Shown in pieces: positions 1 to 64,000 of a DNA stretch of 64,000 nucleotides. Both the position numbers and the translations under genes were made by a program. Position 1 is the stretch's first letter. Every line of letters begins with the position of its first letter. Location of the stretch: NCBI GenBank assembly GCA_041691135.1, contig JBEPVF010000001.1:224001-288000 (forward strand), read 5' to 3'. The notes beneath the pieces were generated by a model that saw only the letters and a program-made list of their open reading frames with translations, searched no databases and was not told the DNA's origin. Source of the stretch: Candidatus Peribacteria bacterium (GTDB lineage: Bacteria; Patescibacteriota; Gracilibacteria; Peribacterales; Peribacteraceae).

Positions 1-2
1 AT

Positions 3-416
3 GGCTACGGCATAGTACGATTTGAAAAAGTAGACCCACTCACTCGAGAGTTCGTTGCCTATAGACAGTCGGGTGTTGTCGAAAGTGATATTCATACTGG
101 CGATGCAATAGAAATAGAGGGAGTCGGCAGGCTACCGACAGTCAAAGAGATTATAAGTGACAGGCGGGAATGCTTTTTTATTTTGTTTGAAAATGACCAC
201 ATGTATAGAGTTGCTTGGATAAGCAAAGCGTACCCAGATTCAAGGGCAAGAAGTATCACGGGCAATCGTATAAAGGAGAAAGCTGCTTCCGAACCTCCTC
301 TGATACAAATTATTATTAATGGTCCTGTAGACCCAAACGAAATAGCTGCAAAAATAGCAGAAGCTTTAGTGAAACAAAAGAATCCAGAGCCACCAGAGCT
401 GTCTCACAAACCCTGA
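3..416 (+). CDS. hypothetical protein, 5'-truncated by window edge
   Basis: Frame open from position 3 (GYGIVRFEKVDP...) to TGA at 414-416; no recognised motif. Confidence 0.55.
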   Translation, partial: GYGIVRFEKVDPLTREFVAYRQSGVVESDIHTGDAIEIEGVGRLPTVKEIISDRRECFFILFENDHMYRVAWISKAYPDSRARSITGNRIKEKAASEPPLIQIIINGPVDPNEIAAKIAEALVKQKNPEPPELSHKP

Positions 417-1228
417 TACGTTTTCTGCATCAGCAAGGTGTCTTCTTCCAGAAGAGGGGACTCGCACACCACCGTCCCACCAATCTTTCGATTTTTGAGG
501 ACTTTGATGAAATCCTTCCATTTGGCATCACTCTCCTGCAACGGTAAATGACGTCTTTCACCAGCAGCGGTGTATTCGATGCCCGAGAAATGCATGTGAA
601 CATTGGAGAGCGATTTCTTACCCAAATATTTTTCGTACAAGTCGAACATCTCGTTCCATTCTTTTGTGGAGTTAATCAGACCGTTGGTGCGCGCGTGCAT
701 GTGTGCCGGATCGACCACCGGATACAGATCGTATTCCTTGCTGATGCGCAGCACTTCTTCGAGCGTGCCGAACTGCGACGATTTTCCCATCGTTTCGAGT
801 CCCAGATTCACATGCGGAAATAATTTCTTCTTATGCGCCATAATGCGATCGACGCATTCCCGCACATTTTCGTAGACCGCATCCGGTTCCATTTTTCGAT
901 TGAACGCGGCATGCACGCATACCGATCGAACACCGGCGAGCTCACTCATGCTCAACGCATCCAAAATACGCTTAACAGATGCCTCAATTGTCTCGGGCTT
1001 GTCGGAATTCAGATTGATGTAGTACGGCGCATGCACGGTGAGCGTCATCTTCAGCCTTTCGGCATATTCACGAATCTCGGCCATGCGTTCGGGATTCCTG
1101 GGAACGCTCTGCACCCATTCCAACTCCATAGCCGTAATACCGATTGAATGAGCGTATTCAAGCCCTTTGCAAGTTCCACCCGGTTTGGGAGTTTTGAGCG
1201 GAACGCCGGCGACTGCGAATTGAAGCAT
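404..1228 (-). CDS. nfo: endonuclease IV-like AP endonuclease (TIM barrel)
   Basis: HAPYYINLNS, LETMGK, DPAH, HMHFSG, ERRH, ESP metal motifs; start moved to ATG 1228. Confidence 0.85.
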   Translation of the reverse strand: MLQFAVAGVPLKTPKPGGTCKGLEYAHSIGITAMELEWVQSVPRNPERMAEIREYAERLKMTLTVHAPYYINLNSDKPETIEASVKRILDALSMSELAGVRSVCVHAAFNRKMEPDAVYENVRECVDRIMAHKKKLFPHVNLGLETMGKSSQFGTLEEVLRISKEYDLYPVVDPAHMHARTNGLINSTKEWNEMFDLYEKYLGKKSLSNVHMHFSGIEYTAAGERRHLPLQESDAKWKDFIKVLKNRKIGGTVVCESPLLEEDTLLMQKTYQGL

Positions 1229-1234
1229 AAAGAG

Positions 1235-1310
1235 AATGTAGAATGTACAATTGAAAATGTACAATGAATGTTTAGCTGCATTGTACATTGTAAATTTTTC
1301 ATTTTACATT
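1235..1310. repeat. inverted array of degenerate heptamers (AATGTAN / CATTGTA)
   Basis: AATGTAG AATGTAC AATTGAA AATGTAC AATG followed by its imperfect reverse complement. Confidence 0.8.
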
Positions 1311-1316
1311 TCATCC

Positions 1317-2666
1317 GTGCCCATTAATCCCACGATCATCGATCAAACCTTGGCGACTCCTTATGGCGAACGCGCATATAAGACTGTCGAGACATTGAGC
1401 GATGCCGGATACGATACGTGGTGGGTTGGCGGGGGAGTGCGCGATCTGCTGCTTGGAAAAATCCCGAAGGACATCGACATTGCGACCGAAGCGTTGCCGG
1501 AACAAATCGACAAACTATTCCCGCGCGTCGATATGTCACCGGCGTCACTTGGAAGCGTACGTATTCCAATGGGATCTGATCTATTTGAAGTCACTACGTT
1601 TCGCGAAGAAGACGAAGCATCCGATGGTCGACATCCCGAATCGGTCATGTTCGGCAAACGTGAGCAGGATGCCAAGCGCCGCGACCTCACGATCAATGCG
1701 CTCTACTATCATCCTATTTCTCGTGAGCTATACGACCCTTTCAACGGTGAAGCGGACGTGAAGGAAAAACTTATCCGATTCATCGGTGATCCGGCTATTC
1801 GCATCAAACATGATGCGTTGCGCATTCTGCGTGCCGTCCGTTTTCGCGCACTGCTGGATGGGCAGTATCATCCGGGAACCTATGCCGCATTGCACGAGCA
1901 GGGATCGCTCGTCGAAATCCTCTCCGGGCAGCGCAAACTGGAAGAGCTCGCCAAATTACTCAAAGGTCCGCGTCCGCAAAGGGGATTGGAGGATCTGTGG
2001 GAACTCGGCGTGCTGCCGTACTTTCTGCCCGAACTGTACAAATGCAAAGGCATGCCACAACCGATTGAATTTCATCAGGAAGGCGATGTGTGGAATCACT
2101 TGATGCAATGCCTCGCATCATTCCGTGAAGATGACGGCATTGATGTGCGATTGGCCGCGCTCTTTCACGACATCGGAAAAGCCGACACCTTCGCTCTCAA
2201 AGAACGCATTCGCTTCGATCATCATGCGACAGTGTCCGCCGATCTGACCGATGCGATTCTGACGCGCCTGCAATGTCCCACTAAACGTCGCGACAAAATT
2301 ACGTGGCTGATCAAGCATCACATGATGATGGGCACCTTCTTCGAGATCGACGACGAGCGCAAGGCACACTGGTATTTTCACCCATGGTTCCAGGAACTTC
2401 TGGCCGTCTTCTGGCTCGATATCGCCGGCACCACGCCATCGAACTTCAAAATGTACGACGATATCGTCACCGACTACAACCACTTCCTCGACGCCCACCC
2501 GCGTCCGCAGAAACCACTCCTCACCGGTGAAGAAGTGATGGAGATCTTGAACATTCAACCCGGCGCTAAAGTGGGAGAATTGCTCAAAAATCTTCACGAC
2601 GCACAGATAAAAGGTAAGGTGACGTCAAAGAACGAGGCGCGAGATTTCCTCTTACAGATGCAGTAA
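1317..2666 (+). CDS. cca: CCA-adding tRNA nucleotidyltransferase with HD domain
   Basis: VGGGVRD, DIDIAT, RRDLTINA, DALRILRAVRF, HDIGK; GTG start 1317. Confidence 0.9.
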   Translation: MPINPTIIDQTLATPYGERAYKTVETLSDAGYDTWWVGGGVRDLLLGKIPKDIDIATEALPEQIDKLFPRVDMSPASLGSVRIPMGSDLFEVTTFREEDEASDGRHPESVMFGKREQDAKRRDLTINALYYHPISRELYDPFNGEADVKEKLIRFIGDPAIRIKHDALRILRAVRFRALLDGQYHPGTYAALHEQGSLVEILSGQRKLEELAKLLKGPRPQRGLEDLWELGVLPYFLPELYKCKGMPQPIEFHQEGDVWNHLMQCLASFREDDGIDVRLAALFHDIGKADTFALKERIRFDHHATVSADLTDAILTRLQCPTKRRDKITWLIKHHMMMGTFFEIDDERKAHWYFHPWFQELLAVFWLDIAGTTPSNFKMYDDIVTDYNHFLDAHPRPQKPLLTGEEVMEILNIQPGAKVGELLKNLHDAQIKGKVTSKNEARDFLLQMQ

Positions 2667-2765
2667 GTTACTTAGTACAGAGGATCAATTTGACCTAAAA
2701 ATTTCTTGGAGGAAGCTAAGTGTATGTGATGGATCTCGTCAATTTTGATAAGCCGGGAGGGTCGT

Positions 2766-3017
2766 ATGCGAGTTCCGAGTCTTGCAAATCGTCACTATCC
2801 GCCGGTGATGCGGAAAGGCGACGACTGGGGGCTGCCAAAGCCCTCTTCAACGCCCAACCAAAGGGTAAAGATCGTCACGACCGTTGCGGTGTGGCTAATC
2901 GCGACGGTTGGCGTGGCCTACGGGCTACGTCAGAGCGCCGACCTTGTTCCAGTACCGGACCTCATTGGTCTGGGCACAGGCACACTGATCGCTGCACTCA
3001 AGCACCGCTTCTGGTAA
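2766..3017 (+). CDS. small membrane protein (2 hydrophobic segments)
   Basis: GGGAGG SD before ATG; hydrophobic C-half; hairpin downstream. Confidence 0.55.
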   Translation: MRVPSLANRHYPPVMRKGDDWGLPKPSSTPNQRVKIVTTVAVWLIATVGVAYGLRQSADLVPVPDLIGLGTGTLIAALKHRFW

Positions 3018-3031
3018 TGCCAGTCGCGGCA

Positions 3032-3069
3032 GACGGCCCTCCCACTCGGGACGGGCCGTCGGTTTTATT
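3032..3069 (+). terminator. intrinsic terminator
   Basis: GACGGCCC...GGGCCGTC stem then GGTTTTATT. Confidence 0.6.
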
Positions 3070-3316
3070 GACGATTCTCCCAATCAGCTTTGATCGCTCG
3101 ATCCACATTCGCTTCCGAATCTTCGGTTTGAAATTCTCCCTCCGTTCCCCGGAATGAATTCTTGTTGTACTGCGGACCCATAGTGTCCGTGAGCTTATCG
3201 ACGTATTATTGATGCTTCATGTAGTTACTGACGACTTGAAGGTGTAGTAGTTACAAATTATTGACTGTTCACTGATCCACATTGTCCTCACTACCTGTTC
3301 TGGTATCCTTCCAATC

Positions 3317-3856
3317 ATGATTTTCGCACCGCTTCCCGGTAAACCATTGGTCACGCAGGGCTTCGGACAAAACCCCGACATCTACAAAGCATTTGGATTC
3401 GCCGGACACGAAGGAATCGACTTTGGTGTACCGGTCGGAACTGCGATCTACGCACCGCACGATGGGGTTGCGACGGTGAAAGACGATGGCACGAACGATT
3501 ACGGGCTTCACATTTCTATCGATGACGGCAAGCGCCGGAGCATACTGGCACATCTGTCGGAATCTGCAGTCACGACCGGTCAGACAATTTACCAAGGCAT
3601 GCCACTTGGAAAGAGCGGCCAAAGCGGCAATGCAGAAGGGCCGCATCTACACTGGACGTACAAACAGATCAAGAATGGTACGGTGCTCAATAAAGATAAT
3701 GGCTACAACGGTGCGATCGACATCACCGAATTTACGCGTTTATGGTTGGATCAGGATTTACATCATGATGCTCAATATTCAGATGATGCCAAACCGTACT
3801 TGGCTATGACATTTGCAGATAATCAGTATCTGAAGAATCCGGATCGGATAGCGTAA
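3317..3856 (+). CDS. M23 family metallopeptidase, no signal peptide
   Basis: HEGID (HxxxD) and GPHLHW (HxH). Confidence 0.85.
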   Translation: MIFAPLPGKPLVTQGFGQNPDIYKAFGFAGHEGIDFGVPVGTAIYAPHDGVATVKDDGTNDYGLHISIDDGKRRSILAHLSESAVTTGQTIYQGMPLGKSGQSGNAEGPHLHWTYKQIKNGTVLNKDNGYNGAIDITEFTRLWLDQDLHHDAQYSDDAKPYLAMTFADNQYLKNPDRIA

Positions 3857-3860
3857 TTTT

Positions 3861-3895
3861 TACAAAACCCCGCTTCTTATTAGCGGGGTTTTGTA
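3861..3895. terminator. bidirectional intrinsic terminator
   Basis: TACAAAACCCCGCT-7nt-AGCGGGGTTTTGTA between convergent genes. Confidence 0.85.
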
Positions 3896-3903
3896 CTGAC
3901 TTG

Positions 3904-4818
3904 CTAGTAACTACTGAGAGTCCGCATACTCGATTGTCCGCTCAACGTTCCCGTCCCACGCAGATCAAATGATCCGCCGCTGGAAGGAGCCGTAAGCGAT
4001 GTGCCGAAGTTTCCGCCGCCGTCCGCTGTCACGGTTGCCATCTTCGTCCCGCCTACATATAAATCAACCGGCTCATTGGGCGCATAACCCGTTCCACTGA
4101 CTCCGAAAGATTGTCCTCGACCCAAGTAGTACGTGGAAGGATTGATATTAGGATAGAAGTTCCCGACGACAACCGAAAACGACACATTGAAACCTGTCGT
4201 CTGTCCTACTAGTCGGAATGTTTGACTACTGGCAGCCATCGAGAAGGGGACGGTGTAGACATTCGAGACGGCAAAATTCCCACCGCCATCGGCAGTTGCA
4301 GTTGTAAGGAGTTGGTTCGACGGACCGAAGATCTTTACCGATTCATTGGTCGCAAAGTTATGGCCGAAGAAACCGATCTGCTGATTTGGCATGATGTAGT
4401 ACGCCGAAGGACCGCCAGTCGGATAGTAGCCGTGAACATAGTACGAGGCCGTCTGCGTTCGACCGGACGTCAAACCTCTGACGGTGACTGAATAGGGTCC
4501 GGCGGGCAGATAGGGCACTCCGAAAGTCGGCGTGGCGAAGTTACCGGCGCTGTCGGCATTAGCACCGACAGTCAATCCGGCAAATGTGGCTTGCACTTGT
4601 TCATTGGCGCCGAAACCATAACCATTGACTGTGAACCTGCTGCCAGGACTGCCGGCATACATACTGAGGATGACATAATTGCCGCTATCGGCATTGGCAG
4701 TGGGTGCGGTATGCGCGAAGGGGACAGGAAGAACGGTAATTGCCATAAGCGTTCCAGCAATGGCAACCGATGCGAGTACGCGGCCTTGGTCTTTGAGGAA
4801 TTTTTGGAGCGATTGCAT
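3904..4818 (-). CDS. secreted protein with three Ig/IPT-like repeats
   Basis: N-terminal hydrophobic signal; three ~90-aa repeats with NE.V and AD..GNF. Confidence 0.75.
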   Translation of the reverse strand: MQSLQKFLKDQGRVLASVAIAGTLMAITVLPVPFAHTAPTANADSGNYVILSMYAGSPGSRFTVNGYGFGANEQVQATFAGLTVGANADSAGNFATPTFGVPYLPAGPYSVTVRGLTSGRTQTASYYVHGYYPTGGPSAYYIMPNQQIGFFGHNFATNESVKIFGPSNQLLTTATADGGGNFAVSNVYTVPFSMAASSQTFRLVGQTTGFNVSFSVVVGNFYPNINPSTYYLGRGQSFGVSGTGYAPNEPVDLYVGGTKMATVTADGGGNFGTSLTAPSSGGSFDLRGTGTLSGQSSMRTLSSY

Positions 4819-4978
4819 GGGAGAAAGGAGAAGATAGTAAATCAATGCACCAACCGGTGGACCTCTTTTTGACGCCTATCGAAAAGCAGCCTTACGATTT
4901 TTCTCTGTTTCTTGGCTTTCTCATGCCATCAGACTCTTGCTCTGCAGAGAAAACGTAGTGTGTTAGTATGAGTCACAA

Positions 4979-4997
4979 GGGCCAGTAGCTCAGTTGG
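4979..4997 (+). repeat. 19-nt direct copy of the tRNA-Ile 5' end
   Basis: GGGCCAGTAGCTCAGTTGG identical to 5064-5082. Confidence 0.9.
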
Positions 4998-5063
4998 CCT
5001 AGCTGCCGGAACGGCAGTGTGATAGACAAGTTGCACTTTTCTGAGCAGTTCATTTCTTACATC

Positions 5064-5140
5064 GGGCCAGTAGCTCAGTTGGTTAGAGCACAGGACTTAT
5101 AAACCTGTGGTCGGTGGTTCAAGTCCACCCTGGCCCACCA
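5064..5140 (+). tRNA. tRNA-Ile, anticodon TAT (UAU)
   Basis: Cloverleaf GGGCCAG/CTGGCCC, D arm GCTC/GAGC, loop CT-TAT-AA, T loop TTCAAGT, encoded CCA. Confidence 0.92.
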
Positions 5141-5206
5141 TCAATACCAACAGGTCGTTTATCGATACCCATTTCCAGCCACATGCGATTCTGTGCCATA
5201 ACCGTT

Positions 5207-8200
5207 TTATCGAGAAAGTGAGTGCGGTAGGGAAACTGTAAAGGTACTGCCACTGTCTTTTCCCTCCTCCGAGACAAAAGAGATCTTCCCGCCCAGCAAA
5301 TTGGTAAGAAGAGAGACCAGGTAGAGACCTAGCCCCGTGCCGTTTGTGTCCTTGTCTACAATATTATCTCCCCGAAAAAACTTCTTGAAGATCTTTTTCT
5401 TCTGGTGGGCGGGAATGCCATAGCCGAAGTCCTGGACTGTTATCTTCAGCCGTTCCTTCTGTTTCTTCACACGTACGATAATCTTGGCCTTTTCAGGACT
5501 GTACTTAGAGGCATTGCTCAACAGGTTTTTGATGATTTCCTTGAGAAATGCAGGATCGGTATGAATGGAGATTCTAGGCGGACAAACCAAGGACACGGAT
5601 TGCTCTTTGATGCCAGATTCCTTTTCCTCCGTGAACACTTTTTTGAGGAATGAACGCAAAGCGATTTTTGATAGTCTCATTTTCATCTCGCCTGACTCGA
5701 TACGCGCGATGTGGAGCATCGTATCGATTATTGCGGACATGCGCATTGCCGCATCCTTGCCCTCTTCCGCAAGCTTCCTACTCTCCGCATCATTTCCCTT
5801 TGCGGCAATATTTTTACTGAGCCGACCCATTCCCCAGCGCATGGCAGTGAGCGGTGTGCGCAATTGATGACTGGCGAGCGACATGAATTCTGATTTTGCT
5901 ATATCAATGCGCCGCTCACGAGCGATATCCCTGTACAGGAGCAAATGTCCCGCGTGTGCTCCGGCATGAAAAACAGGAGCATAGTCACAGAGCAGAACGC
6001 GACCGTCTTTCAGCAATACTTCCTGTCCCAGAAGCGGGGTCGTCATATGCCATATTTCTTCAAGTTTCTTTTTATAGGCTTTCGGATCGATCACCTGTTT
6101 CAAGAGCACTTCGATAATGTCCGGCAACCGAAGTTCTTTATCTGTGTAGTGTGAGTGATCTAGATTGAAAAGCAGGCAGAGCTGTTCATTGACGTGTAAC
6201 GTGCCCTGTTTGGCGGAGACAGCGAGTCCAGCTATGGGGATATTCGACAGCATGTCTTTCATGATTTGCAGATGCGTTCGTTCCTCCTTTTCTTCTTTCT
6301 CGGTGACATCTTCGAAGGCCAGTAAAATGAGCCGTTCGCTGCTCTTATCAAGCGGATCAATGGTACATGCGTTAAGGAGCATCGATTTCTGGCCAATAGA
6401 GGGAAATGTATGCTCCACCCGGAAATCATCGAATTGCGTATTCTGGGGAATAATATGCTCAAGAAGCTGCCGGAGTTCGGGGATATTCCACTGACCGTTG
6501 CCCAGATCGTAGATGAGCCGTCCGATTGTCTTTTCTTCGTTCGTTTTAAAGGCGCGATAAAACGTTCTATTGGCAGTCTGCACTCTCAATTCACTATCAA
6601 GAACGATCAGCGACTCGCGCACCGTTTTAAAAATCGCTTCTTTATAATCTTTGGAAAATGTCAGTGCGCGGTTGAGCTCCGTCATTTCGATATTGCGGTT
6701 CTGCAGTTCGTCATTGACGGTGCTTAATTCCTCGTTGGTGGATTGCAGTTCTTCTTTTGAGGTTTCCAATTCTTCATTCGTGCTCTGGAATTCCTCATTG
6801 CTGGAGAGTGCTTCCTCATTTGCCGCCTGGAGTTCGTCGGTTGCCATCTCGTGATCATGAATGACCGTTTGCACGTACTCACGCGCGAGTGCGAGTTCTT
6901 GCTCCAGTTGAACGACAAGCGTGTCGCCAGCCGAAAGTTTTTCCTTGTTCTTGCCCTCCCGGGTGCCTTTTACAGAAGGGATAAGTCCGCTATGGAACAG
7001 GAGAAGAAAGCAGCGGTTTTCGGAGGACGTATCGAGAGGCAATATTTCAAAAGAAACATGCTCATCATCACCGATGCGAATGCTTTCACTGCGTAGCGGC
7101 TCATTATTTTTAAGGACAGTCTTTATGGCCGAATGGAGTTCTACCAATAAACTCTCTCGTACCATCTTCAGCAGATTCAAACTGGCTTTCCCCACGGCCG
7201 GTTTCAGATACGAACTCGTATCGCCTCGGAATTCCAAAATTTCCATGTCCTCATTGATGATCACTCCGGCGAGTGCGAAGCGGGCAAGCGTGGCCCTGTC
7301 CGCCTTTTCAGCAAAAGACAGAGCGGACGAAACACCTTCCTGATCGAGTTGCCGTATCGCCAGACGTGATGGAATTTTGCCATCGGGCTGAGGAGTCGAA
7401 AACTTTCGGTGTACCCGGCTCGGTGCGACTTTTCGGGAATAGATCTTCGCTTTTTTCTCTATCAAACCCAGAAGATCGGCGCACGATCCGACGCTTTCGG
7501 ATTTACCAAGCATGAGGTATCCCTTTGGCTTCAGTGCATAGTGAAATGTGGAGAGCACCTTTTTCTGCAGTTCCGGAGTAAAGTAAATGAGCAAATTACG
7601 GCAGGTGATGAAATCCAATTGGGAGAACGGCGGATCTTGGGCGACATTTTGCTTGGCGAACACACAGAGGTCGCGGATTTCTTTGTTGATCTGGTATGTG
7701 TCACCCACTTTGGTAAAGAACTTTTTCAGACGCACGGGTGAAACATCGAGAGCGATATTTTCGACGTAGATTCCTGCCCTCGCTTTTTCCAGAACCGGCT
7801 CGCTGATATCCGATGCAAATATTTGTATAGGGAATCCGGCGGCACGTTTTCCCATGTATTCTTTTAGACAAATGGCCAGAGAATAGGCTTCCTGCCCCGT
7901 GGAACAGCCGGGTACCCAGATACGCAGAGGGGCAGTTGCAGGGCGATTTTTGAGGAGAAGCGGGAATACTTCTTTTTTCAGAGTTTCAAAGGCCTCCGCA
8001 TCGCGGAAGAAACTCGTCACCGGGATCAGGAACTCCTGAGATAAGGCTTTCACTTCTTCCGGTTTTTTTCGCAGGTACGTGACATACTCGCTCATTTTTT
8101 CCATGCCATGCAGTGCCAACCGTCGCTCAATGCGCCGCTGCAATGTCGAGTGCTTATACTGACTGAAATCAATGCCGGTACCGGTGCGCACCAAGCGGAA

Positions 8201-8851
8201 AACCTCTTCCAACCCCAGATCTTTTTCAAGGAGTATTGCGGCCTTTGGCTGCACTATGGGTACCGCAAGCAAACGAGGTGCAAGGAGCGAAAGCTCGCGA
8301 GCGATCTTCTCGGGGGAAAGCACGAAATCCACATGGTCGGTTGCAACGGCATTACGCGGCATGTCACTGAATTTGGCTGAGTGTTCGTCTTGAGCGAAGG
8401 TAATGCCGCCTTCACTCTTGATCTCTTCCATCGCAAGAGTGCCATCCGATCCCGTACCGGAAAGAATCACGCCAATGGCCATATTTTTCCGTTCACTCGC
8501 AAGGGAACGAAGAAAATAATCGATGGGCATATGTAATCCCTTCGTCGCTGAACGTGGCATCAACTTCAATTGCCCCCGCCTTGTCGCCATATTGGTATTG
8601 GGAGGGATCACATACACGCGATTCGCCTTGATATGCGTACCGTTTTTCACAGTCTCTACTGTCATGGAAGTTGCTTTCGACAGAATTTCCGTGAGCATGC
8701 TCTGATGCGTCGGATCAAGATGCTGCACTAAGACAAACGCCATACCCGTATCAACGGGCAGATGCTTGAGTAGGCGTGTAAACGCGTCTAGTCCTCCCGC
8801 CGAAGCGCCGATGCCTACGATGGGGATTTGCCGTGAGACCTTCTGAGAAAT
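5207..8851 (-). CDS. CheB/CheR fusion with coiled coil, PAS and histidine kinase domains (start uncertain)
   Basis: In-frame GIGASAGG upstream of ATG 8743; VQHLDP, GTGSDG, WVPGCSTGQEAYS, CRNLLIYF, SHQLRTP, NLLSNA, GTGLGL; 8851 is a candidate ATT start. Confidence 0.85.
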   Translation of the reverse strand: MSQKVSRQIPIVGIGASAGGLDAFTRLLKHLPVDTGMAFVLVQHLDPTHQSMLTEILSKATSMTVETVKNGTHIKANRVYVIPPNTNMATRRGQLKLMPRSATKGLHMPIDYFLRSLASERKNMAIGVILSGTGSDGTLAMEEIKSEGGITFAQDEHSAKFSDMPRNAVATDHVDFVLSPEKIARELSLLAPRLLAVPIVQPKAAILLEKDLGLEEVFRLVRTGTGIDFSQYKHSTLQRRIERRLALHGMEKMSEYVTYLRKKPEEVKALSQEFLIPVTSFFRDAEAFETLKKEVFPLLLKNRPATAPLRIWVPGCSTGQEAYSLAICLKEYMGKRAAGFPIQIFASDISEPVLEKARAGIYVENIALDVSPVRLKKFFTKVGDTYQINKEIRDLCVFAKQNVAQDPPFSQLDFITCRNLLIYFTPELQKKVLSTFHYALKPKGYLMLGKSESVGSCADLLGLIEKKAKIYSRKVAPSRVHRKFSTPQPDGKIPSRLAIRQLDQEGVSSALSFAEKADRATLARFALAGVIINEDMEILEFRGDTSSYLKPAVGKASLNLLKMVRESLLVELHSAIKTVLKNNEPLRSESIRIGDDEHVSFEILPLDTSSENRCFLLLFHSGLIPSVKGTREGKNKEKLSAGDTLVVQLEQELALAREYVQTVIHDHEMATDELQAANEEALSSNEEFQSTNEELETSKEELQSTNEELSTVNDELQNRNIEMTELNRALTFSKDYKEAIFKTVRESLIVLDSELRVQTANRTFYRAFKTNEEKTIGRLIYDLGNGQWNIPELRQLLEHIIPQNTQFDDFRVEHTFPSIGQKSMLLNACTIDPLDKSSERLILLAFEDVTEKEEKEERTHLQIMKDMLSNIPIAGLAVSAKQGTLHVNEQLCLLFNLDHSHYTDKELRLPDIIEVLLKQVIDPKAYKKKLEEIWHMTTPLLGQEVLLKDGRVLLCDYAPVFHAGAHAGHLLLYRDIARERRIDIAKSEFMSLASHQLRTPLTAMRWGMGRLSKNIAAKGNDAESRKLAEEGKDAAMRMSAIIDTMLHIARIESGEMKMRLSKIALRSFLKKVFTEEKESGIKEQSVSLVCPPRISIHTDPAFLKEIIKNLLSNASKYSPEKAKIIVRVKKQKERLKITVQDFGYGIPAHQKKKIFKKFFRGDNIVDKDTNGTGLGLYLVSLLTNLLGGKISFVSEEGKDSGSTFTVSLPHSLSR

Positions 8852-9356
8852 GCTCTGAGCAGGCTGACTCTGTGCATGGGAAACCCGAACTTTGGCTAAG
8901 TTCTTTTGAAATCGAACTCCGGCTGCATGTTCTGGTGAAGCCTTCTGGATCGTCTCTGCCGCTCACTGTGCACCATCTCACGAATTTTTAAAGAGAGGAC
9001 GGATTCTGCGCTCCCGCTTTTCTGACCGGCAACTCGCCGATGTTCCTTTTGTATAGGCTTCATGTGACTTGCAATCCTACACCTAATATTGCTATTTGCA
9101 TAATAGTTGAGGCTTTATACTGCAATCTTGAAAAAGGAAGAGGCAGGGTATGCCTGACGGCCTGTATGAAACGCTTTTCGGCAAGGACAAGTGGTAAGCT
9201 TTGTTGCCTCTCAAGCGTCATGACTACTGGCTTCACTCTTAATCTTCGACCTCCACCCCCTTTCGCTCCTCTTTGGGGCATTGAGGAACGGGGCGGATCA
9301 GTGACTTGCGACTGAGAGGGAATTCCACTTTTTTACTTTCATTCCTCCTATTTTTT

Positions 9357-9482
9357 ATGACACCGCTACCACAAGACTTGCCGAAGAATACTGCTCAGAC
9401 CCACGGGCAAGACCAGAACGCTGCCCAGGAATCCAAGGATGCGCCAGCAACGGGGAAGCCCATGGATACTCCGAAGAAGTAA
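9357..9482 (+). CDS. 41-aa hydrophilic small protein
   Basis: MTPLPQDLPK...DTPKK; CU-rich leader and strong hairpin after the stop. Confidence 0.45.
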   Translation: MTPLPQDLPKNTAQTHGQDQNAAQESKDAPATGKPMDTPKK

Positions 9483-9496
9483 GTTGGCCTTGATGA

Positions 9497-9521
9497 CTCT
9501 GCCGTCTTCGGGACGGCAGAG
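9497..9521 (+). terminator. stable hairpin (terminator-like)
   Basis: CTCTGCCGTC-TTCGG-GACGGCAGAG; no U tract. Confidence 0.5.
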
Positions 9522-9859
9522 GGCAGAAGCGTGGATTGGTATGCTACGTAACTTTTTTCTTATAAGTGGATGAATTTCGCAGTATCGGTATTTTACAAAA
9601 TTTATTCAGCTTTCTTGCGAGGTTGAATTTTTCTGGGATAGGGAGGATGCGAACAGACAAGCTTCATAATTTTTGCATCGATCATGCTTAGAAAAGAAAT
9701 GAGGCGCATTTCTCCGAATGTGCTATTTATGCACAAGGGATGCGAATATTCTTGATTGCTCTGTAGATAGTAGGCAGTTCAGTAAACAACCACGATGCAC
9801 CACCATACTCACCATTTTCAGACTTTGGCTTTAGAAGCTGGTCGGTTTACACTGGGGAC

Positions 9860-10297
9860 ATGGCAATCCGAAAAATCGATCACGTGGGCATAATCGTTCA
9901 GAATCTGGCTGCAGCGAAAGAATTTTTTCTTGACCTTGGACTCGTGCTCCAGGGCGAAGCAACTGTGAAAGGCGAGTGGGCGGAGAAGGTGATAGCCCTA
10001 AAAAACGTAAAGGCAGACATCGCAATGCTGCAGACGCCGGATGGTCAAATGAGTGTGGAGCTGAGCCAGTTTCATACGCCTCCAAGCGCGAAAGAGGAAC
10101 ACTATCCTTTGTCGAATACATTGGGCATTCGGCATATAGCATTCATCGTGGACGACATCGACGCCATCGTCGCCCGCTTGAAAAGCAAAGGCACGGAAAC
10201 GTTCAGCGACGTGCAAAACTATCAGGATGTATACAAATTATGCTACATCCGCGGCCCCGAAGGCATAATCCTGGAATTGGCCGAGGAGCTTCGATAG
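9860..10297 (+). CDS. VOC/glyoxalase family protein
   Basis: IDHVGIIV, GIRHIAFIVDDID, RGPEGIILELAE. Confidence 0.9.
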   Translation: MAIRKIDHVGIIVQNLAAAKEFFLDLGLVLQGEATVKGEWAEKVIALKNVKADIAMLQTPDGQMSVELSQFHTPPSAKEEHYPLSNTLGIRHIAFIVDDIDAIVARLKSKGTETFSDVQNYQDVYKLCYIRGPEGIILELAEELR

Positions 10298-10315
10298 CGC
10301 CCATATACTGAGCCA

Positions 10316-12079
10316 TCAACTCTGCCGCTTCCCATGCAGCAGCATTTCGAGTGCGTGATCGAATGAGCCGGCACGGATCACGTCTCCCGCATTCACGAAG
10401 TATATTTCATCCGCATTCTCGATAGTATTGAGGCGGTGCGCGATGATCACTCGCGTCGTTTCTTTGGAAAGCTTTTCTAATATTTCCTCCAAGAGCTGTT
10501 CCGTGACGGTATCGATGTTCGCCGTCGCTTCGTCGAGAATCAGAATATCCGGATTCCTCAGTACCACCCGCATGAAGGCAATGAGTTGCCGTTGACCCAA
10601 GCTGATGGCTTCGCCGCCGCTCGTGACCTTTGTTTGCAGCCCCTGTTCGAAGCGCGCAAGCAGCTGATCGAGATTCGCTTTCTCGAGATGTTCGATCACC
10701 TCACTGTCCGACAAATTCTTGTACTGATCATTGCCGTACAGGATATTTTCCCGCACGGTTCCGGTGAACAGAAAAGGCTCCTGTAGGATGAATCCGATTT
10801 TTTGCGTACGTTCACTGGGTTCATAGGAACGAATATCTTTCCCCTCAAGAAGCACCTTCCCTTCCGTGGGATCGTACAAGCGCGCCATGAGTGAGGCTGT
10901 CGTCGTCTTACCGCCTCCGGTCGGTCCGACCAGCGCATAGGTTTTCCCTCGCTCGAGAGTAAGACTGATGCCATGAAGGACTTCTTTACCGTCGGGATAG
11001 CTGAAATGCACGTCCTGGAATTCCAAGAACGGTGCAGGGAGCTGTGCCTTTTCTGCCGGCACGACTGTCATATCCGATTCAAGCGCGAGAATGGCCGCAA
11101 TGCGATCCCAGCCGGCCATTCCAGCTTGAAAGGAAGCCCACACCGACGCCAACTGTCGCAGTGGATCGTAGAAGCGCGTCACGTAGGCCAGGAAGCTGAT
11201 GAGGAGTCCGATTGTGAACGCGCCGGTCGTGATCAACTCGATGCCGTAGGCGAGCACGATGAGCTGCGCCAAGTTGCTGCAAAAGCCATAGATGGGAGTG
11301 AAGATGTTGTTGGCGATGCCCGCTTTGACGGACATCGAGAAGTTCTCCTCGTTAGCGGCACCAAAGCGCGTGCGGAAGTAATCACGACGGTTGAATGCAA
11401 CGACGACTTTGAAGTTATGGAGACTCTCCTGAATCTCGGCACTCAATCCACCGATCGCCTGCAGGCTGAGCGTGTTCTTGCGCCTGATCCATGCCGAGAG
11501 AATTTGTGTGATGATAAGGAGTCCGAGAGCCGGAAGGAGCGCGGCCCCGCCCAGCCGAATATTGAGGGACAGGAGAAAAATTCCCGCTCCGACGATCATG
11601 AACAGGTTCCCGATGAACTGCATCAGGGCCTGCGAGAAGAATTGATTCAGTTTGTCCGTATCGTTATTGATGCGCGAAATAAGGTCACCGGCTTTATTCT
11701 GATTGAAGAAGGCTACCGGAAGCGCCTGTAATTTGGTGAATACGGCGTTACGAAGATTAAAGAGCAAGCGCTGCCCGATGCCGCCCATGAGCGTCGTCTG
11801 GAAATAGTTGGCGACGAGTGCCGTGGCATAGATGACCAGGAGAATCGCCGAGAAGAGCAGGACTCCTTGATACTGTCCGGTCACGACATAGGCATCGATG
11901 GTATGGCCGATGAGCAATGGCGCAAGGAGGTTCAATCCGGCATTCAGGACAATCGCAACGATTGCCAGCACGAGCGTCCACTTTTCATCTTTGAGGAGCG
12001 GCCACAACTTCAGGAGCGCTGAGAAAGCACTCGAGGGCTTTGGTGCGGGGCCGGTGGAGTGAGAGAGTGCGTACTTCAT
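10316..12079 (-). CDS. ABC exporter, fused permease/ATPase
   Basis: TM domain; GPTGGGKT, ISLGQRQ, ILDEAT. Confidence 0.92.
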   Translation of the reverse strand: MKYALSHSTGPAPKPSSAFSALLKLWPLLKDEKWTLVLAIVAIVLNAGLNLLAPLLIGHTIDAYVVTGQYQGVLLFSAILLVIYATALVANYFQTTLMGGIGQRLLFNLRNAVFTKLQALPVAFFNQNKAGDLISRINNDTDKLNQFFSQALMQFIGNLFMIVGAGIFLLSLNIRLGGAALLPALGLLIITQILSAWIRRKNTLSLQAIGGLSAEIQESLHNFKVVVAFNRRDYFRTRFGAANEENFSMSVKAGIANNIFTPIYGFCSNLAQLIVLAYGIELITTGAFTIGLLISFLAYVTRFYDPLRQLASVWASFQAGMAGWDRIAAILALESDMTVVPAEKAQLPAPFLEFQDVHFSYPDGKEVLHGISLTLERGKTYALVGPTGGGKTTTASLMARLYDPTEGKVLLEGKDIRSYEPSERTQKIGFILQEPFLFTGTVRENILYGNDQYKNLSDSEVIEHLEKANLDQLLARFEQGLQTKVTSGGEAISLGQRQLIAFMRVVLRNPDILILDEATANIDTVTEQLLEEILEKLSKETTRVIIAHRLNTIENADEIYFVNAGDVIRAGSFDHALEMLLHGKRQS

Positions 12080-13818
12080 AATTGACTGGTGCTGCGTTGT
12101 GATTGATAAATTTGGACATACTCGGGCGATGTCTTCATGAGTTCCTCGTGCGTGCCCTGCGCCAATAATTCACCCTCCATAAGCAGAATGACCTGATCGA
12201 ACGTCTGCGCCGATGCGATCTTCTGTGTGACGGAAACCAGGGTGATACCGGAATAATTGCGGAGGACATTCGCAAGAATTTTTTGTTCGGTATTCGTGTC
12301 TACACGCGCAGTGAAATCATCGAGGAGAAGTACTCTCGGATTCAAAGCCAATGCACGTGCCAGCATGATGCGCTGCTTCTGACCGCCGGAGAGGTTAGTT
12401 CCGCGCTCGGAGACGATCGTGTCGAACTTCTCCGGAAGTTCATTGATAAAATCCTGCAATTCTGCGGTTTCGATTGCCTTCTGCATGTCTTCATCCCGCA
12501 CGCTGTCGCCGAAAGCGATATTCTCGCGCACGGACATGTTGAAAATGATGCTGTCTTGGAACACGAGTCCGATCTGTCGATGAAATGCGGTTTTCTCGTA
12601 TGCTTCCAACGGCTTCCCATCGTACTCAATCGACCCGGATGTGGGTTGGATCAATCCCGTGAGCAAGGCAAGCAGCTGCGTCTTCCCGGCTCCGGTCGGA
12701 CCGATGATGGCAGTTCTTGTTCCCGCCTTCACCGAAAAGGAAACCTGTTTGAGCGCGGCTTTTTCTCCGAACATAAGGGAGACGTCTTTGAGCGCGATAT
12801 CACCGCGCAGAAGAGACGTGTCGGTTCCGACAGCTTCCTCTTCTTTACTGACGAGTACCTCGACAATTCTTTGATACGAAGCCGTCGCTCGCGCGATGAC
12901 CGTGCTCATAAATCCGAGGATGATGATCGGAAAAATAAGAATCGACAGATAACTGTTGAAGGCGGCGAATTGCCCAAGCGTCATGGTGCCCGCGATGACG
13001 AAATGTCCGCCGAGAGCGAGAATAACGAGTGCCGCAACGTTCGCAACGAACGTGATGACTGGAATCAAGGACGCAAAGAGACGCAGGATTTGCATCCCCA
13101 AATCTTTTGCATTCGCATTGGCAGCCACGAACTTGTCATATTCGTATTGCTGCGAGTTGAGCACCCGGATCAACGCGGACCCAAGAATGCTTTCGTTGAT
13201 GACTTTGTTCAGCCAGTCGATGACTTCCTGCGTCTTGCGGAAAAGTGAGCTCACTTTTCTGAAGACGAAGAAAAATGCGCCTCCGATGATGGGGATGATG
13301 GCAAGCACCGCGAGCGCAAGTTTCCAGTTAAGAAAGAGAAGCAATGCGCTGGCCCCGATAATGAGAACGATGGAAGAGACGATGGACACAACTGCTTGCG
13401 AGACGAACATCTTCACCGAATCGACATCGGATGTCAGATTCGTCAGCAGCTTGCCAGGTGTCACATTCTGCACGAAAGCGGCGCTCTGCCTGGAAATTTT
13501 TGCAGATGTCTGCTGGCGCAGATCGCGGGCAACGCGTTCGGAGGCATATGTCTGAATGATGCTCTGCAGGTAAGCGAAAATGAAAACGGCAAGAGCTGCG
13601 AGTGAGAACTCCAGCACGACCGTCTGCACGGCAAAGTGTCCTTGGGTGTAGGCGTCGATCCCACGTGAAACAATCAGCGGAATTATGAGGTTAAGGCTAT
13701 TACTAAGGAGCGCGAAGACAATGAGCAAGACGATCCAACCGGTATACGGCTTGAGAAGCCCGATCAGATTCGTCGCAGGGACCGTCGGGGCCGGCGATGT
13801 GTTCTGCTTGTCAGACAT
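12076..13818 (-). CDS. ABC exporter, fused permease/ATPase (degenerate-site subunit)
   Basis: GPTGAGKT, LSGGQKQ, LLDD Walker B; 4-nt overlap with partner suggests a heterodimer. Confidence 0.92.
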   Translation of the reverse strand: MSDKQNTSPAPTVPATNLIGLLKPYTGWIVLLIVFALLSNSLNLIIPLIVSRGIDAYTQGHFAVQTVVLEFSLAALAVFIFAYLQSIIQTYASERVARDLRQQTSAKISRQSAAFVQNVTPGKLLTNLTSDVDSVKMFVSQAVVSIVSSIVLIIGASALLLFLNWKLALAVLAIIPIIGGAFFFVFRKVSSLFRKTQEVIDWLNKVINESILGSALIRVLNSQQYEYDKFVAANANAKDLGMQILRLFASLIPVITFVANVAALVILALGGHFVIAGTMTLGQFAAFNSYLSILIFPIIILGFMSTVIARATASYQRIVEVLVSKEEEAVGTDTSLLRGDIALKDVSLMFGEKAALKQVSFSVKAGTRTAIIGPTGAGKTQLLALLTGLIQPTSGSIEYDGKPLEAYEKTAFHRQIGLVFQDSIIFNMSVRENIAFGDSVRDEDMQKAIETAELQDFINELPEKFDTIVSERGTNLSGGQKQRIMLARALALNPRVLLLDDFTARVDTNTEQKILANVLRNYSGITLVSVTQKIASAQTFDQVILLMEGELLAQGTHEELMKTSPEYVQIYQSQRSTSQL

Positions 13819-13821
13819 AGG

Positions 13822-14250
13822 TTACCGCTGCGTACGGGAGAGTTTTTGCTGGAGTACTGCCAATTGTTTCAGTTCGTTATCCGTCAGTGGCGAAAGAATC
13901 TGAGTGAGTGCCTTCAGACGCTGCTCGCGTGCTTCCTTCAGTAATTTCTCTCCTTTCTTCGTGAGGATCAGACGGATCTTCCTCCGATCGTCCGCATCTT
14001 CGGTGCGCGATATCAATGCCAACTGCACCAGGGAATCGACCAACTGTGTGGCCGCACTGGAGGTCATACAGAGTTGCTCTGCAAGCTCCTTAATGCTGAG
14101 CGCCTTCCCCTGGGCAACCACGAACAGGATACCCAATTGAGCACGTGTGGGTGCGTTGGGACTTGCATTGACCGGCTTTGGCGGCATGAATGCATGGCGC
14201 ATATAGCGATAGCTATCAAATACATCAATGATGAGCTGTGCTCGATCCAT
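13822..14250 (-). CDS. MarR family transcriptional regulator
   Basis: SIKELAEQL...ATQLVDSL...DRRKIRLILTKKG winged helix. Confidence 0.9.
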   Translation of the reverse strand: MDRAQLIIDVFDSYRYMRHAFMPPKPVNASPNAPTRAQLGILFVVAQGKALSIKELAEQLCMTSSAATQLVDSLVQLALISRTEDADDRRKIRLILTKKGEKLLKEAREQRLKALTQILSPLTDNELKQLAVLQQKLSRTQR

Positions 14251-14262
14251 GGAATTGGATGA

Positions 14263-14289
14263 TAAGAAACTTAATAAGTAAGTTTCTTA
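14263..14289. promoter_or_regulatory. probable MarR operator
   Basis: Perfect inverted repeat TAAGAAACTTA-5nt-TAAGTTTCTTA just upstream of marR. Confidence 0.75.
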
Positions 14290-14422
14290 ACAATATAGGA
14301 ATACCATTTGAAGTCAAATACAATAACTAGTTCGTGTCGTTTGATTCTCGTCCCCCTAGATTTCTAATGACACGAGAATAATTCTGCGTCTTTCCAATTT
14401 TAGAAATAGTGCACATTGAAAT

Positions 14423-14443
14423 GCGGCGGGTGTTACCCGCCGC
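14423..14443 (-). terminator. hairpin after small membrane ORF
   Basis: GCGGCGGGT-GTT-ACCCGCCGC. Confidence 0.55.
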
Positions 14444-14450
14444 TGTGCCG

Positions 14451-14711
14451 TCAGCTCTTAAGCTGAAGGCTCTTCCGCCTGCGTGTGTCTCTGCGCCGTT
14501 TTTTCCGTTGACTACGGCGCGGCAGACGCCACGAGGTCTCCCACCCCGGGGGAACCAAGGAGAAAACGATCCCCACGATGAGGCTGAAGACCAACACTAC
14601 AAACATCGCAGCAATCGGACCGTTCTGATTCCCTGCTGCCATTCCTGGCAGAAACACAATCAGAAAGACACCCATCAAAGACACAACGTCTTTGAATTTC
14701 TGACCAACCAT
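14451..14711 (-). CDS. small membrane protein, 2 TM plus basic tail
   Basis: GAGGAG SD before ATG 14711; two hydrophobic helices; Arg/Lys-rich C-terminus. Confidence 0.6.
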   Translation of the reverse strand: MVGQKFKDVVSLMGVFLIVFLPGMAAGNQNGPIAAMFVVLVFSLIVGIVFSLVPPGWETSWRLPRRSQRKKRRRDTRRRKSLQLKS

Positions 14712-15091
14712 TGTGGATCTCCTCATGACGTAGGCCGTAAGTCTGTGGAAGCCACAAACCCTGGCCTATTCCTAGAAATATAGCAGGCGGAACTGCAGCA
14801 CTCGGTGAGTGCGGCAGAGAACCTGCTATGTATGCAATGTTGTAAAAGATCAAGACACGTCGAAATCGGCCCGCGCGAGACCGATCGGGCTAAATAACAC
14901 AGTATAATCAAAAAAACAAGGGTCGGCTTTTTTAAAAAAGCTTAAATTGCTTGTTAAAACAACATTTCAATTTTGGCTTTAAAAACTATCACGCAATTGC
15001 CTGCGACTTGGGTTTGAATCTGAATTTTCCTGCGAAGAGAGGATATCGGTTTCATTGACTAATTTAATAATAGTTTTATATTTTTATCATA

Positions 15092-16054
15092 ATGAATAAA
15101 GGTATTTTCTTAGTGGGGCGACAGCAAGCCAATGAGACTTTGGATAGGGAGGGCAAGTTTCGCAATACCTTGCGACGAAACCTGTTTAACGATCACAACA
15201 CTATCGTTGCGCTGGGTAACATTGGAACAAACGACATCCCTTACTTTAGGAAAAAAATACGAGAAGTTTGTACAAAGATGCCCTATGTTGAAGTAGGAAC
15301 CGAGACAGCCATAGCGCAAGGAACTATGTTGCCTATGCATTTAACAGCAAAGAACTTTTTTGACGAGATGAAGTTTCGGGAAATCATCTGCGATTTTTGC
15401 CAACATTTAGCTGATCGACCATTAATGCATTTTTTATCGCTATTCAGCGAGGAAGATTGGGCACAGCATTTAAAGGAATGTTCGTATGCTCTGGAGAAAT
15501 TAAAACAGGACAAAGAGGTATCCGGCGAAAAGATGACTTGCTTCGAGAGACAAAGCCGGCTCAACGGACAAGCAGCGGAATTTGTTCTGGCAACTGTCTT
15601 GAAGCGTATGCTTTCGCAATTCAAATCTGATTGGGTTTTGCATGACAAAAGCGGCGGCGATATTCCTTTGGGGAAAGGTTATTCAATTATTTTTGATCAC
15701 CATAAATACAGCGGATCGTTAGTTCCTCAAAATGGCAAAGGCAATACCATCGAAGAATATGACTCAGTAATGGTAAACGGCAATCAGATACTTACCTTCG
15801 ATATAACGACCTCGTACCATGCAGTGCTTGATAAGTTTCACAAAGTTAATAATTCATGGTTTCTATCCGAGATGGTGTCAACGCCTGAACATCCCATTAA
15901 AATGAAAACTTTATTTTTTAAATCAGGAAAAAATAGTAAGCCTCATGAAGCTGTAATAAGAGGGCATGGAACGTATTTTTATTCAGAGCTACCTTTTAAA
16001 TCATTCGTTGCGTATATCTCAAAAAAGTCTGATCAAATATTTGAAAATTACTAA
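15092..16054 (+). CDS. hypothetical protein, possible PD-(D/E)XK nuclease fold
   Basis: AT-rich 320-aa ORF; NGQAAE helix and EEYDSV...FDITT pattern. Confidence 0.55.
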   Translation: MNKGIFLVGRQQANETLDREGKFRNTLRRNLFNDHNTIVALGNIGTNDIPYFRKKIREVCTKMPYVEVGTETAIAQGTMLPMHLTAKNFFDEMKFREIICDFCQHLADRPLMHFLSLFSEEDWAQHLKECSYALEKLKQDKEVSGEKMTCFERQSRLNGQAAEFVLATVLKRMLSQFKSDWVLHDKSGGDIPLGKGYSIIFDHHKYSGSLVPQNGKGNTIEEYDSVMVNGNQILTFDITTSYHAVLDKFHKVNNSWFLSEMVSTPEHPIKMKTLFFKSGKNSKPHEAVIRGHGTYFYSELPFKSFVAYISKKSDQIFENY

Positions 16055-16062
16055 AGTCGCAT

Positions 16063-16509
16063 TTATTTCTCCGCCGTCACCTCCATCGGCACTGTCTGCT
16101 GCGCATTGCCGACTTGCACTTGAATGGTGAACTTACCGACAGCCTTGATAGGCTGTTCGATGACCACTGCGTCGGAAGCAATATCGAGATCGTGCTGAAC
16201 TTTGAAGGCTTCCCTGATCTGTTCCTCAGAAATAGCGGCGTAGAGCTTGCCTGTCTTGGATGCCTTGCGTGCGAGTTGAAGTGACTTGCCAGCCAGCGCA
16301 GATGCGGCCTGAACCTGTCGTGAGCGATCGCTTTCCTTTTCCTCGGCGCGCTTGCGGATCTGATCTGCGTAGCGTTTGCGCACGGTAGGCGTGGCCACGA
16401 GTGCTTTTCGGGTAGGGAGAAGGCAGTTCAGTGCAAAACCATCACCAACAACGAGGAGATCATTTTTCTTGCCGATGCCGTTTACGTCTTCCAAGAGGAG
16501 AACTTCCAT
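16063..16509 (-). CDS. rplI: 50S ribosomal protein bL9
   Basis: MEVLLLEDVNGIGKKNDLLVVGDGFALNCLLP; GKLYAAI. Confidence 0.92.
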   Translation of the reverse strand: MEVLLLEDVNGIGKKNDLLVVGDGFALNCLLPTRKALVATPTVRKRYADQIRKRAEEKESDRSRQVQAASALAGKSLQLARKASKTGKLYAAISEEQIREAFKVQHDLDIASDAVVIEQPIKAVGKFTIQVQVGNAQQTVPMEVTAEK

Positions 16510-16741
16510 AAGAGTGAGAGTGTATTGATGGGTCCGAGACCCGTCGTTCATGCAATAAAAGAGCCAATGCAGCTTACGCCAGTCAGTAGTTTTCGTCAAT
16601 GGACAAAGAGGAGCGGGGGTGTGGGGTGATAGAAAGAAAAGTGGCATTCGCGAGATTCAAGCTATTCAGACGTGAAGGAGTGAGTGCCGAACAAAAAAAA
16701 TGAACAATCATTGTAGTCGTGAGTGATTACTTGGATCTCTA

Positions 16742-18961
16742 TTACAGGAGACTGGGTAGCCACCCAAAAAATGACCACCAGCTCTTGCCGTCCTTGAATA
16801 TTCGTTGTTCTTTGACATACCAATTGTGCAACGTGAGGAAGCGATCGGAGTGGAGTGACAAGGTTCCAAGCTGCACACCCAACAGATGCTGATGATGCGT
16901 GTACGTGTAGAGAGGGGAATAGAGGAAAACGGCTGGCACGTCATTCTTCAGCACTTCCTCCAGATCTTTGAGCGCCTTCTGCCGCTCCTGTTCATTGGAT
17001 GTGCGTCGAACTGTTTCGAGCAAAGTGTCGGCTTTGAAAGAAGAATATTGCGACAGGTTGTAGGCGTCGCGGCGCAGATCCTTGGCATCGCCACTCAGCT
17101 TCTGCTTGCCGCTGGAATGCCAGTACGGATAGCTGTCCAGATTGTCGAGCAATGACTGGCCGAACAGCAGCACATCGTAATCTCGGCGCTGCATTTTATC
17201 CTGGAAGGCATCCATTGTTTCCGGCACATCCACTATCACCTGCACGCCCAACTGCAGCCATTGCTCTTTGATCTTATTGGCAATCTGCGCGTACGTCGGC
17301 GGCGCATTGCTCGTCAGCAGATGCAGCGTGAGCAATTGGCCTTTCTCGTTGCGCCGGATGCTCACCGGATCGGCGGGCTTACGACGGCGAATGAAACCTT
17401 TATCCAGATACATCTGCTGCGTCGTCAGTTTCTCGGATGCCGGTGTGTTCGCATCTTTCGACTGCAGAAAGATGTTCACCATCTGTTGCTCTTCCAACGC
17501 ACGTGCATACGTACCCGGATCAGCGGCGCGAAAGACGTAGATCGAATCGATTGTCTTGCCGCTCGGCAATGTGAGCCGCAACAGATTCTCGCCCACCCGC
17601 AGCGAGCCTGTGCCGTGTACGGTCGGGAGCGCCACCATCCATGCACCGGAGTTGGTCGGATTGCGCTGCAAGGGCAAACCATTGAGCAAGGCCGACCGGT
17701 CGATGCCATTTGCATACGTTCCCGACAGCGTAAGAACGGCACCCGTAGAAAGGTAGACGATAGGCGGCACCTTAAGGACGCCAACATCATTGGCTTCTTT
17801 TACTTCCAACAAATGTTGGAGCCGCAGACGTTCCGGTACGAACCAGCGCGAGGAGTACAACGCGCCCTGCGCGGCATCGGCATCAAAATGATAGCGCCAG
17901 TCGGTCTGGTTGATCTCGAGTAGGGGAGTATCGACGATATTCTTCTCGTGAATCGTATCGACGATGGCCTGCTTGTTGGTCCCGAGTTGCAGACCCAAAC
18001 GCAGCTTCTGATCCGTCAGCGTCGGATGATCCATATTGAAGAATAACGCGACGTACTGGGGTAGCGTGTAGCTTATGCCCTCGAAATGTTTGGGCACCGC
18101 CGGTTCACCTTTGTCGTTATGCGGCACAAAGCGAATTCCATCCAGGTTGTGAAGATCCGAGAGGAGCGACTGGTAATCCGGGAAAATACGGAACACGATC
18201 CGGTCCAGCTGATAAGGAGGCGGGATGGTGCGCTGGAATCTTTCCAATGTCACTTCAGTCGACAGGTCCGTCTCGACCACCGTTTTTATCTTGTACGGCC
18301 CGGCCCCGACGGGAGAGGTGCTGAGTCCGATGATCTGATCCAGATTATCCGGGTTGATGCCCTGGAAGGATCGTTCTGACAGCAACCCCAGCGTGAGATT
18401 GCTCGGGAAAAAACTGTACGGCTCAGCCAACTTAAAACGTACCGTCCGGTCATCGATTTTCTCGATCGTCACGCCGCGGAAGTTCTGTTGCAGAATGAGA
18501 TTCGGAAAGTTCGGTTCCTGTGTCGTGCGGTACGTGAACACCACATCATCGGCCGTCACCGGATGCGGATCTTTGTCGGTCGAATCCTGCCAGAACAAAT
18601 TATCCTTCAGCGTGAGTGTGTACGTTTTTGCATCCGACGAAACCTCCATGGTCGCCAGATCGTCTTCGATGCGTTTGGTTTCGGGGTTGTATCGCAGCAG
18701 ACCGGCGAACACGAGCGACACGATGTCGCGGTTCACATCATTCTGCACCGTGAGCCACGGATTCAACGGACCGGGAACGCCGACCGAGCCTTCGATGTAC
18801 GTTCCGCCACGCTTGGGAGTGAAGACGGTATTCTGCACGTAAAAAAGTCTGAGCAGCCCGGCGAAACTCAACACGAAGAGTGCGAGCAGGCTCAGGAGCG
18901 TGTACCGTTCCCAACGCGACATTGCCCCAAAAATTTTTAAGGCGCGGGTCCTCAAATTCAT
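16742..18961 (-). CDS. family 5 (OppA/DppA-like) solute-binding protein with large insertion
   Basis: TM anchor, LNP, GLLRY, VTADDVVFT, PVGAGPYK; start 18961 or 18970. Confidence 0.85.
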   Translation of the reverse strand: MNLRTRALKIFGAMSRWERYTLLSLLALFVLSFAGLLRLFYVQNTVFTPKRGGTYIEGSVGVPGPLNPWLTVQNDVNRDIVSLVFAGLLRYNPETKRIEDDLATMEVSSDAKTYTLTLKDNLFWQDSTDKDPHPVTADDVVFTYRTTQEPNFPNLILQQNFRGVTIEKIDDRTVRFKLAEPYSFFPSNLTLGLLSERSFQGINPDNLDQIIGLSTSPVGAGPYKIKTVVETDLSTEVTLERFQRTIPPPYQLDRIVFRIFPDYQSLLSDLHNLDGIRFVPHNDKGEPAVPKHFEGISYTLPQYVALFFNMDHPTLTDQKLRLGLQLGTNKQAIVDTIHEKNIVDTPLLEINQTDWRYHFDADAAQGALYSSRWFVPERLRLQHLLEVKEANDVGVLKVPPIVYLSTGAVLTLSGTYANGIDRSALLNGLPLQRNPTNSGAWMVALPTVHGTGSLRVGENLLRLTLPSGKTIDSIYVFRAADPGTYARALEEQQMVNIFLQSKDANTPASEKLTTQQMYLDKGFIRRRKPADPVSIRRNEKGQLLTLHLLTSNAPPTYAQIANKIKEQWLQLGVQVIVDVPETMDAFQDKMQRRDYDVLLFGQSLLDNLDSYPYWHSSGKQKLSGDAKDLRRDAYNLSQYSSFKADTLLETVRRTSNEQERQKALKDLEEVLKNDVPAVFLYSPLYTYTHHQHLLGVQLGTLSLHSDRFLTLHNWYVKEQRIFKDGKSWWSFFGWLPSLL

Positions 18962-19070
18962 CCCAGGCATGATACCAGAAAAAAGAAGAGCGCGAACGGA
19001 GAAGTCTGCGACTTTGCACGAATGAGTTCATGCAAAAAACTTCATTCACCGCACATCTCACTCAGGGCTT

Positions 19071-19283
19071 TTAGAAGAACCACTCTGCGATCGTGAGGCC
19101 GAAGAAAATAACGCTCAGCCAGATCGTGAATCGAAAGATGACCTTCTCGGCACCACGACGCTGCACGAATGTGGCACCCGAACCGCCGAACGTTGCCGAC
19201 AAGCCCGACATACGGTGCTGAATCAGAATGCACAGCGACAGGAGAATAGAAACGACGACTTGTATCCAGAGGATGAAATTCAT
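19071..19283 (-). CDS. secG: preprotein translocase subunit SecG
   Basis: ILIQ...GLSATFGG...RRGAEK; two TM. Confidence 0.92.
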   Translation of the reverse strand: MNFILWIQVVVSILLSLCILIQHRMSGLSATFGGSGATFVQRRGAEKVIFRFTIWLSVIFFGLTIAEWFF

Positions 19284-19604
19284 GGTCGAATAGTAGGGGA
19301 AGAACTACCTTTTTTCAATGTCAGGAAAATGCAAGTAAAGATTTGACGCAATTTGAGCAATAGCCGTCTCTAGTTGGCCAGGATTACAGGAATGTGCTCC
19401 TGGCAAAATCCACTAAGATGTTATGAATTCCTTCCAATGGCACGCTCGTATGGTCATCAAAGTGTCGTTTTTTATGCAAGCAAAAGATCCACAGGGAGGG
19501 GTTGGGAGGTCCTCCTCCCAATCAAACAACTCCACCATTCGGCTCTTTACTTTATCAAAAACAGGAACCTAATCCTGGCAATGGATTATCCTCCTAAAGC
19601 CGAA

Positions 19605-19681
19605 TGGTGGGCGCCAAGGGATTCGAACCCCTGACCTACTCGGTGTAAGCGAGTCGCTCTAACCAGCTGAGCTAGGCGCCC
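19605..19681 (-). tRNA. tRNA-Val, anticodon TAC
   Basis: Minus-strand cloverleaf GGGCGCC...CT-TAC-AC...TTCGAAT...CCA. Confidence 0.95.
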
Positions 19682-19776
19682 AAACTTCCTCTTTTATGAG
19701 TATAGAGAAACATGATCACGGCGTCGACACCACGAAAGACGTTCTTGGCATCCAAATTGCAGCCCCAGGCAGGCAA

Positions 19777-20097
19777 TTATCCTCGCAATGCTGAAAAGAT
19801 ATCCTGCATCAGCTGGACGATGGTCGAGAAGTTCAGATCGAAAGGAATATCGAGCAGACGAGCGATGATATTGACGGCAAAGAATGCGAAGAAGGTGACG
19901 AACAAACCGATAATGGCGTAGCGGATTGTGTGGACCGCCTTCTTGATTTTCTCTTCGTTTCCAGCCGACAAGATGAAGGTGATGCCGCCAAAGATGATGT
20001 AGACGAGACACAGTACCGACGCCACGATGAGGGCCAGGGCAATACCGGTGGCAACGATCTTGAGTATGTCGCCGCTTTGGAGAAGATCAGTGATCAT
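19777..20097 (-). CDS. TrbC/VirB2-like pilin (CPR type)
   Basis: IIFGGITFILSAGNEEKIKKA...YAIIGL. Confidence 0.8.
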   Translation of the reverse strand: MITDLLQSGDILKIVATGIALALIVASVLCLVYIIFGGITFILSAGNEEKIKKAVHTIRYAIIGLFVTFFAFFAVNIIARLLDIPFDLNFSTIVQLMQDIFSALRG

Positions 20098-20113
20098 GAG
20101 GAAGGGGGGTTAT

Positions 20114-20392
20114 TTAAGCCGCAACGACGGGTTCGAGAATTTTCATATTGATACGCTGTGAATGATTGCCGCCGATAATGCGAAGGAGGGTGCGAAGAGC
20201 CTGTACCGTCTGACCGTTCTTGCCGATCAATTTGCCCATGTCGCGTTCACTCACGCGGACAGTGAGCAGAATTCCCAAATCATCCTGCGTGGCCTCGATG
20301 GCCAATTGGTCATGATCTTCGACCAGAGAGTCGAGGACATAACGCAAAAAAGACAAGCCTGGCAATTCAGTGGATGTTGCGGACGTATCCAT
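20114..20392 (-). CDS. khpA: KH-domain RNA-binding protein KhpA
   Basis: DMGKLIGKNGQTVQALRTL; follows rpsP. Confidence 0.88.
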   Translation of the reverse strand: MDTSATSTELPGLSFLRYVLDSLVEDHDQLAIEATQDDLGILLTVRVSERDMGKLIGKNGQTVQALRTLLRIIGGNHSQRINMKILEPVVAA

Positions 20393-20408
20393 GACCAGCA
20401 GCGTAGCG

Positions 20409-20786
20409 TCAGGCTGCAGGTTTGTCACCTGATTCTGCGACGGAAGCCTCAGCAGCAGGGGCTGCAGGAGCGGCGGGAGCGGCGACTTCCTCGACGGGTG
20501 CCTTCTTGTTGCGTCGCTTGGCGTATCGCTGAATGTATTTGTCCATATTCTTGGCACCATTCTTCTTGAGCAGACGAGCTACCGTATTGCTGGGGATGGC
20601 TCCTTTGTCGATCCAGAAATTGATGCGTTCATCCTTATGCTCAAAAATCACCGGATCGCGGGCCGGCAGATAGTGTCCGACGATTTCCAGAAATTTGCCT
20701 TTAACCGGCTTCTGATGTTGCGCAACTACCATACGGTAAGTAGGCGTATTTTCGCGGCCGGTGCGCTGAAGGCGGATTACAAGCAT
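20409..20786 (-). CDS. rpsP: 30S ribosomal protein bS16 with Ala/Pro-rich tail
   Basis: MLVIRLQRTGRENTPTYRMVVA...GAIPSNTV. Confidence 0.95.
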   Translation of the reverse strand: MLVIRLQRTGRENTPTYRMVVAQHQKPVKGKFLEIVGHYLPARDPVIFEHKDERINFWIDKGAIPSNTVARLLKKNGAKNMDKYIQRYAKRRNKKAPVEEVAAPAAPAAPAAEASVAESGDKPAA

Positions 20787-21017
20787 CTCAAAAGCTGGGA
20801 GAGTGTAGACAAGCCAAAACGTCAAAGCAAGATGAAATGGCTGTATTGACGGATATTTATGATGGCAAGCACAAGGACAACGGCGAACACGGTGAATTTT
20901 CGTACTCCGTAATTCGAATTCCCGCCCTGGGAGGGGATAGAATGATTTGTAAGAGTGAACGAAAGCAGCCTCCGGAATCGGTGCGGTTATTTGTCTACAG
21001 TCCATTGAACAGGCCCG

Positions 21018-21308
21018 TCAGCTTCGAGTGATCTGAATGCCTTCCAATGTCACATGTTTGCAATCGCGCTGCAGATATTCTTTGAGGAGTGACAGTACCT
21101 GATGGCATTCCTGCGCAGCAATGCTGTTGGCAGCACTGATTTGCAGTACGCTATCCTTTACGTGGAGAACGACCAGATCCCTCGCGAATTGCGGAAGGGC
21201 ATTGCGCAGCCATTCTTGCGCTTGGTGCACCATCAGCGATGCAGTGGCTTGTTGATGCAAACCACGGCGCTGGAGAATCTTGGGCAGAAGGGTATCGAGA
21301 CGATCCAT
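21018..21308 (-). CDS. dciA: DciA/DUF721 family protein
   Basis: Size and VKDSVLQISAANSIAAQE pattern. Confidence 0.65.
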   Translation of the reverse strand: MDRLDTLLPKILQRRGLHQQATASLMVHQAQEWLRNALPQFARDLVVLHVKDSVLQISAANSIAAQECHQVLSLLKEYLQRDCKHVTLEGIQITRS

Positions 21309-21324
21309 GGCTTTATATTAGAGC

Positions 21325-21402
21325 AAATTCGAAACTCGAAGCACGAAATACGAAGAAAACGCACCTTATTTTTCGTATGTCGAATTTTGTACATCGTGCT
21401 TT
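21325..21402. repeat. inverted heptamer array (AAATTCG-type)
   Basis: AAATTCG AAACTCG AAGCACG AAATACG with an imperfect inverted partner in the 3' end of the next gene. Confidence 0.7.
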
Positions 21403-22442
21403 TTACCAGAAATAAGCAATATTTCCGCCGTCTTCTCGGCCGCTTTTTCCCAAGACCACAAGCGGGGAGCGGAAGATGGAAACTCGAAGCGAGACATCGC
21501 AGCGGCAAATGTCTGAACTGTGGGCTCGATCAACAGTGCGTTCTTCGGGGCAATTTCCGGAATCGAACCGCGGGCGGCGGCGATGACAGGGCAGCCGCAC
21601 TGCTCGGCTTCGGCGATCGGCAAACCGAATCCTTCGTAGAGCGATGCCGTAACGAGAGCCAGGGCGGCAGAATAAAGAGCGGGAAGATCGGCGTCATCAA
21701 CCGTCTCGATGAATCGCACGCCGGAAGACAACTTCAAAGTCGAGCACTCTTTGCCTCCGCAGATAAGCACGAGCTCGCGATCATCACGACGGAGGGATGC
21801 GAATGCATCGATCAGCATCTGCACATTTTTGTGTTGCTTGGCATTACCGACGTAGACGAAGAACGGTTTGTGGAGTTGGTAGAGCTCCCGAATCCGCTGC
21901 TGTTCAGATTCAGACCGGCGGGTAAAATCGGAAGACACACCTTCGTACACAGTTGTTGTCTTGGTCAGGATCGAACGACCGTAAAAATGTGCCAATTCCT
22001 GTCGCGTAAAATCGCTGACCGTGATGATGTGCCGCGCCTTGCGTACGGCGCGTGACAGCAGGATACGATAGGCAGTTTGCTTGAGCGGCGATGCGTTGTT
22101 GGGGAATCGGTGCAGAATCAGATCATGCAATGTGAATACTGCTGGAACGGTACAGAAGAACGGCACATTGAAGTGGAGCGCAAAAAAAAGATCGAGCTTC
22201 GCGCGACGGATCAAAGATGGCAGGAGAATTTGTTCGCGTAGGGTATAGTGGGAAGCTGAAACAGGTATCACCTCGACGGATTTCGGCAAGTGCCAGATCC
22301 ATTCTTCCGTTTCCGAACGAACGAACAGAACATACTCAGCGGGATCCTGCCGCCGGAGCAAGTGTGTGACAAGTTCGCGAGAATAACGGCCAAGTCCCGT
22401 GCTCGTCCCGGCAAACCGGCAGTCGATACCAATGCGCTTCAC
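21366..22442 (-). CDS. GT4 glycosyltransferase
   Basis: TGLGRY, HDLI, HKNV, SLYEGFGLPIAEA. Confidence 0.92.
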   Translation of the reverse strand: MKRIGIDCRFAGTSTGLGRYSRELVTHLLRRQDPAEYVLFVRSETEEWIWHLPKSVEVIPVSASHYTLREQILLPSLIRRAKLDLFFALHFNVPFFCTVPAVFTLHDLILHRFPNNASPLKQTAYRILLSRAVRKARHIITVSDFTRQELAHFYGRSILTKTTTVYEGVSSDFTRRSESEQQRIRELYQLHKPFFVYVGNAKQHKNVQMLIDAFASLRRDDRELVLICGGKECSTLKLSSGVRFIETVDDADLPALYSAALALVTASLYEGFGLPIAEAEQCGCPVIAAARGSIPEIAPKNALLIEPTVQTFAAAMSRFEFPSSAPRLWSWEKAAEKTAEILLISGKKHDVQNSTYEK

Positions 22443-22459
22443 CTTCCCATCATAACCTC

Positions 22460-23254
22460 ATGACGATCGAAAAGGCACTCCGGCTGTCGGCTCTCGAACA
22501 TATCGATGCCGAAGTGCTGATGGCATCCATATTTGGTAAAGACCGCGCATGGATCGTGTCGCATAGAGAACACACACTCACTACGGCTCAAGAACAGCAA
22601 TGGCAAGAGATGGAGCAGCGTCGCACGGCAGGGGAACCGGTGGCATACATCGTAGGCGAGAAAGAGTTTTACGGTCGCCCGTTTGCCGTCAATCCACATG
22701 TGCTGATCCCGCGACCGGCTACCGAATCGCTGATTGATCTGGCACTTGAGTTCATCGAACTGCCGCACGAAGACGTCCGGCCTCTCGATCACAAGATTGT
22801 AGGCGTGGCGAAACCCCTCATGGAAGCGCCCATCACGACCATCGTGGATGTGGGAACCGGAAGCGGCTGCATCGCCATCACCCTGGCGATAGAACTACCA
22901 TCGATCCGCATTGTTGCGACAGATATCAGCGAGGACGCACTCGCAGTAGCCAAAAAAAATGCAGAGCGCTATGGCGTCTCGGACCGCATCACTTTTTTGC
23001 ATGGCAACGGTCTGGAACCACTGATGTCGTTTGGTGAGCCATTCCTGCTCGTCTCCAATCCGCCTTACATTCCAGCACAAACGCATCTGATGAAGGACGT
23101 GACGGATTACGAACCACACACGGCGCTGTTCGCCGGCGAAGACGGAACGGATGTGTTGCGTCAGCTGATCCGCCAGGCTGCCGATCATCCATCGTGTACC
23201 GGTTTTGTCGTGGAGTGCAGAGAAGAACAGGCGACGGTGATCCAAGATTTTTGA
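22460..23254 (+). CDS. prmC: release factor glutamine methyltransferase
   Basis: GEPVAYI, VLIPRPATE, DVGTGSG, SNPPY. Confidence 0.93.
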   Translation: MTIEKALRLSALEHIDAEVLMASIFGKDRAWIVSHREHTLTTAQEQQWQEMEQRRTAGEPVAYIVGEKEFYGRPFAVNPHVLIPRPATESLIDLALEFIELPHEDVRPLDHKIVGVAKPLMEAPITTIVDVGTGSGCIAITLAIELPSIRIVATDISEDALAVAKKNAERYGVSDRITFLHGNGLEPLMSFGEPFLLVSNPPYIPAQTHLMKDVTDYEPHTALFAGEDGTDVLRQLIRQAADHPSCTGFVVECREEQATVIQDF

Positions 23255-23286
23255 CGCCAGACTGTTGTGACGTATGGTAGTGCGCT

Positions 23287-24939
23287 ATGCGGGAAAATCC
23301 TGTTCGATCAGATGCGCCTGAAGAAATTAAAGGCAAAGAACAAGCGGCGATTTCGAGCACGAAGCGTCGTATTGCATTGGCCATTGCTCTAGTTGCAGGC
23401 ATCGCAACCGAAGCCGCAGGACAAAAATCTGAAACTGCAAAGACATCGGCCGCCAATGCAGTACCGGCAACGGCTAAAGAATTGCATACAAATGCCCCCT
23501 GCAAACCGCCCGATCCGGCCGAATGGTTAGCGCAGGAACAAACGTTCACTATTGAATGCAACACGGATGGAGCGAAAATGTTCTACTCGGGCGGAACGCA
23601 GGAGTACCAAAAATGTCTGTATGCGCTCGGTAAATACAGTGGGACGAATGATTCTGTCGTCAATAATCAACGTACTCCCACGTACCTGAATGTTTTGAAA
23701 GCGGTTGCAGCCCTATGCGCAACGACAGAGCAAGAGAAAAAAGAAAAGCAAAACGCTCTCGACAACTACGTCTTAGGGAATCAAAGGGCAAAAGATGCCT
23801 ATGCCTATGCGCATGCATTAGAGGCGATTGCAGCATTGGGCGCCGCAGGTAAAGAAGAATATGAAAGCATACAACAGAGCATTGACGAACATATTCGAAA
23901 ATCCCTGGATAACCGTACCAATCCACTGCTTGCCTTAGCAGCGGCAAACGCCACCATTGTCCGCGGAGGAACCAACTCACCGGCACTCATAGAAGCGGTT
24001 CACTTTGCGCTCAAAGAACTTGTCGCAGATTATACAAAGCATGTTGACGATCCCGCGGTTGCTCCAGATCAACAAGCTGCGCGCAGACATTGGATGACAG
24101 AGGCACTGTCCGAAGTATCGCGCATGGGACAGCCCGCTGCAGCCACTCGCCCATATCTGGAGGAAGCACTGCGTTACCCGGAACTGGCAGATGCAGCCAT
24201 TGATGCATTGGGGCAAATCGGACCGGACGGCGTGGCTGTCCTTATCAAGTCACTAGAAAAAGATATATCGCCCGCTCTCTGCAAGGCTCTCCTCCAGCAA
24301 TTGCGCGCATCTGAGTATCTGGAAGAAGAATCGGCGAGAAAATTCATCGGTGTGTTCCTCAACCCGCCCAAAGAAAACGATCCTGTGGCCAGAGAAAATC
24401 AATTACGAGCTGCCGCCGGCATTCTCGAAAAAAATGGTCGCAAATTCCACAGAAATAAGACTGACTCCACGTACGCCACAAAGCATCCTCACCAGGAAAA
24501 AATGGCAAAAGATGCCGCCCGTTTCATTCTTGAAGCACTGAGTAGTCGCGATAGAGCATCATCGGCATGGGCACAGGAATACTGTTCGAATCATCTGGGC
24601 CCCTGGGCTGAAGTGGCAATCGATGAATTCATCGCCGCTCTGCAAAAAAAAGGACCGGCGCCAGACAAGGAAACAACTGAACCGTTCGTGCGAGGAATGG
24701 CAGCCCGGGCACTAGGAAGTATTCAGTCAGAAAAAGCTATTTCTCCACTCTTAGGAGCATTGGAAGATCACAAAGCAGGGCCACGCCGGGACTCCGGCCT
24801 GGCGCTTCGGAAGATTGGCCTCGAGCACTTAAATCCTGATCAGGCGATACGATATGCTGGCTTCCGGCAGTGGGAAGCAAAGTATAACGAAAAGGAGAGA
24901 CAGCGAGAGTTGGAGGAAACCCGGCTGCAGAGCTACTGA
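23287..24939 (+). CDS. membrane-anchored HEAT-repeat protein
   Basis: N-terminal TM; AAIDALGQIG, VRGMAARALGSI, RRDSGLALRKIG. Confidence 0.7.
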   Translation: MRENPVRSDAPEEIKGKEQAAISSTKRRIALAIALVAGIATEAAGQKSETAKTSAANAVPATAKELHTNAPCKPPDPAEWLAQEQTFTIECNTDGAKMFYSGGTQEYQKCLYALGKYSGTNDSVVNNQRTPTYLNVLKAVAALCATTEQEKKEKQNALDNYVLGNQRAKDAYAYAHALEAIAALGAAGKEEYESIQQSIDEHIRKSLDNRTNPLLALAAANATIVRGGTNSPALIEAVHFALKELVADYTKHVDDPAVAPDQQAARRHWMTEALSEVSRMGQPAAATRPYLEEALRYPELADAAIDALGQIGPDGVAVLIKSLEKDISPALCKALLQQLRASEYLEEESARKFIGVFLNPPKENDPVARENQLRAAAGILEKNGRKFHRNKTDSTYATKHPHQEKMAKDAARFILEALSSRDRASSAWAQEYCSNHLGPWAEVAIDEFIAALQKKGPAPDKETTEPFVRGMAARALGSIQSEKAISPLLGALEDHKAGPRRDSGLALRKIGLEHLNPDQAIRYAGFRQWEAKYNEKERQRELEETRLQSY

Positions 24940-24971
24940 AACGATTTTGGCAGCGAAGACGCTTATGGTAG

Positions 24972-26213
<1,242 letters not shown>

Positions 26214-26217
26214 TTCT

Positions 26218-26745
26218 ATGGATAATCTATCACTGCGACCGGAACTTTTAGTAAAACCTGATCGTTTATCGTCTTCTGAAATAGTTAAACTTCGCGTGGA
26301 GGCAATAACAGAAGTTTTTAATGCGCATGCGAGGTCTGTCGGTATTTATCTGGAAGCATGGAAGGTGATGCTTTTGCGTCAAATTCCTACCAGCGAAAGT
26401 TCGACTGGGCATGCGCCTCTGCCTGATTTGGGTTCAGATTTCAGTGTGTGTCTATACCCTAATTTTGATGAAATTGACGGAACTGTAGGCCAAGCAATTA
26501 TAAACAATCGTGCTTCTCATATCTTCGTCATTGCTGATGGAAAACGTGCCTCAAAACCACAAGGTCTTACTGTGTTGCCGAATCACTTGAGCGGAAAAGA
26601 GAATGCAAATAACTATCCTGTTCTTAGCCGATCCATAGCAACGTACTCATTCCATGGAACAAGACGAATCATGAGCGATCGACAAGTTCCTGATATGCTG
26701 CAGGCGATTAGTTTTGAAAAGTTGCTGAAGCGCGAAACAGAGTAA
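26218..26745 (+). CDS. hypothetical protein
   Basis: 175-aa AT-richer ORF filling the gap. Confidence 0.55.
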   Translation: MDNLSLRPELLVKPDRLSSSEIVKLRVEAITEVFNAHARSVGIYLEAWKVMLLRQIPTSESSTGHAPLPDLGSDFSVCLYPNFDEIDGTVGQAIINNRASHIFVIADGKRASKPQGLTVLPNHLSGKENANNYPVLSRSIATYSFHGTRRIMSDRQVPDMLQAISFEKLLKRETE

Positions 26746-26758
26746 TTACTGTCATTTT

Positions 26759-27643
26759 TCATTCCACTCGTTCCCCCCACTTCAGCTTCGTCCGCAACGT
26801 CCCATAAAATGTATCCGGACTGCGGCGGAGGAATTTGACCGTGCGGTCGCACATTTTGGCATTGATGGTGTCTCCGCGTTGGAGCGTAATGTAGATCTGA
26901 CCATCGAGCGTCAGACTCACTTCGATGTCTTTGAATTTATTTTCGCGCGTGCAGACCTCCACATCAATCGTATGGTTGCCCGGAATGACGATCGGTTTCT
27001 GACTGAAACTGTGCGGATTGATGGGCGTCAGAATAGTTGCCGGAATCTGCGGATGGACAATAGGTCCCCCAGCCGCGAGGGAATAGGCAGTAGAACCAGT
27101 CGGCGTCGACAGAATGAGGCCGTCAGCTCTGAACACCGTCAGTTCTTCGCCATTGATACAGGTACGCAAATCGACCAGACGTGCGATCGTTCCCTGCGAG
27201 AGTACCGCTTCGTTGAGCACCGAACCGCGGTATAAGTTTTCCGTCCCGCGATCGGCGGATACATCGAGCATCGAGCGTTCCTCGATAAAACCTTCACCGT
27301 CCAGGAAACGCGGCAGCATCGATTCGACTTCCTGAAACGTCATCTCCGACAAAAATCCGACCGTGCCGAGATTGATAGTCAGCAAAGGAATGGTGAGAGG
27401 ATGAAATTCACGAACCACTCGTAAAATAGTGCCGTCTCCGCCGACGACGATGAGCAGATCGAGTTCATCCACCGTTTTGTAAAATTTATGTTTGGTCGCA
27501 AACGGCAAGTGACCGCATCGCTTGGCATCGAGCAGAAGATTCACACCGTGCGCGGCCAACATGTCCACGATCGAATGCAACGCTTCTTCGCGATGCGCGA
27601 GTTCTGTTTTAGCCGTGATGCCGATGGTACGATAGGCAGCCAT
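26759..27643 (-). CDS. nadK: NAD kinase
   Basis: GGDGT, LNE, DGLILSTPTGSTAYSLAAGG. Confidence 0.95.
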   Translation of the reverse strand: MAAYRTIGITAKTELAHREEALHSIVDMLAAHGVNLLLDAKRCGHLPFATKHKFYKTVDELDLLIVVGGDGTILRVVREFHPLTIPLLTINLGTVGFLSEMTFQEVESMLPRFLDGEGFIEERSMLDVSADRGTENLYRGSVLNEAVLSQGTIARLVDLRTCINGEELTVFRADGLILSTPTGSTAYSLAAGGPIVHPQIPATILTPINPHSFSQKPIVIPGNHTIDVEVCTRENKFKDIEVSLTLDGQIYITLQRGDTINAKMCDRTVKFLRRSPDTFYGTLRTKLKWGERVE

Positions 27644-27691
27644 GAACAAGATGCTAGCAGCCGGGAACAGGACTGCAAGGACCGACTGGGT

Positions 27692-28774
27692 TTACGCCCT
27701 CAATCCAGTAATGCCCGTCACTGTTTCGACAGCTGATAACACCAGATCGCCCGTACGTTGCCACGAGTAGCGTGCCGCCTGGTGGGGACCCTCGTCGCGC
27801 AGCTGCTGACACAAGGACCTATCGGTCAAAAGCCGTTCCAGACCTTCGGCAATGGATTCGATGCGTTCCGGATCGACAAGCAATGCGCCTGTCCCCACGA
27901 CCTCGGGCAGACTGCCGCGATCCGATGTAAGAGTCGGGATTCCCCGCTGGAGTGCATCAAGAATCTGCATTCCGAATCCTTCGTACAGGGACGGAAGAGC
28001 AAAGACGGTGCATGTCGCTAGCAAACGCAGATATTCTTCATCGGCAATGTACTGCCGCCATTCCACCCCCGGTGTCTGTTCGACGAGTTGCAGAATTTGC
28101 TGATCGTTCCAGCCGCGGGATCCGGCCAACACCAAACGATACTGAGCACGGAGCGGTGGCGATAGAAGACCATATGCGCGAATCAATCTGGCCTGATTTT
28201 TGCGCGGGCATAAGGTACCGACGCACAGAATGGTTTGATGATCGGGCCGGTTGGTTTCGACCGTCGCCTGCATCGGACCTGCATACACCGGCGTGATCTT
28301 GTCGGCACTCAGCGACTTGTATCGCCCCAGAAGATCCTGTTTGGTCGCATCACTGACCGTAAGAATATGCGCTGCATTCTCCACCGTACGCTGCAGCGTG
28401 AAGTGCTCAACAAAACGCGCCTTGCGATTGTGGGGTTCGGGACGAAATGCGATCAGGTCATGCACCATCGGAACGTAGGGAAATCGCTTTCCCAACAAAT
28501 AGGGAACCAGGTAACTGGTGGGACTCAGGTAAAGATCGATATCCGCCGCACTCTGCAGCAACGATGCCACGCGCACATGCCATTTGATGCCGCGCAGGGG
28601 GATCAAGACTTCCGTCGCTCCCATATCCTGCCATGCCAACGGCAGCGGATCTTGGGTGTAGCAAAGCAGTGGAAACTCCCTCGAAAGCAATTCTTGCACC
28701 AATGCGTAGGTCCATTGACCCTTGCCAGTACGCTCCGGCCGGCAGGCTTCCCGTACGTCTATTGCAATGCGCAT
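27692..28774 (-). CDS. GT4 glycosyltransferase
   Basis: HDLI, PRKN, PSLYEGFGMQILDA. Confidence 0.92.
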   Translation of the reverse strand: MRIAIDVREACRPERTGKGQWTYALVQELLSREFPLLCYTQDPLPLAWQDMGATEVLIPLRGIKWHVRVASLLQSAADIDLYLSPTSYLVPYLLGKRFPYVPMVHDLIAFRPEPHNRKARFVEHFTLQRTVENAAHILTVSDATKQDLLGRYKSLSADKITPVYAGPMQATVETNRPDHQTILCVGTLCPRKNQARLIRAYGLLSPPLRAQYRLVLAGSRGWNDQQILQLVEQTPGVEWRQYIADEEYLRLLATCTVFALPSLYEGFGMQILDALQRGIPTLTSDRGSLPEVVGTGALLVDPERIESIAEGLERLLTDRSLCQQLRDEGPHQAARYSWQRTGDLVLSAVETVTGITGLRA

Positions 28775-28836
28775 AGCAAGAATTTGAGTAGCCTTCACTC
28801 TAGCAAAAAGACCCCTCCGATGCTACTCTTCCATCG

Positions 28837-29418
28837 ATGCCTTCTCGTATTATACGCGGACTTACGGCAATGGATCTGGAGGAACAGATCATCAATGGCG
28901 GTGCCCTTCTGGCCCTCGTTTCGATTTTTTTTCCGTGGCTGAGCGGTGAATGGCTGGGCGGTGAAATCGTGTCGTTCTCCGGTTTCGGTTTCTATACGTC
29001 GCTCGTGGGCATCGTCGTCTTCCTGCTAGAACTTTGCATTTTGCTGATTACATTCGTGCCGCTGCTCGGCGGCCCGATTGTCGTCAAAAGACGGTATCGC
29101 GAATGGGTGCGTGTGGGTCTCGCCGCACAGGCAACGATTCTGATTCTCGTCATCCTGAGCATCCTCACTCGTGTCACGTTTGAATTCTCCCGCATGGAAG
29201 TCCGCTTCGGCGTCTACCTCGCCCTCATTGGCAGCTTCGTCACGCTGGTCGAGTCGGTCATCCGCCTCCATATGCATCGCCGAAATGCAACGCAAGAAGT
29301 GTTCCATCATCCAGAGGAACACACGATCAGCGAGCGCCGCGAGACAACGACACCCCCGCCCCCTCCGCCACCGCCACCTCCTCCTCCCGAGCCCGAAGAC
29401 CACCGCATGTATACATGA
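28837..29418 (+). CDS. 4-TM membrane protein with poly-Pro tail
   Basis: Hydrophobic helices then a long Pro run; start 28837 or 28870. Confidence 0.75.
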   Translation: MPSRIIRGLTAMDLEEQIINGGALLALVSIFFPWLSGEWLGGEIVSFSGFGFYTSLVGIVVFLLELCILLITFVPLLGGPIVVKRRYREWVRVGLAAQATILILVILSILTRVTFEFSRMEVRFGVYLALIGSFVTLVESVIRLHMHRRNATQEVFHHPEEHTISERRETTTPPPPPPPPPPPPEPEDHRMYT

Positions 29419-29804
29419 GTGACGATAAGCCACCAGAGGCCACCGTGAATATCGAGTCCAAACTCGAACAGCTCGCCTATGCCGATGAAGATTTGGTGTA
29501 TGTGGATCCCGATAAACGCATCGTCGTCGGCCGGGTGCAGTGGGGGAAAAATGGCAACCCAAAGCCAATGCTCATGGATGGCAGCGTCGAACCACTCGAA
29601 GAGAAAAAGGAAAGAAGTCCCAAAGATGCAAAAGGCGACAAGCCCGATCGTAAGAGTCGGGTTCTCCGTAAGCGCTATTACCCATGGGGCACGTACCGCT
29701 CGATGAAGCGCGTTTACAAAATTGACGGCAAGCCACCCAAGGTAGAGCCGATCGATACGCTGGATCAGGTAATGGAGAAAGCATTGGAGCAACCGTTTTG
29801 GTAA
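29415..29804 (+). CDS. hypothetical protein
   Basis: 4-nt overlap (ATGA) with upstream gene. Confidence 0.7.
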   Translation: MSDDKPPEATVNIESKLEQLAYADEDLVYVDPDKRIVVGRVQWGKNGNPKPMLMDGSVEPLEEKKERSPKDAKGDKPDRKSRVLRKRYYPWGTYRSMKRVYKIDGKPPKVEPIDTLDQVMEKALEQPFW

Positions 29805-29829
29805 GAGGACGGAGGAAACCGAGGACTCC
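29805..29829 (+). repeat. degenerate 9-mer tandem repeat (CCGAGGAAA/CCGAGGACT)
   Basis: Also at 36737-36778; both abut the structured element. Confidence 0.65.
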
Positions 29830-30076
29830 GACCCCCTTCACTACTCCTAGGCGGCCCTAAGCCGCCCAACCTCTTCGCACGTTCGCAATTCCAAGCAAAC
29901 ACCCCTCCGACTATGTGGTGGGGATGAGTGGTTACGAGCCCTGCTGTCGCCAGCCCACAGGCGCGACAGCAGGGCGAGGTGGGTCATAGGCGGTGCGCTT
30001 CTTTTTGGTTCTTTTTCTTGTCGCGGGGAGACAAGAAAAAGAACACCAGTGGTGACTGGGAAGGTTGGTGCTGGGG
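29830..30076. ncRNA. structured repeat element, copy A (ncRNA or non-autonomous element)
   Basis: Aligns with 36780-37059; compensatory stem changes. Confidence 0.75.
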
Positions 30077-30159
30077 AATCATGAACATCCGCAGGTAGCA
30101 AACCCGCTCCCAATTTTGTCAGTAATCTACTAATTAAAAGACAATCAATACCTCAGAAC

Positions 30160-30185
30160 CCGCAGCCGGGGACGGCTGCTGCTAC
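30160..30185 (-). repeat. GTAG-type REP, distal copy
   Basis: 26 nt identical to 44806-44831. Confidence 0.88.
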
Positions 30186-30200
30186 AGAAAAATGTATCAA

Positions 30201-31133
30201 TTAGGCTTTCAATGCCTCGCAGACTTTCTCCACCGCCCCTTTCGATCCCATCACAATCGGCGTCCGTTGATCCAGACTGGTGATTTTCGTATCCAGCAAC
30301 GACTGTGTGCCATCGCTCACGATACCACCGGCTTGATCAATCAGATACGCAAACGGCCCGCATTCGAAGATCATTCGCAGTTTGCCATCCGGGAATTTTC
30401 CGCCGCCGACGTTGAAGAATACACCTTGGCCCTTACTGAGGACGTGATGTGCATCAGCCACCATGCAACCGGCATAGCGCAGAGTCATGGTTTTCGACCA
30501 TTCCTGTACCAATGTCTTGAGCGCCGGGTGATCTTGGACGGCCGCCAAATTTCCGGGACTGAATGTTTTTGCCGTATCGCCAACGCCAAGGAATTCACGC
30601 AGAAGTATGAACTCACCAACCTCATTCAAAATAAATTCGTGCACGCCGTTACCAGCGGCGTAGACAAGCAACGTGCGGGGCCCATAAAGAACATACAGCG
30701 CGGCGACTTGATCACGAGGCGTGCGACCGATGATGTCGGATCCCGGATAGATACCAAAGATTGACCCAATCGCGAAATTCACATCGACCAGTGACGAGCC
30801 ATCAAGCGGATCGTAGACAACGCTGTACGGCGCATCGGCATTAAGTTCAATAACGTCATCCGATTCTTCCGAGAAATGCGTTGCAACCAATCGGCTCTCG
30901 GCCAGATTCTGGCGAATAATATCTTCGCTGAGCACATCGAGCTTCACCTGTTTTTCGCCGAACTGATTCTCGGTTCCCGCCAAACCGGCCTCCGTCGTGC
31001 GGATCGCATGATGAATGTACTTCGCCGCCGTCGCGATATGGAGAATCAGATGTCGCAAGTCATCAGGCGCTTTGGCGTGCGCAAACAGGTGTTCGTTGAG
31101 TGATGAACGTCCTGGCGAGAGAGAATCGGGCAT
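30201..31133 (-). CDS. fbp: class 1 fructose-1,6-bisphosphatase
   Basis: SEE, DPLDGSS, RYAGCMVAD, GKLRMIFEC. Confidence 0.95.
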   Translation of the reverse strand: MPDSLSPGRSSLNEHLFAHAKAPDDLRHLILHIATAAKYIHHAIRTTEAGLAGTENQFGEKQVKLDVLSEDIIRQNLAESRLVATHFSEESDDVIELNADAPYSVVYDPLDGSSLVDVNFAIGSIFGIYPGSDIIGRTPRDQVAALYVLYGPRTLLVYAAGNGVHEFILNEVGEFILLREFLGVGDTAKTFSPGNLAAVQDHPALKTLVQEWSKTMTLRYAGCMVADAHHVLSKGQGVFFNVGGGKFPDGKLRMIFECGPFAYLIDQAGGIVSDGTQSLLDTKITSLDQRTPIVMGSKGAVEKVCEALKA

Positions 31134-31222
31134 AGTTCGTGAGAGGAGGTGTATGCAGAATAGCGAAGTATGGCAAAGAAATCAGCAGATTGTGCCCGCC
31201 TTCCCGCGAATCCCTTAAACCC

Positions 31223-32239
31223 TCAGATCAATGCCCCCATTTTCATTGCCATCTCGGTTACGCGCATGGCGTAGCCCCATTCATTGTCGTACCAACTGAG
31301 AATCTGTAACGCAGTGCCATCCACGATTTTGGTCGATGGAGCATCCACGATCGACGAGTGTGGATCGGTTTGGAAATCAATCGAAACACATTGGTCATGT
31401 GATACCGACAGGATTTCCGTCAGAGCCGGCGTCCTGGCAGCCGACTCCAGCGCCTGATGCACCTCTTCGACCGTCGTGGCCTTCTTGACCGCAAATGCCA
31501 TGTATGCGCAACTGACGGTCGGCACGGGTACGCGGAATGCCATGCCGTCGAGTTTGCCTTTCAGATGAGGAAAGATTTTGGCGCACGCTTTGACGGCTCC
31601 GGTCTTGGTGGGAATTATCGACAACGTAGCCGCACGTGCCCGGCGCATTTCGCCTTCTTCCTGGGGACGATTATCGAGCAGATTCTGCGACGATGTAAAC
31701 GCATGCACCGAACTCACCAGCAGATGCTGCACACCGAATATTTCATCGATGACTTTGATGACCGGGGCGATACAATTGGTCGTACACGAGGCATTCGAAA
31801 TGATCAGCATATCTTTGGTCAGCTGATCATCATTTACGCCCTTCACGAAAGTCGGCGTATCGTCTTTCATAGGAGCCGTGACAATCACGCGTTTGGCACC
31901 AGCAGCCAGATGCCCCTTGGCCTGTTCGGCCGTTTCGAAGTGACCCGTCGATTCGACCACCACATCCACCTTCAATTCCTTCCACGGGCACTTGGCCGGA
32001 TCACGCTCCTTCACCACCATCACTTTTTTGCCATTCACCGTAAAATGATCATCACCGACTTCGATATCGCCCTTGAGCTTTCCATGCAGGGAATCGTATT
32101 TGAGCAGATAGGCCCGCATTTCGCTGTTGGAGGAAGCGTTGACCGCAACCACTTCCACTTGATCAGCATAGCGCTGCAAAAACTGACGGTGCACATTGCG
32201 ACCAATCCGACCGTATCCGTTAATAGCAACTCGTAACAT
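31223..32239 (-). CDS. gap: glyceraldehyde-3-phosphate dehydrogenase
   Basis: INGYGRIGR, SNASCTTNC, WYDNEWGY. Confidence 0.97.
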   Translation of the reverse strand: MLRVAINGYGRIGRNVHRQFLQRYADQVEVVAVNASSNSEMRAYLLKYDSLHGKLKGDIEVGDDHFTVNGKKVMVVKERDPAKCPWKELKVDVVVESTGHFETAEQAKGHLAAGAKRVIVTAPMKDDTPTFVKGVNDDQLTKDMLIISNASCTTNCIAPVIKVIDEIFGVQHLLVSSVHAFTSSQNLLDNRPQEEGEMRRARAATLSIIPTKTGAVKACAKIFPHLKGKLDGMAFRVPVPTVSCAYMAFAVKKATTVEEVHQALESAARTPALTEILSVSHDQCVSIDFQTDPHSSIVDAPSTKIVDGTALQILSWYDNEWGYAMRVTEMAMKMGALI

Positions 32240-32304
32240 GGTTGAATGATACTGAAAAAAGCAGGAAAGTGAAGCTGAGAGGGCTCCTAAAATCCTATCC
32301 GAGC

Positions 32305-33633
32305 TTATCCTGTTACCGCAAACACCAGCCCGATGAAGGCAAAGAATGCCCCGATGATCCACAACCGCATCGTTACCTTGCTTTCGCCCCATTCAAGCGC
32401 TTCGAAGTGATGATGAATCGGCGCTGCTTTGAATACCTTCTTGCCGCCTCGGAATTTTTTACTGGTCAGCTGAATGATGACCGACAGCATCTCGATGACG
32501 AAGACAAAACCAACCAGCGGCAGGATCAATGCCTGATCGGTCATCATGGCGATGAGACCGAGCGTCCCGCCCAGTGCGAGTGCGCCGGTATCGCCCATGT
32601 AGAAAAGTGCGGGCGGCACGTTGTGCCACAGGAAGGCGGCGAGTGCGCCGGTAGTGATCGCACAGAATCCGGCCAGGACATACAACCCGTGCAAATAGGC
32701 AAGCACGCCGAAAGCACCGAAAGCAATAATCAAGAGGCCGCCTGCCAACCCGTCCAATCCATCGGTCACATTCACCGCATTGGCCGTCCCAACGATGATG
32801 AACATGAAGAAGGGAATGTACAGCCAGCCGAGTCCGATCGTACCGATATGCAATGCACTGAACGAAAAGAGGCCGTAGAAGGGGACGTAAACTGCATCCC
32901 GTTCAAGTTTAAAATAGAACCAGAACGCTCCAAGTAACGCCACGAGCAGCAGCGACGTAATCTTCGGCAGAACAGCCAGACCTTTTTTAGCCCCCTGCTT
33001 CACCAAAAAGCGCATAAACCACTCATCGATTTTTTTGCCAACGGCCAGATACACCAACAAAAGAACCACGACAATCAAAAGTCCGGCCGCACCGGCAGAA
33101 GTGAGAGCATGCGAGAGATCAGCCCACACGCGCAATGGCGTACTGAAAATGAAAACCAGACCAACGATCACGGCCACGATACTGAGAATAAAAAAGGCTT
33201 TCATTGTCGGAACGAACTCGCGGATTTTCTTCTCGTCGCTGCTCACAATGTTCAAGTAGTCATCAACCGCACCAAGAATGCCGAGCGCGATCATCGTCAG
33301 CAGCGGCAAGTACACCTCCGTACGCTGAAGCAGTGAATTATGTACGACACCGAATAATGCCAGAACGCGCGAAAAAATAATCGTGAGCACGATGGAGCCC
33401 CAGATAAGCAAGCCACCCATCGTTGGCGTGCCGAATTTTTTCTCGTGATACTTGCGAAAAATCGATGCCTCGCGGCCATCGACCGTCTCGACACGTAATT
33501 GCTTGCCCAAGCGATTCCGACGCAAAAATGAGATAAACCACGGTGTCAGAATAAGACCCAAGAGGAACGCAAAAAAAGCGTATCCAAGAATGAAATGCAC
33601 CGAAAGTTCCGGACGGGGGAGAGGGGAAGGCAT
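32305..33633 (-). CDS. mraY: phospho-N-acetylmuramoyl-pentapeptide transferase with internal insertion
   Basis: GTPTMGG, DD, NAVNVTDGLDGL, MGDTG, APIHHHFE; start 33633 or 33669. Confidence 0.93.
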   Translation of the reverse strand: MPSPLPRPELSVHFILGYAFFAFLLGLILTPWFISFLRRNRLGKQLRVETVDGREASIFRKYHEKKFGTPTMGGLLIWGSIVLTIIFSRVLALFGVVHNSLLQRTEVYLPLLTMIALGILGAVDDYLNIVSSDEKKIREFVPTMKAFFILSIVAVIVGLVFIFSTPLRVWADLSHALTSAGAAGLLIVVVLLLVYLAVGKKIDEWFMRFLVKQGAKKGLAVLPKITSLLLVALLGAFWFYFKLERDAVYVPFYGLFSFSALHIGTIGLGWLYIPFFMFIIVGTANAVNVTDGLDGLAGGLLIIAFGAFGVLAYLHGLYVLAGFCAITTGALAAFLWHNVPPALFYMGDTGALALGGTLGLIAMMTDQALILPLVGFVFVIEMLSVIIQLTSKKFRGGKKVFKAAPIHHHFEALEWGESKVTMRLWIIGAFFAFIGLVFAVTG

Positions 33634-33690
33634 AGCAATAGGATAGAACTGTTGTTCAGTAATTGGCAACAGAGAGGATTCCCCGAGTCC

Positions 33691-35070
33691 TCAATCATCA
33701 TCATTCCCTCTGCTCATCGCACTATGCGCCACATCAACATCATAAAATCTGGTCTGCTCTTTTTTGAAAACCAACTCCACTCGACCCACCGGACCATTAC
33801 GATGTTTGCGGATGTACACGTCGCACATACCCGGACGCGAACTGTCTTCTTCGTAGTAATCCTCGCGGTAGAGCATCATCACCACATCGGCATCCTGTTC
33901 GATGGAACCGGAATCACGCAGGTCGGAAAGTTGCGGAATGTTTCCCGGGCGTGTTTCGACGGCGCGTGATAGTTGCGAGAGCGCCAGAATCGGCACCCGT
34001 AGTTCGCGGCCGATCTGTTTGAGAGTACGCGAAATTTCGGAAATTTCCTGCACGCGATTGCCGGCGAAGTGACTGTTGCCGGTGCTCATCAGTTGCAGGT
34101 AATCGATGATGATCAGATCCAGACCGTACTCCATCTGCAACCGCCGCGCCTTGGCCCGCAATTCCGGCAACGATGAAGCGACAGAATCATCGATGAAGAT
34201 GTTGGCCTTGTTGAGCTCATCCATGATCGGACCCATGTTCTGAAAATCACCGTCATCGAGCTTTCCGCGCTGGAGCTTCCACGAATCGACGCCCAGCATC
34301 GAGGCGAACAAACGATCGACCAGTTGTTCCTTGCTCATTTCGAGCGAGAAGATGGCAACCGTTTTGTTATTTTTGATACTCGCATTTTGAGCTATGTTCA
34401 GCGCCAAAGCCGTCTTTCCCATCGAAGGGCGGGCGGCTAAAATGACCAGATCGCTCGGCTGTAAACCGGACAGTTTATTATCAAGCGCCTGGAATCCGGT
34501 CGGCACGCCTTTGACCGCGCTGTCATCGCCGGCCTCGTGCATCTCGGCAAACTTTTCGTAGCGAGCTCCCAGAATTTCACGGATGTGGACGAATTTATCT
34601 TTGAGGAATGTATTGCTGATGGCAAAGATGGATTTTTCCACTTCGTCGAGGAGTTCTGTCACCGGTCGCTCTACTTCGTACCCCAGTGCCGTAATCTTCT
34701 GTCCGGCCTCAATGATGCGGCGATGTACGGCCTTCGTTTTCACGATCTGGCCATACTGATAGATATGCGAAGACGTAGGTACTCCGGTCGCAAGATCTGC
34801 TAAAAACGCACTGCCACCGATCTCCTGAATGCGTTTATTGTCAGCCAGACGAGTCGAGACAGTCACGAAGTCGATCGGCTCGTGCCGTTGGTACAGGTCC
34901 ATGATCGAGCTGAAGATCATGCGATACGTCGGGTCGTAGAAATCATCAGGCTGCAACAAGTCTGACACCTTAATAATGGCTTCTGGATCAAGCAAAAGAG
35001 CTCCCAAAACCGTCCGTTCCGCTTCGGTGGCATGGGGTTGCGCTTCGAGGATGGATGGAATCACGGACAC
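33691..35070 (-). CDS. dnaB: replicative DNA helicase
   Basis: ARPSMGKT, SLEMS, IDYLQL, LRDSGSIEQDAD; no intein. Confidence 0.97.
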   Translation of the reverse strand: MSVIPSILEAQPHATEAERTVLGALLLDPEAIIKVSDLLQPDDFYDPTYRMIFSSIMDLYQRHEPIDFVTVSTRLADNKRIQEIGGSAFLADLATGVPTSSHIYQYGQIVKTKAVHRRIIEAGQKITALGYEVERPVTELLDEVEKSIFAISNTFLKDKFVHIREILGARYEKFAEMHEAGDDSAVKGVPTGFQALDNKLSGLQPSDLVILAARPSMGKTALALNIAQNASIKNNKTVAIFSLEMSKEQLVDRLFASMLGVDSWKLQRGKLDDGDFQNMGPIMDELNKANIFIDDSVASSLPELRAKARRLQMEYGLDLIIIDYLQLMSTGNSHFAGNRVQEISEISRTLKQIGRELRVPILALSQLSRAVETRPGNIPQLSDLRDSGSIEQDADVVMMLYREDYYEEDSSRPGMCDVYIRKHRNGPVGRVELVFKKEQTRFYDVDVAHSAMSRGNDDD

Positions 35071-35164
35071 AAGCAGGGAGAGAACGAAAGATTATTCATT
35101 CTATGGTTCTCAGTCGTCCACGCAATGAAATGAGCATGACACCGCTCGACTTCCTGACGAAATG

Positions 35165-35195
35165 TGTGCGCAATGTGTGGAGAGAATGTGGATAT
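35165..35195 (-). promoter_or_regulatory. three phased DnaA-box-like 9-mers upstream of dnaB
   Basis: ATATCCACA, CTCTCCACA, TTGCGCACA at 11-bp spacing. Confidence 0.45.
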
Positions 35196-35250
35196 GTCTC
35201 GTAGGAGCAGCTGCAAGAGGAGATATAACAAAAAAGCCTACTGAATAACC

Positions 35251-35293
35251 AACAAAAAGAGATCAGTGGCTAGTTACAATCTAGTCACTGATC
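35251..35293 (-). terminator. recA intrinsic terminator
   Basis: 13-bp near-perfect stem followed by TCTTTTTTGTT on the minus strand. Confidence 0.75.
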
Positions 35294-35340
35294 ATAGTCC
35301 TGATCCCATTTATCTTGAACGAATGAAGCAAGACGACAGA

Positions 35341-36438
35341 TTACACAATCATTCCGGATGACGTCCGAATCTCCGCATCCAGCTTCTTCACAATTTGTGG
35401 ATTCTGAAGAAGGAACATACGCGCCTGCTCACGTCCTTGTCCGAGTGTTTCCTCGCCGTACCGGAAGTACGCACCGGCTTTCTCGATCACATTGAACTTC
35501 ACCCCCAAGTCGAGAATTTCGCCTTCGCGACTGATACCATTGGCATAGAGAATATCGAACTCGGCCTGACGGAATGGAGGAGCGACCTTGTTTTTCACGA
35601 CTTTGACACGTGTACGGTTGCCAACAATTTGCTGATTCTCATCAGTTTTTTCGCCGGTCGCCTTATCGAGCACTTTATCGATGCGACGCACATCCAGACG
35701 CAGTGATGCATAGAACTTCAGCGCATTACCACCGGTCGTTGTTTCGGGGTTGCCGAACATTACGCCGATCTTCATGCGCAACTGGTTAATGAACACCACC
35801 GAACAACTGGTCTTACTCACAATGGAAGTGAGTTTGCGAAGAGCCTGACTCATCAGACGAGCCTGCAGACCCATGTGGCTGTCACCCATCATGCCTTCGA
35901 TTTCGGCCCGCGGAGTGAGAGCTGCGACTGAGTCGATGACAACGATGTCGATGGCGCCGGACCGAACGAGTGTTTCGGTAATCTCGAGCGCCGACTCGCC
36001 ATCGTCCGGCTGCGAGACCAGAAGATTGTCGACATCCACACCGATCTTTTTGGCATACTGCACATCCAGGGCATGTTCCGCATCGATGAATGCCGCCTTG
36101 CCTCCACTTTTCTGTACTTGTGAGATGGCATGGAGTGCGAGCGTCGTCTTACCCGATGACTCAGGACCGAAAATTTCGATGATGCGTCCCAGCGGAATGC
36201 CGCCGCCCAGTGCCAAGTCGAGCGATAGGGAGCCAGAGGAAACTTTGCGAATATTGACTGCATACGTGTCATTCATCTGCATAATGGCGCCTTTGCCATG
36301 CCGTTTTTCAATTTCCTGAAGAGCTAATTTGATGGCATCGGCCTTGCCTGATGCGACACTTTCTTTGGCAGAGGGGGATTTGGTCGGCTTTGTAGTTGGT
36401 TCCATGAGTGCGGAATCGGAAGAAGTAGTACGAGGCAT
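35341..36438 (-). CDS. recA: recombinase RecA
   Basis: [33 protein letters not shown]. Confidence 0.98.
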
Positions 36439-36779
36439 GATAGAGGGAGGAATAAGAGGAGGTAAATGAAGAAAGTTGGAACGTTACAGAATGGGGACGA
36501 GTGAACGCCGGACAATCGGCTATGCCGCATGCATCGCGGCGTTCTACTCAGGAATGGAACAGATGAGTGGGGGAATGGAAGTAAAGGAGGTGTCTGAACG
36601 TCCACCCACATCCTAACAAATCATCGTAGGAGGTCAAAAAAGTGTCCTTGAAAGCCTTTTAGTTTATGTTGGTGTATTATCGTACACCATCAGGTTGGGC
36701 TACAGCCTGAGCTGGGAAAATCGCTTCTACGATTTTGAGGACTCCGAGGAAACCGACGGCGCCGACGAAGCCGAGGACA

Positions 36780-37059
36780 GACCCCCTTCACTACTCCCAG
36801 GCGGCTACAGCCGCCTAACTTCTTCGCAGGCTCACAATTCCAGACAATGACCCCCTCCGCCTATGTGGTGGGGATAGGTGGGTACGAACTTCCTTGTCGC
36901 CTGCCCATAGGCGCGACAAGGAAGTGAGGTGGGTCATAGAGGCGGCCTGTCCGGCGTAGCCCGCAGGCGAAGTCGGATGCGCTTCTTTTTGGTTCTTTTT
37001 CTTGTCGCGGGGAGACAAGAAAAAGAACACCTTGAGCGATTGGAAAAGTTTGTGCCGAG
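36780..37059. ncRNA. structured repeat element, copy B, with 32-nt nested hairpin
   Basis: Aligns with 29830-30076; extra segment 36946-36977. Confidence 0.75.
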
Positions 37060-37195
37060 TTGAAGTCTGACCATCGCGCCAAGAGATGGCGCTCTACAGG
37101 TGCGGCACATGCTCACGATGAATCACCTACATTCCACCACCCGCGGAGAAAGCGGCAGCGCCACGCTTATGAAACTGCAGTGATGCTGTGGACAA

Positions 37196-38107
37196 TCAAT
37201 AGGCTGTGCAATGCCCTGTATTTGATGCTTGATCTTCGACTATGCAGTACTGACCTGCCGGACAAAGGATTCCAGCCACGCCACCACACGGCCCACCAGG
37301 TTTGGCAACACGGGAACCTGTCGCTGTCGTGGTGCCAGTGGGAGGAAGTTTGGCTTTCGTGGTACTGCCACTGGCCGCGAGCGTGCCCGAGATGCGCACG
37401 GATTGCAGAATACGTTCCACGAGATCACTGCTGACGAGCGGCTGAAGCACATCGCCCGGTGCAAAGATGAACGTGATGACTGTCGCGTCTTTCGCCGTAG
37501 TTGCCTGATCTTCGATCGAAACATTGAGCGAATCGGGTGTGCGATGCATGACCGCACGATGCAACGAGACAGGTGAAGGCAAAACAGCCACCGCTCCGGT
37601 ACCATCGGTTGCAGCCGCCCAATCGTACGGCAAGTCGGTCATCTTTTCGCGCAGGATCGTAAGCGGAGGAATCGTTGAACCGGAAGCCGAAAACGTGGCA
37701 ATCGATTTCTTGATATCCGCTTTCCAACTGGCGGGAACGGAGAGGCTCATGGAAAAAGCCGGGACGGTCCATTCGCGCAAGTCCGCCTGGTCATCCTTGA
37801 TCGCCGTCACATTGATGACCGGTGCGAGTTTCGTATCCGTATTGGCACTGAATGTTCCGGTGATATCGATCGGATGATTGGCATGTCGGAACAGATCGAT
37901 GGTCGAGCTATCGGCAAAATACAATGGCTGGCCGCTGACCAGCACTTCGTGCGTACCGCGACGGGCAATATTGATCGGCAACGGCCGCAACACCACATTG
38001 CGCAACGTTTGCTCGCCAACGGGAATAGCGGATTGTGACGAGCCACCGCACGCTGCCAGGAGCGAACAAGTGAGTGCGAGCGCGACGAGAGAGTTCCGTG
38101 CAAACAT
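37196..38107 (-). CDS. lipoprotein with C-terminal Cys-rich module
   Basis: Lipobox LAAC; CGGVAGILCPAGQYC...C. Confidence 0.8.
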   Translation of the reverse strand: MFARNSLVALALTCSLLAACGGSSQSAIPVGEQTLRNVVLRPLPINIARRGTHEVLVSGQPLYFADSSTIDLFRHANHPIDITGTFSANTDTKLAPVINVTAIKDDQADLREWTVPAFSMSLSVPASWKADIKKSIATFSASGSTIPPLTILREKMTDLPYDWAAATDGTGAVAVLPSPVSLHRAVMHRTPDSLNVSIEDQATTAKDATVITFIFAPGDVLQPLVSSDLVERILQSVRISGTLAASGSTTKAKLPPTGTTTATGSRVAKPGGPCGGVAGILCPAGQYCIVEDQASNTGHCTAY

Positions 38108-38151
38108 GACGGCAATAATTTTATCAGTGACCGATGGCTATGGTAAGTGCG

Positions 38152-39258
38152 TTACGCCTTCTTGCTCAGATCCAGAGCGTACACCGCACGACCGACGCGC
38201 GTGAAGTACGGCATTTTCTGCAAGTTGAGCGAAATGGTACCCACCTTCACGGTGCGCTGCTTGGCGACTTCGGCGATGATCTCGCGCTTCGACAGCGGAC
38301 CCTTATCGCGCAGGATATTTTCGATCACGTCGGCGACCGTACCCGGCTCGTAGCCCCATTCACGCAGTGCGTACAGACCGCGACCGACCAACACGAATTG
38401 AGGGTAGCGGATCAACTCGTTGTGCACCGCCTGGACCGTGACATGCTTGTGATCGAAGCCAGCCTCGCGAATACGGTTGGCGATTTCCATAAAGTGCAGC
38501 GGCTCGCCGGACTTGCGAAGAATGATTTCGACTTTGTCGCGGATGCTGCGCGGACGGACGAATCTCCATTCGGTCAAACCCCAACCTTCGTCAATCTCGC
38601 GGAGACGTTCATCGATTTTGAGCGTGCTGACAATGAGTTCACGGCTCGGCACGCGATCTTTGAACAAGTTGAGCGCCTGGATGGCAGACACGAGTTCATC
38701 CTGCTTCATGCAGGTCTTGCGCTTGCGCAGGATGCGCACGATGTTATCGACGATCAACGAAATATCATCGGCTGACAAACTGCTGAGTCTCCAGAACGGA
38801 ACGAACGTGCTGTTCTTACCGGTGGAACTCATCTCGTTATCGATGGAGAACGACAGGCGGAGCACTGCGCCATCGGCCTGTGCACTTCCTTGAATGCGCT
38901 TGAGGACGAGACTGATCAACTCGTCTTCCGGCATGACACCGCCATGGAGGCGGAGGATATTCTTTGCAAGTTCATTGACCTCATCGAGTCGTGTGGTCCG
39001 CACCGTGCGGCGGAGCTTGCTGAGGGCAATGGCCTCGATCTGACGGATGCGCTCACGTGTGACTTTGAAATGCTTGCCGATCTTTTCCAGAGTCTGCTTC
39101 GGCTGGCCAAATAAAGCGAAGCGTTTCTTAATCACCATGACTTCCTTTTCGGTTAATACCAGAAAAAGATTTTGAAGCAAATCCTGTAAGTTGACGGTAA
39201 TTTGAGAGTTCATGGCTTGCTGGTGAGGAGTGGCAGTAGTCGTAACCGGAGTCGGCAT
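38152..39258 (-). CDS. sigma70 region-4-like HTH plus winged-HTH protein
   Basis: TLEKIGKHFKVTRERIRQIE; PLHFMEI, VHNELI, VLVGRGLYAL; no sigma region 2. Confidence 0.8.
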   Translation of the reverse strand: MPTPVTTTATPHQQAMNSQITVNLQDLLQNLFLVLTEKEVMVIKKRFALFGQPKQTLEKIGKHFKVTRERIRQIEAIALSKLRRTVRTTRLDEVNELAKNILRLHGGVMPEDELISLVLKRIQGSAQADGAVLRLSFSIDNEMSSTGKNSTFVPFWRLSSLSADDISLIVDNIVRILRKRKTCMKQDELVSAIQALNLFKDRVPSRELIVSTLKIDERLREIDEGWGLTEWRFVRPRSIRDKVEIILRKSGEPLHFMEIANRIREAGFDHKHVTVQAVHNELIRYPQFVLVGRGLYALREWGYEPGTVADVIENILRDKGPLSKREIIAEVAKQRTVKVGTISLNLQKMPYFTRVGRAVYALDLSKKA

Positions 39259-39420
39259 GGAGGGCGGGGAAAGAACAACCCTCGTTTTACCAGATAATTG
39301 ACAGGAGCAAAAGAACTTCACAAGAGAGATGTAGACGACGACCATGACTTGTTTCACGCTGTTTCAATGTCAGGAAGTCACTACACTGTAAGTGATACTT
39401 TAATTTAAATTCACCAATTG

Positions 39421-39819
39421 TCAATAGCCTAAATAGGTAGTCAGAATCTGGGTGGCCGCTGCCGCGTTATCGTCTTCTGCTTGCGGTAAAACACGTTCTT
39501 TGCGCTCTCCTGATGTCCGCCGTGGGGTGGTATATCGCTCGTCTTTATAGAGAAGGGGAGTACCCAGAGCTTCCAGGAGCGCTCCGTACTCACGAACGAT
39601 GCTCGTTTGCGTGCCTTCTTCACCGGAGGGAAGCAGTGGAAGACCGATCAGAATCGTATCGATAGAACGAGCATCGCGAATTTTTTTTACCGCATCACAC
39701 AGCTGTTCTTTCGTGCGATGTTCGATCGTGTCGAGCGGCAGGGGAATGCCATTATCGGTATCGACGTATGCGACGCCGGTGTGGCGAGTGCCGATGTCGA
39801 GAGCGAGGAGACGGGGCAT
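39421..39819 (-). CDS. ruvX: YqgF/RuvX pre-16S rRNA nuclease
   Basis: LALDIGTRHTGVA, IGLP, DERYTT, AAATQIL. Confidence 0.92.
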   Translation of the reverse strand: MPRLLALDIGTRHTGVAYVDTDNGIPLPLDTIEHRTKEQLCDAVKKIRDARSIDTILIGLPLLPSGEEGTQTSIVREYGALLEALGTPLLYKDERYTTPRRTSGERKERVLPQAEDDNAAAATQILTTYLGY

Positions 39820-39845
39820 GTAAATTGAGAATTGATAATGGAAAA

Positions 39846-40397
39846 TTATTCGTTGAAAGAATTGATGGCCGTGAGCAATTCGGGGAAAGAAGTGTAACCG
39901 GCGGCGGCATTCAAATGTCCGCCGTGAGGGATGACATGCAGCGGTGCGCTCAGAAAGTCGCTCAGCTCTCTTGTTTTGTCGATGGAGACAAAGGGATCGT
40001 CGTCACCACAGAATACTTCGAAGTGTCCGCACTGCGCGCGCAAGCGCTGGCGATCGAACAGTTGAATGAACGATGTCATGCGTGGAGCGTAGGCGTTATT
40101 CGGCAATGTCATGAAACCCGAGACGAGAAATGACGCAGCGACCGGTTGGTCGAGCGACGAAAGCAGTGAGAGAAGAAAGGGGACTCCCAAACTGTGTCCG
40201 ATCAAAATTGTTTGATCGTTCATCTGCGAACGATACGGTTCCATATACGTGAGCCACTCATCGAGTGTCGGCTGATCCGCATGCGGCAATGCCGGTATGG
40301 TCACTGTATGACCCTCGGCTTCCAGCTGCTGCTTGAGCCACGGAAACCAGTTCTCGGCCGGGTGTCCTTCGATGCCGTGAAAGATGAAAAACTGCAT
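39846..40397 (-). CDS. RBBP9/YdeN alpha/beta hydrolase
   Basis: HG...WFPWL, GHSLG, DDPFV, GGHLN. Confidence 0.9.
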   Translation of the reverse strand: MQFFIFHGIEGHPAENWFPWLKQQLEAEGHTVTIPALPHADQPTLDEWLTYMEPYRSQMNDQTILIGHSLGVPFLLSLLSSLDQPVAASFLVSGFMTLPNNAYAPRMTSFIQLFDRQRLRAQCGHFEVFCGDDDPFVSIDKTRELSDFLSAPLHVIPHGGHLNAAAGYTSFPELLTAINSFNE

Positions 40398-40498
40398 GGG
40401 GATGAGGATACTCTCTGAGAACCTAGCAGCAAAAACTTGATTACACTATTGATGATAAAGATTATGAACATAAGATTAATCAATAATAATCACATGCA

Positions 40499-40523
40499 AC
40501 ACCCCGACCATTGGTCGGGGTGT
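40499..40523 (-). terminator. hairpin after small membrane ORF
   Basis: ACACCCCGACCA-T-TGGTCGGGGTGT. Confidence 0.55.
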
Positions 40524-40544
40524 GCCCATTCCTGAGTCGTGACT

Positions 40545-40739
40545 TCAGTCCCGAAGTTGGTAACCGAAGAAGGCAAAACCGCCTGCGAGCTGCACGCCGG
40601 GGAGAAAGGCACAGGCAGCCGCATACAGCCGGAATCCAATCGGTTCATCCAAGAAACCGAGCAGGCCGAGGCAAAGCAGTAATGTGATAACTGCGGCCAC
40701 CCCTGCTGCAACAATCAAACGCCTCCCGATTTTTTCCAT
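40545..40739 (-). CDS. small 2-TM membrane protein (64 aa)
   Basis: GAGGA SD, consensus promoter upstream, hairpin downstream. Confidence 0.62.
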   Translation of the reverse strand: MEKIGRRLIVAAGVAAVITLLLCLGLLGFLDEPIGFRLYAAACAFLPGVQLAGGFAFFGYQLRD

Positions 40740-40820
40740 TGTCGTCCTCGAATTGTGGAATGAGCAGTCCAGCCAGAGCCCGGCACGAGCCAAGCAGCAT
40801 AAGCGCTGAACATATTTATT

Positions 40821-40848
40821 ATTATAATTAATATAAATTAAATGTCAA
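40821..40848 (-). promoter_or_regulatory. consensus sigma70 promoter
   Basis: TTGACA-16nt-TATAAT on the minus strand. Confidence 0.7.
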
Positions 40849-40939
40849 TTTAAGTACATAAAAGGAGCAGGATAGACAAAGCAAGCAGGAAGAAAATGTA
40901 AACACGAATGCTCTTTAGTTCTGATTTATTGCAGCTGCT

Positions 40940-41941
40940 TTATTCCATCGATAGCGACACTCTGAGACCAGCGTGATCGGAAGAAGATGTGACGACAGGA
41001 ATGATTTCGTACGAGGCTATCGGCAGTGACGGATCAGCGAGCGCCCAATCGATGCGCCAGACACGCAGAATGCGATCGGTCCATGTGGCGGGAAAATGAG
41101 ATGTTCCGCGCGTGGCGGCATCAGTAAAACGCGTAAGGAACCATCGCATCGACCCCATTGCATGGCTCGTATTGAAATCGCCAGCGATGTAGTGGGGAAG
41201 GGGATTGGCGCTGATGTCCTGCTCAAGCGCAGTGAACTGACCGCTGCGCATAACAAAGTATTTATGAAGCGACTGCATGAACCTGACCGGCTGTTTAAGT
41301 AGTGATGGATTCACCGGATTGGACAGATGCACATTGTACACACTCACAACCTGGTTCTGAATGCGCAGATCGGTGCGCAGAAATTGTGTACTGCGTACCG
41401 TGTCGACTATCGGATACTTCGTGAGCGTGATGAGTTCGCCATTCATCACGAGCGTGTAGCCGGGAAACTGTTGCGTGATCTCGTCGAAATCGTGAAGCAA
41501 CGGTTCGTCCTGCCGGTTCATGTGCTCCTGCAACAGGATGACATCAGCCTGCTGCGCATGGATGAATGCGTAAAAATCCTGGCGATCACCATCCTGCCAG
41601 TACTCGGTATTCCAATTGAAAATCACCGGTCCATTCGCATTGCTCATCACCTGTTTCGCGAATGGAAGAACGACATCGCTGTTCATCCATACCAAAGGAA
41701 ACGACAGACACAGGATGAGAAGGCCGATCCATCGCCGCCGCATCAGGCCCACCAAAAAAAGAATGACGAACACACCCAGAAAGACATTCGGCGGAATCAC
41801 CAAAAAGATATTCCACCACCACACGCGTCCCATCAGCCACACGTGCAAGGACATGAATAGGGCGAACAGCAAAACAAGTGCATGCCTCCGGCCGAATAAG
41901 AGAAAAGGTTTCAAAGACACACCGAAAGAATACAGGCACAT
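40940..41941 (-). CDS. endonuclease/exonuclease/phosphatase family protein with N-terminal TMs
   Basis: NWN, LQE, NVHL, GDFN, RID, SDH. Confidence 0.88.
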   Translation of the reverse strand: MCLYSFGVSLKPFLLFGRRHALVLLFALFMSLHVWLMGRVWWWNIFLVIPPNVFLGVFVILFLVGLMRRRWIGLLILCLSFPLVWMNSDVVLPFAKQVMSNANGPVIFNWNTEYWQDGDRQDFYAFIHAQQADVILLQEHMNRQDEPLLHDFDEITQQFPGYTLVMNGELITLTKYPIVDTVRSTQFLRTDLRIQNQVVSVYNVHLSNPVNPSLLKQPVRFMQSLHKYFVMRSGQFTALEQDISANPLPHYIAGDFNTSHAMGSMRWFLTRFTDAATRGTSHFPATWTDRILRVWRIDWALADPSLPIASYEIIPVVTSSSDHAGLRVSLSME

Positions 41942-41959
41942 CCGAAATAGTTCCGTTGA

Positions 41960-42220
41960 TTACTTCGCAGCTACCAGCCTGCTCACCATCGACTTCTTGC
42001 GAGCGGCGTTGTTCGGATGGATGATCTGCTTCTTGGCGGCCGTATCAATAGCCTTAAAGACGAGTGGGAGCATTTTTTGACCCTCTTCCTTCTTGCCAGC
42101 CTTGGCCAGATCGGTGATCTTGCGGATCATCGTCTTGAGTTGCGTTTTGTAGGGCTGACGGCGTGTTCGGCGAACGGTATTCTGACGGGCACGCTTGATG
42201 GCGGACTTGATAATAGGCAT
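41960..42220 (-). CDS. rpsT: 30S ribosomal protein bS20
   Basis: KSAIKRARQ...IHPNNAARKKS. Confidence 0.95.
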   Translation of the reverse strand: MPIIKSAIKRARQNTVRRTRRQPYKTQLKTMIRKITDLAKAGKKEEGQKMLPLVFKAIDTAAKKQIIHPNNAARKKSMVSRLVAAK

Positions 42221-42399
42221 AGAGCTGCGACAGGGTAAGTGCAAGCTACGAGTGAGTCAAGGATGAATATAGAAGGTTAAATAGTGAATATCGGGACATA
42301 GACACCTTATTGGACCTCACATTCCACTTTCGACCTTTCCTATTCAATCAAGATCTTCTGAATTGACCATTTTTTCAATACGCTTCACAATAAGCACAC

Positions 42400-44193
42400 A
42401 TGTGCGGAATATTCGGTTATGTCGGCAGCCGGAACAATGCGGGGAGCATCGTTGTCGACGGGCTCAAAAACCTGGAATATCGCGGATACGACTCGTGGGG
42501 CGTCGCCAGCAAAACGGCTGACGGCCTGAAAGTTCGTAAGGATATCGGCAAAATCAGCAGCGTCGACACGTCCACCTTCGATCACGATTCGACCATCGCC
42601 ATCGCCCACACACGTTGGGCAACGCACGGGGGAGTGACGCAGATCAACGCCCATCCGCATTTGAGCGAGGACAAAATGATCGCCGTGGTGCACAACGGCA
42701 TCGTGGAAAATTACATCGAGCTGCGCGACGACCTGATCGCCAAAGGACATAAATTTTTGTCGGAGACGGACACGGAAGTTATCCCGCATCTGATAGAAGA
42801 AGAGATGGCAAAGACGGGAGACTTCGCCGCCTCGGTACGCAACGCCTGCGCGCACTTCGAAGGCCGCTACGCCATCGTGGCCATGCACACAGCCTCAAAT
42901 ACATTGGTGGCGGCACGCACCGGCTCGCCGTTGATCGTGGGCGTCCTGAAGAGCAAAGAGGGGAGTGACGAATACGGTTACTTCATCGCATCGGACATTC
43001 CGGCCTTCCGCAAATACACGCACATCGTGCAATATTTGGATGACGGCGAAATGCTCGTGACGGATGGAAAGACTATTCTGTTCTCGGACATCAAAACAGG
43101 GGAAGAGCGTGTAAAGCGCGAAATCGAGATCACATGGGCCGCCGAAGAAGCCGACAAGGGCGATTTCGAACACTTCATGCTCAAGGAGATCATGGATCAG
43201 AAGGAGAGTGTGGCACGCGCCGTGAACCAGAACGAAGAGCAGATCATGACCCTGGCCGACGCTATCCATAATGCCTACGGCACCTTCCTGGTGGCATGCG
43301 GCACGGCCGGCAAAGCCTGCATGGCAGCCGATTACTTCTTCTCCGTCATCGCCCAAAAGCACGTGAACTTCGCCCCGGCGAGCGAGTTCAAGTTGTATCA
43401 CCATTTCCTCACCGATCGCAGCCTGCTCATCGTCGTGAGCCAGTCCGGCGAAACGGCTGACGTCCTCGAAGCGATGCATGTCGCCAAATCGAAAGGGGCC
43501 AAAGTCCTGGCGATCGTGAACGTGAAGGGCTCGACCATCGACCGCGAAGCGGATTACACACTGCTCATCAATGCCGGACCGGAACGCGCCGTCGCATCGA
43601 CCAAAGCGCTCACCGGCCAACTGGCTGTCCTCCTGCTGATCGCCTACGCGCTGGCCGGCAAGTTGCAGGAGGGAAAGACCTTGCTCCTCGAAACGAGCGC
43701 CAAGATCAACGACATGTTGAATCCGCGCTACGTGGAGCACTTGAGTGCGTTGGCCGACAGCATCAAGCAGCACGAGCACATGTACATCATCGGCAAGAGC
43801 TGGCACTACCCGATGGCACTCGAGAGTGCGATCAAGATTCAGGAAGTGAGTTACGTGCACGCCGAAGGCTTCGCCGCCGGCGAGCTGAAGCACGGACCCA
43901 TCGCCCTGATCGAAGAGGGTACGCCGTGCATCGTCTTCGTCGGCAAAGACGAAGTGACGCAGGACATCCTCAGCAACGCTATGGAACTGAAAGCGCGCGG
44001 CGCCAAGATCATTGGCGTGTCGCCCGACCAGCACCGCGTGTTCGACGAGTGGATCAAAGTCCCGGAAGCGGGAGACGCCCAAGCCATCCTCAGCATTATC
44101 CCGATTCAGGTGCTCGCGTACTTCCTGGCTGTGAAGCGCGGGAAGAATCCGGATATGCCACGAAATCTGGCGAAGAGCGTGACGGTGAAATGA
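42400..44193 (+). CDS. glmS: glutamine--fructose-6-phosphate aminotransferase
   Basis: MCGIFG, HTRWATHG, SQSGET, PRNLAKSVT. Confidence 0.98.
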   Translation: MCGIFGYVGSRNNAGSIVVDGLKNLEYRGYDSWGVASKTADGLKVRKDIGKISSVDTSTFDHDSTIAIAHTRWATHGGVTQINAHPHLSEDKMIAVVHNGIVENYIELRDDLIAKGHKFLSETDTEVIPHLIEEEMAKTGDFAASVRNACAHFEGRYAIVAMHTASNTLVAARTGSPLIVGVLKSKEGSDEYGYFIASDIPAFRKYTHIVQYLDDGEMLVTDGKTILFSDIKTGEERVKREIEITWAAEEADKGDFEHFMLKEIMDQKESVARAVNQNEEQIMTLADAIHNAYGTFLVACGTAGKACMAADYFFSVIAQKHVNFAPASEFKLYHHFLTDRSLLIVVSQSGETADVLEAMHVAKSKGAKVLAIVNVKGSTIDREADYTLLINAGPERAVASTKALTGQLAVLLLIAYALAGKLQEGKTLLLETSAKINDMLNPRYVEHLSALADSIKQHEHMYIIGKSWHYPMALESAIKIQEVSYVHAEGFAAGELKHGPIALIEEGTPCIVFVGKDEVTQDILSNAMELKARGAKIIGVSPDQHRVFDEWIKVPEAGDAQAILSIIPIQVLAYFLAVKRGKNPDMPRNLAKSVTVK

Positions 44194-44227
44194 GACATTC
44201 CATCCTCTGATAGAACGCCAATAATGT

Positions 44228-44253
44228 GTAGAAGCAGCCGTCCCCGGCTGCGG
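44228..44253 (+). repeat. GTAG-type REP, left of RAYT
   Basis: GTAG-AA-GCAGCCG-TCCC-CGGCTGC-GG. Confidence 0.88.
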
Positions 44254-44315
44254 TCTCCGAAAGTATTTTTTCCACTACTAGAAGAATTGCAGGACATTCA
44301 TAAAAATACAGTCAC

Positions 44316-44753
44316 ATGTCTCAACGTCATCCGATCCAAAACGATGCCATCATGTTCGTCACGACAAATATTCGTCATAAACAGCCAATTTTTTCAAATG
44401 AAGCTTGCGCGACAGAAGCCGTAGAAACCCTTTACCGCGTTCAGCAACTTCATCCATTTTTCTTATATGGTTTTGTAGTTATGCCTGACCATTGCCATTT
44501 TCTGCTGAAAGTTATGGCACCCTATACCATTTCAAAACTTATGAGCACTTATAAATCAAATGTGGCTTTAAATATTGGTATGGGAAATATCTGGCAAGAA
44601 CGTTTTCACATTCGACTTCCCAACAAGCCAGAAGCATCACGAACATATATTCATACTAATCCAGTAAAGGCCGGTATCATTGAACATGCCAATTTATATC
44701 CTTGGTCATCCGCATCAGCAAAATGGGATGTATCGCCTATAGAAATTTTTTAA
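44316..44753 (+). CDS. REP-associated tyrosine transposase (RAYT, HUH Y1)
   Basis: FVTT, VMPDHCH (HUH), WQERF, YIHTNPVKAG, YPWSS. Confidence 0.9.
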   Translation: MSQRHPIQNDAIMFVTTNIRHKQPIFSNEACATEAVETLYRVQQLHPFFLYGFVVMPDHCHFLLKVMAPYTISKLMSTYKSNVALNIGMGNIWQERFHIRLPNKPEASRTYIHTNPVKAGIIEHANLYPWSSASAKWDVSPIEIF

Positions 44754-44805
44754 TGAGCACGGTGGCAGAATTATAAGGATCAAAGGGGTGACTAAAACCT
44801 CGGCA

Positions 44806-44831
44806 CCGCAGCCGGGGACGGCTGCTGCTAC
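44806..44831 (-). repeat. GTAG-type REP, right of RAYT (inverted)
   Basis: Minus strand GTAG-CA-GCAGCCG-TCCC-CGGCTGC-GG. Confidence 0.88.
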
Positions 44832-44861
44832 ATGATGATGGTGGCGATTATTATTTTTTAT

Positions 44862-47408
44862 TTAATGCTCCGGCGGCAACCCGTAATACTTGATGAGGAA
44901 TGATGCGATATCGTGGAACACCGGCACTGCCGTGGATGTACCGTAGATGTCGCGCTTCGGACGATCGAATTTGACGTAGATGAGGAACTTGGGGTTGTGT
45001 GCCGGCGCGTAGCCGATGAAGGACGTGATAGTGGAACCGGTACCGGTTTCGTACTTGCCGCCCGGACCGGCGATCTGCGAGGTGCCGGTTTTGCCGGCGA
45101 TGTCGTAGCCCTTTACGCCGCCGGCTTTAGCGTAGCCGTACTGGACCGACTGAATGAGCATGTCGGTGATCGTTTTGGCAGTTTCGGGTTTGATCACCTG
45201 ATCCAACACTTTCGGCTCGCGCACTTCTTCGGTGCCATCGGGATGGATTACACGATCGATCAAAATCGGCTTCATCAATTTGCCATCGTTGGCCAGTGCC
45301 GCGAAGGCCATGGTCATCTGCAGGGGAGTGACGGAGATACCCTGACCGAAGGCGGTGGTGGCAAGCAACGCGTTGGACCAGTCGCCGCGCTTGCGCCACG
45401 GACGCAGTTCTCCGCCGAGCTCATCTTCCAATTCGATGCCCGTGATGCGGCCGAAGCCGAAGCGTTCGAGCATCCGGTCGAATAACTTGGCACCAAGGCG
45501 GGCCGACACGCTTGTCATGCAGGTGTTGATCGAGAACGCCAGACAGTCGGTCATTGTCACATGACCGTAGTATCGCTGGAGCGCATTCTTGATTTCGAAT
45601 TCGTCCACCTTCACCGGACCTTTATCTTCGTAGGTGGTATCCGGCGTCAATTCACCCTGATCCAGCGCGATCGACATCGTGACCGGTTTCATCACCGAAC
45701 CCGGTTCGTAGATGGATTGAATATTGCGATTGAGATACGCACCCACTCCGAGTTGATTTTTGAACCGCAACCACGTGTTGGGATCGCTGGTCGGAAATAC
45801 TTCGCGGCGGTTACTGTCGCCCTTCGTCTCTTCGGTTTGATACAAGTAGTACCGTGTGATGTCCGACAAATCATACAACTTCTCCAGATCATCGATGACC
45901 TTTTGGCCTTTGGCACTCAGCAATTTGCGGCCCTCCGGAATGAAGACTTCGGAGTACGGCTCCTTAAGCAGACGCACGTTGGTAGTGGGATCGTACACTT
46001 CCACGATCAACTTATCGGAATGCACTGCGTCGAGAGCGAACGGTTCCTTGGCGTACACATCGGCGTAATTATTGCTGTCGAAGAGGGGAACATTGACCAT
46101 CGCGAAAATCTTGCCGGTTGCCGGATCCATCACGATGGCCTGACCGTCTTCGGCCTTGTATGTTTCGAGCGCTTGCTCCATCACCGTCTCGACTTCTTTC
46201 TGAATCGTACGATCGAGGGTGAGCACGATGGAATCGCCGTCCTTCGGCTTCACGATCGTCTGCTGCGCTGTGAGGATTTGTCCGCCGGCAAGATCGCGCA
46301 CCGAACTGATGATTCCTTCCTGCCCACGGAGCTGAGGATTGAAGGCACGTTCGATGCCGTATTGCGCTTCTTCATTCGTATTCAGGAACCCTACCACGTG
46401 CGATGCGATGGTGGTGTCCGGATAGAACCGCCAGTTTTCGGCGAGCAGAGCGATGCTGCGGAGCGGGTAATCGAATTCGGCATGCGTGTCGACGCCTGCC
46501 TTGCGCTTCGCCTCGGCTTCCTGATAAGACGCGAGTTGCGCTTCGCGGATCTTGAGCGACATCGACGGCGACAACTTGCGCATGACCGGGACGTAACGCA
46601 GCGGACGCGAACGCAGCAAGCTCACGATCGACGAGGGATCCATATCCAGAATTTTGCCGATCTTCTTGGCGATCGAATCGGTGTGGCTCTGATCGATTTG
46701 CTCCGGATCGGCGTAGATAAGTTTTTCTTCTGGAACCACGACGATGCCCGGAATCGCAAGACCCTGCGTATCGTGGAGCTGCACTTTGTTGGCTCCGTAT
46801 TTGATGGGCGAAAATATGACGCGCTTCTGCGAGATGCGCTGCTCAATCGACCGTGCGAACTGGCGGGTGGCCTCCGTCTTGTCGGGCAGGTTCAACACTG
46901 TGGGCGGCAACTGGCCGTCGGCCGGCAGAGGTTCGAGCAAACCCCCCGATTGACTGAGCTTGTACAGATCGATCGGATCGAAAGCCGGCGCATAGAATGG
47001 AATCAGTTCTTTGGGACACGTGTCTTTGCCATGCGAACACGCATCATGCGTTTCGTCGGTTACCAGAATGCCGGCCAATGTCTCGGCGACGAAGGTGGGA
47101 TTGGCGACGACGAGCGGATCTACGTAAACCAAGTTCTGCGTCGTATTGGTGGCGAGAATATTGCGCTCACCCGTTTTACTGTTCAGCGCGAATATTTCGC
47201 CGCGCTTGGCCGGTAATTTCACATCGCCGAAATGCTGCAGCTGCGCGGCATTGCGGTAATCAGCACCTTTGACAATTTGCAATTCCATCAGCCTGGCTAT
47301 AATCGTAAGCAGGATAATGAGGAAGAATGCATGCACGATGGTCATGCGCTGGAGAAGAGAGCGCCGCTTCTGCGTTTCGCTGGAAAGGAGTCGGGGTTTG
47401 ACCGCCAT
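44862..47408 (-). CDS. class B penicillin-binding protein (FtsI-like) with insertions
   Basis: RGEIF, YGIE, EPGSVMK (SxxK), SIN (SxN), KTGT. Confidence 0.9.
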   Translation of the reverse strand: MAVKPRLLSSETQKRRSLLQRMTIVHAFFLIILLTIIARLMELQIVKGADYRNAAQLQHFGDVKLPAKRGEIFALNSKTGERNILATNTTQNLVYVDPLVVANPTFVAETLAGILVTDETHDACSHGKDTCPKELIPFYAPAFDPIDLYKLSQSGGLLEPLPADGQLPPTVLNLPDKTEATRQFARSIEQRISQKRVIFSPIKYGANKVQLHDTQGLAIPGIVVVPEEKLIYADPEQIDQSHTDSIAKKIGKILDMDPSSIVSLLRSRPLRYVPVMRKLSPSMSLKIREAQLASYQEAEAKRKAGVDTHAEFDYPLRSIALLAENWRFYPDTTIASHVVGFLNTNEEAQYGIERAFNPQLRGQEGIISSVRDLAGGQILTAQQTIVKPKDGDSIVLTLDRTIQKEVETVMEQALETYKAEDGQAIVMDPATGKIFAMVNVPLFDSNNYADVYAKEPFALDAVHSDKLIVEVYDPTTNVRLLKEPYSEVFIPEGRKLLSAKGQKVIDDLEKLYDLSDITRYYLYQTEETKGDSNRREVFPTSDPNTWLRFKNQLGVGAYLNRNIQSIYEPGSVMKPVTMSIALDQGELTPDTTYEDKGPVKVDEFEIKNALQRYYGHVTMTDCLAFSINTCMTSVSARLGAKLFDRMLERFGFGRITGIELEDELGGELRPWRKRGDWSNALLATTAFGQGISVTPLQMTMAFAALANDGKLMKPILIDRVIHPDGTEEVREPKVLDQVIKPETAKTITDMLIQSVQYGYAKAGGVKGYDIAGKTGTSQIAGPGGKYETGTGSTITSFIGYAPAHNPKFLIYVKFDRPKRDIYGTSTAVPVFHDIASFLIKYYGLPPEH

Positions 47409-47555
47409 GGAGAGCCGGGAAAAGCACGCATTGCCGCCCGCGAGCAGCGCACCCGAACGGGACGACATCTTTAAACCGAAAACCTGCTTTTACTGACAGG
47501 AATTCACTGGAAAGCAGGGTATCACAAAGTGCCAAAAGATGATATAATAAAGGGA

Positions 47556-48659
47556 ATGTCTTCTCTCGACTTTGCGTCCATGGATGGCGAAACGCTGCTT
47601 CGTACGTTGCAGGACTTCTGCACGCAGGAAGGGGCGTCAGATATCCACCTGTCGCCTCAAAAAGACGGCGTGCGATTGGAGTGGCGTTTGCATGGAATTT
47701 TGGCTCCGCTGGCCACGCTCAAAACGGCCACGTACACCGACCTGTTGCGCCGCATCAAATTCGAATCGAAGCTGAAGATGAACGTGACGAATATTCCCCA
47801 GGACGGACAGTACACCTTCGCCGCCAAAGACCGGGCAGTGAACGTCCGTGTGGCGACGCTGCCATCGCGTTTCGGTGAAGCGCTCACGCTGCGTCTGCTT
47901 GATCCGAATAAAGGGATCCGCCCGCTCACCTCACTAGGATTCCCGGATGAGATCAGTACGAAGCTGAAAGAATTAGCCGAACTTCCCAATGGTCTGATCC
48001 TCGTCACCGGACCGACGGGTTCCGGCAAAACAACGACGCTGTACGCACTGCTCTCCACGCTGGTCGGCAAGGACCGCAATATCATTACACTGGAAGATCC
48101 GGTTGAGTACGAACTACCGGGCATTATTCAAAGCGAGATCGATGCCGATCATGACTACACGTTTTCATCTGGACTGCGATCCATTCTGCGTCACGATCCC
48201 GACGTCATTCTGGTCGGAGAAATTCGTGATCTCGATACCGCCCAGACGGCAGTAAACGCCGCGCTCACCGGACACCTGGTTCTCAGTACGCTCCACACGA
48301 ACTCCGCACTCGAAGCGATCCCGCGTTTCCTATCGATGGGCGTGAGTCCGTATACCTTCGCTCCCGCACTCCGCGCCGTCTTGGCGCAGCGTCTGGTGCG
48401 CACGGTCAAAGAAGAGTGTCGAACCGGCAGCAAAGTCTGCGACCCCGCGTCGCACGACACCTACGACGGACAAATGTGTCTGCCCGAACTTCTCGTCGTC
48501 ACGCCTGCCATCCAACAGATGGTTCTGAATATGGAACAGGAATCAGCCATCGCCACCCAGGCAAAAAGCGAAGGCTTCAAGACAATGAAGGAATGGGGTC
48601 AGCAATTTGTGAGCGAAAAGAAGACGACTATTCAGGAAGTGGAGCGGGTAACAGCGTAA
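47556..48659 (+). CDS. GspE/PilB family ATPase, short form
   Basis: ASDIH, PQDG, GPTGSGKTT, EDPVE, GEIRD, LSTLHTN. Confidence 0.9.
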   Translation: MSSLDFASMDGETLLRTLQDFCTQEGASDIHLSPQKDGVRLEWRLHGILAPLATLKTATYTDLLRRIKFESKLKMNVTNIPQDGQYTFAAKDRAVNVRVATLPSRFGEALTLRLLDPNKGIRPLTSLGFPDEISTKLKELAELPNGLILVTGPTGSGKTTTLYALLSTLVGKDRNIITLEDPVEYELPGIIQSEIDADHDYTFSSGLRSILRHDPDVILVGEIRDLDTAQTAVNAALTGHLVLSTLHTNSALEAIPRFLSMGVSPYTFAPALRAVLAQRLVRTVKEECRTGSKVCDPASHDTYDGQMCLPELLVVTPAIQQMVLNMEQESAIATQAKSEGFKTMKEWGQQFVSEKKTTIQEVERVTA

Positions 48660-48760
48660 TAAAAGTGGCCGCCGCGGACTTCATTGTTTGCATACATAAT
48701 TGCTTCAGCCGCTGTTGAGCTTTGCTCTTCCCCATGGCAAGCTGAGCTGGTTACCTCGCG

Positions 48761-50500
48761 ATGAAAGTGCACTACCGCCATCGTCGAAACGGCTTCGGTG
48801 ATACCGGCCGCTCCAGCACCGGTTCAACCGGTCGCACCGTCGCGCGTATCGTCGCCGTTTTGGTGCTTTTGCTGGTTGTCTACTGGCTTGGCAAGGGCCT
48901 GTTGGCATTGATGGGATTTGGCGGTGGAGGACAGGACCGCACCGCAACAGTGATGGCCGAGGACGGTTCGACGGTCGAGGTGTCGTACGAAGGCAAGCCG
49001 TTCCAGACGGCCGAGTCGAACAGCAAATTGCAACCGGGTGACGTGGCCAAAACAGGTTCCATGTCGAATGCGTCCCTCACATTCTTCGACGGGACTTGGG
49101 CACGACTCGATCAGCAGACACAGGTATCTATTTCCAAGAGTGCGTTCGGATCGCAATCGCAACTCCAGCTGCAAGTACCCGAGGGAACGCTATGGGTGTC
49201 TACGCCCGACCAGAAAGCATTCTCGGGCGCCATCGTCCGTCAGATCGTGACGCCGGCACTGACATTCGAGCTGCCACCCAAAACACAGGCACTCGTATCC
49301 GGCACGAATTTGATCGTCTATGCGGCTGGCGGTGACGGTGTGAAAGTGACCGGCAAGGGAATCGATGACATCACCATCGGGGAAGGGCAGCAATTGCAAT
49401 TGCCCGCCACTGGAGCCCAGGGTGATCTGACGCAATACCGTTCGGCTCTCACGCTGGCCGCTCTCCGCAACGCGTTCGCCATCGAGAGTCAGGAGCAGGC
49501 ATCGACGATGCTCGATGGGGGAGTGAGCGGCTCGGGGACTTTGACTGGCGCACTCAACGAAAACCTGCTGACTATCTCGAGTCCGTTGGATCACGATAAC
49601 GTGACCAGCAACACCATCCGTGTGACCGGCAAAGTGAGTCCGCGGATTTTGCACGTACGCGTGAACGGCAAGGAACTGCAGATCAGTCAGGAAGACGGCA
49701 GCTTTTCGGACGACATCATGATGCCGGATGGCGAAAAGACATTTGACCTTCACTTCGTCGCGCTCGGCAGCACCGACAAGATCCTCGCCGAAAAAATTCT
49801 GACCGTGCAGCATGGCAACGCCTCGAGTGCGGAAACGGCTTCCGGTTTCCCGGTTCCCGAAATTACGTCGCCAGCTAAGGCGGGACAGACGTTCAAAACA
49901 ACCGACACACAAGTGGTTATCCGCGGCACGACCAGTGCCGACACGGCGAGCATCATGGTGAACGATTACAAACTGCAGCTCTACACGGTGGGAAACACCA
50001 CATGGAGTTACCTCGCCAGCATGAGTCTGAACAACCTGGTAGCCGGATCGAATACATTTGATGTCGTCGCCTTCGACAAAGACGGCAACAAGAGCGCCAA
50101 AGCCACGATCACGATCGTGCAAGGCGAAGCGGGCGGCGTTGTGAGCGGCACCGCTGAATCGGCCGGCTCAAGCAGCAGCACCGTAAAGCCGAAGAACAAC
50201 GAACCGCTCACGCCGGGAGTATTGAGCGTCACCGGGCCCACCGCCGGAACAGAGCACAACGAAACCGGCACCGGATTCCTGTTGGAAGGTACGACATCGG
50301 CAGCGACAGATAGCATCTGGATCAACGACTACAAATTGCAGCTCTACAAGTCCGGCAAAAAAATCTGGAACTACATCGCCTCAGCCGATTTCAACAACCT
50401 GAAAAAGGGCACGAACGTGTATCACATCGTCGCACGAAACAAAGACGGCGAAGTACTCGATAAATTCGATTACACGGTGACCTACGAACCGGCTCAATAA
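48761..50500 (+). CDS. membrane-anchored FecR-like protein with Ig-like repeats
   Basis: TM; GD..KT...LTFFDGT..RLD; two C-terminal repeats containing NDYKLQLY. Confidence 0.75.
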   Translation: MKVHYRHRRNGFGDTGRSSTGSTGRTVARIVAVLVLLLVVYWLGKGLLALMGFGGGGQDRTATVMAEDGSTVEVSYEGKPFQTAESNSKLQPGDVAKTGSMSNASLTFFDGTWARLDQQTQVSISKSAFGSQSQLQLQVPEGTLWVSTPDQKAFSGAIVRQIVTPALTFELPPKTQALVSGTNLIVYAAGGDGVKVTGKGIDDITIGEGQQLQLPATGAQGDLTQYRSALTLAALRNAFAIESQEQASTMLDGGVSGSGTLTGALNENLLTISSPLDHDNVTSNTIRVTGKVSPRILHVRVNGKELQISQEDGSFSDDIMMPDGEKTFDLHFVALGSTDKILAEKILTVQHGNASSAETASGFPVPEITSPAKAGQTFKTTDTQVVIRGTTSADTASIMVNDYKLQLYTVGNTTWSYLASMSLNNLVAGSNTFDVVAFDKDGNKSAKATITIVQGEAGGVVSGTAESAGSSSSTVKPKNNEPLTPGVLSVTGPTAGTEHNETGTGFLLEGTTSAATDSIWINDYKLQLYKSGKKIWNYIASADFNNLKKGTNVYHIVARNKDGEVLDKFDYTVTYEPAQ

Positions 50501-50532
50501 TCACAGATGAATAGGAAGAGTGTCGTGGGGCG

Positions 50533-51462
50533 TCAGTATTTAACATTACTCCGCTTCATCACTTCCTCCATGGCCACAGGCAATGGAGCTGTCACTGTAT
50601 GTCGTGCGCCGTCCACCGGAGATTCGAATGTCAGCTGCCACGAATGCAGACATAAATTTTTCACTTCGAACTCATCATTCAAGCGCTCGGCCAGCGGAGA
50701 GCTATACGTCCCGTCGCCCAAAATAGGATGACCGATCGATTGCAGGTGAACGCGAATCTGATGCGTGCGGCCGGTGTGTAAATCGCATTCAAGCAATGCG
50801 ACATGTTCCTTTGAATCTAAAACTCTATACGTCGTCTGTGCCTCGCGCACCGTTCCAACGCCGCGAATCGACATCTTCGTCCGATCGATGGGACTCCGAC
50901 CAATCGGCGAATCGATCTTGGCTGTATCGTGCATCGGCACGCCGGCAACCAACGCCAGGTACAGCTTGCGCACGCTCCGCGTTTCGAACTGCGCCTGCAG
51001 TTTCAATTGCGCTTCGGGCGTCTTGGCCACCAGCAAACAACCCGTCGTTTCTTTATCCAATCGATGCACGAGCACGCTCGCTTCGGAGAAGGGGAGTGAG
51101 CGCTGGCCGAACAGAAATGCAATGCCATGTAAAATGGTAATTTCATCCGGACTCATCGCCGCGCCGGGATGCACGGCGTAACCGGCCGGTTTATTGATCA
51201 CCAGACACATCGCATCTTCGTATGGAACATCGATGTGCAGATCGTGCGGTTCTATACCGGATACTATCACTTCATCACTCTCTTCCACTGTCACGGTATC
51301 ACCCTCCTGCAATCGCTCGGCCGCTTTGCGGCACACATGATCATTAACCAATACCAATCCGTCTTCGATGGCCTTCTGCGCCTTGGCACGGCTGAGGAAG
51401 ACTTTCTCGGTGGCCAAAAACGTATCGAGCCGGTCGGGAAGGCTGACGAGAAATGTGGACAT
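50533..51462 (-). CDS. rluD: RluA/RluD family pseudouridine synthase
   Basis: S4-like N-terminus, NKPAG, HRLDKETTG, GRTHQIRVH. Confidence 0.9.
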   Translation of the reverse strand: MSTFLVSLPDRLDTFLATEKVFLSRAKAQKAIEDGLVLVNDHVCRKAAERLQEGDTVTVEESDEVIVSGIEPHDLHIDVPYEDAMCLVINKPAGYAVHPGAAMSPDEITILHGIAFLFGQRSLPFSEASVLVHRLDKETTGCLLVAKTPEAQLKLQAQFETRSVRKLYLALVAGVPMHDTAKIDSPIGRSPIDRTKMSIRGVGTVREAQTTYRVLDSKEHVALLECDLHTGRTHQIRVHLQSIGHPILGDGTYSSPLAERLNDEFEVKNLCLHSWQLTFESPVDGARHTVTAPLPVAMEEVMKRSNVKY

Positions 51463-51539
51463 GCGCACAGTGTACAGACAATCCGCGATATATAGAGCTT
51501 ATTTGACAGCGGTCGGCCAAAACGTTTGTATAGTGCGGC

Positions 51540-52115
51540 ATGACAAAGGAATCCGGTTTACCACCCACAGAATACCCACGCTCGGCTGATTGGGCCCTTG
51601 TAGAAGCCAAGATCGGATCCGAGATTGCCGGCTATCTACGGATGCTTTCGCCCAGATTACTAATAACTGACGTCTTTGATGACACAACTCAGTTTTGTTT
51701 CTACGGCCAAGTAGACAGGGATGCAATGGCTCTTCTCCTGAGCCAAAACGGACCGGAGGCATTGAAGGGATCAAAACCCCTTTCGCATGCCGCGCGATTA
51801 TTTTTACGAGAAGTACAAGAGGCCTTCGTCGTGATACGACAGGCAGAAGTGGTAGGCATAACCGAATTCTTCGTGCATAACAGGCCGGGCGATATTCCTA
51901 CCGTCGACTGGCAACAGGTGCCGCTACACATCAACATTTTTGTCGATACGCACATTCGACCGCAACTTGAAAAAGTCATGGGATTGCACGCCGTTGATCG
52001 TTGGCTGCAAGTCCCACGCGAAAAATGGAACGGCAAGAGTGCCATCGAACTTTTGCAGGATGATCGCGAGGAAGAGGTGTTCAGTGTCATCGATTATCTG
52101 ATCAGTGATTTCTAA
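51540..52115 (+). CDS. hypothetical protein with C-terminal MbcA/ParS/Xre antitoxin-like domain
   Basis: VDRWLQVPREKWNGKSAIELL...EEVFSVI. Confidence 0.6.
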   Translation: MTKESGLPPTEYPRSADWALVEAKIGSEIAGYLRMLSPRLLITDVFDDTTQFCFYGQVDRDAMALLLSQNGPEALKGSKPLSHAARLFLREVQEAFVVIRQAEVVGITEFFVHNRPGDIPTVDWQQVPLHINIFVDTHIRPQLEKVMGLHAVDRWLQVPREKWNGKSAIELLQDDREEEVFSVIDYLISDF

Positions 52116-52145
52116 ATTCATGATGACGAACAACTCCTTTATTTC

Positions 52146-52424
52146 TCAATTTATCCGAACTCTTTCACTCGGTAACATACGTCCTTCGAGTACCTCCAAT
52201 AGCAATGCAGAAACTGATACCTTCAATTGACGAATGGTCGACTGCTCTTGCCGATACAAATACAACATGTCTTCTATGGAAGAAGCGGTGGGTTCTACCG
52301 CTGCCGTAAGGAGCATATCGCGCGCAGTCTTGCAAATGCCGAAGATTTGCCCTGCCTCATTTTCCGCCTGAAGATTCTCATGCAATTTTTCCAGAGCAAA
52401 CCTTTGAAAATAATCCAGTGGCAT
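52146..52424 (-). CDS. hypothetical protein
   Basis: 92-aa helical ORF in gap. Confidence 0.5.
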   Translation of the reverse strand: MPLDYFQRFALEKLHENLQAENEAGQIFGICKTARDMLLTAAVEPTASSIEDMLYLYRQEQSTIRQLKVSVSALLLEVLEGRMLPSERVRIN

Positions 52425-52546
52425 GCGTGATAGCTTGTCTGTACCGTTTTTTTAGTCAGAGAAATGACTATTTGTTCAAGGTTTTTCATGCCCCATACGG
52501 AAAAACACGCATTTTGCACAATGGAGGTTAATGGTATTGTTTGTGT

Positions 52547-53710
52547 ATGCCCTCGAATGAATTGCTCACACGTGCCGTTTCGGATGTGACTCCCCGCAAG
52601 TTGGCGGAGGAGAAGATCAAATCCGGACAGCCGATGCGTCTATACCTGGGTATTGATCCGACCGGATCCAAGCTCCACCTGGGCCACTCAGTCCCATTGC
52701 GCAAGTTGAGGGCGTTTCAAGATGCCGGGCACCATGTGATTTTTTTGATCGGCAGTTTTACGGCGATGATCGGCGATCCGTCCGGACGCGACAAGCAGCG
52801 CGAGCCGCTCACCAGGGAAGATGTGATGAAAAACTTTCAGACGTACAAAGATCAAGCGTCCAAAATTCTGGATTTCAATAAAATTGAAGTGGTTGAAAAT
52901 CACACATGGCTGGAAAAATTGAAGTTCGACGACATCATCAAATTAGCCAGTAACTTTACAGTGCAGCAGATGCTGGAGCGCGATATGTTCGAGAAGCGAT
53001 TGGAGCAGGGCAATCCGATCGGATTGCATGAATTTTTCTACCCGCTGATGGTCGGTTACGATTCGGTGATGCTCGACGTGGATTGTGAACTCGGCGGCAA
53101 CGACCAGTACTTCAACATGCTCGCCGGTCGCACGTTGCAGCACGCATTCGGCAAGCGCGAAAAGTTCGTCCTCACCACCAAATTGATCGAAGGCACTGAC
53201 GGCCGCAAGATGAGTAAAACCTACGATAACTGCATCTGGATCGATGATTCGGCGACGGATATGTACGGCAAAACATTGTCGATCAAAGATGAACTGATCG
53301 TGCCATACATGGAATGCCTCACGGATATTCCGATGGAGGAAATCAAAAAAATCGAGAAGGCGATGGAGAAGGGGAGTAATCCCAAGGACTTCAAGATGCA
53401 ACTCGCTCGCGCAATCGTCGAATTTTACTACGACAAAGATGCGGCCAAAAAAGCGGAAGAAGAATTCGCAAAAATCTTCAAAGACAAAGGCGTGCCGGAT
53501 GATATGCCCGAGATCAAAGCGAAGAAGGGGAGCGGTCTGGTCGATCTGATGGTCACTAATAAACTCGCCCCGTCGAAAGCCGAAGCAAAGCGATTGATCG
53601 AACAAGGAGGCGTAAAGTTGAACGACGAAACAGTGGTTGCCATGGACGCGACTGCGAAGGAGGGGATTCTGAAAGTAGGGAAGAGAAAATTCGCGAAAAT
53701 AATTTTCTAA
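52547..53710 (+). CDS. tyrS: tyrosine--tRNA ligase
   Basis: GIDPTG..LHLGH, GGNDQ, KMSKT, C-terminal S4. Confidence 0.97.
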   Translation: MPSNELLTRAVSDVTPRKLAEEKIKSGQPMRLYLGIDPTGSKLHLGHSVPLRKLRAFQDAGHHVIFLIGSFTAMIGDPSGRDKQREPLTREDVMKNFQTYKDQASKILDFNKIEVVENHTWLEKLKFDDIIKLASNFTVQQMLERDMFEKRLEQGNPIGLHEFFYPLMVGYDSVMLDVDCELGGNDQYFNMLAGRTLQHAFGKREKFVLTTKLIEGTDGRKMSKTYDNCIWIDDSATDMYGKTLSIKDELIVPYMECLTDIPMEEIKKIEKAMEKGSNPKDFKMQLARAIVEFYYDKDAAKKAEEEFAKIFKDKGVPDDMPEIKAKKGSGLVDLMVTNKLAPSKAEAKRLIEQGGVKLNDETVVAMDATAKEGILKVGKRKFAKIIF

Positions 53711-53713
53711 CAA

Positions 53714-54175
53714 ATGAAAAAGGAGCAACTTGCCTCAATCGGCTTGTCGACGGTAATCAGTCTAATCAGCATAACCTTAGGTTGGTATTTGTCCGAACAA
53801 TCTTATAACAAACATTTTTTATTGGACCAGAAATCTCAGATCCTTCAGAAGCGTATTGAGCTGGTTGAAAGAACCACAAAAATTCTTTATCAAACAACTG
53901 GAATTGAAGATTTAGGAAATAAATATCTAACAAAAATTCACTTTGATCCTATAACAAACAAAATTTCATCTGATGATTTATTACTGTCTGAAAAGTTATC
54001 GAATTATTATGGAGACTATGTAAGTGTACTTGAATTAGATCAAATTTTTTTTGGGCCCGAAACAAAAAAATCTATAACTACTCTTTTGGCTGAAAAAGAA
54101 CCATTTTGGGCCAAAACAAAAGAAAAAAATGATGCTGTGATTGCAGCTATGACTAATGAATTATATGGGCAGTAA
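53714..54175 (+). CDS. AT-rich hypothetical protein with N-terminal TM
   Basis: 153-aa ORF 3 nt after tyrS. Confidence 0.65.
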   Translation: MKKEQLASIGLSTVISLISITLGWYLSEQSYNKHFLLDQKSQILQKRIELVERTTKILYQTTGIEDLGNKYLTKIHFDPITNKISSDDLLLSEKLSNYYGDYVSVLELDQIFFGPETKKSITTLLAEKEPFWAKTKEKNDAVIAAMTNELYGQ

Positions 54176-54186
54176 AAAAATTGAAT

Positions 54187-54465
54187 TTATTTCACCTCAA
54201 CACCCTTCCAAAACGCTACATACCCGGCAATCTCTTTGGCCGCTTCTTTTGGCTCAGCATAATACCAAGCTGCATCCTCGTTGCGCTCACCGTTCACTTC
54301 CACGGTGTAGTAACTGCAAAACCCTTTCCACGGACACGTCGTATGCGTGTCACTGGGCTTCATATATTCCATGTGCACCGATGACGGAGGAAAGTAGTGA
54401 TTTCCTTCGATTACAATCGTCTGATCGCTCTCGGCAAGAACGGTGTTGTTCCAAATGGCTTTCAT
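54187..54465 (-). CDS. DUF427 family protein
   Basis: EGNHYFPP, TCPWKG, AAWYY, YVAFW. Confidence 0.92.
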   Translation of the reverse strand: MKAIWNNTVLAESDQTIVIEGNHYFPPSSVHMEYMKPSDTHTTCPWKGFCSYYTVEVNGERNEDAAWYYAEPKEAAKEIAGYVAFWKGVEVK

Positions 54466-54671
54466 AAAGCAACTCTAGCATACCTTTCAGAGGGAAAACA
54501 TTTCCGCATTCCAGGCTCCTTCATCACAGTAGGACTGTGGACTCCACTGAGGATCATCGGAACGGAGGATGAAATGCGCGTACTCTCCATCCCAAAAATC
54601 CTTAATGAGAATGAGGCCCATGGTTCTCTTTATATATTGTCGCATGCATCGAAAAAGGGGCTGACGTAAGA

Positions 54672-55052
54672 GTGGGAGATATAAATATTCGGGACATTCA
54701 ACAAACAACCTCCATACTACTGAGGGAATTGCTCAGTGCTGAGTTACTATTTTCTTCAAATCCAGTAAGTACCGACTTAGATGCAGTACAAGAAGATCTC
54801 CTTACTACAATTGCCCATCATGCATCTTTGCAGTTCTTAGAATTGCTCACGCCGGAAGATCGAGAGCAACTGGAAGCCGAGTGTCAGATTGAACGCCAAG
54901 CCCAGCAAATGTTGGATTCTATTAATGAAGATGAACCAAGGAACCACGGAAAACCGCCTAAAAATTTCGATGCAGAAGCGGCAAATCTTATCATGCTCCG
55001 AGAGGACATTATAGATTTCATAAAGGAAAGAATCTGGAAAATTGCTAAATAG
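54672..55052 (+). CDS. hypothetical protein
   Basis: 126-aa acidic helical ORF, GTG start. Confidence 0.5.
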   Translation: MGDINIRDIQQTTSILLRELLSAELLFSSNPVSTDLDAVQEDLLTTIAHHASLQFLELLTPEDREQLEAECQIERQAQQMLDSINEDEPRNHGKPPKNFDAEAANLIMLREDIIDFIKERIWKIAK

Positions 55053-55065
55053 AAGTGCATTGTTT

Positions 55066-55335
55066 TTATCGCCTGCGCCTGCTCTTTGCACCGCGATGCA
55101 CCGGTACATTCTGCGTTTCCATGACATAACGAAGCATCGTAGCATCGATCTCTGTCGCATGATTGCTTTTATAGCGCAGAATGGCCATCAAACGAGATCG
55201 GATTCTTCTGATTACCAAAGTACGCTGAGTAGCTGTTATGGGAAGCAACAAGTTATTCTGTTTCAGGGCCTCAATGATCCTTTCTTCCGAAAGAGCAGCA
55301 ACCCTGATTTTTGCCTCTGCATGCGATAATCCCAT
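55066..55335 (-). CDS. hypothetical protein
   Basis: 89-aa basic ORF 2 nt after the xer stop. Confidence 0.4.
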   Translation of the reverse strand: MGLSHAEAKIRVAALSEERIIEALKQNNLLLPITATQRTLVIRRIRSRLMAILRYKSNHATEIDATMLRYVMETQNVPVHRGAKSRRRR

Positions 55336-55337
55336 AA

Positions 55338-56276
55338 TCAGTCAGCAGATTTGCGATGAAACTTCTTGTGCACTTCTTTGAGCTGCGTATTCGTCACGTG
55401 CGTGTAGATCTGTGTCGTAGAAAGATCCTTGTGTCCCAACATCTCCTGCACCGAGCGAATATCGGCTCCATTGCGCAATAAATCAGTCGCAAAAGAGTGA
55501 CGAAGCGTGTGCGGAGACGGATCGCTGACGATGCCGGCCTGCAACGCGTATTTTTTCACGATTTTGTAGATGCTGATACGTGACAGACGAAATTCTTCTC
55601 CCGGTGGCATCACATTCACCGCTTTCTGAATATTACGGATAAAGAGAGGGGACAGGGAATCGAGGCGTGCATTCAAATAGAGCTGCACCGACTTCACGGC
55701 TCCATCAGAGAGAAAAACAACTCGGAGCTTGTTGCGCTTCCCTCGCACGCTCATTTCCCTGGTATCGAAATTCAAATCTTTCCGATTGAGCATGCGCAGC
55801 TCTGTCAGACGCAGACCGGTTGAAAAAAATAATTCAAGGATCGCCGCGTCGCGCTTGCCTTCTTTGTCACTGGTATCCGGCGCCTTGAGTAAGCGCTCTA
55901 TTTCATCCCCGTACAGAACCTTTACCTTCCGTTCTTCTTCTTTAAACCGTGTGATGCGGTCGGGTGGGTAGACGTCCACCTCCTCTTCCTGAACTAAGTA
56001 GCGAATAAAGGCCCGCAGGACGGTTAAATGATGATTTTTAGTGCGAATCCCCAGCTCACCGTTGCGTTTGGTGCGAAATTCGTGAAGCGCCTGCTTATAA
56101 TGACGGACCGATGCCTTGGTGATATCAGAGAAGGTGAGCAGTTCGGACAATTTCAAAAAAAGATCGAGCGATTCATGGTAATTACGGATGGTCAGTGGTG
56201 ATTTATTTTCTTCGGCCTGGAGGTAGGAGAGGTAGCGGCCAACAGCCTTCGCGAGGGGAGAACGTTCGGAGGACAT
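55338..56276 (-). CDS. XerC/XerD-like tyrosine recombinase
   Basis: TGLRLTE, GKRNK, HTLRHSFAT, LGH, TTQIYTH. Confidence 0.95.
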   Translation of the reverse strand: MSSERSPLAKAVGRYLSYLQAEENKSPLTIRNYHESLDLFLKLSELLTFSDITKASVRHYKQALHEFRTKRNGELGIRTKNHHLTVLRAFIRYLVQEEEVDVYPPDRITRFKEEERKVKVLYGDEIERLLKAPDTSDKEGKRDAAILELFFSTGLRLTELRMLNRKDLNFDTREMSVRGKRNKLRVVFLSDGAVKSVQLYLNARLDSLSPLFIRNIQKAVNVMPPGEEFRLSRISIYKIVKKYALQAGIVSDPSPHTLRHSFATDLLRNGADIRSVQEMLGHKDLSTTQIYTHVTNTQLKEVHKKFHRKSAD

Positions 56277-56305
56277 ACGCGGAGTGTAGCAGATGACAAT
56301 ATTTT

Positions 56306-56333
56306 AGTTAACATAATGCAGTTTATGTTAACT
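56306..56333. other. dif-like Xer recombination site
   Basis: AGTTAACATAA-TGCAGT-TTATGTTAACT (11-6-11); arm differs by 1 nt from the E. coli XerD arm TTATGTTAAAT. Confidence 0.85.
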
Positions 56334-56401
56334 ATCATTCTAAGTATGATTATACATCTGTAGGCCCCTTTCTACAGGTTATTTGTCAAGCGAGTCCCCT
56401 G

Positions 56402-56423
56402 TTATCCACACCCCTGTGTATAG
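56402..56423. promoter_or_regulatory. pair of inverted DnaA boxes
   Basis: Perfect TTATCCACA (56402-56410) and CTATACACA on the minus strand (56415-56423). Confidence 0.55.
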
Positions 56424-56575
56424 ATTCGGAAAAGTTTACTTTCCAATCCTCTTCTGACACTAGACAAAAGATGATAATAATTTTTATTGATACAATATGG
56501 GAAAGCAGAGGGAAGTCCCCTCCTCTGGAGAAAAAGCCCAAATCAGCGGTTAGATAGCACTTTTTGCCACTGTAT

Positions 56576-57211
56576 TCAGGATTTCTCAAACAATCCGTAC
56601 CACAGAATCGCCAAAGCTTCTCGTAAGACGCTTTTTGCCTCAAAAGGCAGGGCGGCAACTTCTTTGGCTGGGAATGTCGGCAGTGTCCAACCCTGCTGCT
56701 TTGCCAAAAAGCCAATACGGGTCAAATGGTATCGGTCACTGATGGCGATCACGCTCGTGCAATTTCTGGTAAGCGGACGGGTATACAAAATATTTTCCTT
56801 GGTTGTGGTTGATTGGCTTTCCGCAACCACATCCTGGTGGGGAATATGACGCAAAATTGCATATTGCATCATAATTTGCGCTTCACTCCGCCGTTGCCTG
56901 TCGCCCTTTCCACCGCTCAGAAAAAGCTTGTGCACTTTTCCCTGCTTGTAGAGTTCCACCGCAGTCAGCATTCGACGTTGGATGCCGGGGCCGCTCTGAC
57001 TCTCCACGGCATGACCGGTCGAGTCGTACAGCGGATGGACTGCCGCACCGAACACAATGGCGCAGTCGGCAGGGAGCACCGCCGTACCCGAGAAACCGGC
57101 AACGACCAAGCCGACGACATACCCAAATACCACAACGGTGGCGACACAGATTCCGGAGACAAAAATGAGAACTCCTCGCCACCGCCGGTACACGGCGACC
57201 AGCCACTTCAT
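56576..57211 (-). CDS. YdcF/DUF218 (ElyC/SanA-like) protein
   Basis: AIVFGA, LSGG, SEA, ESQSTTTKEN, YHL.R, REAL. Confidence 0.88.
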   Translation of the reverse strand: MKWLVAVYRRWRGVLIFVSGICVATVVVFGYVVGLVVAGFSGTAVLPADCAIVFGAAVHPLYDSTGHAVESQSGPGIQRRMLTAVELYKQGKVHKLFLSGGKGDRQRRSEAQIMMQYAILRHIPHQDVVAESQSTTTKENILYTRPLTRNCTSVIAISDRYHLTRIGFLAKQQGWTLPTFPAKEVAALPFEAKSVLREALAILWYGLFEKS

Positions 57212-58806
57212 TCCTGCACGATCGAAATATTACTCGGAATCGTCGTGATCTTCCCAGTCCACGGCGGCCACAGCGCAATTTCTACCTTTTCGACCTCGGG
57301 CAGGTTGCGAATGATCTTCACTGCATCGGTGCGATGCAGGCCTACAATGAGTTCGCGTACTTTTTTTGCGAAATTCGCGCCGGTTGGAGTGAGCGGATCG
57401 AGCAGAAATTGTTCCGAGCCGGTAAGGTCGGCCGTACCTTTCACCCAGGTCAGATCGTCGGCAAAATTGATGATCGTGAACTTGAGCCGGTCGAGCGTCA
57501 CACTGTCATCGAGCAGAGCTTTGCCGGTCTCGATATGCGCACTCAAGTCGTTTCGCAACATACCGAGAACATCGTTGATATCGAAAGCGACAACTTTGTA
57601 ATCGAGAGCGCCTTCAACAGGCACGGATGTAACTGTCTGGCCCAGAAACTGCGTCGGCAGGACAAAATCGTGATAGTAGATATGCATCAGATCCTTGTCG
57701 TCGTCTTCGGTAAAGACTCTGAGGCTATGGCCGGGATGCGTGCGATTGTAGTCAGCGACCTGATCATCCACCATCTGACGGGCAGTCTGGAGCAGATCCT
57801 GTTCAAGTTTCTTGCGAGCGGTGTCGATGTCCTTCTGTTGCAGGACAAGCCTGGAAGAAGTGGTGCCCCCGGTCGCCGGTTGCTGGTTCTTGGCATAAAT
57901 AATGTCTTTCTGATCCGATCCCAACGCCGGAAAATACCATTGGGTTCCAGCCGGTACATTGCCGCGTGCGCCGATGATCTCGCCGTATTGATCGGTGTCT
58001 TCCGCAATCGCATTCACCATCGCTGTTCCACTGGCCGTCAGCACTGCGGAATTCTGCAGGCGAAAGACCAATCCCTGCGCATTCACCAGCCGACTGTCTT
58101 TGCGGATACTTACGGAATCGCGAGTTGTATTGATTATTTTCATCCTTACATGTGACGGCGTTCCGGTGAATTGCTGGGTGATCTGATCGAACGTGATCGT
58201 GCGTTTGGTGCTGACTTTGATGGGAATCAGGGGCGCATGACGTGCCAGAGGAGACACCTGCAATTGCGCGCCGCTCTGGGTCAGGTAAATATTAACCGTT
58301 TGATTGACCGAGTCTTGGCGGGGCCAGATACGTACCTCGGCCGATGGCAGCAGACGCAGCACAACGAACAGAAAGAGAAGAACACTGGTGCCGATAAGCA
58401 CCCAGATACGAAGCTTGGGAAGTGACAACAGGCCGATGGACTGAAGCCGCGTACGCAGTTGTTGGCTCCACAAGTGCGGCGAAAAAAGCCGTACTGCTTC
58501 GTCGAGTTGCGAATTATCCTTCAGAAGTTGGCGCACCGCCGATAACCTGTCTACCACTTCTACATTCTGCCGCCGGCATTCTTCGGCTATCTGCGGTTGT
58601 TTGGTTGCCACCATCAAACGGTCTTTGAGTGTGCCGCATTCGTAGAAGAACATTTTCCGATCTTTTTCGTGGGCCTGAAGGGACAAGTGATCCTGCGGAG
58701 TGAAAATCAGCAGTACATCGCCCACGCTTTTTTGAATGCGCTTGAGAAACGCCGACCATGGTTCCTCTTCTCGCCGAAACAGGACAGTGCGGGTCGGAGT
58801 GGCCAT
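57208..58806 (-). CDS. membrane-anchored baseplate-J-like protein (CPR type)
   Basis: TM, AED...G..GNV, ATGG, C-terminal LWPPW..KI..IP.NI. Confidence 0.65.
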   Translation of the reverse strand: MATPTRTVLFRREEEPWSAFLKRIQKSVGDVLLIFTPQDHLSLQAHEKDRKMFFYECGTLKDRLMVATKQPQIAEECRRQNVEVVDRLSAVRQLLKDNSQLDEAVRLFSPHLWSQQLRTRLQSIGLLSLPKLRIWVLIGTSVLLFLFVVLRLLPSAEVRIWPRQDSVNQTVNIYLTQSGAQLQVSPLARHAPLIPIKVSTKRTITFDQITQQFTGTPSHVRMKIINTTRDSVSIRKDSRLVNAQGLVFRLQNSAVLTASGTAMVNAIAEDTDQYGEIIGARGNVPAGTQWYFPALGSDQKDIIYAKNQQPATGGTTSSRLVLQQKDIDTARKKLEQDLLQTARQMVDDQVADYNRTHPGHSLRVFTEDDDKDLMHIYYHDFVLPTQFLGQTVTSVPVEGALDYKVVAFDINDVLGMLRNDLSAHIETGKALLDDSVTLDRLKFTIINFADDLTWVKGTADLTGSEQFLLDPLTPTGANFAKKVRELIVGLHRTDAVKIIRNLPEVEKVEIALWPPWTGKITTIPSNISIVQE

Positions 58807-58845
58807 GGAAAAAGTCTGAGGAGAGGAAGATCGCGGCAGAGAATA

Positions 58846-60039
58846 CTACGCGCGAAGGGCGACAAGAGCAGGAAGCTCCTCGCCGGCGATGAACTCGAGC
58901 ATCGCCCCGCCTCCGGTACTGACAAACGTGTAGGCATCCAGAGGATACTGATACCGCACGTGAAAATCGATCGTATCACCGCCGCCGATGATAGTCGTGG
59001 CGCCGCGCTGAGTGGCGCGCTGCAAAGCTTCGGCGATGCGCTTGGTGGCGTGCGAAAAGCGATTCACTTCATAGAAGCCCAATGGACCGTTCCACACAAT
59101 CGTCGCAGCTTTCTCAATCACACGACAATACCGATCGATCGTTACCTTGCCGATATCGAACATGCTCATGTCGCCCATAACGTCTTCGACCGGCAGATCG
59201 ATCTTCTCGGCTCCGTCCTCGGGACTTGTGGCAACCACTGCATCACGGGGAATATGAATCACCGCATGACCCTCCTGTTCGGACTCCAGCATAAACTCCT
59301 GCGCCTGTTCCACGAACTCCTGTTCGTACTTGGACGTTCCCACGTCGAAACCGCGAGCCGCGACGAACGTGTTCGCAATGCAACCGCCCAGCAGAATATC
59401 GTCTCCCCGCGACAGGAAACGCTGAATCACCGGTATCTTGGTTTCCATTTTGGAACCGCTGATGATGAGTGCCAGCGGGCGTGCAGGATCATCGATGATC
59501 CGCGAGAGGTTGGTGAGCTCTTTCTCGAGCTGCAAACCCGCGTATGCCGGTAGCAGATGCGCCAATGCCACCATACTGGCATGAGTGCGATGACAATTGG
59601 TGAATGCGTCGTTGACATAAACATCTCCCAACGCCGCCAGTTGTTTGGCAAAGCCTTCGTCGTTCTTTTCTTCACCCGGTTCGTAGCGCAGATTCTCCAG
59701 AAGCAAAACTTCTCCCGGCTTGAGTTTTTTTGCGGCCGCCTCGGCATCGGGACCCACTATGGCTTCGCTGAAGTGAACCGGCACTCCCAGAAGTCGTTCG
59801 AGTTCGGGAACAATCGGCGCCTGACTGAAAGCCGGATCGCGTTTTCCTTTGGGACGCCCCTGATGCGACAGCAGAATAAGCGCTCCTTCTTTCAAAATAC
59901 GCCGCATCGTCGGTACTATTGCCTCGATGCGCTCCGTTTCCATCACTTTTCCATTCTCGATCTTTACATCGAACCCCGCCCGCAACAGCACGCGCTTTCC
60001 CTTCATGTCGGCCTGATCCAGTGTGCGGTAGTTCGTCAT
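58846..60039 (-). CDS. pgk: phosphoglycerate kinase
   Basis: SHQGRP, LLENLR, NDAF, WNGPLG, GGGDT, STGGGA. Confidence 0.96.
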   Translation of the reverse strand: MTNYRTLDQADMKGKRVLLRAGFDVKIENGKVMETERIEAIVPTMRRILKEGALILLSHQGRPKGKRDPAFSQAPIVPELERLLGVPVHFSEAIVGPDAEAAAKKLKPGEVLLLENLRYEPGEEKNDEGFAKQLAALGDVYVNDAFTNCHRTHASMVALAHLLPAYAGLQLEKELTNLSRIIDDPARPLALIISGSKMETKIPVIQRFLSRGDDILLGGCIANTFVAARGFDVGTSKYEQEFVEQAQEFMLESEQEGHAVIHIPRDAVVATSPEDGAEKIDLPVEDVMGDMSMFDIGKVTIDRYCRVIEKAATIVWNGPLGFYEVNRFSHATKRIAEALQRATQRGATTIIGGGDTIDFHVRYQYPLDAYTFVSTGGGAMLEFIAGEELPALVALRA

Positions 60040-60161
60040 GTGTTCCTGATTGTAGAGAAAGGGTTGTATGTTTGGAATACCGCAACGGGAAGAAACCGAG
60101 GCAACCAATGGAATCGACGGTTCCCTCTTCCACTCTGCCGCCTCACCAGTATCATAGTTCC

Positions 60162-61253
60162 ATGTCACCCCTGCTCTTCATTCCGTTGTTGGCGCTTGCC
60201 TGCTCGGTCATTGGATACGCAGCAACGCTCAAAATTTTCCCCAGGCTGGGATTGGTTGATTTTCCAAACCGCTACGGACTCAGTCGCACACCTATTCCAT
60301 ATCCGGCCGGCATCGTGGCCGTCGTTGTTTTTCTCATCTTCTTCGGCATCGTAGAGCCTACGACGGAAAAGAAAATCGGCGTGATTATAGGAATCATTCT
60401 GCTGACGATATTCTCATTCATCGATGACCGCCGGCCGCTGCCCTCGTGGATACGCTTATTGGTACACATCGCGATTGCGTGTCTGATCTTTGCAACCGGT
60501 ACGCGCATCTATTCGCTCACCAATCCGTTGGCCGGGTCACTGCAAGTCGGCGGCCATTTTATACTGAATGATATTTTTCAACTCGATACGATCAAGATTC
60601 TGGTGCCGCACTTCGGATTACTTCCCGTTGCCAGCGGACTCTTCACGTTGCTGTGGCTCGGGATGACCATCAATGCTCTCAACTGGTTCGACGGCATCTC
60701 GGGCCAGGTGAGCCTGCTTTCGACCATCGGCTTCTTCACCATCGGCTTTTTGTCGCTGAGCGATCGGGTCAACGAACCGTCGTTGGCGCTCCTCGCCTTC
60801 CTGCTCGGCGCACTTGCCTTCGGTTCGCTCATGTTTGATTTTCCGCCGCCCAAGCTGCTGCTCGGCGATACGGGCGCCATGTTCTTCGGTCTGATGCTCG
60901 GCGTCCTCACTATCTATTCCGGAGGAAAAGTGGCAACCATGTTCCTCGTGCTTGGCGTTCCGCTGATTGATTCGGTACTCGTGGTGATCCGACGCCTTCT
61001 GAAAGGCAAATCCATCTTCCAGGGCAATACGCGCGATGAGCACCTCCATCATCGCCTGCTGCAGAAAGGCTGGACTCCTCGCCAGGTGCTCTGCCTCACC
61101 GCGGCCCTGGGAGCCAGCTTCGGCATCATTGCTCTGTTTTTGGATACCCTCTCCAAGTTTCTCGCCGCCGTTCTTCTTTTTCTGATCATGCTCCTGCTGT
61201 CGCAGTACTCCCGGCCGCGGCCGCAAGAATCTATTGACCCACGCCCGCATTAA
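60162..61253 (+). CDS. WecA/TagO-like polyprenyl-phosphate GlcNAc-1-P transferase
   Basis: DD, NALNWFDGISG, LGDTG, HLHHRL. Confidence 0.9.
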   Translation: MSPLLFIPLLALACSVIGYAATLKIFPRLGLVDFPNRYGLSRTPIPYPAGIVAVVVFLIFFGIVEPTTEKKIGVIIGIILLTIFSFIDDRRPLPSWIRLLVHIAIACLIFATGTRIYSLTNPLAGSLQVGGHFILNDIFQLDTIKILVPHFGLLPVASGLFTLLWLGMTINALNWFDGISGQVSLLSTIGFFTIGFLSLSDRVNEPSLALLAFLLGALAFGSLMFDFPPPKLLLGDTGAMFFGLMLGVLTIYSGGKVATMFLVLGVPLIDSVLVVIRRLLKGKSIFQGNTRDEHLHHRLLQKGWTPRQVLCLTAALGASFGIIALFLDTLSKFLAAVLLFLIMLLLSQYSRPRPQESIDPRPH

Positions 61254-61291
61254 TTTAGATTTGCTGTCTATTCCCTTTCCTCCCTTTATTT

Positions 61292-62032
61292 ATGCGTAAC
61301 ACGCGAATCGCCATGGCGGTTGCCACACCGCTCGTGCTGCTGCTCATCGCTCCTGCCGCCTTGGCTGCGGACGATTTCAGCAACGTCACTTTCGATCCGT
61401 CCGATGACGGCTCGATTACCGTAACAGCCAATGTCTACAAGGACATGAAACCGGATATCCTGAACCTGAGTATTTCCTGCGATTACTCGCAACAAGCGGT
61501 TCCGCGCAAGGACCTGCTTCAGAAATTCCAGCAAACGTTCACCGACCTCAAAACAATCGTCGGCACAGACGGCGACGTGCGCAAGACCGGTCGTACCGTC
61601 TACGCCGGCTACATCGATCCATCCGCACCAGGCATAGACCAAACTTTCACTGGTAATGCCAGTTTTCTTGTTCGCAACTTCAAAGGCGACAATGCTACGG
61701 CAGTGCAAGATGCCATCGAAACGAAACTCCCCGGCTGCACGCCATCATGGGATGCACGCGTTCTGTACGTCGAAAAAGCGGCTACCGAAGATTACGGCGA
61801 ACTGATGGAACAGGTGATGTCGCAAAAAGCGTTCTACGAGAAGATGATCAATAAGAAACTCACACGCATGACAAATGCTTCACTCAGCGGCTATGCCGAT
61901 TCCACCTACTATGGCGGCGGCGGCTATGGATCGAATTCCTCCCCTTACGATCCTGAGACGAACACTCTCACCATGAATATCAGCCTGTCCGTCAGTTTCG
62001 AATTCGCACCCAAAAAAGACACCACCAAATAA
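61292..62032 (+). CDS. secreted protein, SIMPL/DUF541-like
   Basis: Signal peptide; SITVTA..KPD.LNLSI; C-terminal ISLSVSFE. Confidence 0.55.
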   Translation: MRNTRIAMAVATPLVLLLIAPAALAADDFSNVTFDPSDDGSITVTANVYKDMKPDILNLSISCDYSQQAVPRKDLLQKFQQTFTDLKTIVGTDGDVRKTGRTVYAGYIDPSAPGIDQTFTGNASFLVRNFKGDNATAVQDAIETKLPGCTPSWDARVLYVEKAATEDYGELMEQVMSQKAFYEKMINKKLTRMTNASLSGYADSTYYGGGGYGSNSSPYDPETNTLTMNISLSVSFEFAPKKDTTK

Positions 62033-62052
62033 GAATCCGTTTGATTTCAACA

Positions 62053-62085
62053 CAAAGACGCCAGAAGATTCTTCTGGCGTCTTTG
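62053..62085. terminator. terminator hairpin between convergent genes
   Basis: CAAAGACGCCAGAAG-ATT-CTTCTGGCGTCTTTG. Confidence 0.8.
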
Positions 62086-62110
62086 GTCTATCTCAGTGGT
62101 TCTTCCCAAT

Positions 62111-63583
62111 TTACCGTGCCTCAAACTTGATCGGCTCTCCCTGATAATCGCCTGGTTGGATAAGCGGAACAACGGTGGGAGTGCGTCCGAGTATTTCGAT
62201 GGTCGCCTCGCCCGCATGAATATCCAATGATGTCAGAGTGGACGGCCGGAAGTCGGCATCACCGAAAGCGGTGCGGAAGACCAGATCTTTCTTGAGCAGC
62301 GGATTCAAGACCGTATTACCATTTTCGTCGACGAAGCGCAGATGAAGTGTCATCCATGCCCGTCGGATACCCTCCGACGAATCCGGAATGATTTCGATAC
62401 GGGCGAATGGCTGGGGCGCAGACGCGATCGGAGCAGCTGCCACCGACACGCCTGATGCAATGGAAGACACGGCGGCGGAACTCGCTGCGACAGGAAGAGG
62501 AGCCGGCACAGCTGTCGGGCGGGCGTCAGCCACGGCCGTTCGGTCGATAAGACTGGGCTGACTGCTGGCAACTGCCAGACGATTCAAACGAGCCTGTAAC
62601 CGTTCCTGCTGATGACTCACCAGGAGAGAAATCTTCGAAGCGGCAGAAGAGGATGCTTGCGCCACCGTAGCAATGAATGGCGCGTAATGTGCCTGCACGT
62701 AAGCAACCGGACTGATCGTTTCGGCCAAACCGCGCGACTGGAATTGCTTGGAGTCAACTGCCTCCGTATACGACAAGCCGACTGCCGTCGCATCTTTGGT
62801 GGTGAAGGGCCATTCCATATGCGAACCGACAATGCCGTCATGCTTATAATCGCGATCGATCTGGAAATGCAGGTGCGCCGTCGTGGCGAAACCGGTCGAT
62901 CCGACTTTGCCGACCAACTGTCCTTTTTCCAGGATCATTCCTTCGGACACATCCACTTCACTCAAGTGCGCATAGCCGGCAAACAGCGTGATGCCACGTG
63001 AGGGATCGGCTGGGTCTGGGGCATTGGCAGTCTTCACAACAACATAGTTACCGAAACCAGACGGATCATTCCCGATACGCGCGACAACGCCGTGCATAGA
63101 ACTGACGACCGGCGTGCCAGCCAGAGCATAAATATCCACACCCGGATGACTTCCATCCATATCGTGTCCCGTGGCGTACGAACCCATATATCCAATGGGA
63201 TAGGCCAGCATGAGTTTGTCAGACCGCTGCGCTTGTACATCATACGGCGGCAAATCGATCAGGAAATCCTGCGGCAACTGGTCATACGTAAAGTCCTTAT
63301 GATTTCCACCATACTGCGCCCAACGCTTGTAATCAGGAATCTTCACCGGCGATACGGTGCCATCGTAGGTAATCAGGCTCTGATCCACTTCGGCGAACAT
63401 GGCGCTGAGCATCACGTTCCATCCGTGAGTGCCCACAAGGTTGCCGGCCGCGAACGCAAACATGGAGAACAGAGCAGTCCAGAAGGCAAACTTCCGCGAT
63501 AGATAGCGGAGAATTGACATCTGCTTCTTGCGATACATCGGCAGTGTCCGAAAGCCCATTGTACGTCGTGAGCGAATCTTCAT
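62111..63583 (-). CDS. membrane-anchored M23 metallopeptidase
   Basis: HPGVD, YAHL, HLHF; low-complexity linker; start uncertain. Confidence 0.85.
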   Translation of the reverse strand: MKIRSRRTMGFRTLPMYRKKQMSILRYLSRKFAFWTALFSMFAFAAGNLVGTHGWNVMLSAMFAEVDQSLITYDGTVSPVKIPDYKRWAQYGGNHKDFTYDQLPQDFLIDLPPYDVQAQRSDKLMLAYPIGYMGSYATGHDMDGSHPGVDIYALAGTPVVSSMHGVVARIGNDPSGFGNYVVVKTANAPDPADPSRGITLFAGYAHLSEVDVSEGMILEKGQLVGKVGSTGFATTAHLHFQIDRDYKHDGIVGSHMEWPFTTKDATAVGLSYTEAVDSKQFQSRGLAETISPVAYVQAHYAPFIATVAQASSSAASKISLLVSHQQERLQARLNRLAVASSQPSLIDRTAVADARPTAVPAPLPVAASSAAVSSIASGVSVAAAPIASAPQPFARIEIIPDSSEGIRRAWMTLHLRFVDENGNTVLNPLLKKDLVFRTAFGDADFRPSTLTSLDIHAGEATIEILGRTPTVVPLIQPGDYQGEPIKFEAR

Positions 63584-63635
63584 AATGGTTGTGTATGTTT
63601 CATACATATTGTAGCACTTTTTCTATTTTCGGTCA

Positions 63636-64000
63636 ATGGTCGAATCTATCCAAATAACACTGGCAAACAGCGAACAGACGCGCAAATGTGGCGCTTCCTT
63701 AGCTGTAACGCTGTACCGTCGTCCACTCGACATCGCCCTGATGGGCAACCTCGGCGCCGGCAAGACGACATTTCTGCAGGGCTTCGCACAGGCATTGGGG
63801 ATCCAAGAAGTCATCACCAGTCCTACGTACGCGCTGGAACAACGCTATAGGACATCTGACCGAACCGAATTCATTCATCTCGATCTGTATCGGTTGGAAT
63901 CGGCTGAAGCTGCAAAGATCCTTCGACAATCGGATGATCATCAGGGCATCCGCTGCATTGAATGGGCTGATCGTGTTCCTGCCAGCACGAATGAATCGGA
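63636..64000 (+). CDS. tsaE: t6A biosynthesis ATPase TsaE, 3'-truncated
   Basis: GNLGAGKTT, SPTY, HLDLYRL, IEWAD; absent from the ORF track because it has no stop in the window. Confidence 0.92.
   Translation, partial: MVESIQITLANSEQTRKCGASLAVTLYRRPLDIALMGNLGAGKTTFLQGFAQALGIQEVITSPTYALEQRYRTSDRTEFIHLDLYRLESAEAAKILRQSDDHQGIRCIEWADRVPASTNES

Follow-up and report, generated by a model that had tools for sequence, protein, structure and literature searches.

The closest described counterparts of the element analysed here are the intrastrand-triplex repeats PIT, BoxC and TMECO known from Proteobacteria and Cyanobacteria (Holder et al. 2015, PMC4666352, citing Hoyne et al. 2000). The TMECO/BoxC consensus is given as CCCTCNCCC N3-6 GGGNGAGGG N3 GGGNGAGGG, and TMECO is described as having no strand-orientation bias (Holder et al. 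2015, PMC4666352). Like the present element, these repeats are multi-copy and always intergenic, have no known tie to a transposase, vary in site between close relatives, and carry a Hoogsteen tract, a pyrimidine arm and a purine arm consecutively on one strand. They have been known for over twenty years and still lack a function.

Three further systems offer points of comparison. RAYT-associated REPs, which flank or accompany a RAYT gene, are imperfect palindromes of 20-40 nt with a conserved 5' tetranucleotide of the GTAG type. Single-stranded DNA (ssDNA) transposons of the IS200/IS605 type and their ORF-less derivatives have a structured single strand and a replication-related orientation bias, and lack terminal inverted repeats. 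Non-autonomous elements derived from them have a cognate Y1 TnpA (often also TnpB) in the genome, subterminal hairpins at both ends and a fixed target or cleavage motif. Among RNAs, telomerase-type pseudoknots and ENE/MALAT1-type elements contain a helix rich in U-A pairs whose major groove takes up a U-rich strand, with occasional C+.G-C triads.

The element was studied in a 64,000 nt stretch (the window) of the genome of a Candidatus Peribacteria bacterium, a tiny groundwater-type organism. It is a non-coding, intergenic, multi-copy repeat specific to one Candidatus Peribacteria family. A first-pass annotation of the sequence had reported two look-alike copies, and both were confirmed by alignment at the places claimed (copies A and B, Table 1). 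The 1.74 Mb genome contains 26 core anchors, and a model built for the 3' module matches it at 27 sites; overall the repeat occurs approximately 30 times. All 26 anchors are intergenic with respect to long ORFs and are touched only by short, overlapping ORFs; of the 22 with both neighbours called, one lies in a purely divergent spacer. A coding reading was rejected, as the 32-nt insertion and length changes of 2-3 nt break any reading frame. Copies within the genome are 74-93% identical with no identical pair among them, which gives no sign of recent movement. Neither target duplications nor terminal repeats were found at the copies, nor was a transposase or any other partner protein identified. 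An autonomous copy was sought at the contig ends of one relative, where the repeat turned out to be interrupted by assembly breaks only.

Table 1. Features of the element and its surroundings (positions within the window)
Feature	Position	Strand	Basis or remark
9-nt periodic GAGGAnnCC-type repeat module	29805..29832	+	directly after stop codon of ORF 29415-29804
Copy A, core element	29833..30076	+	alignment
5' hairpin GGCGGC/loop/GCCGCC	29850..29866	+	copy A; 99.2% paired; only in own genus
P1 closing helix, 5' strand	29907..29915	+	pairs with 29985-29993; one A.G mismatch in copy A
Hypervariable 13-bp hairpin, conserved tip GCC N4 GGC	29938..29975	+	copy A
P1 closing helix, 3' strand	29985..29993	+	copy A
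5-nt linker (29994-29998) and predicted pyrimidine Hoogsteen tract (29999-30006)	29994..30006	+	tract mirrors pyrimidine arm of next hairpin
15-bp pyrimidine/purine hairpin	30008..30044	+	arm 30008-30022, loop 30023-30029, arm 30030-30044
REP-like hairpin type 1, after copy A	30089..30109	+	sequence
REP type 2, GTAG-type on - strand	30162..30185	+	identical to RAYT-flanking REPs
9-nt periodic repeat module before copy B	36737..36779	+	sequence
Copy B, core element	36783..37060	+	alignment
Copy B, P1 helix	36857-36865 with 36935-36945	+	within copy B
Copy B, variable hairpin	36888-36925	+	within copy B
Copy B, 32-nt insertion between P1 and linker	36946..36977	+	carried by 6/21 aligned copies
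Copy B, pyrimidine tract	36983-36990	+	within copy B
Copy B, 15-bp hairpin	36992-37028	+	within copy B
REP type 3, GTAG-type on - strand, after copy B	37075..37097	+	sequence
RAYT-like Y1 transposase ORF	44316..44753	+	inverted REP type 2 at 44234-44251 (-) and 44808-44825 (+)

Paired covariation bore out the proposal that selection maintains a single-stranded structure. The central 13-bp stem differs between copies A and B at six positions, all of them compensated, just as originally described, and seven sequence versions of this stem with pairing kept were identified in the genome. Among 21 full copies, 11 of its 13 pairs were found altered on both sides, with 97.6% of helix cells paired. 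Stem versions that differ are 50% identical to one another, compared to 86% for the remainder of the element. The whole drawn structure is 94.4% paired, a value reached by 0 of 500 shuffles; slid controls give 40-52%. In relatives, the slot occupied by this variable hairpin is either empty or holds a domain with a hairpin, the P1 loop then measuring approximately 100-115 nt.

The GGCGGC/GCCGCC stem with differing loops of the first-pass annotation is present in all 21 copies but does not covary, five of its six pairs never varying, and the long-range AACCT/AGGTT pairing fails, with its key pair unpaired in 8 of the 21. The helix closing the fold, P1, was found to covary across the family, with 33 distinct helices of at least 7 bp and 29 distinct 5' strands; pairs in these helices comprise 289 Watson-Crick, 9 G.T, 2 A.C and 7 other. 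Unpaired G-rich segments inside P1 are strongly conserved across genera, which points to a role in the host or to binding of a protein.

Downstream of P1 lies the 3' module, consisting of the linker, the pyrimidine tract and the 15-bp hairpin. The hairpin, previously called invariant, indeed has the same sequence in A and B, but other copies show covariation, with both sides changed for 4 of 15 pairs within the genome and for 9 of 13 once relatives are added. Its mismatches are G.T in 8 cases and A.C in 1. Among 88 distinct modules, 78 have a tract that mirrors the pyrimidine arm over a run of at least 6 nt at a fixed 5-nt spacer, the mirror being perfect over 7 nt in 73 of these. Five mirror patterns covary between tract and hairpin, and the relation holds in 28/28 modules whose pattern is asymmetric; in a permutation test the observed value was reached by 5 of 10000 permutations. 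Reading the tract as a direct repeat that forms an alternative hairpin was rejected, its register being inconstant and all 28 asymmetric modules failing it.

Hoogsteen, pyrimidine and purine blocks follow one another in that order on one strand, allowing parallel T.A-T and C+.G-C triads, and tract and hairpin together are the signature of a predicted intrastrand triple helix of class IV of Holder et al. (2015). The comparative evidence for such a helix is that the third strand changes with both hairpin arms, a form of evidence that was not found reported in the literature searched. The first linker nucleotide and the last loop nucleotide are T-A in 56 modules, A-T in 8, T.G in 16 and other in 8 of the 88; all eight linkers starting with A show A-T, and all three linker-loop pairs are Watson-Crick in 28/88. 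Pairing between linker and loop over 2-3 pairs may possibly close the triplex into an H-type pseudoknot. The U-rich third strand is shared with RNA major-groove triplexes, and, should linker and loop pair, the order of the strands would be that of an H-type pseudoknot. Differences from these RNAs are that the topology is not that of the ENE clamp, that the linker-loop helix has only 2-3 pairs and is only partly supported, and that no sign of an RNA form was found, the stretch being present in a single DNA sequencing run with no RNA run listed. Among the papers listed on RNA triple helices in a bacterial, ENE or intergenic context, none was relevant.

Because G.T mismatches exceed A.C mismatches overall (17 versus 3) and the predicted triplex is of the pyrimidine type, the evidence points to the + strand, as written, as the strand that folds. 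A pyrimidine-motif triplex and tolerance of G.U suit RNA as well as DNA. In comparison to the TMECO consensus, the 3' module is A/T-rich and different in sequence, TMECO being a G/C-rich class II repeat; the module is class IV on the folding strand and class II on the other. Furthermore, the Peribacteria triplex would form one module of a larger fold that includes P1, the G-rich segments and the variable domain, and the element is restricted to one family of the Candidate Phyla Radiation (CPR).

A further difference from TMECO, which lacks strand bias, is polarity. The element strand was found to be the C>G strand, as determined by GC skew, in 26 of 30 copies, and on every contig with several copies all of them lie on one strand. 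This skew extends along the whole strand, and gene orientation does not cause it. The C>G rule holds for 7/7 copies co-oriented with both neighbours and for 7/9 copies anti-oriented to both; orientation follows GC skew and not the neighbouring genes. In a relative assembled as one contig, two - strand copies lie in the positive-skew part and eight + strand copies lie within the negative-skew part or at its margin; polarity in a second relative agrees where measured. Markers of the leading strand disagree, and gene-strand bias is absent: in three relatives with complete or nearly complete genomes, dnaA, the 16S rRNA gene and the S10 operon, by position and strand, conflict with rpoC as well as with the G>C rule that usually applies. 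With the markers in conflict, the folding strand could be the template of either the lagging or the leading strand. Polarity, the triple-helix signature and the family-wide spread described below are three features absent from the first-pass annotation.

With moderate confidence, we interpret the element as a DNA repeat of the BoxC/PIT kind, conserved in structure and polar with respect to replication, that acts as ssDNA. In this reading its + strand folds into the closing helix P1, a P1 interior and the 3' module, the interior being made up of conserved G-rich segments and a slot that is empty, filled by the hypervariable hairpin (in its own genus) or filled by a hairpin-bearing domain. The pyrimidine tract would lie in the major groove of the following hairpin, giving a pyrimidine-motif intrastrand triple helix. 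This fold would matter chiefly in ssDNA, in connection with replication, and would be read by some enzyme other than RAYT or reverse transcriptase; copies are gained and lost at gene ends between species, and are inserted or kept in one orientation only relative to the replication-associated strand asymmetry. The acting molecule is probably ssDNA, although an RNA role is possible, and the polarity presumably reflects fork-coupled insertion or orientation-dependent survival. We consider it possible, and put forward tentatively, that this is a new replication-coupled element, a triplex pseudoknot folded at the fork, recognised by a host or mobile enzyme, through which a repeat lacking a transposase would insert or survive in one orientation across an entire family of ultra-small bacteria, or else the first bacterial triple-helix RNA 3'-end element. 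The larger conserved fold and the polarity relative to replication-associated asymmetry have no counterpart in the E. coli elements, and together they make triplex formation in vivo, and the strand on which it occurs, testable.

A role as a cis-acting RNA at gene ends, in which P1 and the U-rich tract terminate transcription and/or the triplex hairpin caps the 3' end against exonucleases as a bacterial counterpart of triple-helix stability elements, appears rather unlikely. Gene context is in line with such a role: of 29 loci examined in five relatives, 28 have a gene called past the hairpin side, and in 23 of these the end of that gene faces the element; convergent spacers are the commonest context (12/29, or 15/33 in a wider set). 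The G.U tolerance favours the + strand, canonical terminators are unenriched in 20 kb of the window (23 versus 22.2 in shuffles), and the triplex type forms in RNA according to the triplex sections of Holder et al. (2015, PMC4666352). However, orientation is independent of neighbouring genes: in the genome, 7 copies run the same way as both neighbours and 9 run opposite to both, and relatives have 4-7 co-oriented versus 7-8 anti-oriented copies, so that about half of the copies would be transcribed as the wrong strand. In addition, the U-tract begins 5 nt past P1, and no U-rich stretch follows the hairpin.

The 3'-module model matched 102 of 151 genomes of the family, in 55 of 84 genera, counts that overstate the number of events since kin genomes are not independent; outside the family but within the same class, weak matches were found in 3 of 135 genomes. 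Comparison with four congeners showed the element to be missing from the orthologous recA and FBPase loci, where the spacers measure 60 and 174 nt compared to 405 nt in the genome studied. These empty sites agree with the behaviour of a non-autonomous element that had been suggested. Placement of a copy inside the rRNA operon spacer of a relative was rejected, as over the following 2.7 kb there is no 23S gene and a protein-sized ORF intervenes. The element was also found to stand outside every named Rfam family, as anticipated. Rfam 15 covariance models run on the window at the gathering threshold returned two tRNAs and left the element unmatched; copy A gave only chance miRNA and snoRNA matches at E up to 10, and the loci of seven relatives gave no match on the element at E up to 1. 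No description of it was found in the published work searched on repeats, structured intergenic RNA or noncoding RNA in Peribacteria, Peregrinibacteria or the CPR; the 2016 genome paper in PeerJ (PMC4736985) mentions one direct repeat region and short origin repeats.

The covarying paired regions with conserved loops resemble those of functional RNAs, and the contrast between 50% and 86% identity is as in old constrained paralogues. This could fit a family of independently transcribed small RNA genes of approximately 100-250 nt with their own promoters, the variable stem being a specificity determinant or a free peripheral stem. We regard this as improbable, as copy positions are not conserved between congeners, upstream modules vary among copies, and inspection by eye of approximately 25 sequences from relatives showed no common promoter-like motif upstream. 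The polarity would also orient nearly all such genes alike relative to replication without evident reason.

The surroundings of the core element were found to be modular. CCGAGGA-type 9-mers precede both A and B, in agreement with the original description, and 9 of 26 copies overall; this module is also solitary at five other intergenic sites. A BoxC-like module, distinct from the 9-mers, lies upstream of 14/26 copies and matches the reverse complement of the TMECO/BoxC consensus, with a loop of approximately 13 to 90 nt rather than 3-6. Nearly every copy in the genome is then followed by one of three REP types. The REP approximately 85 nt after copy A (30162-30179), which had been noted as identical to one flanking the RAYT gene, is identical to both REPs flanking the RAYT-like ORF, this REP type 2 having three matches in the window compared to 0.01 expected. 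REP types 2 and 3 fall under the definition of GTAG-type REPs. Element, REPs, BoxC/TMECO-like module and 9-mers together form BIME-like mosaics in this genome, in which the element has expanded. Shared with REP/BIME and RAYT systems are the location at gene ends, the mosaics of short structured modules, assembly-breaking copies, and true GTAG-type REPs and RAYT-like ORFs adjoining the element in this genome. The core differs in being 100-250 nt long with a long-range helix and a predicted triplex, as opposed to a palindrome of 20-40 nt. REP/RAYT systems and BIME-like mosaics are thereby documented in a CPR genome of less than 2 Mb, where repeats are thought scarce.

These REPs bear on whether the element is MITE-like, moved through ssDNA by Y1 (HUH) transposases of RAYT or IS200 type. 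Apart from the REPs after nearly every copy, the genome encodes three RAYT-like ORFs and one IS200-like TnpA (four Y1 matches), is larger than those of congeners (1.0-1.4 Mb), and has REP type 2 in the same polarity as the element at 14 of 15 sites, many adjoining it. However, the core itself contains no GTAG-type REP, and across the 151 family genomes element presence was found to be independent of Y1_Tnp (PF01797), with 62 genomes having both, 40 the element only, 34 Y1 only and 15 neither (odds ratio 0.68). Among the 40 genomes with the element and no Y1 match are some of 98-99% completeness with 14-33 copies. The RAYT-like ORF is tied to the REPs, and a tie to the core element lacks support. 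Movement by Y1 enzymes is improbable and may concern only the composite form of this genome. Like IS200/IS605-type transposons, the element has a structured single strand, lacks terminal inverted repeats and is biased in orientation with respect to replication; it differs in having no TnpA or TnpB partner found and no Y1 association, the TnpB-type domain PF07282 giving no match in this genome (92% completeness), and no cleavage, target or end motif was identified.

Copying of a retro-mobile RNA into DNA by a reverse transcriptase, whether a DGR enzyme or another, is highly improbable. An RVT_1 ORF is present in the genome, but across the same 151 genomes the element is independent of RVT_1 (28 both, 74 element only, 14 RVT_1 only, 35 neither; odds ratio 0.95), the domain giving no match in 74 of the 102 element-bearing genomes. 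One genome without RVT_1 carries 24 copies at 99% completeness, and no poly-A or other marks of retro-insertion were seen. From the first-pass interpretation, the selected single-strand structure, the lack of an Rfam name and the non-autonomous character were thus retained, and the link to RAYT or reverse transcriptase was not. The element also explains why contigs of these metagenome-assembled genomes break at many points.

Twenty-one full copies of the intergenic repeat were aligned from the genome containing the window, and base pairs were counted on the helices proposed in the first-pass annotation together with P1, the closing helix of the element. Paired cells made up 94.4% of the alignment compared to 87.2% in shuffled versions (0 of 500 shuffles being as high), and a slid-partner control on the same alignment gave 40-52%. 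The carrier of this signal was found to be the central stem, a 13-bp hairpin inside P1, whose compensated differences between copies A and B were borne out across the genome by both-sided changes in 11 of 13 pairs. Seven sequence versions of this stem occur, in 8, 6, 2, 2, 1, 1 and 1 copies. Copies differing in stem version were 50% identical in the stem and 86% identical elsewhere, with copies sharing a version being 88% identical elsewhere, indicating that the central stem is free to vary provided that pairing is kept. Stem versions are also reassorted with respect to the remaining modules of the element, which are themselves mosaic. As for the remaining helices of the first-pass annotation, the GGCGGC/GCCGCC stem with varying loops did pair but showed zero covariation among the 21 copies, the key pair of the long-range AACCT/AGGTT interaction fails in 8 of them, and the 15-bp hairpin described as invariant is unchanged between A and B but variable in other copies and in relatives. 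Single-sequence folding was as good on either strand (z = -4.6 and -4.5).

Where this 15-bp hairpin varies, the pyrimidine tract upstream of it was found to change together with it. Parsing of the 3' module from the genome and from loci of relatives gave 109 instances (88 distinct). In 78 of the distinct modules, tract and pyrimidine arm mirror each other over 6 nt or more at a fixed spacer of 5 nt, the mirror being perfect over 7 nt in 73 of these 78. Tract and arm covary in five different patterns, and among modules with a pattern that lacks mirror symmetry of its own, mirroring was kept in 28 of 28. The observed perfect-match fraction was attained in 5 of 10000 arm-to-tract reassignments drawn from a pool of 8 distinct tract-arm combinations. 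The basal 3-4 base pairs of the hairpin are unmirrored in every case. Mirroring the pyrimidine arm makes the tract complementary, in parallel orientation, to the purine arm, as a pyrimidine-motif triplex (T.A-T, C+.G-C) needs. A direct-repeat reading of the tract was rejected, as no fixed register fits the 28 asymmetric modules. Under the scheme of Holder et al. (2015; PMC4666352), a Hoogsteen tract followed by the pyrimidine and then the purine arm corresponds to class IV, and the complementary strand of the module to class II. Pairing is possible between the 5-nt linker 5' of the tract and the last nucleotides of the hairpin loop: the linker's first nucleotide is a T opposite an A in 56 of the 88 modules, and linkers starting with A face a loop T in 8 of 8, with all three linker-loop pairs being Watson-Crick in only 28 of 88. 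Such pairing, if real, would close an H-type pseudoknot.

Searches with blastn recovered only fragments in relatives. Within the family, a model derived from 17 3'-module sequences matched 102 of 151 genomes (55 of 84 genera), with between 1 and at least 33 matches per matched genome. A class-wide sample gave matches in 14 of 15 further family members, and weak ones in just 3 of 135 genomes from outside the family. A common plan was identified across genera, running 5' to 3' from a G-rich flank through P1 and conserved G-rich segments to a slot, followed by the 3' strand of P1, a linker and the triplex module. The slot is either empty or holds a hairpin-bearing domain, giving a P1 loop of about 100-115 nt; in the genus studied here its content is the hypervariable hairpin. 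Covariation in P1 was strong, with 33 different helices of 7 bp or longer built on 29 distinct 5' strands and a tally of 289 Watson-Crick, 9 G.T, 2 A.C and 7 other pairs. The mismatches of the 3' hairpin comprise 8 G.T and 1 A.C, and the combined excess of G.T over A.C (17 to 3) indicates that the folding strand is the + strand as written. The element matches zero Rfam families, in line with the earlier proposal of an undescribed family.

Copies A and B can be aligned over about 245 and 280 nt, with the main differences being a 32-nt insertion in B and the central stem. ORFs on these copies are short and overlapping only, and the copies differ by 2-3-nt length changes besides the insertion; both copies are non-coding. 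In the assembly (1.74 Mb, 35 contigs, 92% complete), blastn with A and B gave 38 hit clusters (22 internal and spanning 190 nt or more), a 15-nt core motif gave 26 anchors, and a covariance model of the 3' part gave 27 matches. Several contigs start or stop within a copy. All 26 anchors are intergenic. For the 22 of 26 with both neighbours called (ORF calls being crude), 7 copies lie between tandem genes co-oriented with the element, 9 between tandem genes anti-oriented to it, 5 between convergent genes and 1, internally deleted, in a divergent spacer.

On every multi-copy contig of this genome, the copies were all found on the same strand. With skew measured over the surrounding 50 kb, 26 of 30 copies have the C>G strand as their element strand. 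Of the four exceptions, three sit at places with a local skew no more than 0.011 away from zero, and the fourth (skew -0.027) is on a contig with a change of skew sign. Genes of either orientation show equal skew, so the skew is strand-wide and gene orientation is not its cause. Where both neighbouring genes share the orientation of the element, the C>G rule held in 7 of 7 copies, and where both oppose it, in 7 of 9. In a relative assembled as a single contig (G149), the 2 copies on the minus strand fall within the positive-skew part, and the 8 on the plus strand within the negative-skew part or at its edge. Polarity agreed in both windows measured in a second relative, and flanks agreed with it at 23 of 29 three-kb loci from five relatives. 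REP type 2, one of the GTAG-type REPs, and the BoxC-like module described below were polar in 14 of 15 and 14 of 18 cases, many of which adjoin the element and are not independent of it. Strand bias is absent from the E. coli elements according to Holder et al. (PMC4666352).

In G149, the sole genome profiled, dnaA lies 120-150 kb off a skew switch. Under the usual G>C rule, the 16S rRNA and S10 operon would be head-on and rpoC co-directional in three genomes (G149, G044 and G087). Clear strand-wide GC skew and an absence of gene-strand bias were observed. The family has either an inverted skew or scattered markers (dnaA, 16S rRNA, S10, rpoC).

As orientation follows a replication-associated asymmetry and ignores neighbouring genes, a role within the mRNAs of those neighbours is unlikely. 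Our favoured reading, held at about even odds, is that the element matters as DNA while one strand is single, with the fold as a recognition structure for a putative protein. The element might then be inserted at the replication fork, or a single orientation might be tolerated because the fold would stall synthesis on one template. An RNA role, as a terminator or 3'-end cap or as a small RNA gene family, is a less probable alternative; the triplex type and wobble bias are compatible with RNA, the element lies at gene ends, and convergent spacers are its commonest context in relatives. Canonical hairpin-plus-T-run terminators were not enriched in window 22001-42000 (23 versus 22.2 in shuffled sequence).

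Among repeats already described, those nearest to the element are the BoxC/PIT/TMECO intrastrand triplexes, beside which the Peribacteria element is a new variant, differing in being class IV and A/T-rich, in sitting inside a larger conserved fold, in its strand polarity and in its restriction to one CPR family. A true BoxC-like module was found upstream of 14 of 26 copies, with a long loop and the reverse complement of the published consensus. In this module, two C-rich 9-mers with 3 nt between them are followed by a loop of about 13-90 nt and then by the G-rich complement; 18 pattern matches were identified in this CPR genome, with examples outside the window upstream of copies on contigs C2, C5, C7 and C11. 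Farther upstream, 8-9 copies carry another repeat module of ~110 nt.

Comparison of filled and empty sites, as the first-pass annotation had suggested, showed that the orthologous spacers upstream of recA and downstream of fructose-1,6-bisphosphatase (FBPase) are without a match in four congeners, so the element was gained or lost between species. With flanking genes aligned, the FBPase-side spacer measures 60 nt in one congener, 174 nt in a second and 405 nt here; in the second, other repeats occupy both spacers. Neither target duplication nor identical copies were found for the element. The REP after copy A was confirmed to be identical to the two that border the RAYT-like ORF, and the Y1 set of this genome comprises a single IS200-like TnpA besides three RAYT-like ORFs. 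Mobilization by a RAYT (HUH) transposase or a reverse transcriptase, both put forward earlier, found no support across the 151 genomes. Element presence was unassociated with Y1_Tnp (odds ratio 0.68; both 62, element only 40, protein only 34, neither 15), and the odds ratio with RVT_1 was 0.95 (28, 74, 14 and 35, respectively). A Y1 match was absent from several 98-99% complete genomes carrying 14-33 copies, an RVT_1 match from a genome with 24 copies, and a TnpB-type domain from the 92% complete genome studied here.

Locations of the element copies and of nearby or related features (C, contigs of the same genome; L, loci from relatives)
Feature	Location	Remarks
Copy A	window 29833-30076 (+)	flanked by stop of unknown 129-aa ORF (+) and end of fructose-1,6-bisphosphatase gene (-)
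Copy B	window 36783-37060 (+)	flanked by start of recA (-) and end of unknown 303-aa ORF (-)
GAGGAnnCC-type repeats before A and B	window 29805-29832; 36737-36779	9-nt periodic
Further GAGGAnnCC-type repeats	C3:101860; C12:4740; C2:9990; C10:35616; C9:21748
RAYT-like Y1 ORF	window 44316-44753	flanked by REP type 2
Y1 region	window 44234-44825
Own-genome sites listed with the Y1 region	C5:61831; C11:30505; C8:12924
Congener spacer repeats	L152 1330-1500; L150	congener G004
Double-hairpin REP-like repeats	L181 about 1200-1270; about 1570-1640	relative G044
tRNA-Ile gene	window 5064-5140	anticodon TAT

Three REP types (two GTAG-type) and three RAYT-like Y1 ORFs coexist within this genome of <2 Mb, and on contig C8 a full IS200-like TnpA lies 2 kb away from an RVT_1 ORF. 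In relative G044, direct repeats of ~65 nt flank one copy, extending the mosaic association with REP-like units beyond the genome studied here. The 9-mer repeats earlier noted before both copies were confirmed; repeats of this type lie immediately 3' of stop codons, whether or not the element is present, and at C3:101860 a T run comes after a hairpin formed by the last unit, an arrangement resembling an intrinsic terminator. Of the repeats in the orthologous spacers of congener G004, one, a long hairpin, contains a GCCTGTCC...CGAAGG-like mini-element similar to the 32-nt insertion of copy B and to insertions in two other relatives, and the other is a tandem TGCAAGA-type array. The recA gene of G004 is split across two contig ends (L150, L151), probably by an assembly break rather than as a broken gene. 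The window also encodes a tRNA-Ile whose anticodon is uncommon among bacteria.
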